Of a stretch of 64,000 nt of DNA, positions 1-64,000 are shown piece by piece (within the stretch, counting starts at the first letter, position 1; every line of letters starts with the position of its first letter). Source of the DNA: Candidatus Woesebacteria bacterium (GTDB taxonomy: Bacteria; Patescibacteriota; Microgenomatia; UBA12405); contig DAOTMI010000001.1 in assembly GCA_035450165.1 (NCBI GenBank), positions 45,888-109,887 of the forward strand. The letters run 5' to 3'. Below the pieces are notes generated by a model. The model did not search any database and was not told the origin of the DNA. It worked only from the letters and a program-made list of their open reading frames with translations. The position numbers and the translations under genes were made by a program.

Positions 1-921
1 TGCTTCCAGCCAAAACCTTTATCTTTCAGCCAGATATCAATAATTTTTAACGATTTTTCACCAACATTTCTAGCTCTACTTACTTCAGATCGACCAGCTT
101 TAACCAAATTATCAATCGTACTAAAACCAGCCTTTTTAAGGGCATTGATAACCCTCAAAGGTAATTCAATTTCCTCCACTGACATATCAATTCCCATCGT
201 CGCGGCGGGATTAGCTGATAAAGTTACCACTTCTTCACTAAATTCCCTTGGCTCCACAATCTGATTAAAAGCAGCAACCAAATCTTTAGCCGAATATTTC
301 AAAGCTGTCCTTGGTTCAATCGAACCGTCAGTCCAAATTTCTACCGTTAATTTATCATAATTAGTTTTTTTGCCTAATCGAGTCGGCTCAACCGTATAAT
401 TAACTTTAGTTACCGGCGTAAAGGTAGCATCTAAAATAATCTCGCCGACAATATCAGTTTTCTGCTCCCGGGCCATGGTATAACCTACTCCTGACTCTAC
501 GGTCAACTCCATTTTTAACGATGTCTTTTTATCAGTAATAGTAGCAATAAATTGATCTTTGTTGACAACACGGCACAAATCACTGTCTTCAATATCGGCG
601 GCAGTTACCGGTCCCATTCCTTTTTTATTTAAATAAAGAACTATTGGTTTCTCTGATTTATAAATAAACTTTACTTTTTTAAGATTCAAAGATATTTCTA
701 CCAAATCTTCTTTAATTCCTGGCAAACTGGTAAATAAATGGTTGGCTCCCTCTACCTTAATTCGGGTAATAGCTGCTCCCGGAATTGTTATAAACAAAAC
801 TCTTCGAAGAGAATTACCCAACGTATGGCCAAACCCCATTGGTAATGGACCCATTTCAAACTTGCCGTAATCTTTGGTTTGTTTTACGGTTTTAACATTA
901 AATTTGCTTGTATCAATCATA
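1..921 (-). CDS. rpoA: DNA-directed RNA polymerase alpha subunit, partial. The C-terminus lies beyond the window start.
   Basis: Hand translation of the minus strand from the ATG at 921 gives MIDTSKFNVKTVKQTKDYGKFEMGPLPMGFGHTLGNSLRRVLF..., the canonical RpoA N-terminal domain. It is absent from the ORF track because it runs off the window. It lies directly downstream of rpsD as in the alpha operon. Confidence 0.85.
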
Positions 922-924
922 GTT

Positions 925-1557
925 TTACCTTGAATAATATTCAATAATTAAATTAAGATCAATGTCGGTGGGTAGATCCTCTTTAGTCGGTAAAGAGGTT
1001 ACCTCGACCATTAATTTATTTTTATCTACTTTAAGCCAATTTAACGGCTTAAAATCTTTGGCAGCAACAGGGAGAGATTCACCAAATCCGTCGCTAGTCA
1101 GTTTATCTACAGCAATTATATCTCCTGGTTTAATCTGATAAGAATTAATATTAACCTTTTTGTTGTTAACTAAAATATGTCTATGACTGATAAATTGTTT
1201 TGCCTGAGAACGGGAGGAACTTAAACCAGCCCGATAAACTACATTATCTAAGCGGCGTTCTAAAAGAATCTGTAAATTATCACCAACCAAGCCTTTAAGT
1301 TTTTTAGCTTTAAGATAATAATTTTTGAATTGAGCCTCAGCGACACCATAAAGACGTTTAGCCTTTTGTTTAGCTCGCAACTGCAAACCATAGGCCGAGA
1401 TTTTTGACCTTCTTTTGACTCCATGCATCCCCGGTTGAACTGCTCCTTTCTTTTCAATTGGACATTTAGCACCATCACAACGGCTCCCTTTCAAATAAAG
1501 TTTCTGTCCCTCAGCCCGGCATAAACGACACTTTGAATTAACCGTAATCCTCGACAT
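925..1557 (-). CDS. rpsD: 30S ribosomal protein S4
   Basis: 210 aa with an N-terminal Zn-ribbon (CRLCRAEG...CDGAKC) and an S4 RNA-binding domain. Position matches rpsM-rpsK-rpsD-rpoA order. Confidence 0.92.
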   Translation of the reverse strand: MSRITVNSKCRLCRAEGQKLYLKGSRCDGAKCPIEKKGAVQPGMHGVKRRSKISAYGLQLRAKQKAKRLYGVAEAQFKNYYLKAKKLKGLVGDNLQILLERRLDNVVYRAGLSSSRSQAKQFISHRHILVNNKKVNINSYQIKPGDIIAVDKLTSDGFGESLPVAAKDFKPLNWLKVDKNKLMVEVTSLPTKEDLPTDIDLNLIIEYYSR

Positions 1558-1559
1558 AA

Positions 1560-1946
1560 TTAAATTCTCCTCCTTTTAGGCGGCCGGGGGCCATTATGAG
1601 GTAATGGGGTAACATCGGCAATTTGCTCTATTTCAAAATCTTTTTTAGCTCTCAAAAAACGAAGAGTTGCATCACGACCAACCCCTGGTCCTTTTAAATA
1701 AACCCATAATCTTTTGATCCCCATCGGCTTTACCGCCCCCAAAGCTTTTTCTAAAGCGATCGAAGCAGCAAAGGGAGTGGCCTTCTTAGCCCCCTTAAAA
1801 CCACAATGGCCGGCCGATGACCAGCTTAAAACATTGCCTTTGGGATCAGTAACCGTAACAATAGTGTTGTTAAAAGAAGAGTAAACATAGAGCCGTCCTT
1901 CGGCAAAACTTTTGATTACTTTCTTTTTAATTTTTTCTCCTGTCAT
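1560..1946 (-). CDS. rpsK: 30S ribosomal protein S11
   Basis: 128 aa with S11 motifs (SFNNTIVTVTD, GFKGAKKATPFAA). Confidence 0.92.
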   Translation of the reverse strand: MTGEKIKKKVIKSFAEGRLYVYSSFNNTIVTVTDPKGNVLSWSSAGHCGFKGAKKATPFAASIALEKALGAVKPMGIKRLWVYLKGPGVGRDATLRFLRAKKDFEIEQIADVTPLPHNGPRPPKRRRI

Positions 1947-2398
1947 TATTGTTTACTGGTTTCATCCGTTGGCGTTACGGAGGGAACCGTTTCCCCTTTT
2001 TCTTTTTGTTGGGCGGCTTCAATCTTAGCCCACGCTTCCTTAGTTAACGAACCAACCGTCTTTCGCTTGCCTTTACGAGTCCGGGCATTGGATCTGGTTC
2101 GTTGGCCACGGACCGGCAGACCTATCAAATGACGTAAACCGCGGTAACTTCTAATTGCTTTCAATCGTTCAATATTTTCTCTTATCTCCTTCCTTAAATC
2201 CCCTTCAATTTTATAATTTTCCAAAACTTTCATTAGATCAGCCACTTCTTCCCGAGTCAAATCTTTAATCCGCTTATCAACGGAAATATGGGTAAGGGCT
2301 AATAATTCTCGGGCCATAGCCGGGCCAATGCCATAAAAACTGGTTAAACCAACCTCAGCTCTTTCGTTGTCTGGTATTTCAACTCCTAAAATTCTCAT
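1946..2398 (-). CDS. rpsM: 30S ribosomal protein S13, with a C-terminal extension of about 30 aa
   Basis: MRILGVEIP...GIGPAMA...RGLRHLIGLPVRGQRTRSNARTRKG is S13. A Lys/Glu/Thr-rich tail follows. Confidence 0.9.
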   Translation of the reverse strand: MRILGVEIPDNERAEVGLTSFYGIGPAMARELLALTHISVDKRIKDLTREEVADLMKVLENYKIEGDLRKEIRENIERLKAIRSYRGLRHLIGLPVRGQRTRSNARTRKGKRKTVGSLTKEAWAKIEAAQQKEKGETVPSVTPTDETSKQ

Positions 2399-2403
2399 TA
2401 TAA

Positions 2404-2517
2404 TTACCCCTGTCTTTGGGAATGTTTTTTAATAGGACAAATAACCCGCCGCACTCCTCGGCGAATAACCACCTGACAACTGCGACATCGACGTTTAACA
2501 CTCGACTTAACTTTCAT
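2404..2517 (-). CDS. rpmJ: 50S ribosomal protein L36
   Basis: A 38-codon ORF not in the track. The minus strand translates to [37 protein letters not shown], the classic L36 Zn-ribbon. It lies between rpsM and infA as expected. Confidence 0.8.
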
Positions 2518-2573
2518 AAAATAACTTGGATATTGTAACCTAAAATCGGCTGAATATCAAAGAGTAAATTTAA

Positions 2574-2777
2574 TTAACCACGGTAGACAATTCGACCTTT
2601 TTTACCGTCGGGACTTAAAACTAGAGAAACGGTATCGCCGGCCAAACAGCGGATATGGTTCATTTTAAGTCTACCTGCTGCATAGGCAATAATCACATTG
2701 CCATTTTCGAGTCGAACTCGAAATAAGGCATCAGGTAAAACCTCAACTACTACCCCTTTTATGGTTGGTTCTTTCAT
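2574..2777 (-). CDS. infA: translation initiation factor IF-1
   Basis: 67 aa S1-like OB fold (GVVVEVLPDALFRVRLENGNVIIAYAAGRLK). Confidence 0.9.
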   Translation of the reverse strand: MKEPTIKGVVVEVLPDALFRVRLENGNVIIAYAAGRLKMNHIRCLAGDTVSLVLSPDGKKGRIVYRG

Positions 2778-3379
2778 TATTTTTCAACTAATAAATTAAG
2801 TTTGGTATTAATTAAGGAACAAATATCAGCAAAAATTGGATCAATCGGACGATTACCTTCAATTCTCCAAAGTTTGTTTTTTGACTGAAAATAATCAAGG
2901 ATGGGATTAATAGTTTCTTCGTATGATTTCTGCCTAGCAGCAATACTGGCTGGGGTTTCATCGGTGCGGCCAACATTGGAAAAGCGATGACCTGCCTCGG
3001 CTTGAATTGTTCGTCTCTTGATTATCTCTTCAAAAGTAACATCAAGGTGGATAATTGCATCTATTGCTTGCTGTTTACTAGTTAAATATTGCTCCATCAT
3101 AACTCCTTGATCAAAATGACGAGGAAAACCATCAATAATAAAGTTTTGATTATTAACGGTCTCCAATTTTGCAGTTAATATGCGGTAAATTAGAGGATTA
3201 GGTACCCATCGACCTTGATCTACATAAACCTTAGCTTCCAAACCAAGAACTGATTGCTCAGCCATTTCATCTCTTAATAATTGGCCCATGGAAAAATGGG
3301 TCAAACCATATTTTTCAGCAATCAATTTAGCCTGAGTTGACTTGCCGCAACCAGAGGGACCAATAATAAATAAATTCAT
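2777..3379 (-). CDS. adk: adenylate kinase (short form without Zn lid)
   Basis: P-loop GPSGCGKST, the NMP-binding segment GQLLR, and the LID arginine region. 200 aa. Confidence 0.85.
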   Translation of the reverse strand: MNLFIIGPSGCGKSTQAKLIAEKYGLTHFSMGQLLRDEMAEQSVLGLEAKVYVDQGRWVPNPLIYRILTAKLETVNNQNFIIDGFPRHFDQGVMMEQYLTSKQQAIDAIIHLDVTFEEIIKRRTIQAEAGHRFSNVGRTDETPASIAARQKSYEETINPILDYFQSKNKLWRIEGNRPIDPIFADICSLINTKLNLLVEK

Positions 3380-3382
3380 AAA

Positions 3383-4660
3383 TTAATAGGTTAATTTTTC
3401 ATAATTATAACTTTGGACAACATTTTCAATCTTACGGGTTAACTCAATCACCACCGAAACGATAATTAAAATACCAGTGCCACTGATAGAAAGGGTGGTG
3501 AGTCCAGTTGCTTTCTGAAGTAATGAAGGAACAATGGCGATTAAACCTAAAAAAACAGCCCCAATGGCAATAACCCTGGTAATTAAATACTGGAGCCGGG
3601 TTTGAGTAGAAACACCAGGACGAATGCCGGGAATAAAAGCTCCGGTTTTTCTCAGTTCATCGGCAATATCCTTGGGTTTAAAAATAACTGAGGTATAAAA
3701 AAAGGTAAAAGCAACTACCAAAAGAAAATAAAAAATCACATAAACAGAACTATCGGCCCGAAAAGTTCTGGCTAAAAAAGTTCCAAACTGACCGACACCA
3801 CCTGGGATCCGGCTTAAAAACTGTCCCAACAGAGACGGAATTGTGGCTAAAGAAACAGCAAAGATAATCGGCATTACTCCCGCCGTGTCAACTTTAATTG
3901 GTAAAAAAGTAGTCTGCCCTCTTCGGGCATAATGAACCGGCACCCGTAAAACCGCCTCTTCAACAAAAACTACTCCTAAAATGATTATTAATGCTAGAGC
4001 TAGATAAATAAATATATTAAAAACATTTTGAGAATTGGATAAATCAGTTAAAGAAAAAGTCTGATAGAAACTTACCGGTAAATGAGAAATAATACTACCA
4101 AAAATCATCATGGAAATACCGTTGCCAACTCCGTAAAGATTAATCATTTCTCCCAAAAACACCATAATCATGGTGCCGCTTACCATACTGATCGCCAGAG
4201 CTATTAAAGATAATGGTGACAAAGAAATAATAATTTGCTGGGAACGAAGTAAACTGTACATCCCAATTGATTGAATTAAGGCAATCGGAATAGTAGCGAC
4301 ACGAATATATTGATTAATTCGAGCCCGGCCATATTCTCCTTCCTTTTGCAACTCGGCTAATTGAGGAATCACTAAAGCCAATAATTGCATCATTACTGAA
4401 GCATTGATATATGGATTAAGACCCAGGGCAACGATAGAAAAATTAGCTAAAGTACCGCCGGAAAACATATTCACCAAAGCTAAAATTTGATTCTGATTAA
4501 AAAATTTTTGCATTAAAGCCAAATTAACTCCCGGAACGGGAATATGAGCAATTAAACGAAAGATTACCAACATTGCTAAAGTAAACAAAATCTTTTGACG
4601 TAAAACAGGGATTGTTATCGCTTCTTTATAAACTGAAAGAGAGTGGATCAGCTTATTCAT
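3383..4660 (-). CDS. secY: preprotein translocase subunit SecY
   Basis: 425 aa polytopic membrane protein with 10 predicted TM segments and SecY signature regions. Position after rplO. Confidence 0.9.
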   Translation of the reverse strand: MNKLIHSLSVYKEAITIPVLRQKILFTLAMLVIFRLIAHIPVPGVNLALMQKFFNQNQILALVNMFSGGTLANFSIVALGLNPYINASVMMQLLALVIPQLAELQKEGEYGRARINQYIRVATIPIALIQSIGMYSLLRSQQIIISLSPLSLIALAISMVSGTMIMVFLGEMINLYGVGNGISMMIFGSIISHLPVSFYQTFSLTDLSNSQNVFNIFIYLALALIIILGVVFVEEAVLRVPVHYARRGQTTFLPIKVDTAGVMPIIFAVSLATIPSLLGQFLSRIPGGVGQFGTFLARTFRADSSVYVIFYFLLVVAFTFFYTSVIFKPKDIADELRKTGAFIPGIRPGVSTQTRLQYLITRVIAIGAVFLGLIAIVPSLLQKATGLTTLSISGTGILIIVSVVIELTRKIENVVQSYNYEKLTY

Positions 4661-5045
4661 TTATTTTTTTTCTAGCCGAGGCTGACATTGGTATATCTTT
4701 TAAAACCAATTTCTTCTTAATTTTACCATTAGCTAAAATTTTTACCGGAAAATCAAATTTAACTGTTTCTCCTTCCTTAAAATGGGCTTCTAAATAGTCA
4801 AGACTAACTGCCTGAGGTTTAGTCTTGACTCCAAGACGGTGTTTACCGCGCAAAAACGGCAGTCTTTTAATATAACCCTTTTTAACTTTAGTCCCGTCAA
4901 AAATAAGGGGAACTTTTCCTCTAGATTTATCACCTTTTTGACCACGGCCACTGGTATGACCTCCCTTTTTTGAGCCATATCCCCGTCCTAAACGCCGAGC
5001 TGGTTTATTAGTAATTTTTTCTAAATGTGACAAAATTAAGTTCAT
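4653..5045 (-). CDS. rplO: 50S ribosomal protein L15
   Basis: The probable start is the internal Met (MNLILSHLEKITNKPARRLGRGYGSKKGGHTSGRGQKG...), giving a 4-bp ATGA overlap with the rpsE stop. The longer track ORF (to 5081) is an N-terminal over-extension. Confidence 0.85.
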   Translation of the reverse strand: MNLILSHLEKITNKPARRLGRGYGSKKGGHTSGRGQKGDKSRGKVPLIFDGTKVKKGYIKRLPFLRGKHRLGVKTKPQAVSLDYLEAHFKEGETVKFDFPVKILANGKIKKKLVLKDIPMSASARKKINE

Positions 5046-5488
5046 TCTTGTAAACAACCAAGGGCTTTGAAGGTAGCCCAAACATTTAACGACTTATTCT
5101 TAGAACCAATAATCTTACTTACTATATCCTTAATTCCGGCCAATTCAACCACTGTTCTCACTGATCCGCCAGCAATAATGCCGCTGCCAGCTTTTCCTGG
5201 ACGAAGCAAAACCACCGCACTTTTAAGTTTAATTTTAATTACCTGAGAAATAGTACCATTAACAATGGGAACCTTAATCAAATTTTTCTGGGCTTTCTTA
5301 GTTCCTTTAGCTACGGCATCAGCTACCGACTTAGCTTTCCCTAAACCAACTCCTACTTGACCCTTGCCATCACCTACTACCACTAAGGCCGTAAAATGGA
5401 TTTGATTACCACCTTTAGTTTTCTTGGAAACCCGTTTTATTTCTATTACCTTATTATTTAATTCGGACGTTTCTTTTTCTTCTGTCAT
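5042..5488 (-). CDS. rpsE: 30S ribosomal protein S5
   Basis: 148 aa with an S5 dsRBD and C-terminal domain (GRRFRFTALVVVGD-like: GGNQIHFTALVVVGDGKGQVGVGLGKA). Confidence 0.92.
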   Translation of the reverse strand: MTEEKETSELNNKVIEIKRVSKKTKGGNQIHFTALVVVGDGKGQVGVGLGKAKSVADAVAKGTKKAQKNLIKVPIVNGTISQVIKIKLKSAVVLLRPGKAGSGIIAGGSVRTVVELAGIKDIVSKIIGSKNKSLNVWATFKALGCLQE

Positions 5489-5829
5489 AGTTTTAAACCT
5501 CCTTGTCTAGCCCCCTCGGCAACGGCTTTAATCCGGCCATGATAACGGCTTAGACCACGATCAAATCTAACTTGGTTGATATTTTGTGCTAAGGCCAATT
5601 TAGCCAATTGTTTACCTAACTCAAACGCTTTTTCTGTTTTAGTCCCCTTAGTTTCCTTAAGGTTTTTAGTTGAAAAAGCAACTAAAGTTCGGCCATTTTG
5701 ATCGTCAACAATCTGGGCCCAAAGATGCTGATTACTTCTGAAAACACTCAAGCGGGGTATTTCCTGATTATGACTCAGTTTAGCCCGAACTCTTTTAAGA
5801 CGACGAATTTGATGATCTTTAATTATCAT
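5485..5829 (-). CDS. rplR: 50S ribosomal protein L18
   Basis: 114 aa. RLSVFRSNQHLWAQIVDD... is the L18/L5e fold. Confidence 0.9.
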   Translation of the reverse strand: MIIKDHQIRRLKRVRAKLSHNQEIPRLSVFRSNQHLWAQIVDDQNGRTLVAFSTKNLKETKGTKTEKAFELGKQLAKLALAQNINQVRFDRGLSRYHGRIKAVAEGARQGGLKL

Positions 5830-5831
5830 AG

Positions 5832-6371
5832 TTAAACTTTTGCCTTTTTACCAGCCTTTAACTTAATAAATTCACCTAAATAACGAATTCCCTTACCTTT
5901 ATAAGGCTCGACTTTTCTAATTTTTCGGATATTACTAGCTGTTTGACCAACCACTTCTTTATCAGCACCACTAATAGTAATTTTAGTATCTTCATCAACC
6001 ACGGCGGTAATCCCATCAGGTAAAACCATTTCGACCGGCTTAATATAACCAGCCCAAACTTTTAACTGATTACCATTAATCTGAGCTTTATAACCAGTAC
6101 CTCGAATCTCCAGTTTTTTCTCCCAAGGAACCACTACTCCTTTAACCATATTATTTAATCGGGCCCGAATTGTTCCATGATTAGCTCGAGACTGCCGCTC
6201 ATCGGTTTGACGACTAACCAAAAGAAGATTGTCCTCTATTTTAACTTCAATTTTAGGAGGAAGATGTAATTTTAAATCACCCTTAGGTCCTATCACCTCT
6301 ATTTCTCTCCCTTTCGTTATGATTTTTACTTCATTCGGAACAATAATAGCTTGCTTACCAATTCGACTCAT
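5832..6371 (-). CDS. rplF: 50S ribosomal protein L6
   Basis: 179 aa. MSRIGKQAIIVP...VKI and two L6 alpha/beta repeats. Confidence 0.92.
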   Translation of the reverse strand: MSRIGKQAIIVPNEVKIITKGREIEVIGPKGDLKLHLPPKIEVKIEDNLLLVSRQTDERQSRANHGTIRARLNNMVKGVVVPWEKKLEIRGTGYKAQINGNQLKVWAGYIKPVEMVLPDGITAVVDEDTKITISGADKEVVGQTASNIRKIRKVEPYKGKGIRYLGEFIKLKAGKKAKV

Positions 6372-6390
6372 TTCTTGAAATTTTTAATTT

Positions 6391-6762
6391 TTAATTAATT
6401 TCAGCAATTAATTTACCACCAAGATGAAGTTTAGCTGCCTGACGTTGAGACATAACTCCCTTGGAAGTGGAAATAATAATTAACGAAGACCGACTCTTAC
6501 CCCACGGTATACGGCTGGATTTAGTATAAAGAACTCGCCCTGGGGTAGAAAAAAATCTAACTTCACTAACCCGATTGATCTTTGCCGTCAAAGTTTTTCC
6601 TTCAACCTTATAACTTTCAATAAAACCGTGTTTTTTAAGTAATTCAGAAATGGCCACTAAATGCTTCGAAACAGGAGCAGTAACTGTTTTTTTTCCTGCC
6701 TGTGAGGCATTTTTAAGCCGAATCAGATAATCGTTGACTAAAGATAAGATCATTTTTACCAA
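6391..6762 (-). CDS. rpsH: 30S ribosomal protein S8
   Basis: 123 aa. [15 protein letters not shown] plus a C-terminal S8 domain. Confidence 0.9.
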
Positions 6763-6941
6763 CTCGCCTTTTTTACTCCTGGCAGAACCCCTTCTTGGGT
6801 TAACTTTCTAAAACAAAGACGACAAACACCAAAAAAACGAATATAACCTCGGGGCCGACCGCAAAGCTGGCACCGATTGTGATACCTCACCTTATATTTT
6901 AATTTTTTTTGTTCTCTAACTTTTTTTGCTAAAGTAGCCAT
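6756..6941 (-). CDS. rpsN: 30S ribosomal protein S14, type Z (zinc-binding)
   Basis: 61 aa with CQLCGRPRG...CRLCFR, two CxxC pairs. This is the short Zn-type S14. Confidence 0.9.
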
Positions 6942-6943
6942 AT

Positions 6944-7474
6944 TTATTTTTTCTCAAAAACGCAACCTAGGGCAGATAATAACATTTTTGCCTCTTCTTT
7001 GGAAGCAGTGGTTATATTCAGGGTAATTTGGATTGGTCTGATTTTATTAACCTTATTTAAATTAATTTCCGGAAAATAAGTCTGATCTTTAATAATTAAA
7101 CTATAATTACCTTGATCATCAAACGACGTAGTTGGCAATCCTTTGAAATCGCGTAAACGCGGTAAAACTAAATTAAATAATCTTTCAACAAAATCATACA
7201 TTCTCTTTCCCCGCAGGGTTACTTTTAAAGCCAACGGTTCATTTTTTCTCACCTTAAAGGCTGAGACTGCTTTTTTAGCTCGACAAAGTTTGGGTTTCTG
7301 ACCGGTAATAGCCATTATCTCCTCGACAGCGGCTTGGAGCATTTCCGATGACTCTCGAGCTTCCTTAACCCGGTAATTAACCACCACCTTCTCAAGCCGC
7401 GGTAAAGAAAAAACATTTCTCGTTTTTCCCAACAATTCCGACAATTGTTTATTAATTTCTTTTGGGTCAATCAT
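6944..7474 (-). CDS. rplE: 50S ribosomal protein L5
   Basis: 176 aa with L5 N- and C-domains ([29 protein letters not shown]). Confidence 0.92.
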
Positions 7475-7796
7475 GGCGGGTTTTAGTTAAACCAATAAGA
7501 GCTTGGCATTTTTTACAAAATCGGAATTTTTCCCCAGACTTATCAATTTTATAACCTATCCGAGTTGTTTTTTGACAGGAAGGACAAACCAAGGCCACTT
7601 TAGCAACTCTCAAGGGAAATTCTTTTTCGATAATACTACCCTTTTGATCTTTAGTCGCTCTAAGATGTTTCTTAAACAAATTAATTCCTTTCACTACAAC
7701 TGAATCTTTTTTAGGAAATACCTTGATTACCTCGCCTTCACGGCCCTTATCTTTACCAGACAAAATTTTTACCTTATCACCCTTTAAAATTTTCAT
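7467..7796 (-). CDS. rplX: 50S ribosomal protein L24 with a C-terminal C4 zinc-ribbon extension
   Basis: A KOW domain (MKILKGDKVKILSGKDKGREGEVIKV) is followed by CPSC...CKKC. The start is placed at the internal Met, 4 nt after the rplN stop. The track ORF (to 7910) overlaps rplN in another frame and is an over-extension. Confidence 0.85.
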   Translation of the reverse strand: MKILKGDKVKILSGKDKGREGEVIKVFPKKDSVVVKGINLFKKHLRATKDQKGSIIEKEFPLRVAKVALVCPSCQKTTRIGYKIDKSGEKFRFCKKCQALIGLTKTRHD

Positions 7797-7800
7797 TAGA

Positions 7801-8172
7801 TTAATAAACCTCCTTGGCCATTGAAACAATCTTATTAAAGCCCAAATCTTTAATTTCTCTAGCAATGGGTCCAAAAATGCGGGTACCCCGAGGGGCACCG
7901 GTGTTATCAATAATTACTCCGGCATTGTCGGAAAAGCGGATATAAGAACCATCCTTCCGTCCATATTCCTTTTTGGTTCTAACCACGACCATTTTTACCT
8001 TTTCTTTCTTTTTAACCATACTATTGGGAATAGCGTCCTTAACTACTGCCATTACCGTATCACCTATAGTAGCATTTCGGTGAAAATGACCACGATAAAC
8101 ATGGATAATCATCAAAGATCGGGCGCCACAATTGTCAGCGGCTTTAATGATTGATCTTAATTGTAAACTCAT
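7801..8172 (-). CDS. rplN: 50S ribosomal protein L14
   Basis: 123 aa. MSLQLRSIIKAADNCGARSLMIIHV is nearly invariant L14. Confidence 0.93.
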   Translation of the reverse strand: MSLQLRSIIKAADNCGARSLMIIHVYRGHFHRNATIGDTVMAVVKDAIPNSMVKKKEKVKMVVVRTKKEYGRKDGSYIRFSDNAGVIIDNTGAPRGTRIFGPIAREIKDLGFNKIVSMAKEVY

Positions 8173-8180
8173 TTGTGTTC

Positions 8181-8426
8181 TTAATTTTTAACTATAGCTA
8201 CGGTAGTAAAACGTTTTAATTTAGATAAAGGTCTAGTTTCACGAATTTTAACTCTATTTCCAATTTTAGCTTTTAAATTATTTTCTACATAAACCTTTTT
8301 ATTACTCCCTATAATTTTTTTATATAGGGGATGAGTCCGAGCTGTAGTCAGCTCTACCACTATTGTTCCTTCCATCTTATCACTGACAACTACTCCCGTA
8401 AAAAATTTCCCTTTTTTATTTTTCAT
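8181..8426 (-). CDS. rpsQ: 30S ribosomal protein S17
   Basis: 81 aa OB-fold (GVVVSDKMEGTIVVEL...YVENNLKAKIGNRVKIRETRPLSK). Confidence 0.9.
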   Translation of the reverse strand: MKNKKGKFFTGVVVSDKMEGTIVVELTTARTHPLYKKIIGSNKKVYVENNLKAKIGNRVKIRETRPLSKLKRFTTVAIVKN

Positions 8427-8619
8427 CTTTTTTTTCTTTTAATAAAGTTTTGATAAAAGCAATTTCATACCTCATTTTTTTAAAAAGAGAGGTATTTTTA
8501 AGATTACCTATCGCAAATTTCGACTTGCTTTCTAGATATTTTTTTCTGGCTTCCTGAAGCAATTGCTCCAATTCAGTTTTGGTTTTTTGCCGATAGGCAA
8601 TTTTATCAGTTTTTTTCAT
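8416..8619 (-). CDS. rpmC: 50S ribosomal protein L29
   Basis: 67 aa helical protein (KTELEQLLQEARKK...) between L16 and S17. Confidence 0.85.
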   Translation of the reverse strand: MKKTDKIAYRQKTKTELEQLLQEARKKYLESKSKFAIGNLKNTSLFKKMRYEIAFIKTLLKEKKDEK

Positions 8620-9017
8620 AAACGGTTAACAATAATTGAAGTCACTGGTAATTTAATGGCGGCTAAACGCAGGGCCTGTTTAGCTTCTTCCTGACTAACA
8701 CCAGCTACTTCAAAAATAATCCGACCAGGTTTAACCACCGCCACATAACCTTTAACATCACCCTTGCCTGCCCCCATATGACTGCCGCCTTTTTGAGTTA
8801 TTGGCTTATCTGGAAAAATACGACACCACATTCGACCATTTCGTCTGGTCGCATGAGCAATAGCCCGGCGGGCCGCCTCTAATTGATTAGCCGTTATCCA
8901 ACCACACTCAGTAACTTTTAAACCATAATCACCAAAGGCAACTAAATTTCCCCGGCTAATACCGCCCATATGACCTCGAAATTGTTTTCGATATTTAGTT
9001 CGACCTGGTTGCAGCAT
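8616..9017 (-). CDS. rplP: 50S ribosomal protein L16
   Basis: 133 aa. MLQPGRTKYRKQFRGHMGG matches the L16/L10e N-terminus. Confidence 0.93.
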   Translation of the reverse strand: MLQPGRTKYRKQFRGHMGGISRGNLVAFGDYGLKVTECGWITANQLEAARRAIAHATRRNGRMWCRIFPDKPITQKGGSHMGAGKGDVKGYVAVVKPGRIIFEVAGVSQEEAKQALRLAAIKLPVTSIIVNRL

Positions 9018-9024
9018 AAAATTA

Positions 9025-9666
9025 TTAACCTAAATTTAAATAAACTTTAACTCCAATATAACCAGAGCGGGTTAAAGAAGGACATTCAGCATAATCAATC
9101 CGACTTCTAATAGTTGACAAGGGTACTTTACCTTGGGAAAATTTTTCTCGACGGCTGATCTCAGCTCCATTAATCCGGCCGCTTAAAATAACTTTAATTC
9201 CTTTGGCGCCAGCTAACATCGCCTTTTCCATCGCTGAAAGAACCACCCGTCGGTAAGGCATTCTTTTAGCTAATTGAAAAGCAATTTTTTCTGCAATCAA
9301 TTTGGCTGATAAATCAGCATGCTTAAATTCCTCTACCTGAATTTCTAAATTTAATTTAGTGTGATCTTTAGCCATTAACTTATATAATTCCTTTTTTAAA
9401 ACCTCCAATTCTTTACCGCCCCGACCAATAACCAAACCCGGACGACTAACCACAAGAATAACTCTGATTTTTTTATTAGAACGTTCAATTCTCACGGCTA
9501 TAACACCAGCTGCATTTAGTTTCTTTTGAATAAAATCACGGATTTTTTTATCTTCCAATAAAAAGACAACGTAATTTTTACCGTCAGCATACCATGACGA
9601 TTGCCATTTAGGACTATTTTCACCCGTTTCTAATCGATAAGAAATCGGATTAACTTTTTGCCCCAT
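9025..9666 (-). CDS. rpsC: 30S ribosomal protein S3
   Basis: 213 aa. MGQKVNPISYRL plus KH and C-terminal S3 domains. Confidence 0.93.
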   Translation of the reverse strand: MGQKVNPISYRLETGENSPKWQSSWYADGKNYVVFLLEDKKIRDFIQKKLNAAGVIAVRIERSNKKIRVILVVSRPGLVIGRGGKELEVLKKELYKLMAKDHTKLNLEIQVEEFKHADLSAKLIAEKIAFQLAKRMPYRRVVLSAMEKAMLAGAKGIKVILSGRINGAEISRREKFSQGKVPLSTIRSRIDYAECPSLTRSGYIGVKVYLNLG

Positions 9667-10021
9667 AATTTGTTTCTTCGCCAGTTAAACTAATAATTAA
9701 ACGGCTATGACGTTTAATAATAATTCCCCGATTAAAACGGTAGCCATGGGAACGATCCATTCTTTTTATTTTAGTCCCCTCGTCCACTCTTATTTCTTTA
9801 AACTTTAATGAATCAGGGTTGAGATGATAATTATTTTTAGCGTCAGCAATGGCGTTATTTATTGCCAATTTTAGCATTCGGGCGGCTTTAGTATTGACGA
9901 ACTGAAGTCGTTTTACTGTTTCAAAAGGATTTAGTCTTTTTACCTCATTCACCAATAACCGCAACTTTCGCGGCGAAATCTTTAAATCTTTATCGAGATA
10001 AACAACAGTTTTAAGAGCCAT
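9650..10021 (-). CDS. rplV: 50S ribosomal protein L22
   Basis: 123 aa. ISPRKLRLLVNEVKRL...AARML and the beta-hairpin region. Confidence 0.9.
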   Translation of the reverse strand: MALKTVVYLDKDLKISPRKLRLLVNEVKRLNPFETVKRLQFVNTKAARMLKLAINNAIADAKNNYHLNPDSLKFKEIRVDEGTKIKRMDRSHGYRFNRGIIIKRHSRLIISLTGEETNYGAKS

Positions 10022-10024
10022 AGT

Positions 10025-10297
10025 TTAAGTTTTCTCAATTACTCTTTTAACTACTCGGCCATGACCTTTAAATGTCCGGGTTGGAGCAAATTCACCCAAC
10101 CGGTGACCAACCATATCTTCAGTTATATAAACGGAAATAAACTTTCGACCATTATGAACCTCGAAATGATGACCAACAAACTCCGGAGCAATTTGAGATG
10201 ACCGGCAATAAGTCCGAACAACACCTGATTGATTTTTGGCTATTTTATCAAATAATTTTTTATCAATAAATGGACCTTTTTTAGAACTTCTTGACAT
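10025..10297 (-). CDS. rpsS: 30S ribosomal protein S19
   Basis: 90 aa. [12 protein letters not shown]...[23 protein letters not shown]. Confidence 0.93.
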
Positions 10298-10301
10298 TAA
10301 A

Positions 10302-11045
10302 TTACCGCCTTCTCTTAATAATTAATTTATTGGATTGCTTTTTCTTCTTGCGAGTTTTTTTACCCATGGCTGGTTTACCCCAAGGAGTTTTAGGATTCAT
10401 TCCTACTCCCGACCTACCCTCACCACCACCGTGGGGATGAGCGGCCGGATGCTGAGCAACTCCACGAACCGTGGGCCGAATACCTCGGTGACGTTTTTGT
10501 CCTGCTTTCGTTAATTTTAAATTAATATAATCAGCATTACCTACTTGACCAATAGTCGCCCGGCTGTCAGCTTTAAAAATCCTGATTTCTCCGCTGGGCA
10601 ACTTCACTATCGCCTGATCGTTCTCAATACTTTGAATCAAAGCACTCGTTCCGGCACTTTTTACTACCTGAGCCGGTCTATCTTTTGAATAGGCCAAACC
10701 GTGAATAGGAACGCCAACAGGAATATTCTTTAGACAAAGACAATTGCCATCTTTAATGGGGGCATTGTCCGAAGAAATAATCACATCACCTACTTTTAAA
10801 TTAGTTGGAGCTAAAATATAACCCCGACGACCATTCTCGTAGTTAATCAGGGCAATGGGGGCATTTCGATTAGGGTCATAACCAATCCATTTTACTTTTG
10901 CCGTAATATCAATCATATTCCTTGCCCAATCAATTTCTCTCAAAAACCGTTTGGCCTCACCCCCATGGTGGCGAACACTTATTCGGCCAGAATTATCCCG
11001 ACCGCCTGTTTTTTTTCTAATAGTCATTAATTGTTTAATTTTCAT
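10302..11045 (-). CDS. rplB: 50S ribosomal protein L2
   Basis: 247 aa. Has the L2 C-terminal motif ([21 protein letters not shown]) and N-terminal OB domain. Confidence 0.93.
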
Positions 11046-11329
11046 TTTTTAGTTTTTATAGTCAAAATATCAATCTTTTTATCCTTAGGAAGAGTAATAA
11101 CCGCTATCTTCCTGTCGGTCTTCTTAATTAACCGACGTTGCTGCCAATTAGTTTTTACCTTACCCTTAATTCGTCGGGTATTAATCCTTAGCGGTTTAAT
11201 ACCGAACATCTGTTCAAAAGCAATAGCAATTTGAAACTTATTAGCCTTAGAAGCCACCAGAAAAGTATACCGGCCTTGCTGCTGGTTAATTAAAGCTTTT
11301 TCGGTAACAATAGGCTTATTTAAAATCAT
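11042..11329 (-). CDS. rplW: 50S ribosomal protein L23
   Basis: 95 aa. ILNKPIVTEKA...FLV...AFEQMFGIKP. Confidence 0.9.
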   Translation of the reverse strand: MILNKPIVTEKALINQQQGRYTFLVASKANKFQIAIAFEQMFGIKPLRINTRRIKGKVKTNWQQRRLIKKTDRKIAVITLPKDKKIDILTIKTKK

Positions 11330-11948
11330 TTAAAGCTTTTCGAGTAAAAATTAAAAAATTTTTATCAGCCAGATTAAAAATATTAAGGGAATGAAGATTA
11401 AGCACTTCAATTCCAGGCAAATTACCAAAAGCCCGTTTAACATTTTTTAAAGGTCTACTAGTAATTATGCCAATTCTACGGCTTTTCGATAATACTTCAT
11501 TTGTCTTAGAAAGACAAGTAATCAAGCCGTCAGCCATTTTAGTTTTGGCTTCTAATTGAGATAAACCGTCAATAACCATGATTCTTTTATCCTGGGCTAA
11601 TCTGGCTAAAACAGATAATATCGCTAACCGCCTTTGTTTTTGAGGTAATTTTAATTTAAAATTCTGATTTCCCCGAGGGCCATGAGCTCTGCCACCGCCA
11701 ACAAACTGAGGGGCTTTAGCTGTTCCATGCCGGGCTCGGCCAGTGCCTTTTTGAGCCCACATCTTTTTGGTTGTTCCCACAACTTCTCCTCGACTTTTAG
11801 TTTTTGCCCGGGAGCAACGTTGATTATTTAAAAAAACACGGACTGCCTGGGCAATTAGTTTATCATTGCCCTGTGCCAAACTAATAACCTTCGGTAAGAT
11901 CATTTCACCACTAACTTCACCTTTAATGTTATAAACTATGAGTTTCAT
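11316..11948 (-). CDS. rplD: 50S ribosomal protein L4
   Basis: 210 aa. L4 family (WAQKGTGRARHG...PQFVGGGRAHGP). Confidence 0.92.
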   Translation of the reverse strand: MKLIVYNIKGEVSGEMILPKVISLAQGNDKLIAQAVRVFLNNQRCSRAKTKSRGEVVGTTKKMWAQKGTGRARHGTAKAPQFVGGGRAHGPRGNQNFKLKLPQKQRRLAILSVLARLAQDKRIMVIDGLSQLEAKTKMADGLITCLSKTNEVLSKSRRIGIITSRPLKNVKRAFGNLPGIEVLNLHSLNIFNLADKNFLIFTRKALNDFK

Positions 11949-12493
11949 TTTTTATTTTTCCTGATTAAAATCCAGGAATTAGGCGCTCCGGGAACAGGAC
12001 CGGAAACAATAATTTGATTTTTATCTTTCAACAAAGCAACAATTTTAAGTCCCTTAATCGTTTGAGTTTTATTGCCATAATGACCAGGCATTTTTTTACC
12101 TTTAACAATTTTTCCGGGAGTTTGAGCGCCAACAGCTCCGGGGGCCCGAGTCCGATCGGATTGACCACCAGTTACCGGCTGACGATGAAAACCATGGCGT
12201 TTTAAAACCCCGGCAAAACCCCGCCCTTTAGAAATCCCGGTTACCATAACCCGATCACCCTCTTGAAAAACTAAATCGGGAGTAATAATATCCCCAACTT
12301 TAGGACATTGATCACCGGTAACTTCAAATTCCTTATGGTGATTTTTCCCATACGCCACCTGGACTTTGGTGTTACTAATAATTCTTGTCACAGTTACAGG
12401 AATAACTTTTAAGGTAGTTACTCCCTTTTGTTTTGCTTCTTGATCAAAAATTCTTGTCATTGGGCCTTTTTGGGCCATATAGCCACTAATCAT
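11945..12493 (-). CDS. rplC: 50S ribosomal protein L3
   Basis: 182 aa. GMTRIFDQEAK...GFAGVLKRHGF. Confidence 0.92.
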   Translation of the reverse strand: MISGYMAQKGPMTRIFDQEAKQKGVTTLKVIPVTVTRIISNTKVQVAYGKNHHKEFEVTGDQCPKVGDIITPDLVFQEGDRVMVTGISKGRGFAGVLKRHGFHRQPVTGGQSDRTRAPGAVGAQTPGKIVKGKKMPGHYGNKTQTIKGLKIVALLKDKNQIIVSGPVPGAPNSWILIRKNKK

Positions 12494-12494
12494 T

Positions 12495-12806
12495 TTACAT
12501 TTTCACCTCAACTTCAACGCCAGAAGGGAGATCGAGATGTTGAAGACTGTCAACCGTTCGCAGACTGGTATTGCTGATGTCAATCAAACGTTTATGCGTT
12601 CTGATCTCAAAATGCTCCCGGGCATCCTTATCAGTATGGGGGCTTGTTAAAACAGTAATGATTTTCCTGGAAGTCGGCAGAGGAATTGGACCTTGAACTA
12701 CGGCTCCAGCAGTTACCGCCGCCTCAACAATTTTCAACGCCGCTTCATCAACAAGACGGTGATCAAACGATTTTAGCTTAATGCGGATGCGACTACCTTT
12801 AACCAT
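12495..12806 (-). CDS. rpsJ: 30S ribosomal protein S10
   Basis: 103 aa. [14 protein letters not shown]...GPIPLPT. First gene of the S10 operon, immediately after tuf. Confidence 0.93.
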
Positions 12807-12833
12807 AGTTTTTCAAGGTGCAAAATAATTTTT

Positions 12834-14006
12834 TTATTTAATCACTTCGGTGATAGCTCCGGCACCGACGGTTAAACCGCCTTCCCGGATAGCAAAGCGC
12901 TGACCTACCTCCATGGCGACCGGTTTGATCAGGGTAATCTCCACGTTAGTATTGTCCCCCGGCATAATCATCTCTGTTCCTTCAGGAAGTTTAACATCAC
13001 CGGTAACATCGGTCGTTCCGATAAAGACTTGTGGTCGATAACCGGTAAAAACCGGGGTATGACGCCCACCTTCTTCTTTTTTTAACAAATAAATTTCAGC
13101 CTTAAACTGGGTATGGGGCGTAATTGTCCCCGACTTAGCCACTACCTGGCCTCGTTCAATATCGTCTTTTTCTACTCCCCGCAGAAGTAAACCAACATTG
13201 TCGCCAGCCTGACCTTCCTCTAACTGTTTGTGAAACATTTCGACCCCGGTTACTACTACCTTTTTAGTTGGCCTCAGGCCGACAATTTCAACCTCATCGT
13301 TAATTTTCACCTTACCTCTTCCAATCCGGCCGGTCGCCACCGTTCCTCGACCTTTAATAGAAAAGACATCTTCAATCGGCATCAAAAACGGCTTATCCAA
13401 TTCTCTCTTGGGTTCAGGAATATAAGTATCGAGAGCTTCAACTAATTTTTTAATAGACTCTACTGCCTCTGGATCACCCTCTAACGCTTTCAGGGCTGAA
13501 CCACGAATAATTGGCACTTCATCACCTGGAAAACCATATTTTTTCAATAAATCCCTGATTTCTATCTCAACAAGATCTAAAAACTCCGGGTCATCAACTA
13601 AATCAACTTTATTTAAATAAACAACCATTGCCGGAACGTTAACTTGTTTCGCTAGAAGAACGTGTTCTCTTGTTTGAGGCATTGGACCATCGGGTGCCGA
13701 GACGACCAAGATAGCTCCATCCATTTGAGCCGCACCGGTAATCATGTTTTTGACATAATCATGATGGCCGGGGCAATCAATATGGGCATAATGCCTTTTG
13801 TCCGATTCATATTCCAAATGGGAAATAGCAATCGTCACAATTTTAGAGGCATCACGTACTGTTCCTCCCTTAGCTATTTCAGCATAAGACTTTGGATTAC
13901 CTTGAATTTTGGAAATAGCCGCTGATAAGGTAGTTTTCCCATGGTCAACATGACCGATAGTACCAACATTAACGTGGGGTTTAGTTCTTTGATAAGTTGC
14001 CGCCAT
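12834..14006 (-). CDS. tuf: elongation factor Tu
   Basis: 390 aa. [26 protein letters not shown]-motifs and EF-Tu domains 2 and 3. Confidence 0.95.
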
Positions 14007-14142
14007 AATTTTTTATAAAAACAAAAATATAATAATTAGTCTATTTTAGCTTAAAAGACTTTAGAATTGTAGCAGGAGATAAAAAACAATGCAAGCGTGA
14101 AATTATACCGTGTTATACCTACTCCTGCCTATTCTTATCTAT

Positions 14143-15153
14143 CTACCAAAATCTTCCAAAGGGATTAAGAATTTCAATCTTGCCAGCCTGGGTATCGCTT
14201 AAACCGCAATAAAGTTGAACCTTTTCAAGATAATGTGGCTCATTCTCAATCTTTTGCAAACCGCCGGGCATAATAATATCTTCTAATTCCGGCCTTTTCG
14301 CCGGTCCGGGCGGAAAATCTTTTCTAAGGGCAACAATTCTCATATTTGAGAATTGGAAATCCTTCGGATTAAATTCAAAAACCATCGCCGCGTAATGTTT
14401 AGAACCGTCTAACTCCATTGAAGCGATATGACCTAAAACGCCGATTCGCCCGTCTTTTAATAAATAAGCATTATCAACTCCACCCCATTCTAATTCTTTG
14501 AATTGATTTTCAATAATCCTTGCTTTAGAAATGACATCCTGATTCAAATCTTCCAAAGAATTAATAACTGTAAAACCGATTTTCCCTCGGCCTGCTTTTT
14601 CCCCCTGTGGTCGGGTAAAAACACCAATTTTTTTATCAGCTAATTCAACTAGGCGAATATTCTTCATCATCCTCGGTCCTTCGGTAAATTTTCTAAAGTC
14701 TTTAAAGTTACTGCCCTGAAAGAAAACTGTTTTATATTCAAGCTCGCCTTCTTTGAATCGAGAAGGGGTAACTATTACTCCGTTTAGAACATACCTATTT
14801 TTTATGGTCGTTAAAAAGGGGTCCTGCATCGACCAATAAAAAAGATCTTTAGCTAGCCACCAGCTGTTATCTTTTGGTTCGTAAATAAAGAAGCAGGAAA
14901 TACTGTTTTTTTCCGATCCGCGCGGCTCAACCCGACCTAATAAATAAAGGTTACCATCCTTCTTAATAGGAGCGCTTATATTATAAACATCTTTTTGACC
15001 AACCCCCTTTACTTCTAAAATTTCTCCCCGGACAAAATTCGGTTCGGTTTCTTCATATTTACTCAAAAGCTCCCGGTAGCTTTGGGGTTGGGATTTTGAT
15101 CCCTGCAATTCCGATTCTCTTAAATTTTTTGGACAGGCATCTGGGATCATCAT
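14143..15153 (-). CDS. hypothetical protein, possibly a GH130/DUF1861-like beta-propeller fold. It is inserted between fusA and tuf.
   Basis: 336 aa. Segments such as VYNISAPIKKDGNLYLLGRVE and GPRMMKNIRLVELADKKIGVFTRP resemble the repeated blade motifs of GH130-type glycoside phosphorylases. The fold assignment is by eye only. It is unusual cargo inside the str operon. Confidence 0.35.
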   Translation of the reverse strand: MMIPDACPKNLRESELQGSKSQPQSYRELLSKYEETEPNFVRGEILEVKGVGQKDVYNISAPIKKDGNLYLLGRVEPRGSEKNSISCFFIYEPKDNSWWLAKDLFYWSMQDPFLTTIKNRYVLNGVIVTPSRFKEGELEYKTVFFQGSNFKDFRKFTEGPRMMKNIRLVELADKKIGVFTRPQGEKAGRGKIGFTVINSLEDLNQDVISKARIIENQFKELEWGGVDNAYLLKDGRIGVLGHIASMELDGSKHYAAMVFEFNPKDFQFSNMRIVALRKDFPPGPAKRPELEDIIMPGGLQKIENEPHYLEKVQLYCGLSDTQAGKIEILNPFGRFW

Positions 15154-15159
15154 GGACTG

Positions 15160-17265
15160 TTAAGACTTCTTGACTCCGGGTTTAGTCAATTCTGCCTGAA
15201 TTTCGCAGGGAACGGGATCATAGCGCGATAATTCCATATAAAATAAACCCCGACCTTGAGTTAGAGAACGAATAGTAGTCGCATAACCACGGACAGCTTC
15301 CAGAGGAATAAAACAATCAATAGTCGTAATACCATAAAGCTCTTTAGTATTACTAATTTGGCCCCTCCTTGACGATAAATCACCGATAACTGCCCCCAAA
15401 AACTCTGATGGTGTTTCTACCTCCATTTTCATAATCGGCTCCAAAATCAGCGGTTTAGCCTGTTCGAAAGCTTCTTTGACAGCAAAAGAACCGGCCAATT
15501 TAAAGGCCATTTCGCTGGAATCAACTTCATGGTAAGTACCATCAAAAACAGTAACTTTTAAATCAGTACAGGGATAGCCGGCAATAATCCCTTTAGATAG
15601 GGTTTCCCGAACCCCTTTTTCAATCGCCGGAATGAAATTAGCCGGAATAGCACCGCCTTTGACGGCGTTAATAAACTCTACTCCCTGACCTCTTTCCTTA
15701 GGTTCAACCCGCAGCCAGCAATGACCATATTGGCCATGACCGCCGGATTGATGAATATATTTTCCCTCAGCTTCGGCCTTTTCTGAAATAGTCTCCCGAT
15801 AGGCCACCTGAGGAGCTCCGGTTTTAACATTAACTCCAAATTCCCGTCTCAACCGATCAATAATAATTTCCAAATACAGTTCACCCATACCGGAAATAAT
15901 GGTTTGGCCGGTTTCATGGTCATAAAAAACTTTAAAAGTCGGGTCTTCGATTGCCAATTTATTTAAAGCCTGACCCATTTTTTCCTGATCATCGGCTGTT
16001 TGGGGTTCAATAGCCAGAGAAATAACTGGTTCGGCAAAACGAATCGGCAGAAGAGAAATGGGCTGATTGCGATCACAGAGAGTGTCACCGGTGGCCGATT
16101 CTTTTAAACCAATACAAGCGACAATTTCTCCAGCAAAACCTTCCTCAATCCCTTCCCGTTTATCGGCGTGCATCAAAAGCAGCCGGCCAATTCGTTCGGT
16201 AGTTTTTCGGGTGGCATTATAAACTTCAGAACCAGCCTTTAAAACACCGGAATATATCCTAACATAGGATAAAGTTCCCACATGAGAATCAGCCTGAACT
16301 TTAAATAAAAGGGCTGATAACGGCTCTTCCCGTAAAGGCTTGCGGGTAATTTTCGCCTCAGTTTCCACATCATAACCTTCAACCGGGGGCAGATCTAACG
16401 GTGACGGTAAATAATCGACGATACCGTCCAAAACTGGTTGGATGCCTTTATTTCGCCAAGCCGAACCACAATAAACCGGAAAAAGTTTTCTTTCAATAGT
16501 TGCCTTTCTTAAAACTCTTTTTAAATCTTCAACTTTAATTTCCTCATCGTTTAAAAATTTCTCCATTAAAACTTCGTCCTGGCCAGCGATTGCTTCGACC
16601 ATTTTAGTTCGAACTTCTTCAATTTTATCCTTATCTTCAGGATTTAATTCCTTAGTGGTAAAATTAATCCCCTGTTCATCTTGATCCCAAACCAGCATTT
16701 TCCGGGTCATTAAATCAACCACTCCCATAAATTCATGCTCTTTACCAATTGGGTAAACTACCGGAACTGCAGTTACCCTTAATTTTTCCCTGATACTCTT
16801 AAGAACTAAATTAATATCGGAGCCGATTTTATCCATTTTATTGATAAAAACGATTCGGGGCACTCCATACCGATCAGCCTGACGCCAAACTGTTTCTGAC
16901 TGAGCTTGAACACCGGCATTGCCATCAAAAACCATTACCGCTCCATCCAAAACTCGGAGGGATCGCTCCACTTCAGCGGTGAAATCGACATGGCCGGGAG
17001 TATCAATAATATTAAAACGGTGATTTTTCCAAAAAGTCGTAATACAAGCGGATTGAATAGTAATTCCCCGTTCTTTTTCTTGAATCATAAAATCAGTGGT
17101 CGTTGTCCCTTCATCAACTATACCTATTTTATGGATTTTTCCAGTATAAAACAAAATCCGTTCGGTAGTTGTCGTCTTGCCGGCGTCAATATGGGCAATA
17201 ATACCAATATTACGGACTTTTTCTATCGCGACGTCGCGGTTTTTAGTTATTTTAATCGCTTCCAT
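15160..17265 (-). CDS. fusA: elongation factor G
   Basis: 701 aa. NIGIIAHIDAGKTTTTERILFYTG, DTPGHVDF, NKMD, and domains II-V. Confidence 0.95.
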   Translation of the reverse strand: MEAIKITKNRDVAIEKVRNIGIIAHIDAGKTTTTERILFYTGKIHKIGIVDEGTTTTDFMIQEKERGITIQSACITTFWKNHRFNIIDTPGHVDFTAEVERSLRVLDGAVMVFDGNAGVQAQSETVWRQADRYGVPRIVFINKMDKIGSDINLVLKSIREKLRVTAVPVVYPIGKEHEFMGVVDLMTRKMLVWDQDEQGINFTTKELNPEDKDKIEEVRTKMVEAIAGQDEVLMEKFLNDEEIKVEDLKRVLRKATIERKLFPVYCGSAWRNKGIQPVLDGIVDYLPSPLDLPPVEGYDVETEAKITRKPLREEPLSALLFKVQADSHVGTLSYVRIYSGVLKAGSEVYNATRKTTERIGRLLLMHADKREGIEEGFAGEIVACIGLKESATGDTLCDRNQPISLLPIRFAEPVISLAIEPQTADDQEKMGQALNKLAIEDPTFKVFYDHETGQTIISGMGELYLEIIIDRLRREFGVNVKTGAPQVAYRETISEKAEAEGKYIHQSGGHGQYGHCWLRVEPKERGQGVEFINAVKGGAIPANFIPAIEKGVRETLSKGIIAGYPCTDLKVTVFDGTYHEVDSSEMAFKLAGSFAVKEAFEQAKPLILEPIMKMEVETPSEFLGAVIGDLSSRRGQISNTKELYGITTIDCFIPLEAVRGYATTIRSLTQGRGLFYMELSRYDPVPCEIQAELTKPGVKKS

Positions 17266-17297
17266 AGTTAGTAATTAGTAATTAGTAATTAGTAATT
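17266..17297. repeat. tandem 7-bp repeat (AGTAATT)x4.5 in the divergent fusA / flavoprotein intergenic region
   Basis: agtt-agtaatt-agtaatt-agtaatt-agtaatt read directly. It lies immediately upstream of the fusA start codon at 17265. Confidence 0.8.
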
Positions 17298-17332
17298 GAA
17301 ACATAGTATCATATCATAGATTATACAGAAAC

Positions 17333-18475
17333 ATGAAAAAGAAAATTGCTATAATCGGCGGAGGAATCGGCGGACTAACTGTTGGATATTTTTTAAAGAA
17401 AAAAAATTATGAGGTGACGGTATATGAAAAGGAGAAAGACTTAGGTGGTTTAATGGGGAGTTTTGAAATTAACGGGAAAAAAATTGAAAAAACATATCAT
17501 CATATTTTTGCCAGTGATACGGAAATTATTAATCTAATTAAAGAATTGGGGTTAGATAAACAACTGATTTGGCGGAATGAAAATATGGCCGTGATTTACC
17601 AAAACAAGGTCTACGCTTTTAATTCACCAATCGATTTATTAAGGTTTTCGCCGTTGGATTTAATTGACAAAGTTCGGCTAGGTTTGGTGTCAATTTATTT
17701 ACAAAAAGAAAATAATTACCAAAAATTTGAAAAAATTAAAGCTTACCAATGGATTAAAAAATATTTTGGCAAAAATGTTTATCGAGTTTTATGGCAGCCA
17801 CTTCTAAAGGGAAAGTTCGGCAAGGATTATAAAGAAATAAATATGACCTGGTTTTGGGCCAGAATACATTACCGAGGCCATTCAAAATTGGGATATATGA
17901 AAGGTGGTTTCGGACAAATCATTAACAAATTGTCCAAAAATCTAAATATAATTTATAAAAATGTAAAGGCAGAAAATTTAAAAGGTTATGATCTGATAAT
18001 CGATACATCGCCGATAAAATCGGTAAAATATTTAGGAGCAGTAGATGTAATATTTACCAGTAAACAAAACTTATCAAAGTATTATTGGCATAATATTAAT
18101 GACGAAAAAGCACCATTTGTTGCTTTTATTCAACAGACAAATATGATTGATGATTATGGTAGTCACGTTTACTATATGGGTGGTTATTACCCACAAGATC
18201 ACAAATATTTTAAAGTAAAAGATGAAATAATTTACCAAGAATTCTTTGAATATCTGAAGAAAATATTTAAAGAATTTGAGGCAAAAGAAATTGAAAAAAG
18301 GTGGATATTTAAATTTCCGTACGCTCAACACATGCCCCGCTTCGCGGGAAGTTCCAATAACCAAATTCCAAGAAGCAAATATATTATTCACATGAATTTT
18401 GCGCAAATTTACCCGCAGGATCGGGGAATTAATTACGCAGTCAAACAGTCAAGAGAGTTGGCATCACTACTGTAA
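17333..18475 (+). CDS. FAD/NAD(P)-binding oxidoreductase (amine-oxidase / UDP-galactopyranose-mutase-like)
   Basis: 380 aa. N-terminal Rossmann dinucleotide motif IAIIGGGIGGL...VYEKEKDLGG. HHIF...and MKGGFGQIINKL segments parallel Glf/protoporphyrinogen-oxidase-family landmarks. AT-rich codon usage. Confidence 0.6.
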   Translation: MKKKIAIIGGGIGGLTVGYFLKKKNYEVTVYEKEKDLGGLMGSFEINGKKIEKTYHHIFASDTEIINLIKELGLDKQLIWRNENMAVIYQNKVYAFNSPIDLLRFSPLDLIDKVRLGLVSIYLQKENNYQKFEKIKAYQWIKKYFGKNVYRVLWQPLLKGKFGKDYKEINMTWFWARIHYRGHSKLGYMKGGFGQIINKLSKNLNIIYKNVKAENLKGYDLIIDTSPIKSVKYLGAVDVIFTSKQNLSKYYWHNINDEKAPFVAFIQQTNMIDDYGSHVYYMGGYYPQDHKYFKVKDEIIYQEFFEYLKKIFKEFEAKEIEKRWIFKFPYAQHMPRFAGSSNNQIPRSKYIIHMNFAQIYPQDRGINYAVKQSRELASLL

Positions 18476-18537
18476 AAACACAGCAAACTACGTTTATCCA
18501 GCGAAATTCCGAAATGTATTAAAAATCAAATAGTAAA

Positions 18538-18574
18538 GGCGAGGCCAGCCTGCCGGCAGGTAGGTTTCCTCGCC
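18538..18574. terminator. GC-rich nested hairpin between convergent genes (flavoprotein + / rmlD -). Probable bidirectional terminator.
   Basis: ggcgagg-ccagcctgccggcagg-taggttt-cctcgcc. The outer 7-bp stem encloses a CCTGCC/GGCAGG palindrome. On the minus strand a T-rich tract follows. The same core recurs at 42340-42364. Confidence 0.4.
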
Positions 18575-18621
18575 TTGAGTTGAACAACACTGTCTTAAAT
18601 CGGACAAAAGCGGTCTAGGAC

Positions 18622-19500
18622 TTACATTTGTTCCTTCATTGCCCTCAACCCTTCCTCCAAAGTCTTCATCGCAATTTTCAAAGCCCTGACTTTATCATTG
18701 CTGATAGCTAAATTTTTCTGCCAGGGACGGGAGTTAGCTGGCAGAGTTTCTCGATATGCCTTAAGACTAGTTTGGGGAATAAGCTGGGGATCAAATCCCC
18801 AAATTTTAGCAATTAATTGGCCCATATCGTAGGGTGATTGACTGGAAGAACCGACTAAATGGAAAATACCAGTAGGTTTATTTTCAAAAAAATATTTAAG
18901 GCCCAAGGCGATATCATCAACAAAAGTCGGAGTGATAATTTGATCGGTAAACATCGGCGGCAGACTGTTGGTTTTGAGGCCGTCGATGGCTTTTCGGACC
19001 AAATCTTTTTTGTCGCCAAAATTGGCGCGATAAGGAAAGGAAATACGGACAATACTACTAGGAATACCGGAATTTAAAACTTCCTGCTCGGCAAGATATT
19101 TGGTTTGGCCGTACCATTCGATGGGATTGGGGGCATCGTCTTCGGTATAGGCACCGTCTTTTTTACCATCAAAAACAAAATCGGTGGAAATATTGATCAA
19201 ATATTTATTGTACTTTTTGCATAAATTGACAATATTGCGGGTGCCGATAACATTTAGCTGATAACAAAGGCCATTTTCGTCACCGTTTTGAGCCCAGGCC
19301 TGATTAGTATCAGTAAAAGCGGCCAAATGGAGAAAACAGTCAAAGTCGGAATTTTTAGCAATAGCTTCTTCCAACTGCCGGGGTTCCAAAATAGAAATTC
19401 CCGAAGCCAAGGAAAAATCAACAAAAGTAAAGCTGTTTTTAAATAACTCGACTACCCGCGAACCGACCAAGCCGGACAAACCACTACCGAGAATTTTCAT
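18622..19500 (-). CDS. rmlD: dTDP-4-dehydrorhamnose reductase
   Basis: 292 aa. N-terminal GxxGxxG (ILGSGLSGLVG), the RmlD signature ISTDFVFDG, and catalytic YGQTK. Confidence 0.85.
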   Translation of the reverse strand: MKILGSGLSGLVGSRVVELFKNSFTFVDFSLASGISILEPRQLEEAIAKNSDFDCFLHLAAFTDTNQAWAQNGDENGLCYQLNVIGTRNIVNLCKKYNKYLINISTDFVFDGKKDGAYTEDDAPNPIEWYGQTKYLAEQEVLNSGIPSSIVRISFPYRANFGDKKDLVRKAIDGLKTNSLPPMFTDQIITPTFVDDIALGLKYFFENKPTGIFHLVGSSSQSPYDMGQLIAKIWGFDPQLIPQTSLKAYRETLPANSRPWQKNLAISNDKVRALKIAMKTLEEGLRAMKEQM

Positions 19501-19599
19501 AAAGAATTATAACAAAAATTAGCTATTCTCTAGCTATTTGTTGGCTAAAGATGTTTTGAGTTTATAATTAATTGACAGGAAGATTATTTCATACTATCA

Positions 19600-19812
19600 T
19601 TGGTTAATATTTTAACCGATTCTTTAAAAAATATTTGGGAAAATAGGGTTAATAATAAGGTTTTAGTAAAAATAATAAAGAGAGATTTTGATGGTAAATG
19701 CGGAAAGTGTGTCGATCGATATGTTTGTGGTGGCTGTAGAGCTAGAGCTATGGTATTAAATAATAATATTCTAGGAGCTGACCCATATTGTTTATTATGT
19801 TTATTATGTTGA
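19600..19812 (+). pseudogene. Cys-rich ORF fragment resembling the C-terminal SPASM/twitch region of a radical SAM enzyme. It has no ATG start (TTG only) and an in-frame stop 24 nt upstream.
   Basis: ...DGKCGKCVDRYVCGGCRARAMVL...PYCLLCLLC carries a Cx2Cx5Cx2C cluster, like the auxiliary Fe-S cluster motif of SPASM domains. The stop-to-stop frame begins at 19576 with no Met. It is likely a gene remnant or a small Cys-rich peptide. Confidence 0.3.
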
Positions 19813-20222
19813 TTATTAAAAAAGCATTAAAAAAAGATACCGATTTTATTTTACAGATAACTCGGGAAAACATGTCTAGTTTGTTGGTTTGGAATGATGA
19901 AAAATTCCTTAATAATTTGAAAATAAAAAATATTTATATTGTCTTTAAAGATAGTAAAAAAATAGGTCTGGTGGATTGCGAGAAAATCAAAGGGAATTTG
20001 TATATCCATAACCTTCAAGTGAATAAAGAATTTTGGGGTCAGGGTATTGGTAAAACAATTATGGAGTATGTTGATAATTTAGCCAAAATAATGAAATGTA
20101 AAAAAATTGTGTTTAGGGTGTCGCAAAATAATAAAAGGGCAATTACTTTTTATGCAAATTTGGGGTTTCACTATTTAAAAAATGACGATAATTCAAATGG
20201 ATTTTGGGAAAAATTAGTTTAG
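19788..20222 (+). CDS. GNAT family N-acetyltransferase
   Basis: 144 aa. Acetyl-CoA binding motif A (FWGQGIGKTIMEYV) and RAITFYANLGF. Three in-frame ATGs at 19788, 19797 and 19806, so the true start is uncertain. Confidence 0.75.
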   Translation: MFIMFIMLIIKKALKKDTDFILQITRENMSSLLVWNDEKFLNNLKIKNIYIVFKDSKKIGLVDCEKIKGNLYIHNLQVNKEFWGQGIGKTIMEYVDNLAKIMKCKKIVFRVSQNNKRAITFYANLGFHYLKNDDNSNGFWEKLV

Positions 20223-20512
20223 TGGTAAAGCATAAGACATTGCAGATATGTTGGAATGTGCGTACCTCAACTAATGCTTTGTATAGTCCAAATTATATTG
20301 ATCCCAAAAACCCAGCAAAATCTATGTATTCATATTATTTGAAACTAAAGGATAATATGATTTGGGGAACTGATGAGCCGTGGACTAAAAATATTAATTA
20401 TAAAAAAACTTATTCAGATGAGGTGAAGGTTATCGCTGATCTTTTTAAACTTTCGCCCGAAGCTATGATTCGAATTACTATCAAAAATTCTGAAAGATTT
20501 CTTTTTGGATAA
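20204..20512 (+). CDS. hypothetical protein
   Basis: 102-aa ORF overlapping the GNAT 3' end by 19 nt. It has no recognisable motifs. It may be real or noise. Confidence 0.3.
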   Translation: MGKISLVVKHKTLQICWNVRTSTNALYSPNYIDPKNPAKSMYSYYLKLKDNMIWGTDEPWTKNINYKKTYSDEVKVIADLFKLSPEAMIRITIKNSERFLFG

Positions 20513-20520
20513 TAATGAAC

Positions 20521-21066
20521 TTAAAATATACCTCTGACGGTGTCGAGGTCGCCGAGAGTTTGGTCTTTGTCGGAGACGATGTAGTCCATTTTGGGCCAAG
20601 TAATGGCAAGTTTTGGATCGTTGTAGATAATGCCGGATTCGGAAGTCTGATTGTAAAAATTGTCACACTTGTATTGAAAATCAGCAGTGTCGGAAAGGGC
20701 GACAAAACCATGGGCAAAACCCTGGGGAATAAAAAGCATTTGGTGATTTTCAGCGGATAATTCAAACATTTCAAATTGACCGAAAGTAGGGGAATTCTGA
20801 CGAATATCAACAGCGACATCAAGGACATTGCCGGCGGTGCAGCGAACTAATTTGGCTTGGGCAAAAGGCGGTTTTTGAAAGTGTAAACCACGAAGAACAC
20901 CTTTAACCGAATGGGAGTAATTGTCTTGGACAAATTTAGTGTCAATCCCGTTGGCGGCAAAAACTTTTTCATTGTAGGTTTCAAGAAAAAACCCACGGTC
21001 GTCACTGAAAACATCGGGAATCACCTTTATCAAATCGGGAATTTTATTAGAACGAATAAATTGCAT
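20521..21066 (-). CDS. rmlC: dTDP-4-dehydrorhamnose 3,5-epimerase
   Basis: The cupin fold reads DDRGFFLETYNE...VLRGLHFQ...KLVRCTAGNVLDVAVDIR (RmlC His-Asp catalytic dyad context). The start is set at the internal Met (MQFIRSN...). The track ORF is extended 22 aa into rmlB. Confidence 0.85.
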   Translation of the reverse strand: MQFIRSNKIPDLIKVIPDVFSDDRGFFLETYNEKVFAANGIDTKFVQDNYSHSVKGVLRGLHFQKPPFAQAKLVRCTAGNVLDVAVDIRQNSPTFGQFEMFELSAENHQMLFIPQGFAHGFVALSDTADFQYKCDNFYNQTSESGIIYNDPKLAITWPKMDYIVSDKDQTLGDLDTVRGIF

Positions 21067-21070
21067 AAAA

Positions 21071-22072
21071 TTATCTCCCGATTTTTTGATAAAATTTTTC
21101 CGCTTCCTCTTTAGCAGTCCGCCACCAAGCAAGATTATTTTGATACCAAGCTACCGTTAATTTAAGCGCTTCTTTAAAATCATATTGAGGTTCCCAATTT
21201 AACTCTCTTTTAATTTTTCCCCAATCTACGGCATATCTTCGATCATGGCCGGGTCGATCAGCCACAAATTCGATCTGATTCTCATCTTTTCCCATAATTT
21301 CCAAAATAGTTTTAGTCAAGGTTAAATTATTGATATTTTCGGTCATGCCGCCGACGCAATAAGTTTCACCAATCCTACCATTCATTAAAATTAATTCGAT
21401 CGCCCGGCAATGATCTTCGACATAAAGCCAGTCACGGACATACAAACCATCGCCGTAAACCGGCACTTTTTGGCCGGTTAATAAATTGGTAATTATTCGG
21501 GGAATAAATTTCTCCGGTGATTGATAAGGACCATAATTGTTGGAACAATTGGAAATAGTAATTGGTAATCCAAAAGAATGGTAAAAGGCTCGAACTAAAT
21601 GATCGGAAGCGGCCTTGCTGGCAGAATAAGGCGATCGAGGATCATAAACAGTCAATTCATTAAATCTTTGGGATGAATCTAAAGGCAAGGCTCCGAAAAC
21701 TTCATCGGTAGAAATATGATGAAACCGAATTTTTTTCTCAGCGGCGACATTCAACAGTGTAAATGTTCCTAAAACATTGGTCTGTAAAAATAATTCCGGA
21801 TCGGCCAGCGACCGGTCAACATGGGATTCAGCGGCAAAATGGACAATAGCCTCAACTCCTTCCATCGCTTGCCGGCAGACAGCCGAATCACCAATATCCC
21901 CCTTAATAAACTGATAATGAGAATTACCTTCCCAATCCTTTAAATTAGCCGGATTGGCGGCATAGGTAATTTTATCCAAATTAACGATAAAATCGTCGGG
22001 GTGGCGCCGCAACCAATAATGAATGAAATTCGAGCCGATAAAGCCCAGTCCACCGGTAACCAAAAGCTTCAT
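21071..22072 (-). CDS. rmlB: dTDP-glucose 4,6-dehydratase
   Basis: 333 aa. MKLLVTGGLGFIGSNF (NAD-binding), an SDR YxxxK (YSASKAASD), and extended-SDR family length. Confidence 0.88.
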   Translation of the reverse strand: MKLLVTGGLGFIGSNFIHYWLRRHPDDFIVNLDKITYAANPANLKDWEGNSHYQFIKGDIGDSAVCRQAMEGVEAIVHFAAESHVDRSLADPELFLQTNVLGTFTLLNVAAEKKIRFHHISTDEVFGALPLDSSQRFNELTVYDPRSPYSASKAASDHLVRAFYHSFGLPITISNCSNNYGPYQSPEKFIPRIITNLLTGQKVPVYGDGLYVRDWLYVEDHCRAIELILMNGRIGETYCVGGMTENINNLTLTKTILEIMGKDENQIEFVADRPGHDRRYAVDWGKIKRELNWEPQYDFKEALKLTVAWYQNNLAWWRTAKEEAEKFYQKIGR

Positions 22073-22199
22073 ATGGAATTAGTATAACACCTGCTGTTCT
22101 CTAAGTTTAGGATATATTATTATTATACCATAATATTATAGGCTTGTCAAGAGCTAAATATTCACAGGATTAAATGTGTCTATTATGTTATAATGCGGC

Positions 22200-22760
22200 A
22201 TGGTTGAAAGAAAAAATTTTTTACTCACCAAATTTAAATTTTTAACGGAACGACAAAAAGGTAGGGAAAAGCCGTTTTCGCCCCAATTCAACGAAGAAAA
22301 CCTGAAGTCAGATTTAGAAGAAGCAACAAAAAAGCTTCAAGCTAAAGTCTTAGTTCAAGGGGAACCAGTGGAAATTATAACTATTGTCAGTGGCGAAAAA
22401 TATCAACGGGATGATAGAGGTTTATCCCTAAAATGCCTTATCCACAAAAAGAATAAGGAAGATAAGACTATTCTTTTAAATCTGGTAACCTATAACGAAT
22501 ATAATAACGGCCCAAGCGAGCGACAGTTTTTAGAAATGATTTCTTTAGTTGAAGGAACTAAAAAAGGCTATCGTTTTGCCATTGACTTAAATGATTATCA
22601 CCAAATATATAATGAAACTATTGGAATTACCGTAGTTGAAAATTATGGCAAAATAGAACAAATACGGGAAACAAACATCGGTCGGGGTAAACCCATTCCT
22701 AACGAACACCCCTATTCTACTTTTATCAATACGGCTCGTTTAGTGCTTAAAAGTCGTTAG
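22200..22760 (+). CDS. hypothetical protein
   Basis: 186 aa, hydrophilic, with no recognisable motif. A -10-like TATAAT lies 7 nt upstream of the ATG. Confidence 0.45.
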   Translation: MVERKNFLLTKFKFLTERQKGREKPFSPQFNEENLKSDLEEATKKLQAKVLVQGEPVEIITIVSGEKYQRDDRGLSLKCLIHKKNKEDKTILLNLVTYNEYNNGPSERQFLEMISLVEGTKKGYRFAIDLNDYHQIYNETIGITVVENYGKIEQIRETNIGRGKPIPNEHPYSTFINTARLVLKSR

Positions 22761-22770
22761 TTAATTTTTC

Positions 22771-24195
22771 CTAAGGGATAGGTGTTGGAGAAATTGTCAC
22801 CCGCGGGGTAGGAGTTGCTTCTGGGGCAGCTTTAGCCGTCGGAGTAGCTGTCGATTGAGGAGTTACTATCGCTCCTGTTTTTAAATCAACCCCTATAAGA
22901 AAAACAGCATCGTAAGATGAGGTTGCTGGTAACTCTTCAAATTCAGCCTGAAAATCGGGTAATTTAGCTTTAAAATAAGAGGAAGCAGTGGCGATTTTTT
23001 CCTTAAGTCTAATAATATTGCCCTTGACATTTTCCTTACTGTTGCCGATAGCTACCGAAGTAAAACCCAATTTAGTTAACATCTCTTTTACCGCCGCCGC
23101 TTGACCGTTGATATCGGTGGCATTTAAAACCTGGATTTTAATATCTTTAGCTATTTCTGTTACTGATGGTGTCGGTGTCGTTGTTAGCTCTACTTCTTCT
23201 CTCTGTTCTTTAACTGCTGTTGGTCCTACTGGTGAACTTACCTCTGGAGTTCGATTACGGTTGAGAATAAACCAAATAACAATCGAGGCAATTGCCGCTG
23301 TTACAATAAAAACGGCGATAATAGGAAGATAATTTTTTCGATTTTCCATAGCTGGTCTAATTATAACACGGGGTAGAGAACCAAATAAACCCAGAACTGG
23401 TAAGGGAATATTGCCGGCTTTCCTCCATTCCCGAGCAATTTGAACTTCATCATAAGGAGTTTTGTCTAAAACCGAAGTAGCATTAAGTTCCAGTTCAAAC
23501 TGGCTTGGCACGAAAATTTTAGAAATAGGATGGGAAAAATATAAGCCAGCATAATTAATAATTTTTTGGATATCTAAACTTGTCCCTTTTAATCCGGCGG
23601 TTAAATAAACTTTCTCCTTGTCTGCCAAAAAGAGGGTATATTCATTTTTAGCTATAGGGTAAATTAAAAAATATTCGCCAGCAAAAAATCCAGAGATTAC
23701 TCGAGAAACAGCTGTAGAAACCGTTTCAAATGATAAGGGATTGAAGGCTAATTGAGTCAAATTAGCTTTAAGAACTTCCATTTTGATCTTGTTACCAATA
23801 GAAGCTCGAATAAGAGTCTTATCTGTTCCTGGAAATAATTCATAATTAAGATATTGAGGATCAATTTTAAAAGGAATAAAACTTTCGGCTAGACTAATGA
23901 CTTCTTTCTTCTCGATGGTTTTAATAACCGAATCGTAAATAAACGATTTGGTAATAATCACATCATCATCAACTAAAACCACTCCTTCTTTTAAACCCTG
24001 CTGGTTAACAAAAGCAGTTAAGGGAGCTAAATCTTCAACCGAGTGGGGCTCAAATAGATTTAAATCCCAGTTAAAAACATTATTTTCCTTCCGGTCGAAA
24101 TAAAGATTAACGCTTTTTCTCTTGACCCAAAGAACCACTTTAGGCTTAGCAAATAATGACATCTCTCTTATAGTATGATGAAAAAATCCTACCAA
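22771..24195 (-). CDS. membrane-anchored protein with a C-terminal LytR_C (LytR/CpsA/Psr C-terminal) domain
   Basis: 474 aa. A cytoplasmic N-domain of about 280 aa, a single TM (IIAVFIVTAAIASIVIWFIL), a Pro/Thr/Glu-rich linker, then IKIQVLNATDINGQAAAVKEMLTKLGFTSVAIGNSKE... typical of LytR_C. Its 3' end overlaps the rpsG start by 7 nt, so it is co-transcribed with the str operon. Confidence 0.55.
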   Translation of the reverse strand: MVGFFHHTIREMSLFAKPKVVLWVKRKSVNLYFDRKENNVFNWDLNLFEPHSVEDLAPLTAFVNQQGLKEGVVLVDDDVIITKSFIYDSVIKTIEKKEVISLAESFIPFKIDPQYLNYELFPGTDKTLIRASIGNKIKMEVLKANLTQLAFNPLSFETVSTAVSRVISGFFAGEYFLIYPIAKNEYTLFLADKEKVYLTAGLKGTSLDIQKIINYAGLYFSHPISKIFVPSQFELELNATSVLDKTPYDEVQIAREWRKAGNIPLPVLGLFGSLPRVIIRPAMENRKNYLPIIAVFIVTAAIASIVIWFILNRNRTPEVSSPVGPTAVKEQREEVELTTTPTPSVTEIAKDIKIQVLNATDINGQAAAVKEMLTKLGFTSVAIGNSKENVKGNIIRLKEKIATASSYFKAKLPDFQAEFEELPATSSYDAVFLIGVDLKTGAIVTPQSTATPTAKAAPEATPTPRVTISPTPIP

Positions 24196-24668
24196 CGCAA
24201 GTGGGCAAAAGCTTTGTTGGCTTCTGCCATTCTTTCGACCTCTACCCGTTTAGCCACTGCTGTTCCTTCACCCTTTAGCGCCAACTTAATCTCATCAGCC
24301 AATTTTTCTGAAAAGGTATGGAATTGCTTATTAGCTTTAGCTCGAGCGGACTGAATTAACCACCGAATCGCCAAAGAATTTTGGCGATTGCTTTTTACCG
24401 GTGTCGGTACTTGATAAACTGCTCCACCAATACGACGCGGTCGAACTTCCACTTTTGGTCGAATATTATCCAAGGCCTGTTCTAATAACATTAGCGCTTC
24501 ATCACCCATTTCTTTTTCCACCATAGCCAAGGCTTGATAGACCTGTTTCATGGCAACTTTTTTCTTACCGTCAAACATAGCTCCATGAATTATTTTACTG
24601 ACTGTCACCGAATTATAAATCGCCTCCGGCTCTATTTTCCTTACTTTAGCTCGACCTTTACGTGACAT
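24189..24668 (-). CDS. rpsG: 30S ribosomal protein S7
   Basis: 159 aa. MSRKGRAKVRKIEPEAIYNS...QALDNIRPKVEVRPRRIGGAVYQVP. Confidence 0.93.
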   Translation of the reverse strand: MSRKGRAKVRKIEPEAIYNSVTVSKIIHGAMFDGKKKVAMKQVYQALAMVEKEMGDEALMLLEQALDNIRPKVEVRPRRIGGAVYQVPTPVKSNRQNSLAIRWLIQSARAKANKQFHTFSEKLADEIKLALKGEGTAVAKRVEVERMAEANKAFAHLRW

Positions 24669-24736
24669 AAGCTTAATTTAAAATTTAAAATTTAAAATAA
24701 TTAAAATTCTCGAGATTTTTAATTTTTAATTCGTAA

Positions 24737-25156
24737 TTAATTACCGGCTCCCGGGCGTTTAGTCCCGTAGCGGGAACGGCTTTGTTTCCGACCAACCACT
24801 CCAGCGGCATCAAAACGACCTCGGATAATATGGTAACGAATACCGGGCAAATCACGAACCCGGCCACCGCGAACGGTAACAATACCGTGTTCAGCCAAAT
24901 TATGACCAACGCCGGGAATATAAGCTGTTACTGAAGCCCGATTACTTAACTTTACTTTACAAACTTTACGTAAGGCTGAATTAGGTTTTTTAGGCGTCAT
25001 AGTTTTAACTACCGTAATTACCCCTTTTTTAATCGGATTAAAGCTGGAAACCCGCTTGTTTTCTCGGCTATTAAAAGTACCCCGAAGAGCCGATGCCTTA
25101 ACCCGCTTAGGTTTTTGTTTTCGTCCTTTTCTAATTAATTGATTAAATGTAGGCAC
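24737..25156 (-). CDS. rpsL: 30S ribosomal protein S12
   Basis: 139 aa. [13 protein letters not shown]...[18 protein letters not shown]...GHNLAEH. Confidence 0.93.
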
Positions 25157-25169
25157 TCTAAACTAATTT

Positions 25170-28100
25170 CTAATTTTTAATTTCTACTGGAATTAATCTG
25201 CCGATAATAACATTTTCCTTCAAACCAATCAAGTGATCCACTTCGGCTAATAATGAAGCTTCGGTTAAAACAGAGGTAGTTTGTTGGAATGAAGCCGCCG
25301 ACAACCAAGAACCAGTGGTAAGGGCCGCTTGAATCAAACCCAAAAGAACTTTTCGACCTTTAGCTGGTTCACCGCCCTTTTCTTTCAATTTATCATTGGC
25401 TTCGGTATAAATCGCCCGGGTAACAATCTGACCGTAAATAAAATTAGTATCACCCGGATCTTCAATTTTTATTTTGTCACTCATTTCTTTAATAATCACC
25501 TCGATATGTTTATCGTGAATAACAATCCCCTGGGATTCGTAAACAAACTGAATATTATTAATCAGATACCGCTGGGCTGCTTCCAAACCTTTAATATTTA
25601 AGACCTCCCGCACATCCAAGGAACCCGAACATAACTGAGTACCGGCAATAACTAAATCGCCGTCGGCCACCATAAGATTAGTATTAATGGGAACTGCATA
25701 GGTAATAATCTTCTTATGGCCATTATCATCTTTGCCTGTCAATTTTATCTCGTAATTATCAAGATTTTCTTTAATTGAAATCCGGCCATCAATCTCCGCA
25801 ATTGGCGAAGGCAATTTCGGAGTTCTTATCTCGAATAATTCTTGAACCCTAGGTAAATCTTGAGTAACATCGACTCCGATTACTCCCCCGCTATGCTTAG
25901 TTCTTAAAGTTAACTGGGTTCCCGGTTCACCAATAGATTGGGCTCCGATAACTCCTACTGGAACTCCGATTTTTACCATTTTACGGGTTGACATATCCCA
26001 ACCATAACATTTTTGACAAAGACCATTTAAAGATCGACAAGTTAAAGGTGAATAAACATTAACTGCTGAAACATTGCTACTTTCAATCAAGGCTCCTAAT
26101 CGAGAATCGATTATGTCACCAACTTTAGCTATAACCTTGTTCGTCTTTGGATCAACTACTTCTGACGCTAAAACTCGGCCCAAAATTCGCCGGGCAAAAG
26201 ACCGCTCTCGACCTTTATCATTTTTTTCAATGGTTAAAAACTTGGTGGTTCCGCAATCTTTTTCCCTAATAATTGCAGCATGGGCGGCGTCAACCAACCG
26301 GCGAGTTAAATAACCGGCGTCAGCCGTTTTTAAGGCCGTATCGGCCAAACCTTTTCTTGCTCCCCGTGCCCCAGTTACATACTCAAAAACCGATAAACCT
26401 TCACGAAAATTAGATTTAGTTGGCAGTTGAACAATTTCACCCATTGGATCAACCACTAATCCCCGTATACCTGAAAGTTGCTTAATTTGATCCTTCGAAG
26501 CCCGCTTAATTCCTGCGGCTGAGATAATCCGAATAGGTGAATCGGTAGCTAAAGTCGCCCATGTTTTTTCGGCAATTTCCTCAGTTACACTCATCCATAA
26601 AGTCTGACACAAACGCTTTTTCTCCCCATTCGTAATTAAGCCCATCTTATAATTTCCCTCAATTTCGGCAATTTTTTTATTAGTTTCAGCAATAATTTGA
26701 TCCTTTTCCTTTAAATACCCACAATCTTCCATCGCCAACGACAGCCCAGAAAGGGTAAAACCCTTGAAACCTATATCTTTTAAATCGTCAATCAGATGAA
26801 CTGTCCGCAGGCGGCCACATTTCTCCATTGTTTTAAAAATCAAATCATTCATTGATTTGCTTCCAGCTACCGGTTCGTTAATATATTCAAAATTTTCCGG
26901 TAAAATAGAATTAAACCAAATCCGACCGTAAGTAGTTCTTAAAAGTTGACCATTAATTCGTACCATAATTAATTCCCTCAAACCGATTTTACCTGCTTCG
27001 TAGGCTAACTGAGCTTCTGTTTTATCACTTAAAACCGGTAAATCTTTAAACTCTTCGTCCTTTTCTTTTTCTAAATCTTCCGATCTAACCGAAGTAAAAT
27101 AGTAACAACCCACCGCCATTTCTTGCGAGGGAACAGAAATAGGCGAACCATCAGCTGGCTTTAAGAGATTACGAGAAGGTACCATCAACTCTTTAGCTTC
27201 CTTTTGGGATGATTCTGAGAGGGGTAAATAAACTCCCATTTGATCGCCGTCAAAATCGGCATTAAAACCTCGACAAACACAGGGGTGAAGACGAATAGCT
27301 AAACCATCTACCAAAATCGGTCTAAAGGCTTGAATGGAAAGTTTATGGAGTGTTGGCGCCCGATTTAACAAAACATAACTTTTCTTTGTAACTTTCTCCA
27401 AAATATCATAAACCTCATTGACTCGATGATCAACTAAATTTTTAGCACTTTTAATATTGGGGGCAATTCCGCTGGTAATTAATTCTCTAAGAACAAAAGG
27501 CCGATACATTTCCAAGGCAATCTCCTTAGGTAAACCAACTTGATTGAGTTTTAAATCCGGACCGACAACAATGACCGAACGGCCGGAATAATCAACCCGT
27601 TTACCTAAAAGATTTCTTCTGAAACGTCCTTTCTTTCCCCGCAACATATCAGACAATGACCGAGGTAAACGTTTACTGCCCTTGCGTTTATTCCTAGCAC
27701 TCTTTTGAGCATCAATTAAAATATCGACCGATTCTTGAAGCATTCTTTTCTCATTTTTAAGAATTATTTCCGGTGCTCCTAATTTCAATAATTTTTTGAG
27801 ACGATTATTCCGATTAATTAAACGGCGATACAAATCGTTTAAATCAGAAGTCGCAAAACGACCGCCAGTTAGCTGCACCATTGGCCGCAGATCAGGCGGT
27901 ATCACTGGAATATTTCGCAATACCATCCACCCTGGCTCAATACCGTTCTCAATCATCCCGTTTAAAATGCGAATTTTATACATAATTTTCTTTTTCTTCA
28001 AACGGGAAGAGGTTTTGCCCAATTCCTTCTTTAGATTTACAACTATTGCCGATAATTCTAATGTTTCCAAAACTTCCAAAATAGCTTCAGCTCCCATTTT

Positions 28101-28895
28101 CGCCTGATAAAAAAGATCGGCTTTAAACTGTCCCAAATAAAAATTTTCTTCCTCGGTTAAAGTAGTTAGAGTGGTAATACTATTAATTCTTTCCTTGAGA
28201 TATTTGGTTAAATTGTCCAACCGGCTTTTCTCTGTCAAGGCTTTATTTTCTAAACGCTGAATCTCCTGCTTAAGGCGAACCTCTTGTTCTTCCTGAGCAA
28301 TATTTAACTGATCTTTATTTTTAATCTGTTCCTTTAATTCCTTCTTTTCTTCAATTATCGACTTGGTAGTAGCTTCAATGGCTTCTTTGGTCTTTTTCTC
28401 AATCATTTGGTATTCCTTACCTAAATTTGTTTCTAAATTAACCAAAGCTTCTTTTCTTTTATCGTTATCAACCGCCGTAACCAAATATTTAGTAAAATAA
28501 ACAACCGCTTCAATCTCTTTTTGGGGAATATCTAAAATAATACTTAAAGGTGAAGGAGTACTTCTTAGATACCATAAATGAACTACTGGAGCAGCTAACG
28601 CAATATGTCCCATTCGCTCCCGACGAACTTTGGAAGTGGTTACTTCAACACCACAACGGTCACAAACAACTCCCTTAAATCGAATCTTTTTATACTTGCC
28701 GCAATAACATTCATAATCTCGGGATGGTCCAAAAATTTTTTCACAAAATAGTCCGTCTTTTTCCGGCCGCCAAGAGCGATAATTAATTGTTTCAGGTTTA
28801 ATTACCTCCCCGTGGGACCATTCTTTTACCGCTTCCGGTGAAGCTAATTTAATCTGTAAACCAGAAAAATCAATAATATTTTTAAAATTAAACAT
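25170..28895 (-). CDS. rpoC: DNA-directed RNA polymerase subunit beta-prime
   Basis: 1241 aa. Zn finger CYCGKYKKIRFKGVVCDRCGVEV, the catalytic NADFDGDQM motif, a trigger loop and a bridge helix. Contains a lineage-specific coiled-coil insertion (about aa 150-260). Confidence 0.95.
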   Translation of the reverse strand: MFNFKNIIDFSGLQIKLASPEAVKEWSHGEVIKPETINYRSWRPEKDGLFCEKIFGPSRDYECYCGKYKKIRFKGVVCDRCGVEVTTSKVRRERMGHIALAAPVVHLWYLRSTPSPLSIILDIPQKEIEAVVYFTKYLVTAVDNDKRKEALVNLETNLGKEYQMIEKKTKEAIEATTKSIIEEKKELKEQIKNKDQLNIAQEEQEVRLKQEIQRLENKALTEKSRLDNLTKYLKERINSITTLTTLTEEENFYLGQFKADLFYQAKMGAEAILEVLETLELSAIVVNLKKELGKTSSRLKKKKIMYKIRILNGMIENGIEPGWMVLRNIPVIPPDLRPMVQLTGGRFATSDLNDLYRRLINRNNRLKKLLKLGAPEIILKNEKRMLQESVDILIDAQKSARNKRKGSKRLPRSLSDMLRGKKGRFRRNLLGKRVDYSGRSVIVVGPDLKLNQVGLPKEIALEMYRPFVLRELITSGIAPNIKSAKNLVDHRVNEVYDILEKVTKKSYVLLNRAPTLHKLSIQAFRPILVDGLAIRLHPCVCRGFNADFDGDQMGVYLPLSESSQKEAKELMVPSRNLLKPADGSPISVPSQEMAVGCYYFTSVRSEDLEKEKDEEFKDLPVLSDKTEAQLAYEAGKIGLRELIMVRINGQLLRTTYGRIWFNSILPENFEYINEPVAGSKSMNDLIFKTMEKCGRLRTVHLIDDLKDIGFKGFTLSGLSLAMEDCGYLKEKDQIIAETNKKIAEIEGNYKMGLITNGEKKRLCQTLWMSVTEEIAEKTWATLATDSPIRIISAAGIKRASKDQIKQLSGIRGLVVDPMGEIVQLPTKSNFREGLSVFEYVTGARGARKGLADTALKTADAGYLTRRLVDAAHAAIIREKDCGTTKFLTIEKNDKGRERSFARRILGRVLASEVVDPKTNKVIAKVGDIIDSRLGALIESSNVSAVNVYSPLTCRSLNGLCQKCYGWDMSTRKMVKIGVPVGVIGAQSIGEPGTQLTLRTKHSGGVIGVDVTQDLPRVQELFEIRTPKLPSPIAEIDGRISIKENLDNYEIKLTGKDDNGHKKIITYAVPINTNLMVADGDLVIAGTQLCSGSLDVREVLNIKGLEAAQRYLINNIQFVYESQGIVIHDKHIEVIIKEMSDKIKIEDPGDTNFIYGQIVTRAIYTEANDKLKEKGGEPAKGRKVLLGLIQAALTTGSWLSAASFQQTTSVLTEASLLAEVDHLIGLKENVIIGRLIPVEIKN

Positions 28896-31800
28896 GTTTT
28901 TCCTCCTCTAAAACTGTCGGTGTAACCTCTTCGGGTTCTTGGGTCTCTTTAACTCCGATGGGATTGACATCCAAGGCTAAACCAGCTAATTCCCGCGTTA
29001 ATACTTTAAACGATTCAGGCACCGCTGGCTCGGGAATAGGTAGTCCTTTAATGATAGCTTGGAAAGCTTTAGTTCGGCCTTCCAAATCATCAGATTTAAT
29101 GGTTAACATTTCCTGAAGAATGTGGGCCGCTCGATGGGATTCTAAAGCCCAAACTTCCATTTCTCCCAATCGCTGTCCCCCCATTCTTGCCCGGCCACCT
29201 AGAGGCTGTTGAGTTACCAAAGAATAAGGACCTGTAGAACGAGCGTGCACCTTATCGTCCACCATGTGAACTAATTTTAAAATATATCCGATACCTACCA
29301 CCGATTTATAATCATATGGCTGACCAGTTCGACCATCATAAAGTTGCATTTTTCCGTTGGTTGGCAGTCCTGCCTGTTCCAGTTCTGCCTCAATAACTTT
29401 TTCCTCATATTTTCCAAAGACAGGAACAGCATATTTTTTATTCAAATGAAGACCGGCATGAGCCAAAGTAGTTTCTAAAACCTGACCTAAATTCATTCTG
29501 GCAATAACTGACAAGGGTGACATTACTAAGTCAATCGGAGTACCATCGGCTAAATAAGGCATATCATATTCTGGTAAAATGCGGCAAATAACACCTTTGT
29601 TTCCATGACGACCAGCAATTTTATCACCTTCTTGAATTCGGCGGATTTGGGCTACATAAACTTTGATTACCTTATTGACCCCCGGATCTAACTCATCGCC
29701 TCGGTCCTTATCTAAAATATCAACTTTAATTACCACCCCTCCTTCACCATTAGGAACTCGAAGAGAAGTATCTTTAACCTCCCTAGCTTTCTCTCCAAAA
29801 ATCGCCCGTAATAATCTTTCTTCGGCTGATAACTCTTTTTCTCCTCGCGGCTCCACCTTACCTACCAGAATATCATTGGGGCCAACAGTAGCTCCGATCA
29901 TTACTAAACCATCATCTGTTAACTTAGATAATTCTGCTTCAGACACATTGGGAATATCTTTGGTTAATTCTTCAGAACCAAGTTTGGTTTCTACCACCTC
30001 AGCTACATATTCATAAATTTGAATGTTGGTTAAAATATCTTCCTTTACTAATCGGTCAGAAATTAAGAAAGAATCTTCAAAACCTAAACCGTCAATGGAA
30101 GCATAAGCAACTAACAAATTTCGACCAATCGATAATTCTCCTTGCGAAGTCGCCGGACCATCAATTAAAAGATCACCCTTTTTAACCCGATCGCCCACAT
30201 TAACTACTGCCTGTTGGTTATAACAGGTTCCATAAGGTGAAGTTCGTTCAAACTTAGTAATCGGATACGTTTCTGTTTTACCGTTATGGCTAATAAAACT
30301 GTGCTCTGTCCCATCTTCAACTTTGGCCTTTTTATCCAAAGTGACTACTATTTTTTCGCCATCAACATAAGTTACTTTTCCTGAATTAACTGCCTTAACT
30401 GTTCGTCCTAAAGCAGTAGCAATAGGTTTTTCCATGCCCGTTCCGACAATTGGAACTTCAGTTTTAATCAAAGGAACTGCCTGGGTCTGCATATGAGAAC
30501 CCATTAAAGCCCGAGTGGCATCGTCATGATCAACAAAGGGAATTAAGGAAGCAGAAACTCCCACAATTTGGTTAGGGACTAAATCAATATAATCTACCCG
30601 ATCAATTGGACCTTCAATAAACTCGCCCCGATAACGGATTGGCACCCATTTTTGCCGAATTATACCTTTTTCATCAATTTTAATTCCCAAGTGAGTAATC
30701 TGATGATTAAATTCATCATTAGCATCAAGGTAGACAAAATCATCGGTCACCTTATAATCATTACCCATTTTTTGAATTTTTCTAAAGGGAGCTTCAATAA
30801 AACCATAGTCATTCACCCGAGCATAAAGGGCCAAATAAGTTACTAAACCAATATTAGGACCCTCAGGTGAACGAACGGTGCAAATTCGACCATATTGGCT
30901 TGAATGAACATCTCTAATACTAAAAGCGGCTCTTTCTCGTGAAAGACCACCCTGGCCGATAACTGTTACCCGACGAAGTAAATCCAATTCTGATAAAGGA
31001 TTAGTTTGATCCAAAATAGCCGATAATTGATTGGAACGAAAAAAGGTATTCAGGGCTGAAATAAGTGGTTGAGGATTAATTATTTGACTGGGAATACATT
31101 TCTCTTTAGTTGAAATTAAGGACATTCTTTCCTTAACCATTCTTTCAAAACGAACCAGTGCCGGCCGGAGAGCAATTTGAGCCACTACCTCTCCACAACA
31201 GCGGAGACGGCGATTGGCTAAACTATCGATATCATCTAATTGTGTCATCTCTCCTTTCTGCAACTTAATCAAATAACGAACCGTTTCAATTAAATCTTCT
31301 TCTCTTAAAACCCAATTTTCTTTATTATTATCATCAAAATTAAAACCAAATTTTTTGTTAATTTTAAACCGACCAACCCGTCCTAACTCATAACTTCGCA
31401 AGTTAAAAAACCTTTCGTTAAAAAATCTCTGAGCATTTTCCATCACTACCGGCTCACCAGGATGTGACTTTTTATAGAACTCAATCAGAGCTTCCTCAGC
31501 CGATTTAGACGGATCGGCTGCCAATGTACTTTCAATAAAATTACCAAACTCCGCTATTAATTGTTTGTCATCTAAACCACAGGCAGCCCTTAAAATAACG
31601 GTAGCCGGAAATTTTTTTCTCTTGTCAATTCTGGCAAAAATAACGTCTTTCTTGCCAACAAAAAACTCCAGCCATGAACCATGAATCGGTCTAATTTCAG
31701 CATTATAAAGGACTTTACCAGTAGTCGGATCAGTTTCTCCAGTGAAATAAACCCCGGGAGAACGGACTAATTGATTAATAATGCCCCTTCTAATTCCACT

Positions 31801-32160
31801 GATAATAAAGGTTCCCTCTTCCGTCATGGTGGGTAGATTTAAAAGAAAAACATTCTCACTTGTCTCAACTCCTGTTCTTTTATTAAGAAGTTTGGCTTCT
31901 ATTCTTACCGGAAGAGCATAATTAATACCTTTATGTCGAGCTGTTTGGGGAGCAATTAGAATTGGATCATAACTTAATTTACCCAAAGTTAATTCCCAAT
32001 TATTACCAGTATAATCAGTAATAGGTGAAATTGACTGGAGTATTTCCTCAAAATCACAATTGAGGAAGCGCCGCCAAGACTGTTTCTGCACTGCCACTAA
32101 ATCAAGCTCCGGAAGATTTGGATACTGTCTACCCCAATTAAGCCTTTTAGCCACGCTCAT
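28888..32160 (-). CDS. rpoB: DNA-directed RNA polymerase subunit beta
   Basis: 1090 aa. Rifampicin-cluster-region homology and C-terminal GGQRLGEMEVWALE. Overlaps the rpoC start by 8 nt. Confidence 0.95.
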   Translation of the reverse strand: MSVAKRLNWGRQYPNLPELDLVAVQKQSWRRFLNCDFEEILQSISPITDYTGNNWELTLGKLSYDPILIAPQTARHKGINYALPVRIEAKLLNKRTGVETSENVFLLNLPTMTEEGTFIISGIRRGIINQLVRSPGVYFTGETDPTTGKVLYNAEIRPIHGSWLEFFVGKKDVIFARIDKRKKFPATVILRAACGLDDKQLIAEFGNFIESTLAADPSKSAEEALIEFYKKSHPGEPVVMENAQRFFNERFFNLRSYELGRVGRFKINKKFGFNFDDNNKENWVLREEDLIETVRYLIKLQKGEMTQLDDIDSLANRRLRCCGEVVAQIALRPALVRFERMVKERMSLISTKEKCIPSQIINPQPLISALNTFFRSNQLSAILDQTNPLSELDLLRRVTVIGQGGLSRERAAFSIRDVHSSQYGRICTVRSPEGPNIGLVTYLALYARVNDYGFIEAPFRKIQKMGNDYKVTDDFVYLDANDEFNHQITHLGIKIDEKGIIRQKWVPIRYRGEFIEGPIDRVDYIDLVPNQIVGVSASLIPFVDHDDATRALMGSHMQTQAVPLIKTEVPIVGTGMEKPIATALGRTVKAVNSGKVTYVDGEKIVVTLDKKAKVEDGTEHSFISHNGKTETYPITKFERTSPYGTCYNQQAVVNVGDRVKKGDLLIDGPATSQGELSIGRNLLVAYASIDGLGFEDSFLISDRLVKEDILTNIQIYEYVAEVVETKLGSEELTKDIPNVSEAELSKLTDDGLVMIGATVGPNDILVGKVEPRGEKELSAEERLLRAIFGEKAREVKDTSLRVPNGEGGVVIKVDILDKDRGDELDPGVNKVIKVYVAQIRRIQEGDKIAGRHGNKGVICRILPEYDMPYLADGTPIDLVMSPLSVIARMNLGQVLETTLAHAGLHLNKKYAVPVFGKYEEKVIEAELEQAGLPTNGKMQLYDGRTGQPYDYKSVVGIGYILKLVHMVDDKVHARSTGPYSLVTQQPLGGRARMGGQRLGEMEVWALESHRAAHILQEMLTIKSDDLEGRTKAFQAIIKGLPIPEPAVPESFKVLTRELAGLALDVNPIGVKETQEPEEVTPTVLEEEKHV

Positions 32161-32322
32161 TAAAATTTAATTTTGAAGTTTTATTAAAAGAGAAAGGCTC
32201 TTTTCAGCCTTCCAAATGCCTTGTATTATAACGCCCATGTCAAGTCAAAGCAACAACTAAATCATAGATTGTCAGAAACCCAATTAAAACCCTTCTGCTA
32301 GCCGGCTGGCAGACGGCTCTCC

Positions 32323-32350
32323 TTGACAGAGGAGCAAGGCAAAGTATATA
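32323..32350 (+). promoter_or_regulatory. sigma70-like promoter for the 32359 gene. The transcript would be near-leaderless.
   Basis: TTGACA (32323-32328), a 16-nt spacer, TATATA (32345-32350), then 8 nt to the ATG at 32359. A 20-nt near-palindrome tctgcTagccggctGgcaga (32294-32313) sits just upstream in the rpoB-divergent region. Confidence 0.4.
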
Positions 32351-32358
32351 TTTAAATC

Positions 32359-32850
32359 ATGAAAATTACCAAAAAAGTTTTAGGGATTTTGTTTCTCTTG
32401 TTAATTTCTCCTAAATTGACTTTGGCCGGCGGTTTTACCGTCAGTTCTATTGGCGGCGTCAGCACCAATAATATTCAGGTAAGTAAATTTTGGCATACTT
32501 CTCTCCAACCGACTTTTAGAGGAACGGCTTTGCCTTCGAGTAATGTTACTATCGATATTGATGGAACGGCGATTCAGGTCGCAGCCGATTCCAGTGGTGA
32601 TTGGGTTTATACACCGGCAGCAAGTTTAACCACGGGTGCCCACCAGGTAACCTTTACCAACAATGGCTCAACCCAAAAAATAACCCTAACTTTAGGAGAT
32701 TTAAGTGGAATGGATGTAGGAGGAATCAGTAGTTCTACCAGCGCCACGCCGGCGGCGGGAGTTACCTGGCCAACAGTCTTAATCCTTTCTCTGGGTGGAT
32801 TCAGTATCGTTCTGGGATTAAAATATCGGCATGCCCAAGTTCTATCTTAA
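32359..32850 (+). CDS. secreted/cell-surface protein. It has a signal peptide, an Ig-like beta domain, and a C-terminal hydrophobic segment with a basic tail.
   Basis: 163 aa. MKITKKVLGILFLLLISPKLTLA signal. VTIDIDGTAIQVAADSSGDWVYTP resembles a bacterial Ig-like repeat. The C-terminus is ...TWPTVLILSLGGFSIVLGLKYRHAQVLS (TM plus positive tail, sorting-signal-like but without LPXTG). Confidence 0.55.
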   Translation: MKITKKVLGILFLLLISPKLTLAGGFTVSSIGGVSTNNIQVSKFWHTSLQPTFRGTALPSSNVTIDIDGTAIQVAADSSGDWVYTPAASLTTGAHQVTFTNNGSTQKITLTLGDLSGMDVGGISSSTSATPAAGVTWPTVLILSLGGFSIVLGLKYRHAQVLS

Positions 32851-33820
32851 AACATTTGGTTGTGCCCAAAATACGGCCGATTCAGAGCGGATAAAAGCAT
32901 TTTACCAACACAAGGGGTGGCAGGAGGTGGTTGATTGGAAAAAGGCGGACGAAATCATCATCAATAGCTGTATTGTTAGAGAATCGGCTGAAAACAGGGT
33001 CTATGGTTTAATTAATAACATAAGAAAAAATTCAGTCGCAAGAAAACCTAAAATTATCCTCACCGGCTGTTTGGCCGCTGTAGCTAAACAAATAAAAGGA
33101 GTCGATGAAATCTTACCGATAAATCAAATTGCCACCACCGCTGAACCCCTTAGGTGCAGACAGAAAACAGCTCTCATTTCGATTACCAGTGGCTGTAATC
33201 ACTTTTGTTCCTACTGTATTGTCCCCTATACCAGGGGAAGAGAAGTTTCTCGACCTTCAAAAGAAATCTTGAAAGAAATTGACCAGGCAATTAAGGATGG
33301 TTTTAAAGAAATCCTATTGATCGGCCAGAACGTTAACTCGTGGAATAATAACAAATTTCCCCAACTTCTAGAAACTATTGCCAACCGACCGCTTAACAAA
33401 ATTTCGTTCGTTTCAAGCAATCCCTGGAAATTTTCCGATGAACTTATTAAGGTAATTGCCAGACACAACAATATCGACCGCCTTATTCATTTACCATTGC
33501 AATCAGGTGATGATAAAATCTTAAAAAAAATGAACCGAGGTTACACCGCCGCCGACTATTTAAATTTAATTGAGAAAATAAAAAGCAAGGTAAAAAATTC
33601 CAAATTCTCCACTGATATTATCGTTGGCTTTCCGGGTGAAGATGAAAAAGCTTTTCAAAACACAGTCAAACTCTGCCGTCGTGTCGGTTTCGAAATTGCC
33701 TATATCAACAAATATTCTCCCCGGCCGGGAACAATTAGTGCCAAAATATACCCTGATAATGTCCCTCAAACAGAGAAAAAAAGAAGGTGGAAAATATTAA
33801 ATGAATTGATTAATAAATAA
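32831..33820 (+). CDS. MiaB/RimO-family radical SAM methylthiotransferase, short form lacking the TRAM domain
   Basis: 329 aa. The MTTase N-domain (YLKTFGCAQNTADSE...INSCIVRE) and a radical SAM CNHFCSYC cluster. It ends after the radical SAM core. Confidence 0.7.
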   Translation: MPKFYLKTFGCAQNTADSERIKAFYQHKGWQEVVDWKKADEIIINSCIVRESAENRVYGLINNIRKNSVARKPKIILTGCLAAVAKQIKGVDEILPINQIATTAEPLRCRQKTALISITSGCNHFCSYCIVPYTRGREVSRPSKEILKEIDQAIKDGFKEILLIGQNVNSWNNNKFPQLLETIANRPLNKISFVSSNPWKFSDELIKVIARHNNIDRLIHLPLQSGDDKILKKMNRGYTAADYLNLIEKIKSKVKNSKFSTDIIVGFPGEDEKAFQNTVKLCRRVGFEIAYINKYSPRPGTISAKIYPDNVPQTEKKRRWKILNELINK

Positions 33821-33830
33821 AAATTGGAAT

Positions 33831-34742
33831 TTACTTTAAATAATTCTCAATATTTTCCAAATGTTCTTGGTAGGTTTTAGCGTAATGCATCTGGCCGTCT
33901 TTGCCGGTGACATAAAAAAGATAATCACTCGCTGTAGGATGAAAGGCGGCATAAAGAGAATCATAACCCGGGTTACAAATTGGACCTGGTGGTAATCCTT
34001 TATTTTTATAGGTATTATAAGGAGAAACAAGATTAATATCGTCAGCTTGAAGTGGTTGCCAATAAACCTTTGGATTTCTGAATGTATCCCGGGCATATTG
34101 AACCGTAGCATCAATCTGAAGAGCTAAATTAGCTTTTAAACGGTTAAGTAAAATACCGGCAATCATCTGTTTAGTTTCTAATTGCCGTCCCTCCCGTTCT
34201 AATAACGAAGCTAAAATAACAATTTCTTGATCACTCATCAAGTTAGTTGCTCCCACTTTGGCCTGAGCTAACTTTTTGTCAAAATTATCCTTAATTACCT
34301 GTAAAATATCATTTGGAGTAAAATATTCCGGAATTAAATAACTATCCGGAAATAAATAACCTTCCCACTCCTTAGAAAAACGAGGAGTAATTTCCTCTAC
34401 CCGAGAGCCGTCGATAATCCTTAACCAATAATCAGTTGAACCGCCATGGGAAAGCCGCTGCACTATAGCTGCTGTTGACAAATTTGGCGCCAGTCGAAAC
34501 TTACCGGATTGAATTTTTTGTTTCAAACCTAATCTGAAGGTATAAAAAAGAAAAACATATTTATTCCTAATCAAGCGGCTTTTTTCTAATCTGGCGGCAA
34601 TACTGGTTAATTTCTCCCCTTGATTAATAACAAAATCTTTGGGTTGATTCTCAGAAGATACCGGCAAATTACCCCAAAGAAAAAACCCACCCACCACTCC
34701 TAAACACAAAATTAATCCCAAGAAAAGAACCCATTTTTTCAT
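33831..34742 (-). CDS. mltG: endolytic murein transglycosylase MltG (YceG family)
   Basis: 303 aa. N-terminal TM anchor, then YceG motifs (LQIDATVQYA, SPYNTYKNKGLPPGPICNPG). Confidence 0.8.
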   Translation of the reverse strand: MKKWVLFLGLILCLGVVGGFFLWGNLPVSSENQPKDFVINQGEKLTSIAARLEKSRLIRNKYVFLFYTFRLGLKQKIQSGKFRLAPNLSTAAIVQRLSHGGSTDYWLRIIDGSRVEEITPRFSKEWEGYLFPDSYLIPEYFTPNDILQVIKDNFDKKLAQAKVGATNLMSDQEIVILASLLEREGRQLETKQMIAGILLNRLKANLALQIDATVQYARDTFRNPKVYWQPLQADDINLVSPYNTYKNKGLPPGPICNPGYDSLYAAFHPTASDYLFYVTGKDGQMHYAKTYQEHLENIENYLK

Positions 34743-34933
34743 TAGATTTCCGAAAATAAAGCCCGACGATAATTCTTTTGATTTCTAATATAAATCCGGC
34801 CGCAACGACAAGTAACCGTTATTTGACCACGGACTTTTTTTTCCACCCCTTTTTTGAGGGAAGCACCGCAGCCAACACACCGGCCTTGAGATAATAAATA
34901 GGCCTGAATCGGAGCAATTAAATTTTTTATCAT
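34742..34933 (-). CDS. small zinc-ribbon protein
   Basis: 63 aa with CVGCG...CRCGRIY. Translationally coupled between ruvX and mltG, with 1-4 nt overlaps. Confidence 0.5.
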   Translation of the reverse strand: MIKNLIAPIQAYLLSQGRCVGCGASLKKGVEKKVRGQITVTCRCGRIYIRNQKNYRRALFSEI

Positions 34934-35298
34934 ATCGCCCTCCTTAAAATAACAGCGGCCGCAATTGAATCAATCCAAGACTTATATTCTTTCTTTGGCC
35001 TTTTATTATTAATATAAATCTGGTCAGCTTCAATTGTCGAAACTGCTTCTTCAATAAACTCGACCTTTAATTTTAACATAGTCGCCAGTTTGTCACCAAA
35101 TTTTCTGGTCTGGGCAGCTACTTCACCCTCACTTAAACCAAGGTATATTTGATCAATTTCATAGTCCCGAACCAACCGGCGGAGATTATTGAAAAGATTT
35201 TTGTCGTTTTTAAGCGGTAATATTGGTGAAATAATTCCCTTAATTGCTACTGCCAATCCAATTCGTTTTGAACCATAATCAATAGCCAAATAATTCAT
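34930..35298 (-). CDS. ruvX: Holliday-junction resolvase-like nuclease YqgF/RuvX
   Basis: 122 aa. MNYLAIDYGSKRIGLAVA matches the YqgF N-terminus, with RNase H-like fold acidic residues. Confidence 0.8.
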   Translation of the reverse strand: MNYLAIDYGSKRIGLAVAIKGIISPILPLKNDKNLFNNLRRLVRDYEIDQIYLGLSEGEVAAQTRKFGDKLATMLKLKVEFIEEAVSTIEADQIYINNKRPKKEYKSWIDSIAAAVILRRAI

Positions 35299-35315
35299 TT
35301 AGTAAATAAGGCAAA

Positions 35316-36035
35316 TCATTCGACGATTCTCGCCCTAACTACCAGCCGGCGAAGATAAGTCCCCGGCGGTGAACAAGTAACTAAGGAAAGATAACGACCA
35401 TCATAGCGCTGTTCTAAAATAGAAAAGTCGGTAGCTTTCACTTCAAAAACATCTTCTACTAGATAAGTATAGTGGACTCGGTCAAAATAAACGATGATCT
35501 GATCGCCTGGAATTAATTTAAATAAAGTTGAAAACACTGTCAAATAAGATTTGGGATTGAAAAACTGCGGTAAAACCGAATGGCCAAAAATAACTGCATT
35601 ACCTCTTTGACCTGGTAGAGCTGTTTGGGGATAATGGATAATGCTTTTCTTTAAATCCTTACCACCGATAGTTACTTCGACATCTTTTATCCCTAATTTA
35701 GGAATAGATAAAAGATAACTTCGATGATCAGTTTCGCTTAAAAGCTCCTGTGAATAGGCCGCTGTTTGACCATTGTTTTGAACAAACCAATTGGAAAGCT
35801 GAGTAAAATCAACTGCTTCAGCCATAATACCTTCTTCATTGTTATAAAATTTGACGGAAAGTGGACTTAAAATAGGTTGGAAGCGACGGCTGTAACCCCA
35901 CTGAAAATACGTTAACGGGTAAAGAACGAAAAGAAAAGATAAAATACCAATGACTAAAAAAATAAAAGACAAATAATTTTTAGCCGCTGGTTTAGATTTT
36001 TTGGCAGGTTTTTTTTTCAAATAAACGTAAGCCAT
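35316..36035 (-). CDS. sortase (transpeptidase)
   Basis: 239 aa. N-terminal TM anchor. The catalytic triad context reads FGHSV (His), LSLVTCSP (TLxTC Cys) and a downstream Arg (RRLVVRAR). Confidence 0.8.
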   Translation of the reverse strand: MAYVYLKKKPAKKSKPAAKNYLSFIFLVIGILSFLFVLYPLTYFQWGYSRRFQPILSPLSVKFYNNEEGIMAEAVDFTQLSNWFVQNNGQTAAYSQELLSETDHRSYLLSIPKLGIKDVEVTIGGKDLKKSIIHYPQTALPGQRGNAVIFGHSVLPQFFNPKSYLTVFSTLFKLIPGDQIIVYFDRVHYTYLVEDVFEVKATDFSILEQRYDGRYLSLVTCSPPGTYLRRLVVRARIVE

Positions 36036-38152
36036 TAATTTATTCTAGAAACAAGATTAATCCGACTCTTAATAATTGGCAAAGGAAACACCTTACCAAT
36101 CATTGGTAAATTAGACCGAATTTTCCAACTATAAAAATAATCGCAATTATTTTTAAAATAGTTTAGGGCGGAACTCCAGGTTCGACCAACAATTTTTGAT
36201 TTTATGCTCTCTAGATCTAATTTAGGGGCAACTGAACCGGTAATAGTTAACTGACCAATCGCTCTCTGTTCATCGCTTTTTTCTTCCGTAAATTTCAATT
36301 GGTAAACCATCTGCTGGTAGTCAGCTTGATCATCTTTGGTTTCAATTAAAGAATAAATAATTTCATCCTTTTTGGCCGAAGGAATAACAAAAACAGTCAT
36401 TGTTAATTCCTGAACTGCCGATAATTCATCAATTACTTCACCAACATTGCGATTAAATTCAATTTTCTTGGATTGAGTTCTAACAGTCTCTGGCAAGGCC
36501 CCGGCCAAATTATTAATATCTTTTTCAATTTTTTCTTTAATAGTTGTTTCGACTGCTCTCTTTAGGCGCGATTCTAGTTCTATCTTATCTTGACGGTCAA
36601 CAACTTGGACTTCCTGCCGACTACCACCGGTAAAATCTGCTTCGGTTCTGGCTATTAAAACACTCTCGGGATAATCTTTAAAAACCAATTTTGCTCCCTG
36701 GGAAAGATTAAACTCCGGCCCAATATCGACCGCCCCAACCACTGTTTTAGTCTGACCCAGTTTAAGTACTGCCGGCTCTTGATTAAAATCTAAATTGCCG
36801 CCGGCAACTTGAACCGGAGTTAATAACTCAAACTGTTTATTGTCAGCAGTCATCAAAATTGTTCCAACTGGCAAATTTAGCACTTTTTCCTCCTTATTAA
36901 AAATAACAACACTCCCCTTGGCTTTTTCCCCAACAGTTTTTTTACCGGTTGTAGGAACCTTGTCGCTAACTTTGAGATTAAAAGATTGAATTACTGCCGG
37001 AATTACCCTCGATCCGGGACTGAAAGTGGCTGTTTGGGAATCTAAAGTAACTGGTATAGTTGTTTCCAAAGGCAGGGGTTTTAATAAAAGGACAATTTCT
37101 ACCCGATTTAACAACCATAAGCCAAGGAATAATAGAGGGATAAAAGATAAAAACCAAAGAAAAGCATTTAGTTTTAATTTTAATCTCAATTTAATTTTGG
37201 GTAATTTGGGCCTTATTTTAGGTTTTAAGTCTAGTTGAGCCATCGGCACTTCGACTGGAGGGGAGGTTGTCTCGGGAACTACTGCCGTCGGTGGTTCTAC
37301 TTCGGCCGGCGGTTCCATTGATAAGGCTGTTTCAGACTCGACTGGCGGCAATGATTCGACTGCTGCTGGTTCAACTTCAGCTGGAGAGACTGCCTCTTCT
37401 GTCGGTCCTAAAGATCCCGACTCTACCGGACCAATAATCTGTTTATTAATAAAACTAGCCCAAATTCGGGTAATTTCCTCCAAACTTAAAAACTTTAAAT
37501 CGGGTAAATGAAAGAAAATATCACCAATCTTTTTACCTATCCAAGGGTAATTCTTGATATCATCTATCGGCAGATTGGGAGTATCACCAAAAAAAATCAA
37601 TAGAGGTGGTAGGGTCGATTGGGACGAGAGATTAGCTAAAACATTTTCAATCGCTTTGGGAGAAAAACCGTCGCTAAAAGTTTCATGAAATCGTTCTTTT
37701 ACTTTGCCAAAATAAACCAAAGAAAGATTAAATTGACGTCGGCCTAGATTAATTAAAATAAAACTATTACTAAATGACTCGTCATTTTCAACTGATTCGA
37801 CTAGGGCTTCATCATTACCGATAAAACCCAACGGTTTAAATTTAAGTTTCTTACAAATCTCTTCGATTAGTTTAAATTTGGCTGCCGTAATTTGACCATC
37901 GATATCAATCCAAAAAGGAGAAAGAATAAAAGCGGCTAACTCCGGCTCAGCTGCTTCCTCAATAGCCGCCATTTGGGCTGTTTCACTTAAGGAGGCATCT
38001 ACCGCCAAAATCAGCGACTCTTCTGAATCTGGCTCATATATCTTTGGTTTACCGGTAACAATACGTTCAAATTGATTTCCGGCAAACAAAACCAAAGAAA
38101 CATTAACCTCTTCCTCATCGATAGCAATCAGCCAATAGTTATTAGTTGCCAT
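36035..38152 (-). CDS. large membrane protein. It has a cytoplasmic N-domain, a Pro/Glu-rich linker, one TM and an extracytoplasmic beta-rich domain. It is co-operonic with the sortase.
   Basis: 705 aa. No signal peptide. The repeat-like linker reads AEVEPAAVESLPPVESETALSMEPPAEVEPPTAVVPETTSPPVEVP. A TM follows at about aa 320-345 (AFLWFLSFIPLLFLGLWLL). Its stop overlaps the sortase start by 1 nt. Confidence 0.5.
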   Translation of the reverse strand: MATNNYWLIAIDEEEVNVSLVLFAGNQFERIVTGKPKIYEPDSEESLILAVDASLSETAQMAAIEEAAEPELAAFILSPFWIDIDGQITAAKFKLIEEICKKLKFKPLGFIGNDEALVESVENDESFSNSFILINLGRRQFNLSLVYFGKVKERFHETFSDGFSPKAIENVLANLSSQSTLPPLLIFFGDTPNLPIDDIKNYPWIGKKIGDIFFHLPDLKFLSLEEITRIWASFINKQIIGPVESGSLGPTEEAVSPAEVEPAAVESLPPVESETALSMEPPAEVEPPTAVVPETTSPPVEVPMAQLDLKPKIRPKLPKIKLRLKLKLNAFLWFLSFIPLLFLGLWLLNRVEIVLLLKPLPLETTIPVTLDSQTATFSPGSRVIPAVIQSFNLKVSDKVPTTGKKTVGEKAKGSVVIFNKEEKVLNLPVGTILMTADNKQFELLTPVQVAGGNLDFNQEPAVLKLGQTKTVVGAVDIGPEFNLSQGAKLVFKDYPESVLIARTEADFTGGSRQEVQVVDRQDKIELESRLKRAVETTIKEKIEKDINNLAGALPETVRTQSKKIEFNRNVGEVIDELSAVQELTMTVFVIPSAKKDEIIYSLIETKDDQADYQQMVYQLKFTEEKSDEQRAIGQLTITGSVAPKLDLESIKSKIVGRTWSSALNYFKNNCDYFYSWKIRSNLPMIGKVFPLPIIKSRINLVSRIN

Positions 38153-39858
38153 TATTTAAGGATAGCATAGAGACGGCGTTTTGAACTGCCGGCTGACTCT
38201 TCCTTAATAATTTTGAATCGACCCAAAACACCAGTTCTTTTAACATGAGGGCCAGTGCAAACTTCTCGGCTGAAATTACCAATAGTGTAAACAGAAACTA
38301 CGGCTGGATATTTATCACCAAAAACAGCCAAAGCACCCGATTTTTTCGCTTTGATTAGGGTCATATTTTTACTGACAACTGGTAAATCAGCCTGAATCAT
38401 TTGGTTAACCAAATTTTCCACTGCCAATATCTGTGCCGAAGTTAACTTTGAGGGATAAGTAAAATCAAAACGCAGTCGTTCAGGGGTAATATTGGAACCA
38501 GCTTGATGAACCTGATTACCCAAGAGCTGTCTTAAACCCGCTTGAAGTAAATGGGTGGCTGTGTGATATTTTGTTGTCATCTCGGAATTATCCTTTAAAC
38601 CACTTTTAAACGCCCCCCGATCAATGGTTTTCGATTTTCGCTGATGTTCCTTTCCAGCTTGATCAAATTCATCTTTATCAATAACTATACCCAATTCTTC
38701 TTCGATTAACTCTAAAGGAAAGCCATAACTTTCATAAATTTTAAAGGCTTCCTTGCCCGTCAAAGTCTGGTAATGTTTTAATTCTTTCAAACCTAATTCT
38801 AAGGTCCTTTTAAATCTCTTTTCTTCATCCTGGACTACGTTGATAATATCGGGATTATTTAATTCATCGTAGTTATCTGCATAATTATCACGATTATCAA
38901 TAACAGCCTGGACGATTGGCGTTAAACTTTCAATAGCCAAACTTTTGGCTAATCGGACTGATTTTCGAATTAAACGGCGAAGGACATAACCGCCTTCTTT
39001 ATTACTTGGTTCAATGCCATCGGCAATGAGAAATACTACCGCTTTTAAATAATCAGCTATGATTTGAACCGAATTTAACGACTGATTTTCCCCTTTCCTT
39101 AAGACTTCGATTGTCTTAATAATCGGTTGCCAAACAGAAGTTAAATAATCATTATTTTTCCCATCTAAAGCGGCTAAAATCCGTTCGACCCCCATGCCGG
39201 TATCAACATTTTTCAGACCAAGATCTCGATAATGACCTTGGCCATCAGTATAATGATCCATAAAAACATCGTTCCAAATTTCAAGGTAGCGGCCAGATTT
39301 TTCCCCGATCACAAAGGGAACCTCAGGCTGATTTGACTGAAGATCAATAAACATCTCGGTATCGGGGCCGCCTGGACCGGCTACACCTTCCCGCTCCCAC
39401 CAATTAGTTTTTTTTCCCAGAGTTACTAAATGATTTTCGGGTATTCCTAATTTTTTCCAAATTTTTGGTGTTTCTTTATCAGATTGATAAACCGTTACCC
39501 AAATAAAGCGAGGATTAAACTTTAAAATTTGGGTTAAAAATTCAAAACTCCAACTGATAGCCTCTTCTTTAAAATAATCGTTTAAAGACCAATTGCCTAA
39601 CATTTCAAAAAAGATATGGTGTCGACCGTCACCGACGCTATTAATATCGCTTGTCCGTAAACACCGCTGGAGACCCACTAAACGCTTGCCTAAAGGATGG
39701 GGTTGACCCATTAAATAAGGCACCAGAGGATGCATGCCGGCGGAAATAAAAAGAGTAGAAGAATCGTTCTCGGGGATAAGGGAAACATTGGGAATTTCCT
39801 GATGACCTTTGGCTTTAAAAAAATCAAAATACTTCTCTTTTAACTGCCGAGCTTTCAT
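38152..39858 (-). CDS. alaS: alanyl-tRNA synthetase, short form (catalytic and editing core, no C-Ala domain)
   Basis: 568 aa. AlaRS class II N-terminus (FISAGMHPLVPYL...RCLRTSDI...GDGRHHIFFEMLGNWS) and the editing-site HTATHLL. It ends about 300 aa short of canonical bacterial AlaRS. Confidence 0.8.
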   Translation of the reverse strand: MKARQLKEKYFDFFKAKGHQEIPNVSLIPENDSSTLFISAGMHPLVPYLMGQPHPLGKRLVGLQRCLRTSDINSVGDGRHHIFFEMLGNWSLNDYFKEEAISWSFEFLTQILKFNPRFIWVTVYQSDKETPKIWKKLGIPENHLVTLGKKTNWWEREGVAGPGGPDTEMFIDLQSNQPEVPFVIGEKSGRYLEIWNDVFMDHYTDGQGHYRDLGLKNVDTGMGVERILAALDGKNNDYLTSVWQPIIKTIEVLRKGENQSLNSVQIIADYLKAVVFLIADGIEPSNKEGGYVLRRLIRKSVRLAKSLAIESLTPIVQAVIDNRDNYADNYDELNNPDIINVVQDEEKRFKRTLELGLKELKHYQTLTGKEAFKIYESYGFPLELIEEELGIVIDKDEFDQAGKEHQRKSKTIDRGAFKSGLKDNSEMTTKYHTATHLLQAGLRQLLGNQVHQAGSNITPERLRFDFTYPSKLTSAQILAVENLVNQMIQADLPVVSKNMTLIKAKKSGALAVFGDKYPAVVSVYTIGNFSREVCTGPHVKRTGVLGRFKIIKEESAGSSKRRLYAILK

Positions 39859-39908
39859 GAGGGCATTATACCGTATTTTTCCTCTTTAATAAAAGCAATT
39901 AGTTAAAC

Positions 39909-40136
39909 TTACTTCTTAATTTTCTTAGGTTGAGAGTTAAATTTAACCGAGGGTAAAGATTCCAAAAACTTGGTTAAAAATTTGCCGCCGACGCTGAATA
40001 AATTGGAAGCTACTGTTACTAAGCTGGTTACCTCTTTGACATCCTTCAAAATCCCAATCAGATAAATACCAGCCACCACAATCACCACCGTGACGGCAAT
40101 CAAGCTAATAATTAAAATAATCGAAGCGGCATCCAT
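39909..40136 (-). CDS. small membrane protein
   Basis: 75 aa with one long TM (IILIISLIAVTVVIVVAGIYLIGIL) and a basic C-terminus. Confidence 0.4.
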   Translation of the reverse strand: MDAASIILIISLIAVTVVIVVAGIYLIGILKDVKEVTSLVTVASNLFSVGGKFLTKFLESLPSVKFNSQPKKIKK

Positions 40137-40156
40137 CTTGCGTTAGTATAAACTAA

Positions 40157-41575
40157 TTAAAGAGATTCGACAAGTTGATCAAGAGACGTCGGATAACGGC
40201 CGGTTAAACAGGCTGTACATAACTGATTTTCTTTTAAACCAATCGCCTTAGTTAAACCGGCTAAGGTCATATAAGTAATACTGTCGGCCCCAATATACGC
40301 TTCAATTTCGGTTATTTTCCGTTTATAAGCTACTAATTCGGCTGGATCTGGAAAATCGACTCCATAAAAACAAGGATAAATCAACGGGGGACAAGTTGAT
40401 AATAAATGAACTTCTTTAGCCCCTCGGCTCCTGATTCTCTGAACAATACCCCGGCTGGTTGTTCCCCGAACAATCGAATCATCTATCAGCAAAACAATCT
40501 TATCTTTAACCACACCTTCAATAATTCTCATATTACCGGCAATTTCTTGGCGACGAATAGCTTCATTAGGCTTAAGAAAAACCCGACCGATAAAACGATT
40601 TTTCTCCAAAATATCTTTATATTGATACTTCAGCCGCTGAGCAAAAGCTAAACTAGCCGGGCGGGCAGTTTCCGGCACTGGCGCCACAATAACCTGCCGT
40701 TTTCCCCGTGATAATCTCTCATATAGAGGACTTTGACTGTAAATTTCCGCCAGTACTTTCCCTAAATTCCACCTTACTCGATTGACGCTAATATTTTCAA
40801 TAATTGAGGTTGATCGGGAAAAATAAACCCATTCAAAAAAACAATGGGCCCGTTTTTTCCGGTTTAAAATTTTTCTCTGGCAATCTAAATTTTTGCTGAT
40901 AAAAATAGCTTCGCCGGGTCTGACGTTGCTAACCGAATCAACCAAACTCTCGATAGCCACCGATTCTGAAGCAAAGGCATAAGCTTTAACCCGTCCATTC
41001 CAGGTTTTCTTCCCCCAAACGAAAGGGCGAATTGCATGGGGATCACGAAAAGCAAAAAAACCGGCATTGCGGATAACCGCCACCACCGAATAAGAACCAT
41101 CCAGTTTTTGCATGGTTTTTTTAGCAGCGGCAAAACAGCGTTGGGCTATTGGCCCAGTTTTACGATTGAAATAGTAGGCAAAAACCTTCAAAATTGTTTC
41201 GGCATCACAATCAGAATCGCAATAAATCCGGCTGTTTTCAAGCCGCTGCCGCAGTGATTTCTCATTATAAATATTGCCATTGTGAGCTAAGGCAATTCCT
41301 CCCTGATCGAGATAAAAAGGCTGAGAATCCAGCTTGCCGGCAGTGGTCGGATAACGCACTTGACCGATACCCATTGACCCCTTTAAACCTTCAACTTTTT
41401 TCCAATTAAAAACTTCTGCTACTAGTCCTCGACCTTTGACTAAATAGACTTGGTTTTCATCAGTAGTAAAAATACCAGCGTTATCCTGACCCCGGTGCTG
41501 AAGATTTAGTAAGCCGTTATACAGGTCAAAACTGACCTGCCGACCCGGAGCGATGAGACCAATAATGCCACACAT
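40157..41575 (-). CDS. purF: amidophosphoribosyltransferase (glutamine-PRPP amidotransferase)
   Basis: 472 aa. An Ntn-hydrolase start (MCGIIG) and the PRTase motif VLLIDDSIVRGTTS. No SIS domains, so it is not GlmS. Confidence 0.8.
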   Translation of the reverse strand: MCGIIGLIAPGRQVSFDLYNGLLNLQHRGQDNAGIFTTDENQVYLVKGRGLVAEVFNWKKVEGLKGSMGIGQVRYPTTAGKLDSQPFYLDQGGIALAHNGNIYNEKSLRQRLENSRIYCDSDCDAETILKVFAYYFNRKTGPIAQRCFAAAKKTMQKLDGSYSVVAVIRNAGFFAFRDPHAIRPFVWGKKTWNGRVKAYAFASESVAIESLVDSVSNVRPGEAIFISKNLDCQRKILNRKKRAHCFFEWVYFSRSTSIIENISVNRVRWNLGKVLAEIYSQSPLYERLSRGKRQVIVAPVPETARPASLAFAQRLKYQYKDILEKNRFIGRVFLKPNEAIRRQEIAGNMRIIEGVVKDKIVLLIDDSIVRGTTSRGIVQRIRSRGAKEVHLLSTCPPLIYPCFYGVDFPDPAELVAYKRKITEIEAYIGADSITYMTLAGLTKAIGLKENQLCTACLTGRYPTSLDQLVESL

Positions 41576-41701
41576 GAGTCAATTATAACCCCTCCCCTTT
41601 CACCAATCTCAATTGAATTTATTTTCCTTTCTTTACCCATAAATTATTTATTTTCTCAATTACTAACATAGAATAGTTGGGGCAAAATAATAATATACCG
41701 G

Positions 41702-42301
41702 TTATTTAAAAACAAACTCATCCCGGGAGACTTTCCCGGAAACAGATTGGGCCTCAACCACAATTTTATTGTCTTTTGGTGGATAATTTAAACTCTTACC
41801 AAAATGACCTTTTTCATCAACAACTACCAAGTCACCATTAATCTTGACCGTAGCATCATCAGCCGTTTCTCCCGATATTTCAACCGTTTCACTAGCAACC
41901 GGCAAAGACGGCCAATTGATCTTTAAAGGCGGCGGCGAATTATAGCGATAATATTCAAAAATTAAATAAGCGGCAAAAAGGAAAATGCCGATATAAATAA
42001 CACAAATAAAAGTGAATTGGGGTGTAAAGCTGAACTTCTCCCGGCGCCATGAGGCCGGCTTGGTTTTAACGTCAAAATCGCGGTGGAAAAGGGACAAAAT
42101 ATAGTCACCGTTCAGACCTAAATACTGGGCATAATCTTTCACCATCAACGAGCAGTAGGGTTCGGCTGGAAAATTTTTTTTATCTTCAGTTTCAAAAGCC
42201 TGAAGGTATTTGACTGGAATTTTCGTTTTCCGGGCAATTTCCTCCAGAGTTAATTCCTTCTCCAAGCGGGTAGTAGTCAAAATGCCAGCAGCTCGATACA
42301 T
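41702..42301 (-). CDS. rodZ: RodZ-like protein with an N-terminal HTH and a single TM
   Basis: 199 aa. HTH (LTLEEIARKTKIPVKYLQAFETEDKKNFPAEPYCSLMVKDYAQYLGL) closely parallels the RodZ N-domain. A TM follows (FICVIYIGIFLFAAYLIFEYY), then a small C-terminal domain. Confidence 0.6.
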   Translation of the reverse strand: MYRAAGILTTTRLEKELTLEEIARKTKIPVKYLQAFETEDKKNFPAEPYCSLMVKDYAQYLGLNGDYILSLFHRDFDVKTKPASWRREKFSFTPQFTFICVIYIGIFLFAAYLIFEYYRYNSPPPLKINWPSLPVASETVEISGETADDATVKINGDLVVVDEKGHFGKSLNYPPKDNKIVVEAQSVSGKVSRDEFVFK

Positions 42302-42339
42302 ACAATTTTAATTCAAAATTTAAAATTTTTAATATCTAT

Positions 42340-42364
42340 GACCAGCCTGCCGGACGGGCAGGTC
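42340..42364 (-). terminator. GC-rich hairpin at the ftsK stop. Second copy of the CCAGCCTGCCGG...GGCAGG palindromic element.
   Basis: gaccagcctgccggacgggcaggtc has a 6-bp CCTGCC/GGCAGG stem inside an outer GACC/GGTC. It overlaps the ftsK TAG stop and is followed by an AT-rich tract on the minus strand. Confidence 0.4.
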
Positions 42365-44445
42365 TATGATCTAATTTGGCGATGGGGAATCAAAATATCC
42401 CGAGGTTTGGCTCCTTTCGACGGGCCAACAATACCTGCTTTTTCCAGTTGATCAATAACCCGAGCCGCCCGGGCATAACCCAAGTTAAGTCGGCGCTGTA
42501 AAAATGATGAGGAAGCTTGACCACTCTCAGCAATCAATTTAACGGCTTGATCAAAAAGAGCATCCCTCTCCTCACCATCAACCGAAACAATATTTTTGCC
42601 GGCCGTACCCTTACCGGTAACTGGTTGGCTGACAATCTCATTGTTATAATTCGGTTGTTGTTGAGATTTGACAAACTCAATTAATTTATCCCGTTCTTTA
42701 TCAGAAACAAAGCAACCCTGAACCCGAATTGGTTTAGCCAATTCAGGGGGAATATACAACATATCACCCCGGCCAAGTAACTTTTCCGCCCCGGGTAAAT
42801 CAAGAATTACCCGAGAATCCATCATTGAAGTTACCGCAAAAGCAATTCGGGTAGGAATATTAGCCTTAATTAGACCCGTAATCACATTAACCGACGGATG
42901 TTGGGTAGAAAGAATCAAATGAATTCCAACCGCTCGGGCCATCTGGGCAATTCGACAAAGAGCCTCTTCGACTTCTGTCGGTGAAGCCATCATAATATCA
43001 TTTAACTCATCAATGATGATAAGAATATAAGGCATAGAAACAAAACCGGCTTTTTCATTTAAAGTCTCAATATTACGAACACCAGCCTCGGTAAGTTGAC
43101 GATAACGGTTTTCCATTTCTTTAATTGTCCATTTTAGGGCTGAAATAATTTTTTCCGGCTCAACAATTACCGGTTGAAGCAAATGGGGAATATCATTATA
43201 AGGTGTTAACTCAACTCTCTTGGGATCAACTAAAATCAGCTTTACCTCCTCTGGACTGGCTCGAAAAAGAAGGGTGCAAATCCAAGAATTAATACAAACT
43301 GATTTACCTGAATTAGTTTGACCGGCAATCAAAACGTGGGGCATTTTGGCAATATCAGCCACCTTTGGTCTACCAGCCACGTCTAAACCTAACGGAACCA
43401 TAATTTTAGATTTACTTTGCTTCATTACCTCCGACTCCAAAATAGCCCGCAAAGGTACGACTTGAAGGCTATGATTAGGCACTTCAATTCCTACTAAAGA
43501 TCGGCCGGGAATAGGAGCTTCAATCCTAACCTGACCGCCCGGAGCTGACAAAGCCATGGCCAAATCATTACTTAAGGAAACAATTTTAGCCAATTTTGTC
43601 CCCAAAGCTACCTCTAAGGCATACTGAGTAACTGAGGGGCTGTCGTTAATTTCAACTACTTTAGCGGTAATACCGAAAGAATCTAGAGTCTCTTCAATAG
43701 TCTTGGCATTCTTGCCAACATTACCCCGATCGGCTGGCGCCCCCAAACTGTTATCAAATAAAGTTATCGGCGGATATTGCCAAATTTGATTACTACCTAC
43801 CGGCACCGGTGATTTAAAGGGGGCATTAATAACATAATCTTCTATCTTTACCTGCTTTTCATCCTTTGTTTCGTCTTTAGGCGGTAAGGAAGAACCCAAC
43901 CGAGGCACTATTTTTTCCCTTCTTACCGTTGATTTAACTCCACTACCAACGGTATATTTTTTAATGGCTTTAAAAATCTTCACGCAAAATTTTACCAGCT
44001 GGGCAACATTAGTATCGAAAAGAATAACAAAACCGGCAATTAAACAGATAAAATAAACTATCGAACTAATTAGTTCGCCAAAGGAATTGATTAATAAGTC
44101 ACGGCAATAATTACCAACGATACCGGCTCGAAAAAGAGAAATCAAAGCAATAAACATGATTACAAACCCTAAAAAAATATTTGGTTCTTTCAGAGGAAAT
44201 TTAACTTTAACAAAAAGAAAGGCGGTAAGTAGAAATAAAAATGGAATAAAAACAGCTAAAAATCCGAAATAATTCTGTAATGTTAAACTAATTTTAGTCG
44301 GTATTGGTCCGATTTCTAAGAAAGAAAAAACCGTGATTATTGCCGCCATGAAAAAAAACAAAAACAAAATAGTCTGGAAAGTTTCTCTTTTTATTTTAAA
44401 AAGAGAAAAAAAACGGCGTTTTCTTTTTCTACCTCGTTTGGCCAT
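42364..44445 (-). CDS. ftsK: DNA translocase FtsK/SpoIIIE
   Basis: 693 aa. Four N-terminal TMs, a linker, a motor domain with Walker A GQTNSGKS and Walker B, and a C-terminal gamma winged-helix (SSFLQRRLNLGYARAARVIDQLEKAGIVG). Confidence 0.9.
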   Translation of the reverse strand: MAKRGRKRKRRFFSLFKIKRETFQTILFLFFFMAAIITVFSFLEIGPIPTKISLTLQNYFGFLAVFIPFLFLLTAFLFVKVKFPLKEPNIFLGFVIMFIALISLFRAGIVGNYCRDLLINSFGELISSIVYFICLIAGFVILFDTNVAQLVKFCVKIFKAIKKYTVGSGVKSTVRREKIVPRLGSSLPPKDETKDEKQVKIEDYVINAPFKSPVPVGSNQIWQYPPITLFDNSLGAPADRGNVGKNAKTIEETLDSFGITAKVVEINDSPSVTQYALEVALGTKLAKIVSLSNDLAMALSAPGGQVRIEAPIPGRSLVGIEVPNHSLQVVPLRAILESEVMKQSKSKIMVPLGLDVAGRPKVADIAKMPHVLIAGQTNSGKSVCINSWICTLLFRASPEEVKLILVDPKRVELTPYNDIPHLLQPVIVEPEKIISALKWTIKEMENRYRQLTEAGVRNIETLNEKAGFVSMPYILIIIDELNDIMMASPTEVEEALCRIAQMARAVGIHLILSTQHPSVNVITGLIKANIPTRIAFAVTSMMDSRVILDLPGAEKLLGRGDMLYIPPELAKPIRVQGCFVSDKERDKLIEFVKSQQQPNYNNEIVSQPVTGKGTAGKNIVSVDGEERDALFDQAVKLIAESGQASSSFLQRRLNLGYARAARVIDQLEKAGIVGPSKGAKPRDILIPHRQIRS

Positions 44446-45637
44446 ATTTCAGTATAGCATCATCAACCGGAATTATCTTGATTTTATTGCTATTTCGACG
44501 TTTTATTTCTATTCCGCCGGCTTGAAGACTTTTGGATGAAACAAGCCAGCGCCAGGGCAAACCGATTAAATCCGCATCGGTCAACTTAACTCCCGGAGTA
44601 ACTTCCTTCCGATCATCAAAAAGAACATTGTTCTCACCCAATTTATGGTAAATTTCTTCGGCTTTGGGATCAAGACCGACTAAATGAATCGGATAAGGCG
44701 CTGCTACTTCCGGCCAAATAATCCCCCGGTCATCATGAAAAACTTCCACCAAGGTCCCCATTAGACGGCTTGGTCCCAAACCATAACAACCCATTAAAAC
44801 CGGTCTTAACTCTCCCTGTTCATTGGTATAATTAAAACCGAAGGCAGCACTGAATTTAGTTCCCAGCTTAAAAATATTGGCGACTTCGATCGCCTTTTTC
44901 TCAACTAAATTGGCCGAATTACATTTAGGGCAGGTTTTTTGCTCTTCAATCAATTCCTTATTTACCGCCACTTGGCATTGATCACAAAGATAAATTAAAT
45001 CTTCACCGGTTGGGCAAATAGTCTGAAATTCATGAGAATATTTAGAAAAACTACCGCCGGAGGCATAAGTTAAAAAAGTAATTTCGCCTAAATTAAGGCG
45101 ATTAAAAATTCTTCGGTATGTCTCAATCACCTGATTATAAAACTTGTCCAAGTCTTTTTCGTCGGCATGAAAAGAGTAGAGATCTTTCATATTAAATTCC
45201 AAATTCCGTAATAAACCGGATTTAGCCCGAGGTTCATGCCTAAATTTTTCTTGAATTTGGTAAACAGCCAAAGGTAAATCCCGATAGGAAAAAACGTATT
45301 GCTGAACCAAAGGGGTAACAACTTCCTCATGGGTTGGATTTAAAACCAGCTGACCCAGCCGATAAAGAACAGTCAATTTATCGCGGCCGGTTTTCTGCCA
45401 CTTCTGACAAGAGGATAAAACCGGCAGTAAAATCTCCTGAGCCCCCAATTGATTCATTTCCTCCCGGACAATATTTTGAATTTTAGTCAATACCTGAAGG
45501 CCAAGAGGCAAATAGCTGTAAACACCGGCTAATTCCTTATTAATAAACCCGGCTTGAGTCAAAAGCTTGGCATTAATCGAATCGGCATCAGCGGCGATAT
45601 TTTTCGTTGTCCGGCCAAAAAGTTGAGAATAACGCAT
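44429..45637 (-). CDS. proS: prolyl-tRNA synthetase, compact form without an editing insertion and with a Zn-ribbon insertion
   Basis: 402 aa. MRYSQLFGRT...VYSYLPLGLQVLTKIQNIVREEMN is the ProRS motif 1 region. The anticodon-binding domain is present. CDQC...CPKC insertion. Confidence 0.8.
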   Translation of the reverse strand: MRYSQLFGRTTKNIAADADSINAKLLTQAGFINKELAGVYSYLPLGLQVLTKIQNIVREEMNQLGAQEILLPVLSSCQKWQKTGRDKLTVLYRLGQLVLNPTHEEVVTPLVQQYVFSYRDLPLAVYQIQEKFRHEPRAKSGLLRNLEFNMKDLYSFHADEKDLDKFYNQVIETYRRIFNRLNLGEITFLTYASGGSFSKYSHEFQTICPTGEDLIYLCDQCQVAVNKELIEEQKTCPKCNSANLVEKKAIEVANIFKLGTKFSAAFGFNYTNEQGELRPVLMGCYGLGPSRLMGTLVEVFHDDRGIIWPEVAAPYPIHLVGLDPKAEEIYHKLGENNVLFDDRKEVTPGVKLTDADLIGLPWRWLVSSKSLQAGGIEIKRRNSNKIKIIPVDDAILKYGQTR

Positions 45638-45821
45638 AAACTATTATAGCCCAATCAAATTACTTTTCTGACCCGGAACAGATCACTCTTTTTTCCTTGG
45701 CCAAAATTTTTCATTTTTATTCGCCCTTCTTGACGGAACGATTGAATTAGATTTTGAAGATTTTTATCAGGCATAATCTAAATTATACCCGTCGGGGTAA
45801 AATTACAACTCTTTTCTCAAT

Positions 45822-46565
45822 TTAGAACCGCAATTTATACAATCGGTTTAATACATCTAGATTTTTCCTTCTCATAATCAAAGTTGCTTCTTTATCACCA
45901 GTGGTGTCTCCCGACCTATTTTCAATAGAGTTCAATAAAATTTTATAAGCTCTAGAAGCCAGCTTACTTCGCATTGGATTGTTTTCTTCTATTAATCTCA
46001 GTATACCGACTATGGTTTCCCAGTTTTCCCAGGTTTTCCAGGTTTCCCAGACTTCCCAGTTACACGGTCGACTTTCCTCCTCCAATTTCCCGCTTACCTT
46101 TTTCTCTATCTCAGCCATATCAAGAAAGTCTTCGGCTGCCCAGCAACGAGCCCAATCAGGATCAGAAAATTCTTTTTGATCTCTGCTACCTAAAAAACTT
46201 AAATTTTCATCGACTAAAATAGCATACTCCCTTTTAATGCCTGCCTCATTAGTCGATTTTATTCCCTCAATCATCCTATCGTTTAAAACAAACAATAAAT
46301 TATTTCTCGATTCAAACGGCTCTATTTTTCTAACCATTTTGAGTAAAACTCTCAACTCTTCAGGATTCTTTTCTCCTGCCGCTATTGGACCCTTTTCATT
46401 CTCCTCTACAATATCGCTCCAAACATCGTCAACTTTCTCACTGTATTCTTTACGACCAATCCAACAACATTCTTCTTCACTCCCCCTGAAAACAAAATTC
46501 TTTTCAAACAAAGTAGAAGCGGTTTCATTTTCTCTTTTTTCAGTCATGTGACGTCTATATATCAT
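45822..46565 (-). CDS. hypothetical acidic protein with a tryptophan-periodic repeat (WEVWETWKTWENWET)
   Basis: 247 aa, very acidic, with no TM. The W-x-x repeat is encoded by the 9-bp tandem DNA repeat at 46014-46058. Confidence 0.5.
   Translation of the reverse strand: MIYRRHMTEKRENETASTLFEKNFVFRGSEEECCWIGRKEYSEKVDDVWSDIVEENEKGPIAAGEKNPEELRVLLKMVRKIEPFESRNNLLFVLNDRMIEGIKSTNEAGIKREYAILVDENLSFLGSRDQKEFSDPDWARCWAAEDFLDMAEIEKKVSGKLEEESRPCNWEVWETWKTWENWETIVGILRLIEENNPMRSKLASRAYKILLNSIENRSGDTTGDKEATLIMRRKNLDVLNRLYKLRF
46014..46058. repeat. 9-bp tandem repeat x5 (ggtttccca variants) within the CDS 45822-46565
   Basis: ggtttccca / gttttccca / ggttttcca / ggtttccca / gacttccca read directly. In-frame (3n) on the minus strand, encoding WE(V/T/N), WKT units. 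Confidence 0.8.
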
Positions 46566-46638
46566 AATAGAACAAAAAAGTCAACACAAGGTTTTCCATG
46601 TAGAGACGTCCGCCTAGGCGGATGGGGGGATTTCTAAT

Positions 46639-48351
46639 TTAGACTTCAATCACCAGCGGCAGAACCATCGGCTGGCGGCCGGTCTTATCAAAAATAATCT
46701 TTTCTAAATGGGCCTGAATTTCGGTCCGAATAAACTCAAAATTAGCTGGCTTACTGGTAGTCTGTTTAAATTTATTGGCAGCCTCAATTTTAAGATATTT
46801 CATTAAATCAGGATTGTCTTTAACAAAAACGAAGCCGCGGGAAAGAATTACCGGTTCTTTAAATAATTCACCGGTTTCTTTATTGACCAATAAAACTACT
46901 GAAAACATCCCATCTTCAGCCAAAGTTTTCCGATCCCGCAAAACCGTCAAACCAACATCGCCGATACCCAAACCGTCAATCAAAACTTTCTTTAACGGCA
47001 CCCGATAGGTTAAACTGACACCGCCGGATTGACTAAAAGTAATAGCCTGATCAAATTCCGGAGTAATAATCTGTTCATCCCGATAACCCAATTTTTTAGC
47101 CATTAATTGATAACTTCTTATATGACGAAAATTACCGCCAATAGGCAGCAAATATTTTGGTTTAAGCAAATTAATTAAAATCGCTTGTTCATGCTGATAA
47201 CCATGGCCGGTGACATGAAGCTCCTCTTTTTCACTGTAGGCTACTTCGGCGCCTAATCGGGAAAGGGTATCAATTAAATTATAAATATCGGTAGTCGTCC
47301 CTGGAATATAATCAGGGGAACTAAAAATCACCCGATCAGTGTTTTTAATTTTAATCTTGTGCTTGCCCATAACTATCTTGGATAAAGCTGAATCTGGTTG
47401 AGCTGAAAAGCCGGCGACTAAAAAAAGTAATTTGTTGTCCGGGAAATTTTTATGACTTTCTAGAGGAATAATATCGCTGGGTTGTAGTTTAAGATAACCC
47501 AAATCACGGGCGATATTAATCGCCTTTTCCACCGACATTCCCACTAAAACAATTTTTCGGCCGCAACTTTTGGCAGATTCAATGGCCTGTCCCCAGCGGA
47601 CAATATTACTGGAAATAGAAGTTACCAGCACCCGGCCTTTGGCCGAGACAATCTCCCGTTTAAAATTATCCGCAATTGAACTTTCGGATGGACTGTAACC
47701 CTCATGATCAGCTCCCAAACAATCAGACAGCAAACACAAAACCTGTTGATGGCTGTTAAGACGGGCGATATGGGCTAAATCAGTTACCTGGCCATCGAGG
47801 GGAAAAAGGTCAAATTTAAAGTCAGATCCATGATAACAAATACCTAATGGTGAGTGAATAGCGAGATGAAAAGTATCGGGAATAGAATGAGTGACCCGAA
47901 CCGGCTCAATGGTAAATGGACCACAATTAATTAATTGGCCCTCGTTGTAAAGATTTAATCGGCAATGAAGATTAAACTCAGCCAGCCGGGATTCAATGAA
48001 AGCCGCCGCCAATTTAGGCGCATAAATAGGAAATTTATTGCCTAATAAATTTAAGACAAAACGAATTGCTCCAATATGATCTTCGTGACCATGGGTAATA
48101 AACATACCTAAAATACGGTCTTTTTTATCTTGGAGATAAGTCGTATCAGGAATTTGAAGATCAACCCCGAAAGTGTCCTCTTCCGGAAAACCAGTACCGC
48201 AGTCAACAATAATAATCTGACTTCGGCTAAAATCGCCTTGAGGTGCTAATTCATAGACAAACATGTTTTGGGTCACATCGCCAAAACCACCGAGGGAAAT
48301 AATTCTCAATAAATCATTTCCTTGAGAAAAAGTTTTTTGAAATTTTTTCAT
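46639..48351 (-). CDS. rnj: ribonuclease J (metallo-beta-lactamase / beta-CASP)
   Basis: 570 aa. HxHxDH motif (ITHGHEDHIGA), beta-CASP and C-terminal domains. Confidence 0.85.
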   Translation of the reverse strand: MKKFQKTFSQGNDLLRIISLGGFGDVTQNMFVYELAPQGDFSRSQIIIVDCGTGFPEEDTFGVDLQIPDTTYLQDKKDRILGMFITHGHEDHIGAIRFVLNLLGNKFPIYAPKLAAAFIESRLAEFNLHCRLNLYNEGQLINCGPFTIEPVRVTHSIPDTFHLAIHSPLGICYHGSDFKFDLFPLDGQVTDLAHIARLNSHQQVLCLLSDCLGADHEGYSPSESSIADNFKREIVSAKGRVLVTSISSNIVRWGQAIESAKSCGRKIVLVGMSVEKAINIARDLGYLKLQPSDIIPLESHKNFPDNKLLFLVAGFSAQPDSALSKIVMGKHKIKIKNTDRVIFSSPDYIPGTTTDIYNLIDTLSRLGAEVAYSEKEELHVTGHGYQHEQAILINLLKPKYLLPIGGNFRHIRSYQLMAKKLGYRDEQIITPEFDQAITFSQSGGVSLTYRVPLKKVLIDGLGIGDVGLTVLRDRKTLAEDGMFSVVLLVNKETGELFKEPVILSRGFVFVKDNPDLMKYLKIEAANKFKQTTSKPANFEFIRTEIQAHLEKIIFDKTGRQPMVLPLVIEV

Positions 48352-48354
48352 AAA

Positions 48355-48930
48355 TTAATTAAAAATTAAAAAATTACCAATAGTTTGAAAATCTTCTTCT
48401 AAAGTTAATAACATGGCCCCATTTCGGAGGGCAGCTGCCGGGTGATAAACCGGAATAATTGTTAAATTCATTCCCTCCCAGGTTATTTCTTTAATTTGCC
48501 CTCTAATTCGGGAAATTAATTCGCCAGGGAAAAAATAATTCATCGCCACTCCGCCGAGAGCCACGATCAGCTTGGGTTGTAAAACTTTAAGCTGGGCTTT
48601 TAAAAAAGGCGTACAAGCTTGAATTTCTTCCGGCAAAGGATCCCGATTTAGCGGCGGCCGGTGTTTAAGAATATTACAAATAAACACATCTTTTCTTGAA
48701 ATGTCAATAGAGGCCAAAAGTTTATCAAGTAATTTACCGGCATTACCAACAAAAGGCAGGCCGCTTTTGTCTTCAAAAAAGCCGGGGGCTTCACCGACAA
48801 AAACAATTTTAGCTTCAGGATTACCCGAACCAGGAACTGGATGAGTAGCGTCCTGATAAAGATGGCATTTACGGCATTGATTTATTAGAGAAGAAATATA
48901 GGTTAATTGTTGAGATTTAGAAGCGGTCAT
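48355..48930 (-). CDS. uracil-DNA glycosylase, family 4
   Basis: 191 aa. N-terminal Cys ligands for a 4Fe-4S cluster (CRKCHL), the family-4 motif GEAPGFFED, GLPFVGNAGKLL, and the C-terminal HPAA. Confidence 0.8.
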   Translation of the reverse strand: MTASKSQQLTYISSLINQCRKCHLYQDATHPVPGSGNPEAKIVFVGEAPGFFEDKSGLPFVGNAGKLLDKLLASIDISRKDVFICNILKHRPPLNRDPLPEEIQACTPFLKAQLKVLQPKLIVALGGVAMNYFFPGELISRIRGQIKEITWEGMNLTIIPVYHPAAALRNGAMLLTLEEDFQTIGNFLIFN

Positions 48931-49955
48931 TGGCTAAGAAATTGCTTAATATTGGTTTCGTCGATAGTAATCGGACTGGCAGTTTGACGGGAAAAAATTA
49001 ACAAAGCCGCCCGGCGGGCAATCGCTTCCAGATTTCTCTTCAAAGTCCTAACCCCGGCGTCAAAACCCAAAGGTCGGATAATCAGCGGCCAAACAGATGG
49101 ACTAATCACCAAATCTTGACTGGTCAAACCACTTCCTGATAAAACTTTAGGTAACAAATAATCCCGGCCAATTACGGTTTTTTCTTCATCAGTATAAGCT
49201 GGCATCATTAACGGCTCCAGCCGATCTAAAACAGCTGTTGCCAACCGATTGGTGTTATTACAGGTGGCACAAAAAATCACTTGGGATAAATCAAAAGGAT
49301 AATCAAGATAACTATCGGTAAAATGATCATTTTGTTCAGGATCGAGTAATTCAACTAAAGTTCCCATAATTGAACTGAAAGCCGGATCGGCTATTCGATC
49401 AATTTCATCCAGTAAAATAACCGGATTATTAGTTTGAACTGTTTTTAAGGCTTTAATAATAGCTCCGGGTTCAGCTTCGGAATCAAAGCGGGAATGGCCT
49501 CGGAGGTAAAAAGGATCGCCTAAGCCGCCAAATGGGATCCGGACATAGTTCCGACCAAGAGCGGCGGCAATACTCTCGGCTAAAGTTGTCTTGCCGGTTC
49601 CAACTAAACCGACGAAAAGAAAAATCGGCGCCCGGGAAAAAGTTAAATTACCCCGCTGTTTCTGCAGGGCCAGCACCGAAATATATTCTAAAATGCGCTG
49701 TTTAATTTCCGTCAAGCCATAATGGTATTTATCTAATTGCTCCTTAGCATAGGTTAAATCTAAAATATCCTGACTTGATTTATGCCAAGGAAGAGTCAAA
49801 AACCAATTAACATAGCGGCTAGTTAAGGGGAAATTATGAAGATCCAATTCCGCTTCAGTTAAAACCTCTTTTAACTTTTCTTCCCCTCCAACCGGTAAAT
49901 GAGCTGCTGCCACTTTTTCCGTTAGCTGACGAACCAATTCCTTAATCTTGTCCAT
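48927..49955 (-). CDS. Lon-derived AAA+ ATPase module, free-standing. It lacks the LON N-domain and the S16 protease domain.
   Basis: 342 aa. VNWFLTLPWHKSS matches Lon LDWLLSLPWGK. Walker A (GLVGTGKTT). RIPFGGLGDPFYLRGHSRF matches Lon R(V)SLGGVRDEAEIRGHRRT. Walker B ILLDEID. LLDPEQN. Sensor 2 GVRTLKR. The ORF ends after the AAA+ alpha-subdomain. The next gene (UDG) overlaps it by 4 nt. Confidence 0.7.
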   Translation of the reverse strand: MDKIKELVRQLTEKVAAAHLPVGGEEKLKEVLTEAELDLHNFPLTSRYVNWFLTLPWHKSSQDILDLTYAKEQLDKYHYGLTEIKQRILEYISVLALQKQRGNLTFSRAPIFLFVGLVGTGKTTLAESIAAALGRNYVRIPFGGLGDPFYLRGHSRFDSEAEPGAIIKALKTVQTNNPVILLDEIDRIADPAFSSIMGTLVELLDPEQNDHFTDSYLDYPFDLSQVIFCATCNNTNRLATAVLDRLEPLMMPAYTDEEKTVIGRDYLLPKVLSGSGLTSQDLVISPSVWPLIIRPLGFDAGVRTLKRNLEAIARRAALLIFSRQTASPITIDETNIKQFLSQ

Positions 49956-50006
49956 TATAATCAGTATACCCTACTATCCCCGCTCAGGTGATAAATTAAA
50001 TCCTGC

Positions 50007-52208
50007 TTATGGCCGCCGATTCCGTTGTGGGCGGAGGTTGGGATGAAAATGGCTAAAAGACTGGGCCTGCCTGCCAGTAGGCATAGCCTGCCTGCGATTA
50101 GGCATAGCCTCACCCTGATGGGCCGCCTTAAATTCTGGAGCTGCCAAACGAATCTGATGATTTTCATTAAAACCAGCCACTTTAACATGCAACTTATCGC
50201 CTATTTTGATAATTTTCCGCGGGTCGGAAATAAAACCCTGACTCATTTCGGAAATATGCAGTAAAGCCTCACGCCCAGGTAAAAACTCAACAAAAACTCC
50301 ATAATCCTCAACTCGGGTAACCTGGCCGTTAAATTCCTCCCCGGTTCGAATTTCCCTAACCATCGAACTTATTTCAAAAGCAGCCGCCTTCACCTTAACC
50401 TCATCAGGGCCGGCGATATAGGCTTGACCATTATCTTCAATATCGATTTGCACTCCATATTTCTCCATTAAAGCCCGGATAGTCTTACCGCCAGAACCAA
50501 TAACATCACCAATTTTATCTTCAGGAATAACTACAACTTCGATTTTAGGAGCATAGGGTGATAATTCCTGTCTCGGGGCGGGCATAGTTTTATCGATTAA
50601 ATCAAGAATCTGCAATCTGGCTTGTAAACTTCTGGTAAAAGTTTCCTTAATCATCGGCAATGTCAAACCCCGGCATTTAACATCCAATTGAATCGCGGTA
50701 ATTCCTCCGCGGGTACCGGCAATCTTAAAATCCATGTCACCATAATGATCTTCAATCCCGGCAATATCAGTCAAAAGTAAATAGTTATTTTCACTTTCGG
50801 CTACCATACCGATCGAAATACCAGCAACTTTATCTTTAATCGGCACGCCGGCGTCTAAAAGCGATAAGGTTGAACCACAGGTAGAAGCCATCGAGGAAGA
50901 CCCGTTTTGAGACAAAATCTCAGAAGTCAGCATAATCAAATAAGGGAATTCTTCTTCAGAGGGAATAACCGGCATTAAGGCCTTTTCAGCCAAAGCTCCA
51001 TGACCGATTTCCCGACGACCTGGGCGGCCAACCCGACCTGTTTCACCAGTTGAAAAAGGCATCGCCGAATAATAGTGAATATAACGCTTAGTTGTTTCAC
51101 CACTGCTATCCTGTAGATACTGTCTATCAGCCAAAGTCGACAAAGTAGTGACGGTTAAAGCCTGGGTTAAACCTCGTTGAAATAAAGCCGAACCATGGGT
51201 ACAAGGAAGAACCCCAACCGTCATTGATAACGGCCGGATTTCCTCTATGCCTCGACCGTCAAAACGCCGGCCAGCTAAAGCTCTCTGGCGAAAATACTTT
51301 TTCACAATTTGAGCCAAAGCTTCCTTTAAAATATTGGGGTTGACTTCTTCGGCTTTTATTTGGTCATCATAAAGGGCTAGAATCTTCTCTACTAATTTTT
51401 TTTCACCTTCAATATGCTTACCATCAGCACCATGATCTAAAAATTCTTCGACTTCATCTTTAATTTGACCTTCCAATTGATCAACTAATTCTTTTGTTGG
51501 CAGATATGGCTCAAAAGCTATTTTTGATTTCTGAAATGAAGCCGTAAAGTGTTTAATCTGGTCATTAATTTCTTCGCCATTATTTTTAGCCAGTTCTATT
51601 GCCTGATAAGCTAACTCATTATCAACCATTTGGGCGCCGGCTTCAATCATATTGACTCCAGCCGGGCCGGTACACACTAATAAATCTAACTCTGATTGAT
51701 TTAATTCGCTAACTGATGGAAATAATTTTAATTCATGATTAATCAGACCTACCCGAACAATTGCTACGGGTCCATCAAAAGGAATATCGGAGGCAGTCAA
51801 AGCCGCCGCCGCCGCTAAAAAGGCAGGTACTACCGGATCATGTTCCTTATCATTACTTAAAACAGTAGTAATTATCTGAACTTCATGGTGAAAACCATTG
51901 GGAAATAAAGGTCGCAAAGAACGATCAATAATCCGGCCAAAAAGAATCGCCGCATCCGAGGGTGCTCCTTCCCGTTTCATCCATTTACCGCCTTTAATAA
52001 GACCGCCGGCATATAATCTATCAGCATATTCTACCGACAAAGGAAAATAATCCTTAGTTTCGTCTAATTCTCCTAAGACTACCGTGGCTAAGACCACCGT
52101 TCCTCCCCAACGAGCTATTATTGATCCGTTAGTTTGAGGTGCTAAAATCCCGGCCTCTAGGGTAAAGTCCGCTCCCCCTAGGGAAAGCTTCATGATTTTT
52201 TTCTCCAT
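50007..52208 (-). CDS. pnp: polyribonucleotide nucleotidyltransferase (PNPase) with a basic low-complexity C-terminal tail
   Basis: 733 aa. Two RNase PH domains plus KH and S1. A tail (AMPNRRQAMPTGRQAQ...RPQRNRRP) follows S1. It is encoded by a GC-rich 21-bp imperfect direct repeat at 50065-50109. Confidence 0.92.
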   Translation of the reverse strand: MEKKIMKLSLGGADFTLEAGILAPQTNGSIIARWGGTVVLATVVLGELDETKDYFPLSVEYADRLYAGGLIKGGKWMKREGAPSDAAILFGRIIDRSLRPLFPNGFHHEVQIITTVLSNDKEHDPVVPAFLAAAAALTASDIPFDGPVAIVRVGLINHELKLFPSVSELNQSELDLLVCTGPAGVNMIEAGAQMVDNELAYQAIELAKNNGEEINDQIKHFTASFQKSKIAFEPYLPTKELVDQLEGQIKDEVEEFLDHGADGKHIEGEKKLVEKILALYDDQIKAEEVNPNILKEALAQIVKKYFRQRALAGRRFDGRGIEEIRPLSMTVGVLPCTHGSALFQRGLTQALTVTTLSTLADRQYLQDSSGETTKRYIHYYSAMPFSTGETGRVGRPGRREIGHGALAEKALMPVIPSEEEFPYLIMLTSEILSQNGSSSMASTCGSTLSLLDAGVPIKDKVAGISIGMVAESENNYLLLTDIAGIEDHYGDMDFKIAGTRGGITAIQLDVKCRGLTLPMIKETFTRSLQARLQILDLIDKTMPAPRQELSPYAPKIEVVVIPEDKIGDVIGSGGKTIRALMEKYGVQIDIEDNGQAYIAGPDEVKVKAAAFEISSMVREIRTGEEFNGQVTRVEDYGVFVEFLPGREALLHISEMSQGFISDPRKIIKIGDKLHVKVAGFNENHQIRLAAPEFKAAHQGEAMPNRRQAMPTGRQAQSFSHFHPNLRPQRNRRP

Positions 52209-52212
52209 ATTT

Positions 52213-52482
52213 TTATTTTTTCAAATCAAGTTCTTTGATTAGTTTACCGTAACGTTCGGCGGCATGAGAGGAAAGATAACGCAATAACCGGCGGCGCTTG
52301 GCTATTTTAGTTAATAAACCACGCTTAGCCGGAGTATCATGTTTATTCTCAGTCAAATGAAATTGCAGTTTTTCGATCTCTTTAGTTAAAATCGCTACTT
52401 GAATTTCAGGCGAACCGGTATCCCCTTTATTCTGGGCAAATTTTCTAATAATATCCGCTTTTTCTTCTTTGGACAAAGCCAT
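52213..52482 (-). CDS. rpsO: 30S ribosomal protein S15
   Basis: 89 aa. MALSKEEKADIIRKF...TGSPEIQVAILT...HLTENKHDTPAKRGLL. Confidence 0.93.
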   Translation of the reverse strand: MALSKEEKADIIRKFAQNKGDTGSPEIQVAILTKEIEKLQFHLTENKHDTPAKRGLLTKIAKRRRLLRYLSSHAAERYGKLIKELDLKK

Positions 52483-52548
52483 AAGATAGGGCTATCTTCG
52501 GTAAATCACTAATAAAATATCTTACCGACATGATAGTTACAGAGGCTA

Positions 52549-52815
52549 TTATAACACACTTTTTTTTATACAGGGCCGATTGGCCCCAGTAGGAGCGAGA
52601 TAGGAATCACACTCAGCTTCGCCGTAAACCGGTTTAGTCTGACAATTGCCGCAGGACTCCAAAACAACTCTAATTTTAACTTCGGCTGGCACGGCTGGAT
52701 TCCGAAGCAATCTTAAAAAGGTTTCCTTATCCTCTTGATATTGACTAGGATGATCAAAACTCAGCCATGGCGTGAATTTTGAACATTGGCCGCAACGCAA
52801 AATTTTTTCTTTCAT
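52549..52815 (-). CDS. small cysteine-rich protein (putative C4 zinc-binding)
   Basis: 88 aa with CGQC...CGNC plus two more Cys. Translationally coupled to the upstream DHH-like gene by a 4-nt overlap. Confidence 0.45.
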   Translation of the reverse strand: MKEKILRCGQCSKFTPWLSFDHPSQYQEDKETFLRLLRNPAVPAEVKIRVVLESCGNCQTKPVYGEAECDSYLAPTGANRPCIKKSVL

Positions 52816-53621
52816 ACAGTTGAAACGGAACTTGGCTGGAGGTTCCCAAATAAATCGCCTTTAGACTCAATTTTTTCTAAGGGAGTTACATTATCGAAAG
52901 GATTCAACTCACCCGCCGACGGATTTTCCACTTGAGTCGCCCGTAAGCAGGCAGCCCCAGCTTCAAAGGTTTCCGGAGAAACATTTACTGAAAAAGATTG
53001 GGTGGCTACCCGTAGACCAATTAACAGGTTTTTGGCCGCTTCAAATTTGAAGGGCAGAGCTAGCATCGGAATTAAAAACGCCATAATTTCAGCAAAAGGA
53101 GCATCGGGATCAATAATACTCGCCTGCGCCCATGATTTTTCCATTGGCATAGAACTAATTAAAACCCATTGGCCACGATTAACAATATCAGCCGCCTTAC
53201 CCAACTTGGTTTCATCACCCAGCATAAAATTAATATCCGCCAAAGATGATTGATTATTAATTATAATCTGATCACGCTCAATTTTAGGGGAGTTAGCTTT
53301 AGTTTTGACAACTAAATTCAGCCGGCCGCCATCCTCGTTATAAGCCACTGTTTCAATGCTTTCCTGAGGATAATCTAAGGTAATCACTAAACCGTTGGCA
53401 CTATAAACATTACTTAACAACTCCAAACCACTTAATTTGGAATAATTAGCATCAGGTTTTTGAGGACAAAAAACCTGAACAGACAAGCCAGTATCTTTTA
53501 ACGATAACGCCAAAGCTAGGGCAGAACTAACACTGTCCAAACTCAATTCCGGCACGGCGATAAAAGCACTTTTGGCACCGTCAAGTAAAACCTTAATTGA
53601 TGAAATATTATAAGTTTTCAT
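52812..53621 (-). CDS. hypothetical protein, possibly a degenerate DHH-phosphoesterase (NrnA-like) fold lacking the catalytic DHH motifs
   Basis: 269 aa. The N-terminal pattern AFIAVPELSLDSVSSALALALSLKDTGLSVQVF parallels the NrnA hxHxxPDGDAxGSxxAL...G..V region, but with Asp/His replaced. The assignment is weak. Confidence 0.35.
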   Translation of the reverse strand: MKTYNISSIKVLLDGAKSAFIAVPELSLDSVSSALALALSLKDTGLSVQVFCPQKPDANYSKLSGLELLSNVYSANGLVITLDYPQESIETVAYNEDGGRLNLVVKTKANSPKIERDQIIINNQSSLADINFMLGDETKLGKAADIVNRGQWVLISSMPMEKSWAQASIIDPDAPFAEIMAFLIPMLALPFKFEAAKNLLIGLRVATQSFSVNVSPETFEAGAACLRATQVENPSAGELNPFDNVTPLEKIESKGDLFGNLQPSSVSTV

Positions 53622-55003
53622 CGAGTGAACGCTAGTATACCATCTTTTACTTTGAAATCAACATAAGGTTTAAAAGTTAAACCGCATTCGTTACCGGCCT
53701 TAACTTTATCTACGGCTATTTTTCCCTGTCGAAGACTATCTATTTTGGTGTCTTTAGTAATACCGTCGGCTCTTTTAACATGAACCAAATCACCTTTAGT
53801 TAGCTCACCTTTAGTTACTTTCACCCCGGCGATCCGAGTCTTTTCAATTTTAAATTCAGCAATAATTTCACCTTCTCCCAAAACTGTCTCGTCAATCGTT
53901 GGTTCAAGCAAATGAAGAATTTTATTTTGGATATCGTCAATAATTTCATAAATAATCTTTGACTGAATCACTTTTACTTGCTCATTTTCGGCTAATTTTT
54001 GGATAAATAAGGGAAAATCAACATTGAAAGCATAAATAGCGGCCTTACCGGCACCAGCCAAAAAAACATCATTATCGTTTACGGCACCGACTCCGGCTTC
54101 CAAAATCAAGACGTCGTCAGTTAAACAGTTTCTAATTGCCTCTAGGGTTCCCTGAGTGTCAGCCTTAAGAATAATTTTTAATTTATTGGAAGCGGTAGAA
54201 TCAGCAGTCAATTTGGCCGCAGGGACAGTCGCAACCTGTTGGGGTTGTTTGGTAATTACCGAACCTACCGGCGGCACTGCTTCACAGCCCAGAATCACTA
54301 CTGGTGTTGATGGCCCTGCCGAATCAATCTTTTTCCCGTTATCATCAATTAAAGCTCGAACTTTGCCGCTAATAGAACCGGCATAAATAATATCGCCTGT
54401 CTTGACTGTTCCTTTCTCAACCACCGCTGTGGCTATCGGCCCTCGATTTTTATCCAAACAGGATTCAATCACGGCCGCCAATAAAGGAGCTTCTGGTTCT
54501 GCCTTAAGATCAAGTAAATCAGCCAGTAATTTAATAGTTTCCAGTAATTTATCGATACCCTCACCGGTTTTGGCAGAAATAGCCAGACAGGGAACATCAC
54601 CACCATATTCCTCGGGAGTAAAACCGGCTTCAATCAATTGACCTTTAACTTTATCAGGGGCAAAACCGGCCAAATCTTTCTTATTAAGAGCGACTATCAA
54701 GGGCAATTTAAATTCTTTAACCAACTTCAGGCACTCTTTGGTTTGAGCCATCACTCCCTCAGTACCGGCAATAACCAAAACAACTATATCGGTAATTTTC
54801 GCTCCTCTTGCCCGCATATTGATAAAAGCGGCATGGCCGGGAGTATCAATAAAGGTAATTCCCTTGGCTTGGTAAGCATTGATATGCTGAGTAATACCGC
54901 CAGTTTCCTTAGCACAAACATTGGTCGATCTGATCTTATCCAGCAAAGTAGTTTTGCCGTGGTCGATATGACCCATAATAGTAACAATTGGTGGACGAAA
55001 CAT
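53618..55003 (-). CDS. infB: translation initiation factor IF-2, short form (G domain plus C-terminal domains only)
   Basis: 461 aa. It starts at the G domain ([30 protein letters not shown]) with beta-barrel domains after. Confidence 0.9.
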
Positions 55004-55025
55004 AAAATAAATTTATAATTTCTAA

Positions 55026-56024
55026 TTAACTTTGGGTCTCTTTTCTAGCGGCGATTTTGATTTCCAAACCGGTCAAAACGCCGGCTAAACGGACATTTTC
55101 GCCGCCGCCGCCAATAGCTAGAGCTAACTGATCCTCCGGCACCGTAACCTGAGCTATGCCGTTCTCAATAGCTTCAACCCGAACACCATTGGCAGGAGAA
55201 AGGGCAGCAATAATAAATTGATTTAAATTTTTAGAGAAAAGAATTACATCAACTTTTTCTTCTGCCGGCAGTTCATTTAAAACCGATTGAATCCGGCTGC
55301 CTTTTTGACCGATGCAAGAGCCAACCGGATCAACACCGGGTTGACTGGAAGCCACCGCTACTTTAGTCCGCTCTCCGGGTGTCCGAGCAATCTTTTCAAC
55401 CCTAACGACCCGGTTACTTACTTCCGGCACTTCTCGGGCAAATAGTTCCTTAATGAAATTGTTATCTCGGCGGGAAAGGATCACCTCACTCTGACCAGTG
55501 ATTTCATCCCGAAAAATTTCTTTGATCAAAAATAATTTCTTAGCTCCTAAGGGAAGATTTTCCCCTTTAATTTGTTCGTCTTTAGGACAAATTGCTTCTG
55601 TCTTCCCAACGCCAATTACCAGTTTACTGGGATCAGATCGGAAAACCACCCCTGTTACCAAACTCCCTACTTTTTTCTGAAACTCAGCAATAATTACCTC
55701 TTTTTCCGCCTCATAAATTTTTTGGTCAATAACCTGTTTAGCAGTTTGGGCGGCAATTCGGCCAAAATCAGGCGGTGTTACCTCAAGTCTTTTGTCTCCT
55801 TCAATTTTAAAAACTTTAAATAAACCCGATTCCGGCGATAAATCAACCTCAAACTGATCCTCGTCGGGAATAACGATACCATGCTCCCTCTGATTTCGTT
55901 TGTAGGCAGAAATCAAACCGGCTTCAATTGAGTCTAAAATCAACTGGGGATCAATATTCCGCTCCCCGGCAATTTGAGCCACCGCTTGGGCAAATTCGGT
56001 TTTAGGTAACCTTTTAAGATCCAT
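55026..56024 (-). CDS. nusA: transcription termination/antitermination factor NusA (no AR1/AR2)
   Basis: 332 aa. N-terminal domain, S1, and two KH domains (GSCIGQKGSRIQSV..., ALAIGGGGENVRLAGVLTG). Confidence 0.9.
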   Translation of the reverse strand: MDLKRLPKTEFAQAVAQIAGERNIDPQLILDSIEAGLISAYKRNQREHGIVIPDEDQFEVDLSPESGLFKVFKIEGDKRLEVTPPDFGRIAAQTAKQVIDQKIYEAEKEVIIAEFQKKVGSLVTGVVFRSDPSKLVIGVGKTEAICPKDEQIKGENLPLGAKKLFLIKEIFRDEITGQSEVILSRRDNNFIKELFAREVPEVSNRVVRVEKIARTPGERTKVAVASSQPGVDPVGSCIGQKGSRIQSVLNELPAEEKVDVILFSKNLNQFIIAALSPANGVRVEAIENGIAQVTVPEDQLALAIGGGGENVRLAGVLTGLEIKIAARKETQS

Positions 56025-56160
56025 AATTTTTTCTAAAAAAAATGGGGACCCACTATCCCCATCTCTTTGAGCTTAATTTAAACTAAACTTAACTTTGGGT
56101 AATTATAGCATGAAAAAGCCTTGGGGAAAAATCACAATTCAAATTAAATCCCCCTCTAAT

Positions 56161-56180
56161 CCCCCTTTGACAAAAGGGGG
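56161..56180. promoter_or_regulatory. strong GC hairpin (8-bp stem, 4-nt loop) in the nusA-upstream intergenic region
   Basis: cccccttt-gaca-aaaggggg. There is no clean U-tract on either strand, so terminator versus leader structure is unresolved. Confidence 0.3.
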
Positions 56181-56244
56181 GATATTAAGCAGTGGTGTTA
56201 ATCCGCCTTTGGCGGACAGAGAGATTCCAATTGACATTGGAAAT

Positions 56245-57540
56245 TTACTTACACTTAAATCGATACACCCGCCAACTGACTTTCTCAAAACACTTAGAGT
56301 CGTTAACAAAAGGCAGATCGGGCTGACGATCAGAATGGTAAAGATACAAAGGCTGGGGCAAAGTCCGTAATAAATTGATTTCATCCTCCAAACTACCGAA
56401 CCAAAATCGCTGCCATTCGGCTTCGGTCCAATAATTATCAGCCGGATTAAGACCGGTGGTAATCACCTGCTTAACCGTACTATAGCCCATTAGCCACGGG
56501 GCATTCATTTCATCAGTGGCCAGCAAATAACCGTCTAAATTAATTGTCTGAATTTCCCGGAATTCATCATGATTAATCTGTGGATAAGCCGTCCTTTTGA
56601 CAAAAAAGGCCAAATAAATCAAATTAAGAATTACAAAAATAATTAAAAACAATCTATTTTTAATCTTAGACAGAGCCAAAGCGGCAAACAGCAATAAAAA
56701 AATGTCTAAATAAATTATCAGCCGGCGGTAAAAAAACATCCTCAAAATAGTCGTTAATAATAGCCCAAAGATAGGCAAAATTAAAAATGGTATTTTTCGA
56801 TAATTTTTCAAAAAAGTCAACAAACCCAATGGTAAATAAAGAATACTTAAAACCAACCAAGCCGCCGGCTCATAAAAAGTTCCCGAAGCTTCGCCAAAAC
56901 TAGTTAAAATTGACTTGACCAGCGGCTGATAACTGGACAGGCGAGGTAGACAAAATAAACAGGTTAAAACCAGAGTCAACAAATAGTAGGGCCGGTGATT
57001 TTTGGCAAATAACAAACCGGAAAATAAGGCGGCATACAAAATAAAGTCGGTTGGTGAATGGAAATAAACAGTCAAAACCCCCCAAAAGATGGCCCAATAA
57101 GATTTTGATAATAAACAATAAAAAGTTAGAAATAAAAAGGCTAAAGCGGCAATATTTTTCAGATAATACCAGTAAAAAACCCGGTATTGTACCAAAGAAC
57201 TGGCTAGTAAAAATATAGCCCAAAATGCGGCTTTTTTACCCCATAAACGATTGGCCAGTAAAAAAACAGCCCAAAATAATAAAGCGGAAAAAAACAAGAC
57301 TAAGGGAATAAGAAGATAGGTTGGATTGAACGGAATTAAATGAACCAAAGCAAATAATCCCGGAGGATACATCGATTTCAACCAATCATTTGGGAATGGA
57401 AAATTTTTAAAACCATATAAATATAAACCTGGATCGTAACCCAAAGGAACATTATTATCCAGATACGGATAAAGCCGCCAGCCGATGAAAACCAAAAAAC
57501 AGGCAATAATAATCAGCCAATCTGTCAATTTTAATTTCAT
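56245..57540 (-). CDS. polytopic integral membrane protein (about 12 TM), possibly a GT-C-type glycosyltransferase
   Basis: 431 aa, almost entirely hydrophobic helices, aromatic-rich, with no soluble domain. Confidence 0.45.
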   Translation of the reverse strand: MKLKLTDWLIIIACFLVFIGWRLYPYLDNNVPLGYDPGLYLYGFKNFPFPNDWLKSMYPPGLFALVHLIPFNPTYLLIPLVLFFSALLFWAVFLLANRLWGKKAAFWAIFLLASSLVQYRVFYWYYLKNIAALAFLFLTFYCLLSKSYWAIFWGVLTVYFHSPTDFILYAALFSGLLFAKNHRPYYLLTLVLTCLFCLPRLSSYQPLVKSILTSFGEASGTFYEPAAWLVLSILYLPLGLLTFLKNYRKIPFLILPIFGLLLTTILRMFFYRRLIIYLDIFLLLFAALALSKIKNRLFLIIFVILNLIYLAFFVKRTAYPQINHDEFREIQTINLDGYLLATDEMNAPWLMGYSTVKQVITTGLNPADNYWTEAEWQRFWFGSLEDEINLLRTLPQPLYLYHSDRQPDLPFVNDSKCFEKVSWRVYRFKCK

Positions 57541-57599
57541 CGGCTAGTCAATTTTAACAAAAACTTCTAAATTAACTCCAAGGGGCCATTTCAACCTTT

Positions 57600-58532
57600 T
57601 TAATTAAAGAAAAAATCAAAACTTTCGTTAGGGTTAAAAAACTCGTCTTCCGCCGGCTGGGGTTGAGCCCCCAAATAAACATTGATTTGGGCGGAATCAG
57701 TCGCTAACGGCGTGCGGTTGACAATCAAATATTCCCCTTTCAAAACATCCTCCACCAAATCAGCCTGATCAGATTCAGCCTCCCGAAATTCAATCAAGGC
57801 ATTTTCAATCTTTTTTTCGCTATCTTTAGCTTCGATTTCTTTATAGCCAACGGTTTTAAAAAGATTGCCGACGCGTTTGGCTTCACCGGCTTCGGTGCCA
57901 GCATTGTAAACCATAATTTTGACACTGGGATCGGCAAGAGGAAGCGGTTTTTCGGTAATTTCGGGGGTAACTATAGGAATAACTTCAGCTACTTTTTCGA
58001 CAACTTTCGGCTGGGGCCGATTGCTAATAAAAAAACCGGTTAAAAGAACAAAAACGACGACAAAGCTAGCGGGAATTTGAATTTTACTGGCAATAAATCT
58101 TTTGATATTTAGGGTGGTTTGCTGGATGGGCGGCAAATTTTCTATTTCTTCTTCAGTGGCAACTTCATCGGGAAAGATCAAGATAATCGCCCCCATGAAA
58201 GTGATCAAAAGTCCGGACAAAATGCTGATAGCCAAATGCAAAATTTTGTTGTCCAATTGGACTTTCCATAAAATGATTAAGGCGCCGATTATGCCTAAGG
58301 CAACGGTAAAAATGTAATCAAATGGAGTTGGTTTTTTTGTTTCTATCGGTTCTTCATCTTGCGGTAAAAGCGCGGTAATTATCCCTAAAATCAGAACCCC
58401 ACCCAAAACCCAGTTTAGGGAAAAGACATCGGAAACAAATCCGGGAAATAAAGTTTCCAATAAAAATAGGATTAGATAAAAAATCAAGGAATAACTGAAA
58501 AGCTCTTTAATAATCAGGGCAATCGTTTTCAT
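57600..58532 (-). CDS. multi-TM membrane protein with a C-terminal LytR_C domain
   Basis: 310 aa. About 5 TMs, a Pro/Glu linker, then IMVYNAGTEAGEAKRVGNLFKTVGYKEIEAKDS...VYLGA (LytR_C-like). Confidence 0.5.
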   Translation of the reverse strand: MKTIALIIKELFSYSLIFYLILFLLETLFPGFVSDVFSLNWVLGGVLILGIITALLPQDEEPIETKKPTPFDYIFTVALGIIGALIILWKVQLDNKILHLAISILSGLLITFMGAIILIFPDEVATEEEIENLPPIQQTTLNIKRFIASKIQIPASFVVVFVLLTGFFISNRPQPKVVEKVAEVIPIVTPEITEKPLPLADPSVKIMVYNAGTEAGEAKRVGNLFKTVGYKEIEAKDSEKKIENALIEFREAESDQADLVEDVLKGEYLIVNRTPLATDSAQINVYLGAQPQPAEDEFFNPNESFDFFFN

Positions 58533-58535
58533 AAA

Positions 58536-60329
58536 CTAAGGTGCCGTCGCGCCAATCTTGATGATGATAGTCTCGTCTTGAGAATTGATTGAGCGGCTGG
58601 TCAATTTATATTCAGTCTTAACGATATCTTCAATGGCTTTTAAATCATTTTGATATTTCTCCGGATAGCTGATAGCGGCATTTTTAAACTTGTCAGTTGC
58701 ATTTTCCGCCTTAGCATTGGCATAACCGGCAGTTTGCAATTTAGCCGCCAACCGAGTGCCAGTGCCGCTGGGGGCGCCGCCGTTAAGAATTTTAATCGGC
58801 ATAGTCTTACTGGAAATAGCTGTCGGCGTGGCCACCTTGACCTGGGTTAAAGTGGGAACGGCGGTCGGGATTTCTGTTGGTTTTTTGACAAATTTCTCCA
58901 AAGCGCCCTGATAGTCAATATTAACCTCAAAACCGCCGATTTCCAATTCACCACCGTAGTCAGCCAACTTGGGGCTTTCAAGAGAAAAATAAAGTTTGTC
59001 GCCGGTAATATCCAGATCCTTCGGGTCAAAACTAATCTCACTTACCAGCCATTCTCCTTCCTGCCGGGCCGGGGTTAAAACAGTCAGAAGATAATCGATT
59101 TTATCCAGATTATCAATCGTATTAAGATCAGTGTATTTAACCAGGTCGGGATTAAAAAACTGATCCTTGGAAAAGGCAAAATAGCCGTCGCCGGAATAAA
59201 TAACATCATTTTTATCGGAAGAAAGTTTAAAAAGATCCTTGCCGTTAAATTTAGTTTTGGTTAAGGCCTCCAAATCAGTGGTTACTTTAGTACCGGCTTG
59301 AAGGACGGTAATCTCAAATTTATCATTGACTTTAATTGGGGCTAAATACTCTTTATGGGCAATTTGGGTAGTTAAATTCAGGGTATCAGTATAAACGATG
59401 CTAGGTTTGTCATCTAAGATAAAAAGCGATTTAGCGATAATTTTTTCCTGATTAACTTCCAGTCTGGTAATCACCGAATCACTACTCTTACCGTCATAAA
59501 TCAGGTCAAGCCGATAAATACCCGGGGCAATATCGTTAATTTCCAATTTTTCAGTTTGGGCTTCCTTTTTCAGTAAGGTTTTGGTTGTCATGCCATCGTC
59601 AGGAATAACTGCTTCAGCCATTTTTTTATTATTGCTCCCATAAACAGCCAGATTTAATTTGTCCTCACCTTCGTACATATTAATATCCTGTTTGCTGACT
59701 TTAACTACCAAAGGCGCCGTCTCTACCCAAACATAAAAAGTATGAGAACCGCGGAGAAAAGTGTTAATCACTGCGTTGGGACGGCCTTGTGAGGATGTAT
59801 TTTTAACCAAAGTTTCCTGATTAACAAAATAGCCCCCAATTTTATCTTTCGCCGGCGGGTTATCAATCAAATCGGCAATGGAATGGTAATGTTTCACCCG
59901 CTGATACAGAATATTACTGATACCCTTGATCTTTTCCCAGCCGGCCGCCTCCTGAACCAGTGAGTGATAAAAAGACTGATATAAATATTTATCTTTTTCA
60001 TTACCTCTAACCCCCAATTTAATTTCTCTCGGCCCGGGTTTAAACTTAATTACGGCCCGAATATTGTCAACATTAGGGGCTTTTAAGTCGACCGGAAACC
60101 GGGCCGCTTGGGTGGTAATCACCTGACTGGGAAGTTTAAAACCGCCGGTAGGACTGGTGGTATCGATATTAGCTACCTCTTTAGCTCCGGGAATTTTTAG
60201 AGTGGTGCTGACTTTCTTTCCCAACGGTGCCCAATATTTCCAGCCTAAAAATCCGATCAAACCCAAAAAAACAATACCTCCACCAATAATCGAAATTAGC
60301 TTGATTTGTTTGGGTTTAAGTTTTTTCAT
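58536..60329 (-). CDS. single-TM surface protein with a large beta-rich ectodomain and a C-terminal LytR_C domain
   Basis: 597 aa. N-terminal TM (LISIIGGGIVFLGLIGFLGW), a 450-aa extracytoplasmic region, a PT linker (PTEIPTAVPTLTQVKVATPT), then IKILNGGAPSGTGTRLAAKLQTAGYANAK... (LytR_C). Confidence 0.5.
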   Translation of the reverse strand: MKKLKPKQIKLISIIGGGIVFLGLIGFLGWKYWAPLGKKVSTTLKIPGAKEVANIDTTSPTGGFKLPSQVITTQAARFPVDLKAPNVDNIRAVIKFKPGPREIKLGVRGNEKDKYLYQSFYHSLVQEAAGWEKIKGISNILYQRVKHYHSIADLIDNPPAKDKIGGYFVNQETLVKNTSSQGRPNAVINTFLRGSHTFYVWVETAPLVVKVSKQDINMYEGEDKLNLAVYGSNNKKMAEAVIPDDGMTTKTLLKKEAQTEKLEINDIAPGIYRLDLIYDGKSSDSVITRLEVNQEKIIAKSLFILDDKPSIVYTDTLNLTTQIAHKEYLAPIKVNDKFEITVLQAGTKVTTDLEALTKTKFNGKDLFKLSSDKNDVIYSGDGYFAFSKDQFFNPDLVKYTDLNTIDNLDKIDYLLTVLTPARQEGEWLVSEISFDPKDLDITGDKLYFSLESPKLADYGGELEIGGFEVNIDYQGALEKFVKKPTEIPTAVPTLTQVKVATPTAISSKTMPIKILNGGAPSGTGTRLAAKLQTAGYANAKAENATDKFKNAAISYPEKYQNDLKAIEDIVKTEYKLTSRSINSQDETIIIKIGATAP

Positions 60330-60397
60330 TGGTAATTGATTATAATACAGATTAGAGTTCTTGAAACATGTGGTAATTTTTATATTTATTCTCTTTT

Positions 60398-61951
60398 TTA
60401 TTTAGTTTCAATTTTTAATAAATTATCAGTGATTTTTTTATATTTTAGCCCATAATCATTCATCTGAATATTATACAAAATTGATTCAGAATCTTTTTCC
60501 TTCATTATGTATACTGGTATGTTGTCTTTAAGAAGCTCATTTATCAGTGTAATTGATGTTTGTGTCCTCGTCGTTTCTGGTATTGAGACATATATTGCTG
60601 TTTGACGAACTGGATATATATATTTATCATACATATTTGTAAAAATAATTGCATTATTCTCCGTTTTTTTTAATATTTGAGTTTGAAAAGTGTTTGTCCA
60701 CTTAGAGGTATCTAAAAAATATTTTATTGACATATCACTCAAAAATGCTTGATAAATATTAGTCACCAATAATATGAATATTGATATATAAAAAATAATT
60801 TTGGTCTTTAGTATATTGTGAAGATAATAAACTCCAATAACAACTATAATAATCCAACTAATCAATAAGTATCTAGAAAAACTTGTACCGACACTCCCTA
60901 CAAATCCTGATCCGGACCAATTTTTACCCACAAAAAATAAACACTGTAAAATTACGATATAAAATAAATATTTTAAAATAATATCAACACTTTTATTTAA
61001 TTTTTTCAAAAATATTTTTAATATTGAAATAATTGAAAGACTAACTAATATTGGATTTACAAAAAACACTTGATTAATAATATTTGTAATAAAATTTTTT
61101 ATATTTATTTTAAAAATAAACGACAGAATTCCATTACTACTTGAGGATAATTGATAGTGATTAAGATTGTATATTGGATTATTAAAATTAAGAAAACCAT
61201 TATATGTTTTGGTTTGAAAAAAATATAAAAGAATAAAAAGAAAACTAAAAGGTATTGATGCAATTATAATATTTTTTATCTTTATCTTTTTTAAACAACC
61301 TTTTTGGGGATCCCAAAGTAATAATAATATAAAAGGTAAATAGAATAAAACTGATGGATAATTGAACCACATGGATATTCCCGCAAATAAGCCAAATAAA
61401 AAATATGGTATTTTCTTGTCTTTATAAATTGCCTCTAAAAGAAAGAACAATCCTATTATAAAAAAGGTGGTTGATGGTAAATCTTTAAATGGAGTATTGC
61501 TAACATACAAAAAGGGACCTGATAGATAAATAATGACTATACACAAAGTGGAAATTATATGATCGCTAAATACGTATTTATTAATTATTTTATGTACGTA
61601 TATAAGACATAGAACTGAAAAAAGAGGGTTTAGTAAAAATAATAATTTAGGTGATACTAATTTAAACAACGCAACTAGAAAAATCATCCCTGGTAGTGAT
61701 GAAGGAACAAAACCATCTTTAAAAAAGAGTAATCCTCGGATACCGAAAATCGGAGGTGAATATTTTAAATTTAAGTTATTGATGTATTTATATGATTTAT
61801 TACTAATTAAAAGATTGGAAAATAGGTCATTTTGATTTGTATCAGTGTTGGGAAAATTGTTTTTTTGAATAGAATAATTTACTAAAATACTAATGATAAA
61901 AATTAACAATAGTGTTAGGTTCAAAATTATATTTTTTTTCATTGATTGCAT
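60398..61951 (-). CDS. polytopic membrane protein, GT-C-like (ArnT/PMT-type) glycosyltransferase candidate. Very AT-rich.
   Basis: 517 aa with at least 12 TM helices. Lys/Ile/Asn/Phe-rich codon usage distinct from the rest of the window. Confidence 0.45.
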   Translation of the reverse strand: MQSMKKNIILNLTLLLIFIISILVNYSIQKNNFPNTDTNQNDLFSNLLISNKSYKYINNLNLKYSPPIFGIRGLLFFKDGFVPSSLPGMIFLVALFKLVSPKLLFLLNPLFSVLCLIYVHKIINKYVFSDHIISTLCIVIIYLSGPFLYVSNTPFKDLPSTTFFIIGLFFLLEAIYKDKKIPYFLFGLFAGISMWFNYPSVLFYLPFILLLLWDPQKGCLKKIKIKNIIIASIPFSFLFILLYFFQTKTYNGFLNFNNPIYNLNHYQLSSSSNGILSFIFKINIKNFITNIINQVFFVNPILVSLSIISILKIFLKKLNKSVDIILKYLFYIVILQCLFFVGKNWSGSGFVGSVGTSFSRYLLISWIIIVVIGVYYLHNILKTKIIFYISIFILLVTNIYQAFLSDMSIKYFLDTSKWTNTFQTQILKKTENNAIIFTNMYDKYIYPVRQTAIYVSIPETTRTQTSITLINELLKDNIPVYIMKEKDSESILYNIQMNDYGLKYKKITDNLLKIETK

Positions 61952-61977
61952 GATTAGTCTAAATTATTATCGTTTAT

Positions 61978-62958
61978 CTAAAATTTATCAATAATTTTTA
62001 ATGCTAATCCTCTGTAAATTCCTAATATAAAACTAAAACCTAAAATAATTAATAATTTAGATATTATAAAAAAATCTGATATTGAATTAGAAAAAAATAT
62101 AGAAATATTTACAAAAAATATGATAAGTAAAAGTAAATAGTATGGTATAAGAAAAATATAATTTAAAAAAATAAAAATGGTTATTAAAATTGTTAATGAT
62201 GGCAAAAAAATGAATATCCAAAAATTTTTTTTCTTAATATTTAAATAATAATCAGTGAATTTTATTCCCCTATTGTAAGTATGGATAATTTCATCTTTCA
62301 AGGATGATCTGACCTCAGACTTGACGATAACTCCTGGATGTTTAAGTATATTTCTTTTTTGAACTATGGTAAATAATAATTTTGTGTCATCGGAGGAATT
62401 TTTAGATTGATTTTGGGGTTGTGATGACAGAAATAAGTCTTTATCACAAAAAAATACACCTGTTCCTTTACTTATTTTGTCAAAATTATCTTTTGTAATA
62501 TATGTTGGTATAAATTTATTGCCAAATGAATTAGGATATAGTTTTAACTTTATTAAATATTTAAACCGATGAATATCGCTTTGTGTATGATCAATAATTG
62601 CATTTCCAACTAAAGGTTGATAATTAATTTTTTTTAAATTTATTAATATTGATTTATCTGCGATTGTTCGAGAATCAATAAATAATAGATTATTATATTT
62701 TGATTTTTTTGCCCCAATATTCCTTGCTTTTGATCTTCCCTCATTTGTTTTTAGATTTACTATTTTAATCTTTAAATTTTTCTTTCTAGCAATAATTATT
62801 TTTTCCCTTATTGATTTTAGTGTACGATCTGTCGATCCATCATTTACAACTATTATTTCATAATCATCTTTAGGATATATTAAATTAGTCAATGCGCTTA
62901 GAGATTTTTTAATATAATATTCTTCGTTGTATACCGGAATAATAATAGATATTTTCAT
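61978..62958 (-). CDS. family 2 glycosyltransferase with a C-terminal membrane anchor
   Basis: 326 aa. MKISIIIPVYNEEYYIKKSL...EIIVVNDGSTDRT (GT-A DxD context), then 2-3 C-terminal TMs. Confidence 0.75.
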   Translation of the reverse strand: MKISIIIPVYNEEYYIKKSLSALTNLIYPKDDYEIIVVNDGSTDRTLKSIREKIIIARKKNLKIKIVNLKTNEGRSKARNIGAKKSKYNNLLFIDSRTIADKSILINLKKINYQPLVGNAIIDHTQSDIHRFKYLIKLKLYPNSFGNKFIPTYITKDNFDKISKGTGVFFCDKDLFLSSQPQNQSKNSSDDTKLLFTIVQKRNILKHPGVIVKSEVRSSLKDEIIHTYNRGIKFTDYYLNIKKKNFWIFIFLPSLTILITIFIFLNYIFLIPYYLLLLIIFFVNISIFFSNSISDFFIISKLLIILGFSFILGIYRGLALKIIDKF

Positions 62959-62959
62959 A

Positions 62960-64000
62960 CTAATTCTTTTTTTGATAATATCTATATTTTGTATAAAACA
63001 ATAAGGTTGTTAAATACTGTAACAAATTTGCTCTTGGTAAAGCATGGTTAAATATTGGAATTTTATATCCACAGATTTTTAAGATTAATAATCTTGGATG
63101 TAAATTTATTTTTTTAAAAATTGATTGTTTTTTTAACATTTTTATTTTTGTGTCATCAAATTTAGTTAAAATCAATTTTTTAATCCCTTGAATAATTTCT
63201 AAAGCTTTTTGGTTTCTTACTATTACTACTGATGATTGCGATTCCCAATCGTCACCAAAAGATATATCGCAAAAATCATTGAGTCTATCTGGACACATAA
63301 GACAACGTACAGGAATATTGAATTTAAAGTCAGTGTTCCAATACTCTTTATATTTTAGTTTGTATTTAGATTTGTCCTTTAAATAAATTAACATATTATA
63401 TTTTTCTCTGTATTTAATTTTTTGGACTTTTTCGAGGTTGATATTTAATTTATTGAGTAATTTCTCTGTGGCTTTAAAGGATGGACATCTTGAACAAAAA
63501 AGACCTAATGATATATATATTTTTTCCTTTAATTGTGGATATAGTTTTTCCATATTTTTGAGGCCATGAATATGACAAGGAAGGCCTACAAAAGCATATT
63601 TGTGTTTTTTTTTTGATTTCAATATATCTTTAAGCATAATGTTCTGAGGAGTAGGGCAATATTTTGACCCTATAGCGTTGATTAGTTCTTTTTTGGTTGT
63701 TGCAATTATTGGCTTGGAAACTAAACCGTTCATTATAGTAACTATCGCACCATCAATTTTTTTTTCCTTCATAAGAGAAATCAATATTTGAGTTAATGCT
63801 CCTCCTGAACTACTCATCTCTCTAATTTTTTTAACACAAGATTGTCCGTTGTAAATTTTTGTGTAATTTCCTAATAATTTTTGGTTTATTGGAGTCTTCC
63901 ATCCTGGACATACCTTGATGCAAAGGTTGCAATTTGTACATAATTCTTTGTTAACATATGGTTTATATATTCCTGTTTGTTTATCTATAACAAGAGATAT
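62960..64000 (-). CDS. FrhB/FdhB-like Fe-S flavoprotein (coenzyme F420 hydrogenase beta-subunit family, polysaccharide-modification type). Partial; the N-terminus lies beyond the window end.
   Basis: The track ORF (to 63817) continues upstream in frame with no stop through YVNKELCTNCNLCIKVCPGW (a 4Fe-4S ferredoxin CxxCxxCxxxCP motif) to the window edge. The C-terminal region has CLMCPDRLNDFCDISFGDDWE, typical of the FrhB_FdhB_C domain. Confidence 0.6.
   Translation of the reverse strand: MSLVIDKQTGIYKPYVNKELCTNCNLCIKVCPGWKTPINQKLLGNYTKIYNGQSCVKKIREMSSSGGALTQILISLMKEKKIDGAIVTIMNGLVSKPIIATTKKELINAIGSKYCPTPQNIMLKDILKSKKKHKYAFVGLPCHIHGLKNMEKLYPQLKEKIYISLGLFCSRCPSFKATEKLLNKLNINLEKVQKIKYREKYNMLIYLKDKSKYKLKYKEYWNTDFKFNIPVRCLMCPDRLNDFCDISFGDDWESQSSVVIVRNQKALEIIQGIKKLILTKFDDTKIKMLKKQSIFKKINLHPRLLILKICGYKIPIFNHALPRANLLQYLTTLLFYTKYRYYQKKN

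What the first reader, a model, noticed from the sequence alone, without database searches (positions are those of the whole stretch)
48927..49955. Free-standing Lon AAA+ module with neither N-domain nor protease domain
The 342-aa protein aligns motif by motif with the Lon ATPase core. This includes the LPWxK segment, Walker A/B, the GG...RGHRRT-like loop, LLDPEQN, the arginine finger and sensor 2. It starts roughly where the Lon coiled-coil region ends and stops right after the AAA+ alpha-subdomain. The following gene (a family-4 UDG) overlaps it by 4 nt and the preceding gene is pnp. No S16 peptidase domain is therefore encoded nearby in any frame. All ATPase catalytic residues look intact, which suggests a functional chaperone or unfoldase split off from Lon rather than a decayed pseudogene.
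Basis: partly seen in the sequence, partly recalled or inferred. Interest (0 to 1): 0.6.

Follow-up and report, generated by a model that had tools for sequence, protein, structure and literature searches.

The report
Protease-less Lon ATPase of CPR bacteria
This gene encodes only the ATP-burning motor module of the Lon protease, with no protease and no substrate-recognition domain; it belongs to a conserved, undescribed family in tiny-genome (CPR) bacteria that kept the ATPase site but lost the residues Lon uses to grip and thread proteins.

Summary
ORF 48927..49955 (minus strand, 342 aa) is a complete LonA AAA+ module (three-helix bundle, alpha/beta domain, lid) and nothing else. It lies between pnp and a family-4 UDG that it overlaps by 4 nt. 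No Lon N-domain or S16 protease is encoded in any frame of the 64-kb window. It is not a frameshift or a pseudogene. More than 110 homologue clusters (57-73% identity) have the same 330-374-aa architecture. All 24 sampled protease-less relatives (Microgenomates group, Dojkabacteria) form one clade within LonA (200/200 NJ bootstraps). Walker A/B, the Arg finger and sensor 2 are kept in 24/24; dN is 0.21 while synonymous sites are saturated. The substrate-gripping pore loops are not Lon-like: RGHRRTY[IVL]G, nearly invariant in canonical Lons, is replaced by an acidic, Pro-containing loop (here RGHSRFDSEAEPG, with Asp at the Tyr position). The pore-loop-2 aromatic position is Ala, and the module is acidic (pI about 5.5, against 8.9 for E. 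coli). The best reading is an oligomeric ATPase derived from Lon that no longer threads substrates into a protease, most likely a remodelling or regulatory factor. Its function is unknown. Whether these genomes also keep a canonical Lon could not be tested.

The parts
48927..49955 (-). Free-standing LonA-type AAA+ module gene, 342 aa plus stop codon (48927..48929)
49791..49955 (-). aa 1-55: N-terminal three-helix bundle (3H) that opens the Lon AAA+ module. The protein starts at the position of the hinge that joins the long N-terminal helix of full-length Lon.
   Evidence: AF2 helices 2-17, 24-37, 39-54; Ec Lon residue 244 aligns to aa 1; 3H definition and linker 238-243 in PMC8519571
49587..49610 (-). 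Walker A GLVGTGKT (aa 116-123)
   Evidence: K122/T123 kept in 24/24 clade members
49464..49502 (-). Pore-loop-1 segment RGHSRFDSEAEPG (aa 152-164). Lon's Tyr-Ile/Val-Gly is Asp-Ser-Glu here. The loop is acidic and mostly Pro-containing in the family.
49404..49421 (-). Walker B VILLDE (aa 179-184)
49362..49400 (-). Pore-loop-2 segment DRIADPAFSSIMG (aa 186-198). Ala192 stands at the position of MtaLonA Trp431 / Ec Met432.
49254..49259 (-). Sensor-1 Asn pair N233-N234
49221..49223 (-). Arginine finger R245 (Ec R484)
48930..49193 (-). aa 255-342: alpha-helical lid subdomain (Pfam Lon_lid), including sensor-2 R303 (49047..49049). The protein ends within a few residues of the lid.
50007..52208 (-). 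pnp (PNPase), the upstream gene, 51-nt gap; preceded by rpsO 52213..52482
48355..48930 (-). Family-4 uracil-DNA glycosylase, 4-nt overlap with the AAA+ gene
46639..48351 (-). RNase J, 3 nt after the UDG gene; last gene of the tightly packed rpsO-pnp-lonAAA-udg-rnj run

Best explanation
The gene encodes a functional stand-alone AAA+ ATPase. It descends from a LonA protease that lost both its N-terminal substrate-recognition domain and its S16 protease domain in an ancestor of CPR lineages (Microgenomates group, Dojkabacteria). It has been inherited vertically since then, in Microgenomates within the rpsO-pnp ... ftsK backbone. Shown: the architecture, its conservation, monophyly of the clade, intact nucleotide-binding and hydrolysis residues, purifying selection, and replacement of both canonical pore loops. 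Inferred: it assembles into a ring or spiral oligomer, because a trans-acting Arg finger is only useful between subunits, and it hydrolyses ATP. Also inferred: because the aromatic-hydrophobic-Gly pore loop 1 and the aromatic pore loop 2 are gone and replaced by a conserved acidic, Pro-containing loop, it does not thread polypeptides processively as Lon does. It more likely uses ATP-driven conformational change to bind, remodel or release a specific partner (a chaperone-like or regulatory role). The acidic loop and the acidic surface would favour a basic protein as partner.
For: Architecture. The whole-length fold is the Lon AAA+ module: pLDDT 89.9, pTM 0.84; TM 0.80-0.88 to LonA/LONP1, and 0.88/0.89 to the isolated Lon AAA+ domain 6n2i. 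Family: the top 120 clusters have only AAA+Lon_lid domains, and 115 of them are 325-380 aa. In the sample, every relative scoring above ~256 bits ends 1-8 residues after the lid. The tails of P0164 and P0166 are low-complexity sequence, not Lon_C. Monophyly: 200/200 NJ bootstraps. ATPase residues: 24/24; 112 invariant columns among 39 sequences. Selection: dN 0.21, pS 0.77. Pore loops: Tyr position Y53/H37/N12/R8/S2/D1/V1 in 116 core members, followed by Pro in 98. Across the clade the position is Y1 and F3 of 24, against Y26 and W1 of 27 canonical Lons; the Gly is kept in 1/24 against 27/27. These residues are required in MtaLonA (PMC8503904). Acidic module: pI 5.3-5.6 against 8.9. Same operon in the 73% relative, and a conserved backbone position in 40-58% relatives.
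Against: There is no biochemical evidence. Oligomerisation is inferred only from conservation of the Arg finger; in Lon the protease domain contributes to hexamer formation (my own knowledge, not tested here). About half of the core family keeps a Tyr at the pore-loop-1 position and a few members have Phe, so some substrate gripping cannot be excluded. The NJ tree is a simple distance method. A partner protease encoded elsewhere in the genome cannot be excluded, because only 64 kb was available.
Confidence: 0.6

Rival explanations
1. It is a true stand-alone unfoldase or disaggregase. It forms a hexamer that threads and unfolds proteins through its pore without degrading them, like ClpB or ClpX acting alone.
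For: All ATPase residues and the Lon fold are intact. The 3H bundle that forms the entry portal is retained. 53 of 116 core members keep a Tyr at the pore-loop position. Proteolysis-independent roles of Lon have been proposed (PMC7072132).
Against: The aromatic-hydrophobic-Gly signature is absent in 24/24 clade representatives. The hydrophobic residue is Pro and the Gly is Asp/Glu. This window's copy has Asp at the Tyr position. The pore-loop-2 aromatic position is Ala. Both residues are required for translocation in LonA. [quoted passage not shown]
Confidence: 0.2
2. It is the ATPase half of a two-gene Lon. It docks onto a separately encoded S16 (Lon_C) protease, or co-assembles with or regulates a canonical full-length Lon encoded elsewhere in the genome.
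For: Canonical Lon is widespread in other Patescibacteria, so a partner could exist. Split AAA+/protease systems (ClpXP, HslUV) are the norm (established knowledge; PMC7072132).
Against: There is no Lon_C or N-domain in any frame of the 64-kb window or of L001-L003. No protease gene was seen in the flanks (about 8-10 kb each side) of the six loci listed. Downstream neighbours vary between lineages. Pore loops that would feed a protease are lost. No contig-length overlap was found between contigs carrying the short form and contigs carrying canonical Lon; this is weak, because both lists are truncated at 120. The named canonical-Lon carrier is outside the Microgenomates group.
Confidence: 0.1
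3. It is an RNA-decay accessory ATPase working with PNPase and RNase J, as a substitute for a degradosome helicase. The basis is its position in the rpsO-pnp-X-udg-rnj operon.
For: Gene packing is tight: gaps of 4, 51, -4 and 3 nt, with no intergenic terminator-like site. The position between pnp and rnj is conserved in Shapirobacteria- and Woesebacteria-type relatives.
Against: One to four unrelated genes separate it from pnp, from rnj, or from both in other members. The context is unrelated in Dojkabacteria, and in Roizmanbacteria the gene is flanked by convergent genes. The module and its pore loop are acidic. The basic residues that I recall as implicated in E. coli Lon DNA binding (R306, K308, K310, K311; from memory, paper not found) are S, Q, I and L here. 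The adjacency is best explained by a conserved chromosomal backbone.
Confidence: 0.07
4. It is a decaying remnant of lon or an assembly or frameshift artefact.
For: CPR genomes are reduced. The score against the lon equivalog model is below its cut-off.
Against: Length and motifs are conserved in >110 clusters from many samples. An identical sequence occurs on an independent contig. dN is far below dS. The flanking sequence encodes PNPase and UDG with full-length matches, which leaves no room for missing domains.
Confidence: 0.02

Closest known systems
LonA protease (endopeptidase La, MEROPS S16; E. coli Lon, B. subtilis LonA, M. taiwanensis LonA, human LONP1)
   Same: The AAA+ module is homologous along its whole length (35-45% identity; TM 0.80-0.88). 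It has the same 3H bundle, alpha/beta domain and Lon-specific lid, the same Walker A/B, sensor 1, Arg finger and sensor 2, and the LDPEQN motif.
   Different: There is no N-terminal globular domain or long helix and no S16 protease domain. Pore loop 1 (RGHRRTY[IVL]G) and the pore-loop-2 aromatic residue are replaced. The module is acidic instead of basic. It forms a separate long-branch clade.
LonC (for example M. taiwanensis LonC) and AAA-less Lon-like proteases
   Same: They are precedents for Lon relatives that have lost one of the two activities (PMC3391209 and PMC13069640, listed).
   Different: Those proteins keep the protease and lose ATPase activity. This family does the opposite: it keeps the ATPase site and loses the protease.
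Stand-alone HCLR-clade AAA+ partners (ClpX, HslU, ClpA/ClpB)
   Same: They are free-standing AAA+ polypeptides of the same broad clade that form rings with trans Arg fingers (established knowledge).
   Different: Those proteins have aromatic-hydrophobic pore loops and, for ClpX/ClpA/HslU, specific protease-docking elements. Neither is seen here, and there is no large insertion relative to Lon. By sequence the nearest relatives are Lon, not Clp or HslU.
BrxL and other Lon-like defence proteins
   Same: They contain Lon-related domains.
   Different: PADLOC gives only weak generic P-loop hits (best IetA, 26 bits) and no BrxL match. The gene sits in a conserved housekeeping backbone, not a defence island.

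Membership tests
LonA protease (endopeptidase La, TIGR00763 / MEROPS S16) | S16 serine-lysine protease domain (Pfam Lon_C) fused C-terminally to the AAA+ module | tested here: not met
   No Lon_C in Pfam. The protein ends at the lid. tblastn with Ec Lon 580-784 finds nothing in the window. The classification paper states that all Lons contain ATPase and protease domains (PMC9569914 abstract).
LonA protease (endopeptidase La, TIGR00763 / MEROPS S16) | N-terminal LON substrate-binding domain and long helix | tested here: not met
   No PF02190. tblastn with Ec Lon 1-250 finds nothing. The ORF starts 51 nt after the pnp stop.
LonA protease (endopeptidase La, TIGR00763 / MEROPS S16) | Score at or above the curated equivalog cut-off | tested here: not met
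   297.7 bits vs 608.05 (TIGR00763); 212.9 vs 891 (NF008053).
LonA protease (endopeptidase La, TIGR00763 / MEROPS S16) | Lon-type AAA+ module with Lon lid and catalytic residues | tested here: met
   Pfam AAA + Lon_lid; residue mapping; fold.
LonA protease (endopeptidase La, TIGR00763 / MEROPS S16) | Pore-loop-1 aromatic-hydrophobic-Gly (RGHRRTY[IVL]G) and an aromatic or bulky pore-loop-2 residue | tested here: not met
   Asp158-Ser159-Glu160 and Ala192. The signature is absent in 24/24 clade members, against 26 Tyr and 1 Trp in 27 canonical Lons.
Classical AAA+ ATPase (functional, oligomeric) | Walker A GxxGxGK[TS], Walker B hhhhDE, sensor-1 polar residue, trans Arg finger, sensor-2 Arg | tested here: met
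   K122/T123, D183/E184, N233/N234, R245, R303; conserved 24/24 except sensor 1, which depends on alignment register.
Classical AAA+ ATPase (functional, oligomeric) | ATP hydrolysis and hexamer formation | not testable with these tools
   Requires purified protein (ATPase assay, SEC-MALS or cryo-EM).
Protease-less Lon-AAA clade of CPR bacteria (defined here; unnamed in Pfam and NCBIfam) | Ends within 8 residues of the Lon lid or carries only a low-complexity tail; acidic S[RK]xxP[DE]AEPG loop; falls in the monophyletic clade | tested here: met
   The query groups with P0002/P0004 inside the core family (200/200).
BREX BrxL / known anti-phage AAA+ proteins | Significant match to a PADLOC model and a defence-island context | tested here: not met
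   Best PADLOC hit is 26 bits (IetA, partial) and there is no BrxL match. The neighbourhood is housekeeping.

The most novel reading that the evidence does not exclude
In the Microgenomates group and Dojkabacteria, Lon protease has been replaced outright by a protease-less descendant. Its conserved acidic, non-aromatic pore loop would define a new working mode for an HCLR-clade AAA+ ring: an ATP-driven remodeller or holdase specific for basic clients (for example ribosomal or nucleoid proteins, or the RNA-decay enzymes it is co-transcribed with), rather than a threading motor. It would then be a natural experiment that isolates the long-debated proteolysis-independent activity of the Lon ATPase.
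Probability: 0.2. Interest if true: 0.75.

Novelty: new variant of a known kind. Interest (0 to 1): 0.55.

Why it matters
Lon is defined as the AAA+ protease in which the motor and the protease lie on one chain, and every recognised subfamily (LonA, LonB, LonC) keeps the protease. This family is a widespread, vertically inherited lineage that kept the motor's catalytic site under selection while discarding the protease, the recognition domain and the canonical substrate-gripping loops. It is routinely mislabelled 'ATP-dependent Lon protease' or left as 'AAA family ATPase', so proteostasis inventories of CPR genomes that count it as Lon would be wrong. It also offers a natural system for asking what a Lon ATPase ring does without proteolysis, a question that reviews describe as unresolved. 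Finally, it gives a clear sequence signature (S[RK]xxP[DE]AEPG in place of HRRTY[IV]GAMPG) for annotating the family.

Tried and rejected
1. A scan of genome contigs with the query used patterns too specific to this copy. Apart from DPEQN they matched almost nothing, so the scan mostly returned canonical Lons.
2. I tried to test whether a canonical Lon co-occurs in the same genome by matching 'longest_contig' values between short-form hits and canonical Patescibacteria Lon hits. There was no overlap, but both lists are cut at 120, so this is only weak evidence.
3. The first tree script timed out. It was redone with numpy distances.
4. Literature searches found no description of a protease-less LonA-type ATPase in CPR bacteria.
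5. The paper I remember on E. coli Lon DNA-binding lysines was not in the library, so that point rests on memory.
6. A defence-system reading was rejected (PADLOC).
7. The pseudogene or frameshift reading was rejected.
8. A ClpP/HslV-docking reading was considered. No insertion relative to Lon exists that could form a docking loop. This was not tested further.
9. Rfam and tRNA scans of the window found nothing.
Full report
**Observation**

The ORF exists exactly as described, on the minus strand: 48927..49955, ATG start, 342 aa.
- Pfam reports only an AAA domain (aa 113-247) and the Lon-specific lid (Lon_lid, aa 275-324). It reports no Lon_C and no LON_substr_bdg.
- The NCBIfam equivalog model for Lon (TIGR00763) matches only its positions 250-569 of 795. 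The E-value is 2e-88, but the score of 297.7 bits is far below the 608-bit cut-off.
- The best solved-structure matches are LonA and LONP1 chains (E~1e-64), aligned from the start of their AAA+ modules to the end of the lid.
- E. coli Lon residues 244-580 align to 49955..48933. The E. coli N-domain (1-250) and protease domain (580-784) find nothing by tblastn in any frame of the 64-kb window or of three related loci.
- The neighbours are as stated. PNPase lies upstream at 50007..52208, with a 51-nt gap. A family-4 UDG at 48355..48930 overlaps by 4 nt (ATGA). RNase J follows at 46639..48351, 3 nt further on. All three pass their curated cut-offs.
- These flanking genes are full-length, so no missing Lon domain can be hidden by a frameshift.

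**Anatomy**

The AlphaFold2 model is confident (pLDDT 89.9, pTM 0.84). It superposes over its whole length on LonA/LONP1 AAA+ modules, with TM 0.80-0.88. Against the crystallised isolated Lon AAA+ domain 6n2i it gives TM 0.88/0.89.

The first three helices (aa 2-17, 24-37, 39-54) are the three-helix bundle. Full-length Lon structures count this bundle as the start of the AAA+ module. It is joined to the long N-terminal helix by a hinge or linker at residues 238-243 of MtaLonA (PMC8519571). The protein therefore begins at that hinge and ends a few residues after the lid. It is the complete structural AAA+ module and nothing more.

Catalytic residues map one-to-one onto E. coli Lon:
- Walker A: K122/T123
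- Walker B: D183/E184
- Sensor 1: N233/N234
- Arg finger: R245
- Sensor 2: R303

**It is a family, not an accident**

- The 120 best homologue clusters (57-73% identity) all have AAA+Lon_lid only. Of these, 115 are 325-380 aa long.
- Sources name them 'AAA family ATPase' or 'ATP-dependent Lon protease', from Candidatus Shapirobacteria, Woesebacteria and unclassified Patescibacteria.
- In the sample I analysed, every relative scoring above about 256 bits ends 1-8 residues after the lid, while N-termini vary from 0 to 370 extra residues. Canonical Lons, with 130-350 residues after the lid, appear at about 250 bits and below.
- Two clade members with longer tails (P0164, P0166) carry low-complexity S/N/Q-rich sequence there, not a protease.
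- A neighbour-joining tree of the module (51 sequences, 335 columns) places all 24 protease-less representatives in one long-branch clade nested among LonA sequences. The clade was recovered in 200 of 200 bootstraps. This is a simple distance method.
- Named members of the wider clade include Roizmanbacteria (L005; a 361-aa free-standing ORF) and Dojkabacteria.
- Shapirobacteria belong to the Microgenomates group of the Patescibacteria.
- An independent JGI contig encodes an identical 290-aa stretch of this window's protein.
- Against the gene of the closest relative (73% identity), dN is 0.21 while synonymous sites are saturated (pS 0.77).
- Among 39 family members, 112 alignment columns are invariant.
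- The pseudogene and artefact readings are therefore rejected.

The ATPase site is fixed, but the substrate-gripping loops are not Lon-like.
- In 25 of the 27 canonical Lons sampled, including a Patescibacteria Lon, pore loop 1 reads RGHRRTY[IVL]G. One has Lys for the second Arg, and one divergent form reads RGHNRTWLG.
- In the 116-member core family, the Tyr position is Y53/H37/N12/R8/S2/D1/V1. The next residue is Pro in 98. The loop continues [E/D]-[A/S]-E-P-G.
- Across the 24 clade representatives, the Tyr position holds one Tyr and three Phe. The Gly is kept once (27/27 in canonical Lons). The Met/Leu two positions later is Glu in 21.
- This window's copy is the extreme case: Asp158-Ser159-Glu160.
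- The pore-loop-2 position that is Trp431 in MtaLonA (Met432 in E. coli) is Ala192 here, and Ala in 112 of 116 core members.
- The cryo-EM study of substrate-engaged MtaLonA reports that Tyr397 and Trp431 contact the substrate and that both are required for degradation (PMC8503904).
- The flanks of the loop are strongly conserved in the family: S155 116/116, R156 113, E162 112, P163 114, G164 116. So the loop is constrained, but as an acidic, Pro-containing element with a variable apex.
- The module as a whole is acidic (pI 5.3-5.6, net charge about -6 to -7). The E. coli module has pI 8.9 and net charge +5.

**Context**

- The window is core genome: ribosomal-protein operons, tuf, fusA, alaS, ftsK, proS, rnj, pnp, rpsO, infB and nusA. 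The 3.7-kb and 3.3-kb ORFs at 25170..32160 are presumably rpoB/rpoC and were not scanned.
- None of the 44 scanned ORFs of 150 aa or more is a protease. The only peptidase-like gene is a sortase.
- The run rpsO-pnp-lonAAA-udg-rnj is tightly packed, with no terminator-like site in the intergenic gaps.
- The 73%-identical relative has the same arrangement, including the 4-nt overlap with UDG.
- In 57-58% relatives, zero to three unrelated small genes separate the gene from pnp. One to three other genes (for example a Gmad2 protein) lie before UDG or RNase J.
- In the most divergent member (40% identity), the gene still lies between rpsO-pnp and ftsK, but four genes away from pnp.
- In Dojkabacteria the neighbourhood is unrelated, and in Roizmanbacteria the gene is flanked by convergent genes.
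- The position is best read as a conserved chromosomal backbone, which indicates vertical inheritance rather than a tight functional pairing.
- PADLOC gives only weak generic P-loop hits.

**Mechanism**

Shown:
- a stand-alone Lon-derived AAA+ module;
- intact nucleotide-binding and hydrolysis residues;
- purifying selection;
- loss of the protease, the N-domain and both canonical pore loops.

Inferred:
- The strict conservation of the trans-acting Arg finger implies oligomeric assembly and ATP hydrolysis.
- The replacement of the aromatic-hydrophobic-Gly paddle by an acidic, Pro-containing loop implies that it no longer threads polypeptides as Lon does.
- It more likely uses ATP-driven conformational change to bind, remodel or release a partner, plausibly a basic protein.

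I put about 0.6 on this 'non-threading remodeller or regulator' reading.

Rival readings:
- A genuine unfoldase gets about 0.2, because half of the core family still has a Tyr at the apex.
- The ATPase half of a two-gene Lon, or a Lon co-subunit, gets about 0.1. No partner was seen in the window or in any of the six relatives' loci whose gene tables I read, and there is no pore loop to feed a protease.
- An RNA-decay accessory gets about 0.07, because the evidence is positional only and the protein is acidic.
- The basic residues I recall as implicated in E. coli Lon DNA binding (R306, K308, K310, K311) are S, Q, I and L here. That assignment is from memory, since the paper was not found.

**What could not be settled**

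I could not determine whether these genomes also keep a canonical Lon or a separate Lon_C protein.
- Canonical Lon is widespread and well conserved in other Patescibacteria (65-72% identity over 120 clusters).
- The one named candidate-phylum carrier among those hits (a Pacebacteria MAG) is classified in Minisyncoccota, not the Microgenomates group.
- None of the contigs carrying canonical Lon shares a length fingerprint with contigs carrying the short form.
- This is consistent with replacement of Lon in these lineages, but the lists are truncated and whole genomes could not be searched.

**Comparison with what is known**

The closest known family is LonA, and the protein works with a LonA-type ATPase site.
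- It fails the defining membership features of Lon: no protease domain, no N-domain, a score below the equivalog cut-off, and no canonical pore loops.
- The Lon classification literature states that all Lons contain both ATPase and protease domains (PMC9569914).
- Known reduced relatives go the other way. LonC keeps the protease but lacks ATPase activity, and there are AAA-less Lon-like proteases (PMC3391209 and PMC13069640).
- I found no paper describing a protease-less LonA-type ATPase.
- Reviews describe an intrinsic, proteolysis-independent chaperone activity of Lon as unresolved (PMC7072132).

**Verdict**

I rate it a new variant of a known kind. It is a member of a sizeable CPR-restricted family that is present in databases under generic or wrong names but, as far as I could find, undescribed. 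Interest is 0.55.

Noticed in passing
Proteins P0121-P0136 and others (not in the window): The top-scoring representatives are 900-1700-aa proteins with two or three tandem Lon-type AAA+ modules (2-3 Walker A/B pairs). P0121 has three Lon_lid domains followed by Lon_C, and many others carry the Lon_C motif DGPSAG. Most lack the canonical RGHRRTY pore loop in a regex check. P0121 is from Candidatus Dependentiae. One (P0127) is a Brassica napus gene model and may be a fusion artefact.
   Followed up: partly
window 12834..24668: The str operon is interrupted. Between rpsG (24189..24668) and fusA (15160..17265) lie a LytR_C protein, rmlB, rmlC and rmlD (dTDP-rhamnose synthesis) and a plus-strand amine oxidase. 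A DUF1861 gene (14143..15153, E=1e-99) sits between fusA and tuf.
   Followed up: no
window 60001..64000: GC drops sharply to 25-27%, against 36-43% elsewhere. The genes here are a PMT_2-type glycosyltransferase (60398..61951), a GT2 glycosyltransferase (61978..62958) and an FrhB/FdhB-like protein (62960..63817). This may be a horizontally acquired cell-envelope glycosylation island.
   Followed up: no
window 45822..46565 (-): A 247-aa ORF with no Pfam, NCBIfam or PADLOC match and a Trp-rich periodic stretch (NWEVWETWKTWENWET). It occupies a variable slot between rnj and proS that holds different genes in relatives (L001, L002) and no called gene in L045.
   Followed up: partly
window 44429..45637 (-): The prolyl-tRNA synthetase is short (402 aa) and has no ProRS-C_1 domain hit. 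The same is true of the closest relative (404 aa, L045). More distant relatives have 472-478-aa versions with that domain (L001, L002).
   Followed up: no
window 52549..53621 (-) and 56245..60329 (-): Several conserved ORFs have no family match: 269 aa and 88 aa between infB and rpsO (equivalents of 251-268 aa and 76-123 aa occur at the same place in relatives), and 431-aa and 597-aa ORFs upstream of nusA. In relatives the dnaK-dnaJ heat-shock cluster lies directly upstream of nusA, but it does not here.
   Followed up: no
window 1..64000: No tRNA genes and no Rfam families at gathering threshold in 64 kb, even though the window spans the ribosomal-protein operons and the rpsO-pnp region, where leader RNAs are known in model bacteria.
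   Followed up: partly

What the first reader, a model, noticed from the sequence alone, without database searches (positions are those of the whole stretch)
60340..64000. Compositionally distinct, extremely AT-rich glycan-biosynthesis cassette at the window end
Downstream of about 60340 the base composition drops sharply from about 40% GC to about 20-25% GC. The three genes there have markedly different codon usage. They are a GT-C-like polytopic membrane protein, a GT2 glycosyltransferase with a membrane anchor, and a ferredoxin/FrhB-FdhB-like Fe-S protein of the kind that partners polysaccharide pyruvyl-transferases. This is the signature of horizontally acquired or fast-evolving surface-polysaccharide or protein-glycosylation genes. 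The cassette sits next to two LytR_C surface proteins.
Basis: seen in the sequence. Interest (0 to 1): 0.55.

Follow-up and report, generated by a model that had tools for sequence, protein, structure and literature searches.

The report
Imported AT-rich surface-sugar gene cassette
The last 3.7 kb of the window is the near end of a five-gene, very AT-rich surface-glycan cassette that a Woesebacteria (CPR) bacterium apparently took from a far more AT-rich relative; this is a clean but ordinary case of surface-sugar genes being swapped between lineages.

Summary
GC falls from 38.9% (window 1-60339) to 24.0% (60340-64000), with the change point at about 60284-60397. No other 3.7-kb stretch of the window goes below 34.0%. 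The three gene calls are correct: a GT-C fold enzyme, a membrane-anchored GT2, and a 2x[4Fe-4S]/FrhB-like protein that the window end cuts short. On the source contig (a Candidatus Woesebacteria MAG) the AT-rich block is 6.1 kb and holds five genes: UDP-GlcNAc 2-epimerase, pyruvyl transferase, FrhB-like protein, GT2 and GT-C. It lies inside a 13-kb co-directional glycan locus between dnaKJ and nusA-infB. The rest of that locus (polyprenyl-phosphate-sugar synthase GT2, short dehydrogenase, Wzx flippase) has host composition. The block also uses different synonymous codons: A-ending at 0.47 of four-fold sites, against 0.10-0.15 in the host. The closest relative of its pyruvyl transferase/FrhB pair (70-73% identity) lies on a 24.8% GC contig with the same codon preference. 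There is no integrase, tRNA or flanking repeat. Related loci carry other modification modules and show smaller GC steps. Best reading: replacement of the variable part of a resident glycan locus by horizontal transfer. New member of a known kind; modest interest.

The parts
60330..60397 (.). 68-nt spacer that holds the downstream (window-side) compositional boundary of the block
   Evidence: The GC change point is at window 60284 +/- a few tens of nt, and 200-nt GC falls from 0.455 to 0.21 across this spacer. The scan reported no terminator-like site in this spacer (L001 12562-12629). No repeat marks it.
60398..61951 (-). GT-C fold glycosyltransferase, 517 aa, last gene of the AT-rich block (GC 23.5%)
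61978..62958 (-). Membrane-anchored GT2 (GT-A) glycosyltransferase 'GT2b', 326 aa (GC 22.0%, GC3 14%)
   Evidence: Pfam Glycos_transf_2 at E=2.2e-21. C-terminal hydrophobic segments lie at 247-265 and 296-314. Invariant D44, D95, D190/D191 and R230-G231. Only the first ~100 residues align to solved GT2s or to the ArnC/DPMS-like GT2a. It lies next to the GT-C gene in 16 distinct related loci.
62960..64000 (-). 2x[4Fe-4S] ferredoxin + FrhB/FdhB-like flavo-iron-sulfur protein, 372 aa in full; the window holds residues 27-372 (GC 27.4%)
   Evidence: Pfam FrhB_FdhB_C at E=6e-32, FrhB_FdhB_N at 9e-17 and Fer4 families on the full protein. The frame is open to base 64000. The full sequence carries CTGCGSCVAVCP and CTNCNLCIKVCP. 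The best solved relative is 8RJA_E at E=1.2e-26, followed by the N-terminal half of F420-dependent sulfite reductase and FrhB. A paper citing 8RJA reports F420 reduction coupled to CO2 generation in ethane-oxidising archaea.
58536..60329 (-). Flanking host-composition gene: 597-aa single-pass surface protein with a C-terminal LytR_C domain
   Evidence: Pfam LytR_C at E=4e-5. One N-terminal TM segment. GC 41.4%. A 35%-identical homologue follows the GT2b/GT-C/LPG_synthase_TM block in L017.
57600..58532 (-). Flanking host-composition gene: 310-aa membrane protein with a LytR_C domain
   Evidence: Pfam LytR_C at E=3.6e-8. Five hydrophobic segments. 36% identity over 102 aa to a 238-aa protein at the end of the Pacebacteria glycan locus L009.
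56245..57540 (-). Flanking host-composition gene: 431-aa polytopic membrane protein, possibly a second GT-C-type enzyme
   Evidence: No Pfam hit of its own. Seven or more hydrophobic segments. 29% identity over 447 aa to L009 511-aa; that protein and its L039 homologue give sub-threshold PMT_2 hits at E~1e-4. No profile similarity to the 517-aa GT-C family.

Best explanation
The AT-rich stretch is the window-side 3.6 kb of a 6.1-kb, five-gene block: UDP-GlcNAc 2-epimerase, polysaccharide pyruvyl transferase, Fer4/FrhB-like protein, membrane-anchored GT2 and GT-C transferase. The genes are tightly packed or overlapping. The block forms the distal part of a ~13-kb co-directional cell-envelope glycan locus in a Candidatus Woesebacteria (Microgenomates, CPR) chromosome, between dnaK-dnaJ and nusA-infB. 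Shown: the block is compositionally and codon-wise foreign to its host, is delimited at gene boundaries, and carries no mobility genes. Inferred: it entered by horizontal transfer from a much more AT-rich relative (about 25% GC). The likely route is homologous replacement of the variable 'modification and transfer' part of a locus that related lineages share, as happens with O-antigen and capsule serotype cassettes. Inferred function: the epimerase supplies UDP-ManNAc. GT2b adds a sugar to a polyprenyl-linked intermediate on the cytoplasmic face. The pyruvyl transferase, with its obligate FrhB-like partner, adds a pyruvate-derived acidic group at the lipid-linked stage, as CsaB does. The resident Wzx flips the product. 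The GT-C enzyme then transfers sugar outside the membrane from a polyprenyl-phosphate sugar made by the resident ArnC/DPMS-like GT2a. The acceptor would be a wall glycan or a surface protein, and the adjacent LytR_C proteins are candidates. The net effect is a new, negatively charged surface epitope.
For: Composition: z = -3.9 to -5.6 for gene GC, with all three codon positions and amino-acid usage shifted. All five genes have a larger RSCU distance than any host gene. Four-fold sites read A3/T3/G3/C3 = 0.47/0.33/0.08/0.13 in the block. They read 0.15/0.37/0.19/0.28 in the flanks and 0.10/0.47/0.17/0.26 in the adjacent Wzx/GT2a/dehydrogenase genes on the same strand. The switch occurs exactly at the Wzx/epimerase junction and at the GT-C/LytR_C spacer. 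Donor-like pool: the closest pyruvyl transferase (70% identity) and FrhB-like protein (73%) sit together on contig L120. That contig is 24.8% GC throughout and has the same four-fold signature, 0.47/0.36/0.07/0.10. Cassette behaviour: L013 keeps the same frame (secreted 210-aa protein, short dehydrogenase, GT2a, Wzx, a 20-nt Wzx/epimerase overlap, GT2b, GT-C). It carries a 491-aa double methyltransferase where this genome has pyruvyl transferase + FrhB, and it shows a GC step at the same junction (36.6% to ~30%). L017 has the block at 27-31% GC between a 40.5% sugar aminotransferase gene and a 39.4% homologue of the 597-aa LytR_C protein. Not an artefact: see the observation check. Function: family assignments come. 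GT2a aligns full-length to ArnC, DPMS and GtrB. The closest NCBIfam model for the pyruvyl transferase is CsaB (E=1e-25, below cut-off). For CsaB systems, the abstracts returned by the literature search state that pyruvate ketal on beta-D-ManNAc of secondary cell wall polymers is the cell-wall ligand epitope (PMC6030368, PMC10435577).
Against: No donor is identified. The block's GT-C and GT2b sit on long isolated branches (39-47% and 37-56% identity to all relatives), and the 70-73% relative is a 3.4-kb contig of unknown organism. No presence/absence polymorphism could be shown, because every contig of this species is the same clone. Related lineages show a GC step at the same junction. Long-term maintenance of low GC at this locus, or transfers older than this lineage, are therefore not excluded. 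The glycan chemistry is wholly inferred. No initiating phosphoglycosyl transferase or polymerase lies in the locus, the GT2b subfamily is unresolved, the acceptor is unknown, and no role is known for the FrhB-like protein.
Confidence: 0.72

Rival explanations
1. The block is an old resident. This part of the glycan locus is kept, or drifts, far more AT-rich than the rest of the genome because of relaxed or diversifying selection on surface-glycan genes under AT-biased mutation. No recent transfer is involved.
For: Homologous loci in other lineages (L013, L017, L022, L030, L034, L027) also have GT2b/GT-C genes 3-12 GC points below their flanks. The Wzx/epimerase junction with its 20-nt overlap is conserved between L001 and L013. 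Divergence between L001 and L013 is similar for host-composition genes (36-56% identity) and block genes (44-62%). The block proteins are long branches, as expected for fast evolution.
Against: Silent sites switch from a T-ending preference (A/(A+T) = 0.16-0.33 in the flanks) to an A-ending preference (0.51-0.66 in all five genes) on the same strand, within a few codons of the gene boundaries. Drift under the host's own mutation spectrum should enrich T, not A. The same signature is found on the foreign contig L120, including in genes unrelated to the block. None of the other host genes, several of them poorly conserved, has GC3 below 0.24, whereas the block has 0.14-0.22.
Confidence: 0.17
2. 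The block is cargo of an integrated mobile element or prophage remnant, like the phage-borne gtr serotype-conversion cassettes of Shigella and Salmonella.
For: Low GC relative to the host, and a GT2 plus GT-C gene content that resembles gtrB/gtrC logic.
Against: The 21-kb locus holds no integrase, transposase or phage gene. It has no tRNA. Its only repeats are low-complexity A/T matches with none marking the two boundaries. The boundaries coincide with gene starts and ends inside an operon-like array, and one gene overlaps its host-composition neighbour by 20 nt.
Confidence: 0.04
3. Functional alternative, compatible with HGT: the GT-C enzyme is a protein O-glycosyltransferase of the PMT kind. 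It would decorate the Pro/Thr-rich linkers of the neighbouring LytR_C surface proteins rather than a wall polysaccharide.
Confidence: 0.2
4. The GC step is a chimeric assembly or binning error that joins DNA from two organisms.
For: Abrupt composition changes in MAGs can arise this way.
Against: Both junctions are spanned by contigs from independent assemblies in NCBI, ENA, JGI and Logan at 99.96-99.99% identity. The upstream junction is a 20-nt overlap of two genes in one operon-like array.
Confidence: 0.01

Closest known systems
Low-GC variable regions of Wzx-dependent O-antigen and capsule loci in Enterobacteria, Klebsiella, Acinetobacter and streptococci
   Same: There is a conserved frame with a flippase and a variable central set of glycosyltransferases and modifying enzymes (pyruvyl, acetyl or methyl transferases). 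The Klebsiella survey describes this layout, counts 35 pyruvyltransferases, and even one 'coenzyme F420 hydrogenase' gene in cps loci (PMC4616057). Variable modules are swapped between lineages: pyruvyl transferase + FrhB here, against a methyltransferase in L013. That such regions are usually lower in GC than the genome is established knowledge from my own background, not something tested here.
   Different: The host is a CPR bacterium with a small genome. No Wzy polymerase, chain-length regulator or initiating transferase lies in the locus. The terminal enzyme is a GT-C that works outside the membrane. The GC gap (about 15-16 points) and the A-ending codon switch are unusually stark.
Three-component extracytoplasmic glycosylation systems: GtrB/GtrA/GtrC, ArnC/ArnEF/ArnT, CsbB/GtcA/YfhO, and Haloferax AglD/AglR/AglS (own knowledge)
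   Same: A GT2 that aligns full-length with ArnC, DPMS and GtrB (GT2a; best NCBIfam hit AglJ). A flippase (Wzx type, as AglR is). A GT-C fold transferase. Related loci carry an LPG_synthase_TM protein in the flippase-like position.
   Different: GT2a has host composition and lies outside the imported block. The GT2 that always accompanies the GT-C (GT2b) is not of the ArnC/DPMS/GtrB type. No GtrA-like small flippase is present. There is no prophage context.
CsaB / MnaA pyruvyl-ManNAc pathway of Gram-positive secondary cell wall polymers, the ligand of SLH domains
   Same: A UDP-GlcNAc 2-epimerase gene overlaps a PS_pyruv_trans gene. CsaB is the best NCBIfam model for the transferase. The host has Gram-positive-style envelope genes, including a sortase in the window.
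   Different: The score is far below the CsaB equivalog cut-off (90.6 against 213 bits). No TagA-type GT26 and no SLH-domain protein was seen in the 73 kb examined. CsaB systems are not described with an FrhB-like partner.
Fer4 + FrhB modules of archaeal F420-dependent enzymes (FrhB, FpoF, the N-terminal half of Fsr, 8RJA_E)
   Same: The same two-domain FrhB fold signature plus an N-terminal 2x[4Fe-4S] ferredoxin domain. The nearest named homologues outside CPR are from Methanobacterium, Bathyarchaeia and Baldrarchaeia.
   Different: Here, and in M. lacus, the gene sits between a Wzx flippase and a pyruvyl transferase in a glycan locus, not with hydrogenase or dehydrogenase subunits. Scores are below every NCBIfam equivalog cut-off. 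Whether the host has F420 at all is unknown.

Membership tests
GT-C glycosyltransferase superfamily (Pfam PMT_2) | Match to a GT-C family profile above the curated threshold | tested here: met
   PMT_2 at 33 bits against a cut-off of 26.1, E=8.8e-8.
GT-C glycosyltransferase superfamily (Pfam PMT_2) | Polytopic membrane core with the GT-C fold | tested here: met
GT-C glycosyltransferase superfamily (Pfam PMT_2) | Conserved acidic residue(s) in the first extracytoplasmic loop | tested here: met
   D37 is invariant and D42 near-invariant in the segment that directly follows TM1, across 13 family members. Placement in the loop is inferred from topology.
GT-C glycosyltransferase superfamily (Pfam PMT_2) | Uses a polyprenyl-phosphate-linked sugar donor outside the membrane | not testable with these tools
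   Needs biochemistry.
GT2 polyprenyl-phosphate sugar synthases (ArnC / DPMS / GtrB type) | Full-length similarity covering the catalytic domain, interface helices and C-terminal TM pair | tested here: not met
   For the window gene GT2b, only residues 1-~107 align to any solved GT2, and only residues 1-101 align to the GT2a profile. GT2a, outside the window, does meet the criterion: it aligns over 7-304 to ArnC and 4-303 to GtrB.
GT2 (GT-A fold) glycosyltransferases | Pfam Glycos_transf_2 above threshold, with conserved Asp motifs | tested here: met
   76.9 bits against a cut-off of 23.3. D44, D95 and D190/D191 are invariant in 14 sequences.
FrhB/FdhB family with N-terminal ferredoxin domain | FrhB_FdhB_N and FrhB_FdhB_C domains plus two CxxCxxCxxxCP motifs | tested here: met
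   61.5 and 110.9 bits, against cut-offs of 22 and 23.3. Both motifs are read.
FrhB/FdhB family with N-terminal ferredoxin domain | F420 as substrate, i.e. equivalog to FrhB or FpoF | tested here: not met
   NCBIfam frhB scores 99 bits against a cut-off of 331.5, and FpoF scores 83.6 against 475. Cofactor use itself is not testable here.
Polysaccharide pyruvyl transferases (PF04230) | Profile match above threshold (gene lies just beyond the window end) | tested here: met
   143.9 bits against a cut-off of 25.3.
CsaB (SCWP pyruvyl-ManNAc transferase) equivalog | Score above the TIGR03609 cut-off | tested here: not met
   90.6 bits against a cut-off of 213.1. WcaK models are also below their cut-offs.
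Horizontally acquired genomic island | Composition and codon usage deviate from the host and change at sharp boundaries | tested here: met
Horizontally acquired genomic island | Mobility hallmarks: integrase or transposase, tRNA target, flanking direct repeats | tested here: not met
   None found.
Horizontally acquired genomic island | Presence/absence or allelic replacement among close relatives | tested here: inconclusive
   All contigs of this species are clonal. The more distant L013 has a different modification module in the same frame. The GT-C and GT2b families were not found in 185,579 GTDB species representatives.
Wzx/Wzy-dependent polysaccharide locus | Wzx flippase present | tested here: met
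   Polysacc_synt at 127 bits; MOP flippase models hit.
Wzx/Wzy-dependent polysaccharide locus | Wzy polymerase and initiating phosphoglycosyl transferase in the locus | tested here: not met
   No such Pfam or NCBIfam hit among the locus proteins. The 431-aa polytopic protein remains unassigned.

The most novel reading that the evidence does not exclude
The conserved trio of Wzx flippase, Fer4/FrhB-like flavo-iron-sulfur protein and PS_pyruv_trans is found here in a CPR bacterium and also in Methanobacterium lacus. It may mark an uncharacterised redox-dependent sugar modification rather than plain ketal pyruvylation. One possibility is ferredoxin-driven reduction of an enolpyruvyl ether to a lactyl (carboxyethyl) ether on a lipid-linked sugar, a MurB-like step carried out by an FrhB-family reductase. 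On this reading the imported cassette would be a self-contained module that installs this acidic group, which the GT-C enzyme then displays on the cell surface. The chemistry is my own hypothesis. It is prompted by the fact that ketal formation needs no redox partner and that FrhB relatives include ferredoxin-dependent reductases of vinyl and hydroxymethyl groups (own knowledge).
Probability: 0.12. Interest if true: 0.6.

Novelty: new member of a known kind. Interest (0 to 1): 0.33.

Why it matters
The locus gives a well-delimited example of surface-glycan cassette exchange in a Candidate Phyla Radiation bacterium, a group whose envelope glycans are almost unstudied. The exchange happened in the middle of the most conserved part of the chromosome. 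The foreign origin can be read not only from GC but from a switch in silent-site preference from T-ending to A-ending codons. The analysis also defines a small GT2/GT-C gene pair that was seen only in metagenome contigs and MAGs and not in GTDB species representatives. It further documents that the unexplained FrhB-like partner of pyruvyl transferases is conserved from methanogens to CPR bacteria. That pairing is a tractable biochemical question. None of this overturns current understanding.

Tried and rejected
1. Mobile-element hallmarks. The repeat search across the block and its borders gave only low-complexity A/T matches. No tRNA was found in the locus or the window, and there is no integrase among the called genes.

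2. Rfam scan of the whole window. No family reached its gathering score.

3. Promoter and terminator scan. Promoter-like hits are inflated by AT richness, and no terminator lies at the block borders, so the scan was uninformative.

4. Genome-collection scans for named relatives. The GT-C profile found nothing. The GT2b profile returned only generic GT2 N-terminal matches; the best near-full-length hits had 26-30% identity in Pontiellaceae, Planctomycetota and Desulfobacula. No organism-level synteny comparison was therefore possible.

5. Donor search by phylogeny. NJ trees put the window's GT-C and GT2b on isolated long branches, so no donor clade could be named.

6. Mosaic epimerase hypothesis (a crossover inside the gene). 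The GC change point falls about 500 nt into the epimerase. However, the silent-site dialect is already foreign in codons 1-165, and sliding-window identities to L013 and L011 differ only weakly. I rejected this as unproven; the boundary is placed at the epimerase start.

7. Population variation. All contigs of the species differ from the source contig at only nine distinct positions in total, one to four per contig, so nothing could be learnt.

8. Whether the 431-aa neighbour belongs to the 517-aa GT-C family. hhalign gave a probability of 0.2%.

9. Sequence search of the PDB with the GT-C and the pyruvyl transferase gave no significant hits.

10. Literature on FrhB-like partners of pyruvyl transferases. 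Only a gene count in Klebsiella cps loci was found.

Full report
OBSERVATION. The compositional drop is real and sharp. One-kb GC values are 0.31-0.44 across window 1-60000 and then 0.30, 0.225, 0.220 and 0.273. At 200-nt resolution GC falls from 0.455 to 0.21 between 60100 and 60500. A two-segment likelihood break lies at window 60284 (LR statistic 225), essentially the 68-nt spacer 60330-60397. Window 60340-64000 is 24.0% GC against 38.9% for the rest, and no other 3661-nt stretch falls below 34.0%. The other genes tabulated average 39.6 +/- 3.1% GC (minimum 31.6%). The three window genes have 23.5, 22.0 and 27.4%, giving z = -3.9 to -5.6. GC1, GC2 and GC3 are all shifted, and F+Y+M+I+N+K makes up 44-49% of residues against 30.5%. 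The baseline genes are core genes: ribosomal proteins, SecY, adenylate kinase, EF-Tu, EF-G, AlaRS, FtsK, NusA and IF-2.

Gene 61978-62958 (-) encodes a 326-aa GT2 with C-terminal membrane segments.

Gene 62960-64000 (-) is the FrhB-like gene. Its frame is open to the last base of the window. The full protein is 372 aa and has two CxxCxxCxxxCP motifs followed by the FrhB_FdhB_N and _C domains.

The two genes downstream encode LytR_C-domain membrane or surface proteins, for which Pfam reported no catalytic domain.

BEYOND THE WINDOW. An exact-sequence look-up placed the window on NCBI contig CAZBAE010000001.1 (184 kb, GCA_964490225.1). Further contigs from ENA, JGI and Logan assemblies are 99.96-99.99% identical, and several of them span one or both junctions. 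This rules out a chimeric assembly. A 100%-identical GT-C entry is named Candidatus Woesebacteria, which belongs to the Microgenomates group of Patescibacteria.

In the direction of transcription the locus reads as follows:
- dnaK and dnaJ.
- A divergently transcribed secreted 206-aa protein.
- GT2a, 311 aa.
- A 239-aa short NDP-sugar-dehydrogenase-like protein.
- A Wzx flippase, 411 aa.
- UDP-GlcNAc 2-epimerase, 366 aa.
- PS_pyruv_trans, 443 aa.
- The Fer4/FrhB-like protein, 372 aa.
- GT2b, 326 aa.
- GT-C, 517 aa.
- The 597-aa LytR_C protein, the 310-aa LytR_C protein and a 431-aa polytopic protein.
- nusA and infB.

Only the five genes from the epimerase to the GT-C are AT-rich (22.0-27.4% GC). 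GT2a, the dehydrogenase-like gene and Wzx have 35-37% GC.

FOREIGN ORIGIN. The difference is not just in GC. At four-fold degenerate sites the flanks read A/T/G/C = 0.15/0.37/0.19/0.28, and the adjacent GT2a, dehydrogenase-like and Wzx genes read 0.10/0.47/0.17/0.26. The block reads 0.47/0.33/0.08/0.13. All of these genes are on the same strand, so replication-strand effects are controlled.

The switch is abrupt. A/(A+T) is 0.16 in the last 200 codons of Wzx and 0.51 in the first 165 codons of the epimerase. It is 0.55-0.66 in the pyruvyl transferase, FrhB-like, GT2b and GT-C genes (0.51 in the second half of the epimerase), and 0.33 in the first 200 codons of the 597-aa gene. The RSCU distance of each of the five genes exceeds that of every host gene. 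Drift under the host's own T-favouring silent-site regime would not produce an A-ending dialect.

The closest relatives of the pyruvyl transferase (70%) and the FrhB-like protein (73%) lie together on contig L120. That contig is 24.8% GC over all four of its genes and has the same silent-site signature, 0.47/0.36/0.07/0.10. No integrase, tRNA or boundary repeat is present.

CASSETTE BEHAVIOUR IN RELATIVES. A metagenome scan with the GT-C profile gave 24 loci, which were annotated.
- GT2b and GT-C are neighbours in 16 distinct loci. They usually occur with an epimerase, a GT2a-like gene and methyltransferases, and often with an LPG_synthase_TM protein.
- L013 keeps the frame of this genome, including the 20-nt Wzx/epimerase overlap. 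It carries a double methyltransferase in place of pyruvyl transferase + FrhB, and its GC steps from 36.6-47.6% to about 30% at the same junction.
- L017 has the block at 27-31% GC between a 40.5% aminotransferase gene and a 39.4% homologue of the 597-aa protein.
- Several other loci show steps of 3-10 points, and two show none.

The locus is therefore a conserved frame with an exchangeable, AT-leaning variable part, and this genome is the most extreme case. This pattern is also the main argument for the rival reading of a long-maintained low-GC locus, which I keep at about 0.17.

The GT-C family is small: 486 representatives at E<=1e-3 among 1.84 billion. Neither it nor GT2b was found in the GTDB species representatives. 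The window's copies sit on isolated long branches, so no donor can be named.

FUNCTION (inferred). GT2a aligns over its full length with ArnC, DPMS and GtrB, and its best NCBIfam hit is AglJ. It is therefore a polyprenyl-phosphate sugar synthase and the natural donor-maker for a GT-C enzyme. GT2b shares only the N-terminal ~100 residues with such enzymes, so its subfamily is unresolved. Its invariant D44, D95, D190/D191 and R230-G231 are compatible with an inverting GT2 that acts on a lipid-linked acceptor.

The epimerase is wecB-like (198.9 bits against a cut-off of 210) and overlaps the pyruvyl transferase gene. The nearest NCBIfam model for that transferase is CsaB, below cut-off. In CsaB systems, pyruvate ketal on beta-D-ManNAc of secondary cell wall polymers is the wall-anchoring epitope (PMC6030368 and PMC10435577, as listed).

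My working model has five steps. UDP-ManNAc is made. A lipid-linked unit is built and given a pyruvate-derived acidic group on the cytoplasmic face. Wzx flips it. The GT-C enzyme adds sugar outside the membrane from a polyprenyl-phosphate donor. The product changes the surface epitope. The acceptor is unknown. Homologues of the LytR_C and 431-aa neighbours recur next to related blocks in L017, L009 and L039, which makes a functional link plausible but unproven.

THE FrhB-LIKE PARTNER. The pyruvyl transferase/FrhB pair was adjacent in every context examined: L001, L009, L011, L120, L121, L123 and Methanobacterium lacus L122. In M. lacus the FrhB-like gene lies between Wzx and the transferase. 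Named homologues outside CPR are archaeal. The best solved relative is 8RJA_E, and a paper citing that entry reports F420 reduction coupled to CO2 generation in ethane-oxidising archaea. I found no paper that explains its role in glycan loci. This is the one open question attached to the finding.

VERDICT. The feature is a horizontally exchanged surface-glycan cassette, which is a known kind of thing, here in a CPR genome with an unusually clean compositional and codon signature. I rate it a new member of a known kind, interest about 0.33.

Noticed in passing
window 17333-18475 (+): A 380-aa flavin amine-oxidase / NAD_binding_8 protein. It is the lowest-GC gene outside the block (31.6%, FYMINK 46%) and lies on the opposite strand, directly beside rmlD (18622-19500), rmlC (20521-21132) and rmlB (21071-22072). 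It may mark a second, smaller foreign or glycan-related patch.
   Followed up: partly
window 22771-24195 (-): A third LytR_C-domain protein (474 aa) next to the rml genes. LytR_C-only proteins therefore recur beside sugar genes in this genome.
   Followed up: no
window 35316-38152 (-): A sortase gene (35316-36035) lies directly downstream of a 705-aa protein with no Pfam match (36035-38152), which is a possible sortase substrate. This is consistent with a Gram-positive-type envelope.
   Followed up: no
L001 4503-5222 (beyond the window end): A 239-aa protein starts with a GxGxxG motif. It matches only the middle of NDP-sugar dehydrogenases (TIGR03026 positions 96-265 of 413) and lacks the C-terminal domain. 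It is conserved at 48% identity in L013 and partly in L011, so it looks like a maintained short form rather than a fresh pseudogene.
   Followed up: partly
L122 6568-10527 (Methanobacterium lacus): In a cultured methanogen, a Wzx flippase, a Fer4/FrhB-like protein and a pyruvyl transferase lie together inside a glycan locus. The unexplained pair therefore spans archaea and CPR bacteria.
   Followed up: partly
L011 10838-11761, L009 8664-9605, L017 3388-4311 and others: In many related loci an LPG_synthase_TM (MprF flippase-domain family) protein directly follows the GT-C gene. It may serve as the lipid-linked-sugar flippase of the system. It is absent from this genome's locus.
   Followed up: no
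window 1-64000: No tRNA gene and no Rfam family at gathering score were found in 64 kb, even though the region is dense in ribosomal-protein and translation-factor operons.
   Followed up: no
window 53618-55003 (-): IF-2 is only 461 aa and starts directly with the GTPase domain, so the long N-terminal region of typical bacterial IF-2 is missing.
   Followed up: no
L121 351-2183 and L123 1-1830: In two other contigs the pyruvyl transferase/FrhB pair (30-32% GC) sits beside a 610-aa PMT_2 protein of 42% GC. This is another mosaic of compositions around the same pair.
   Followed up: no
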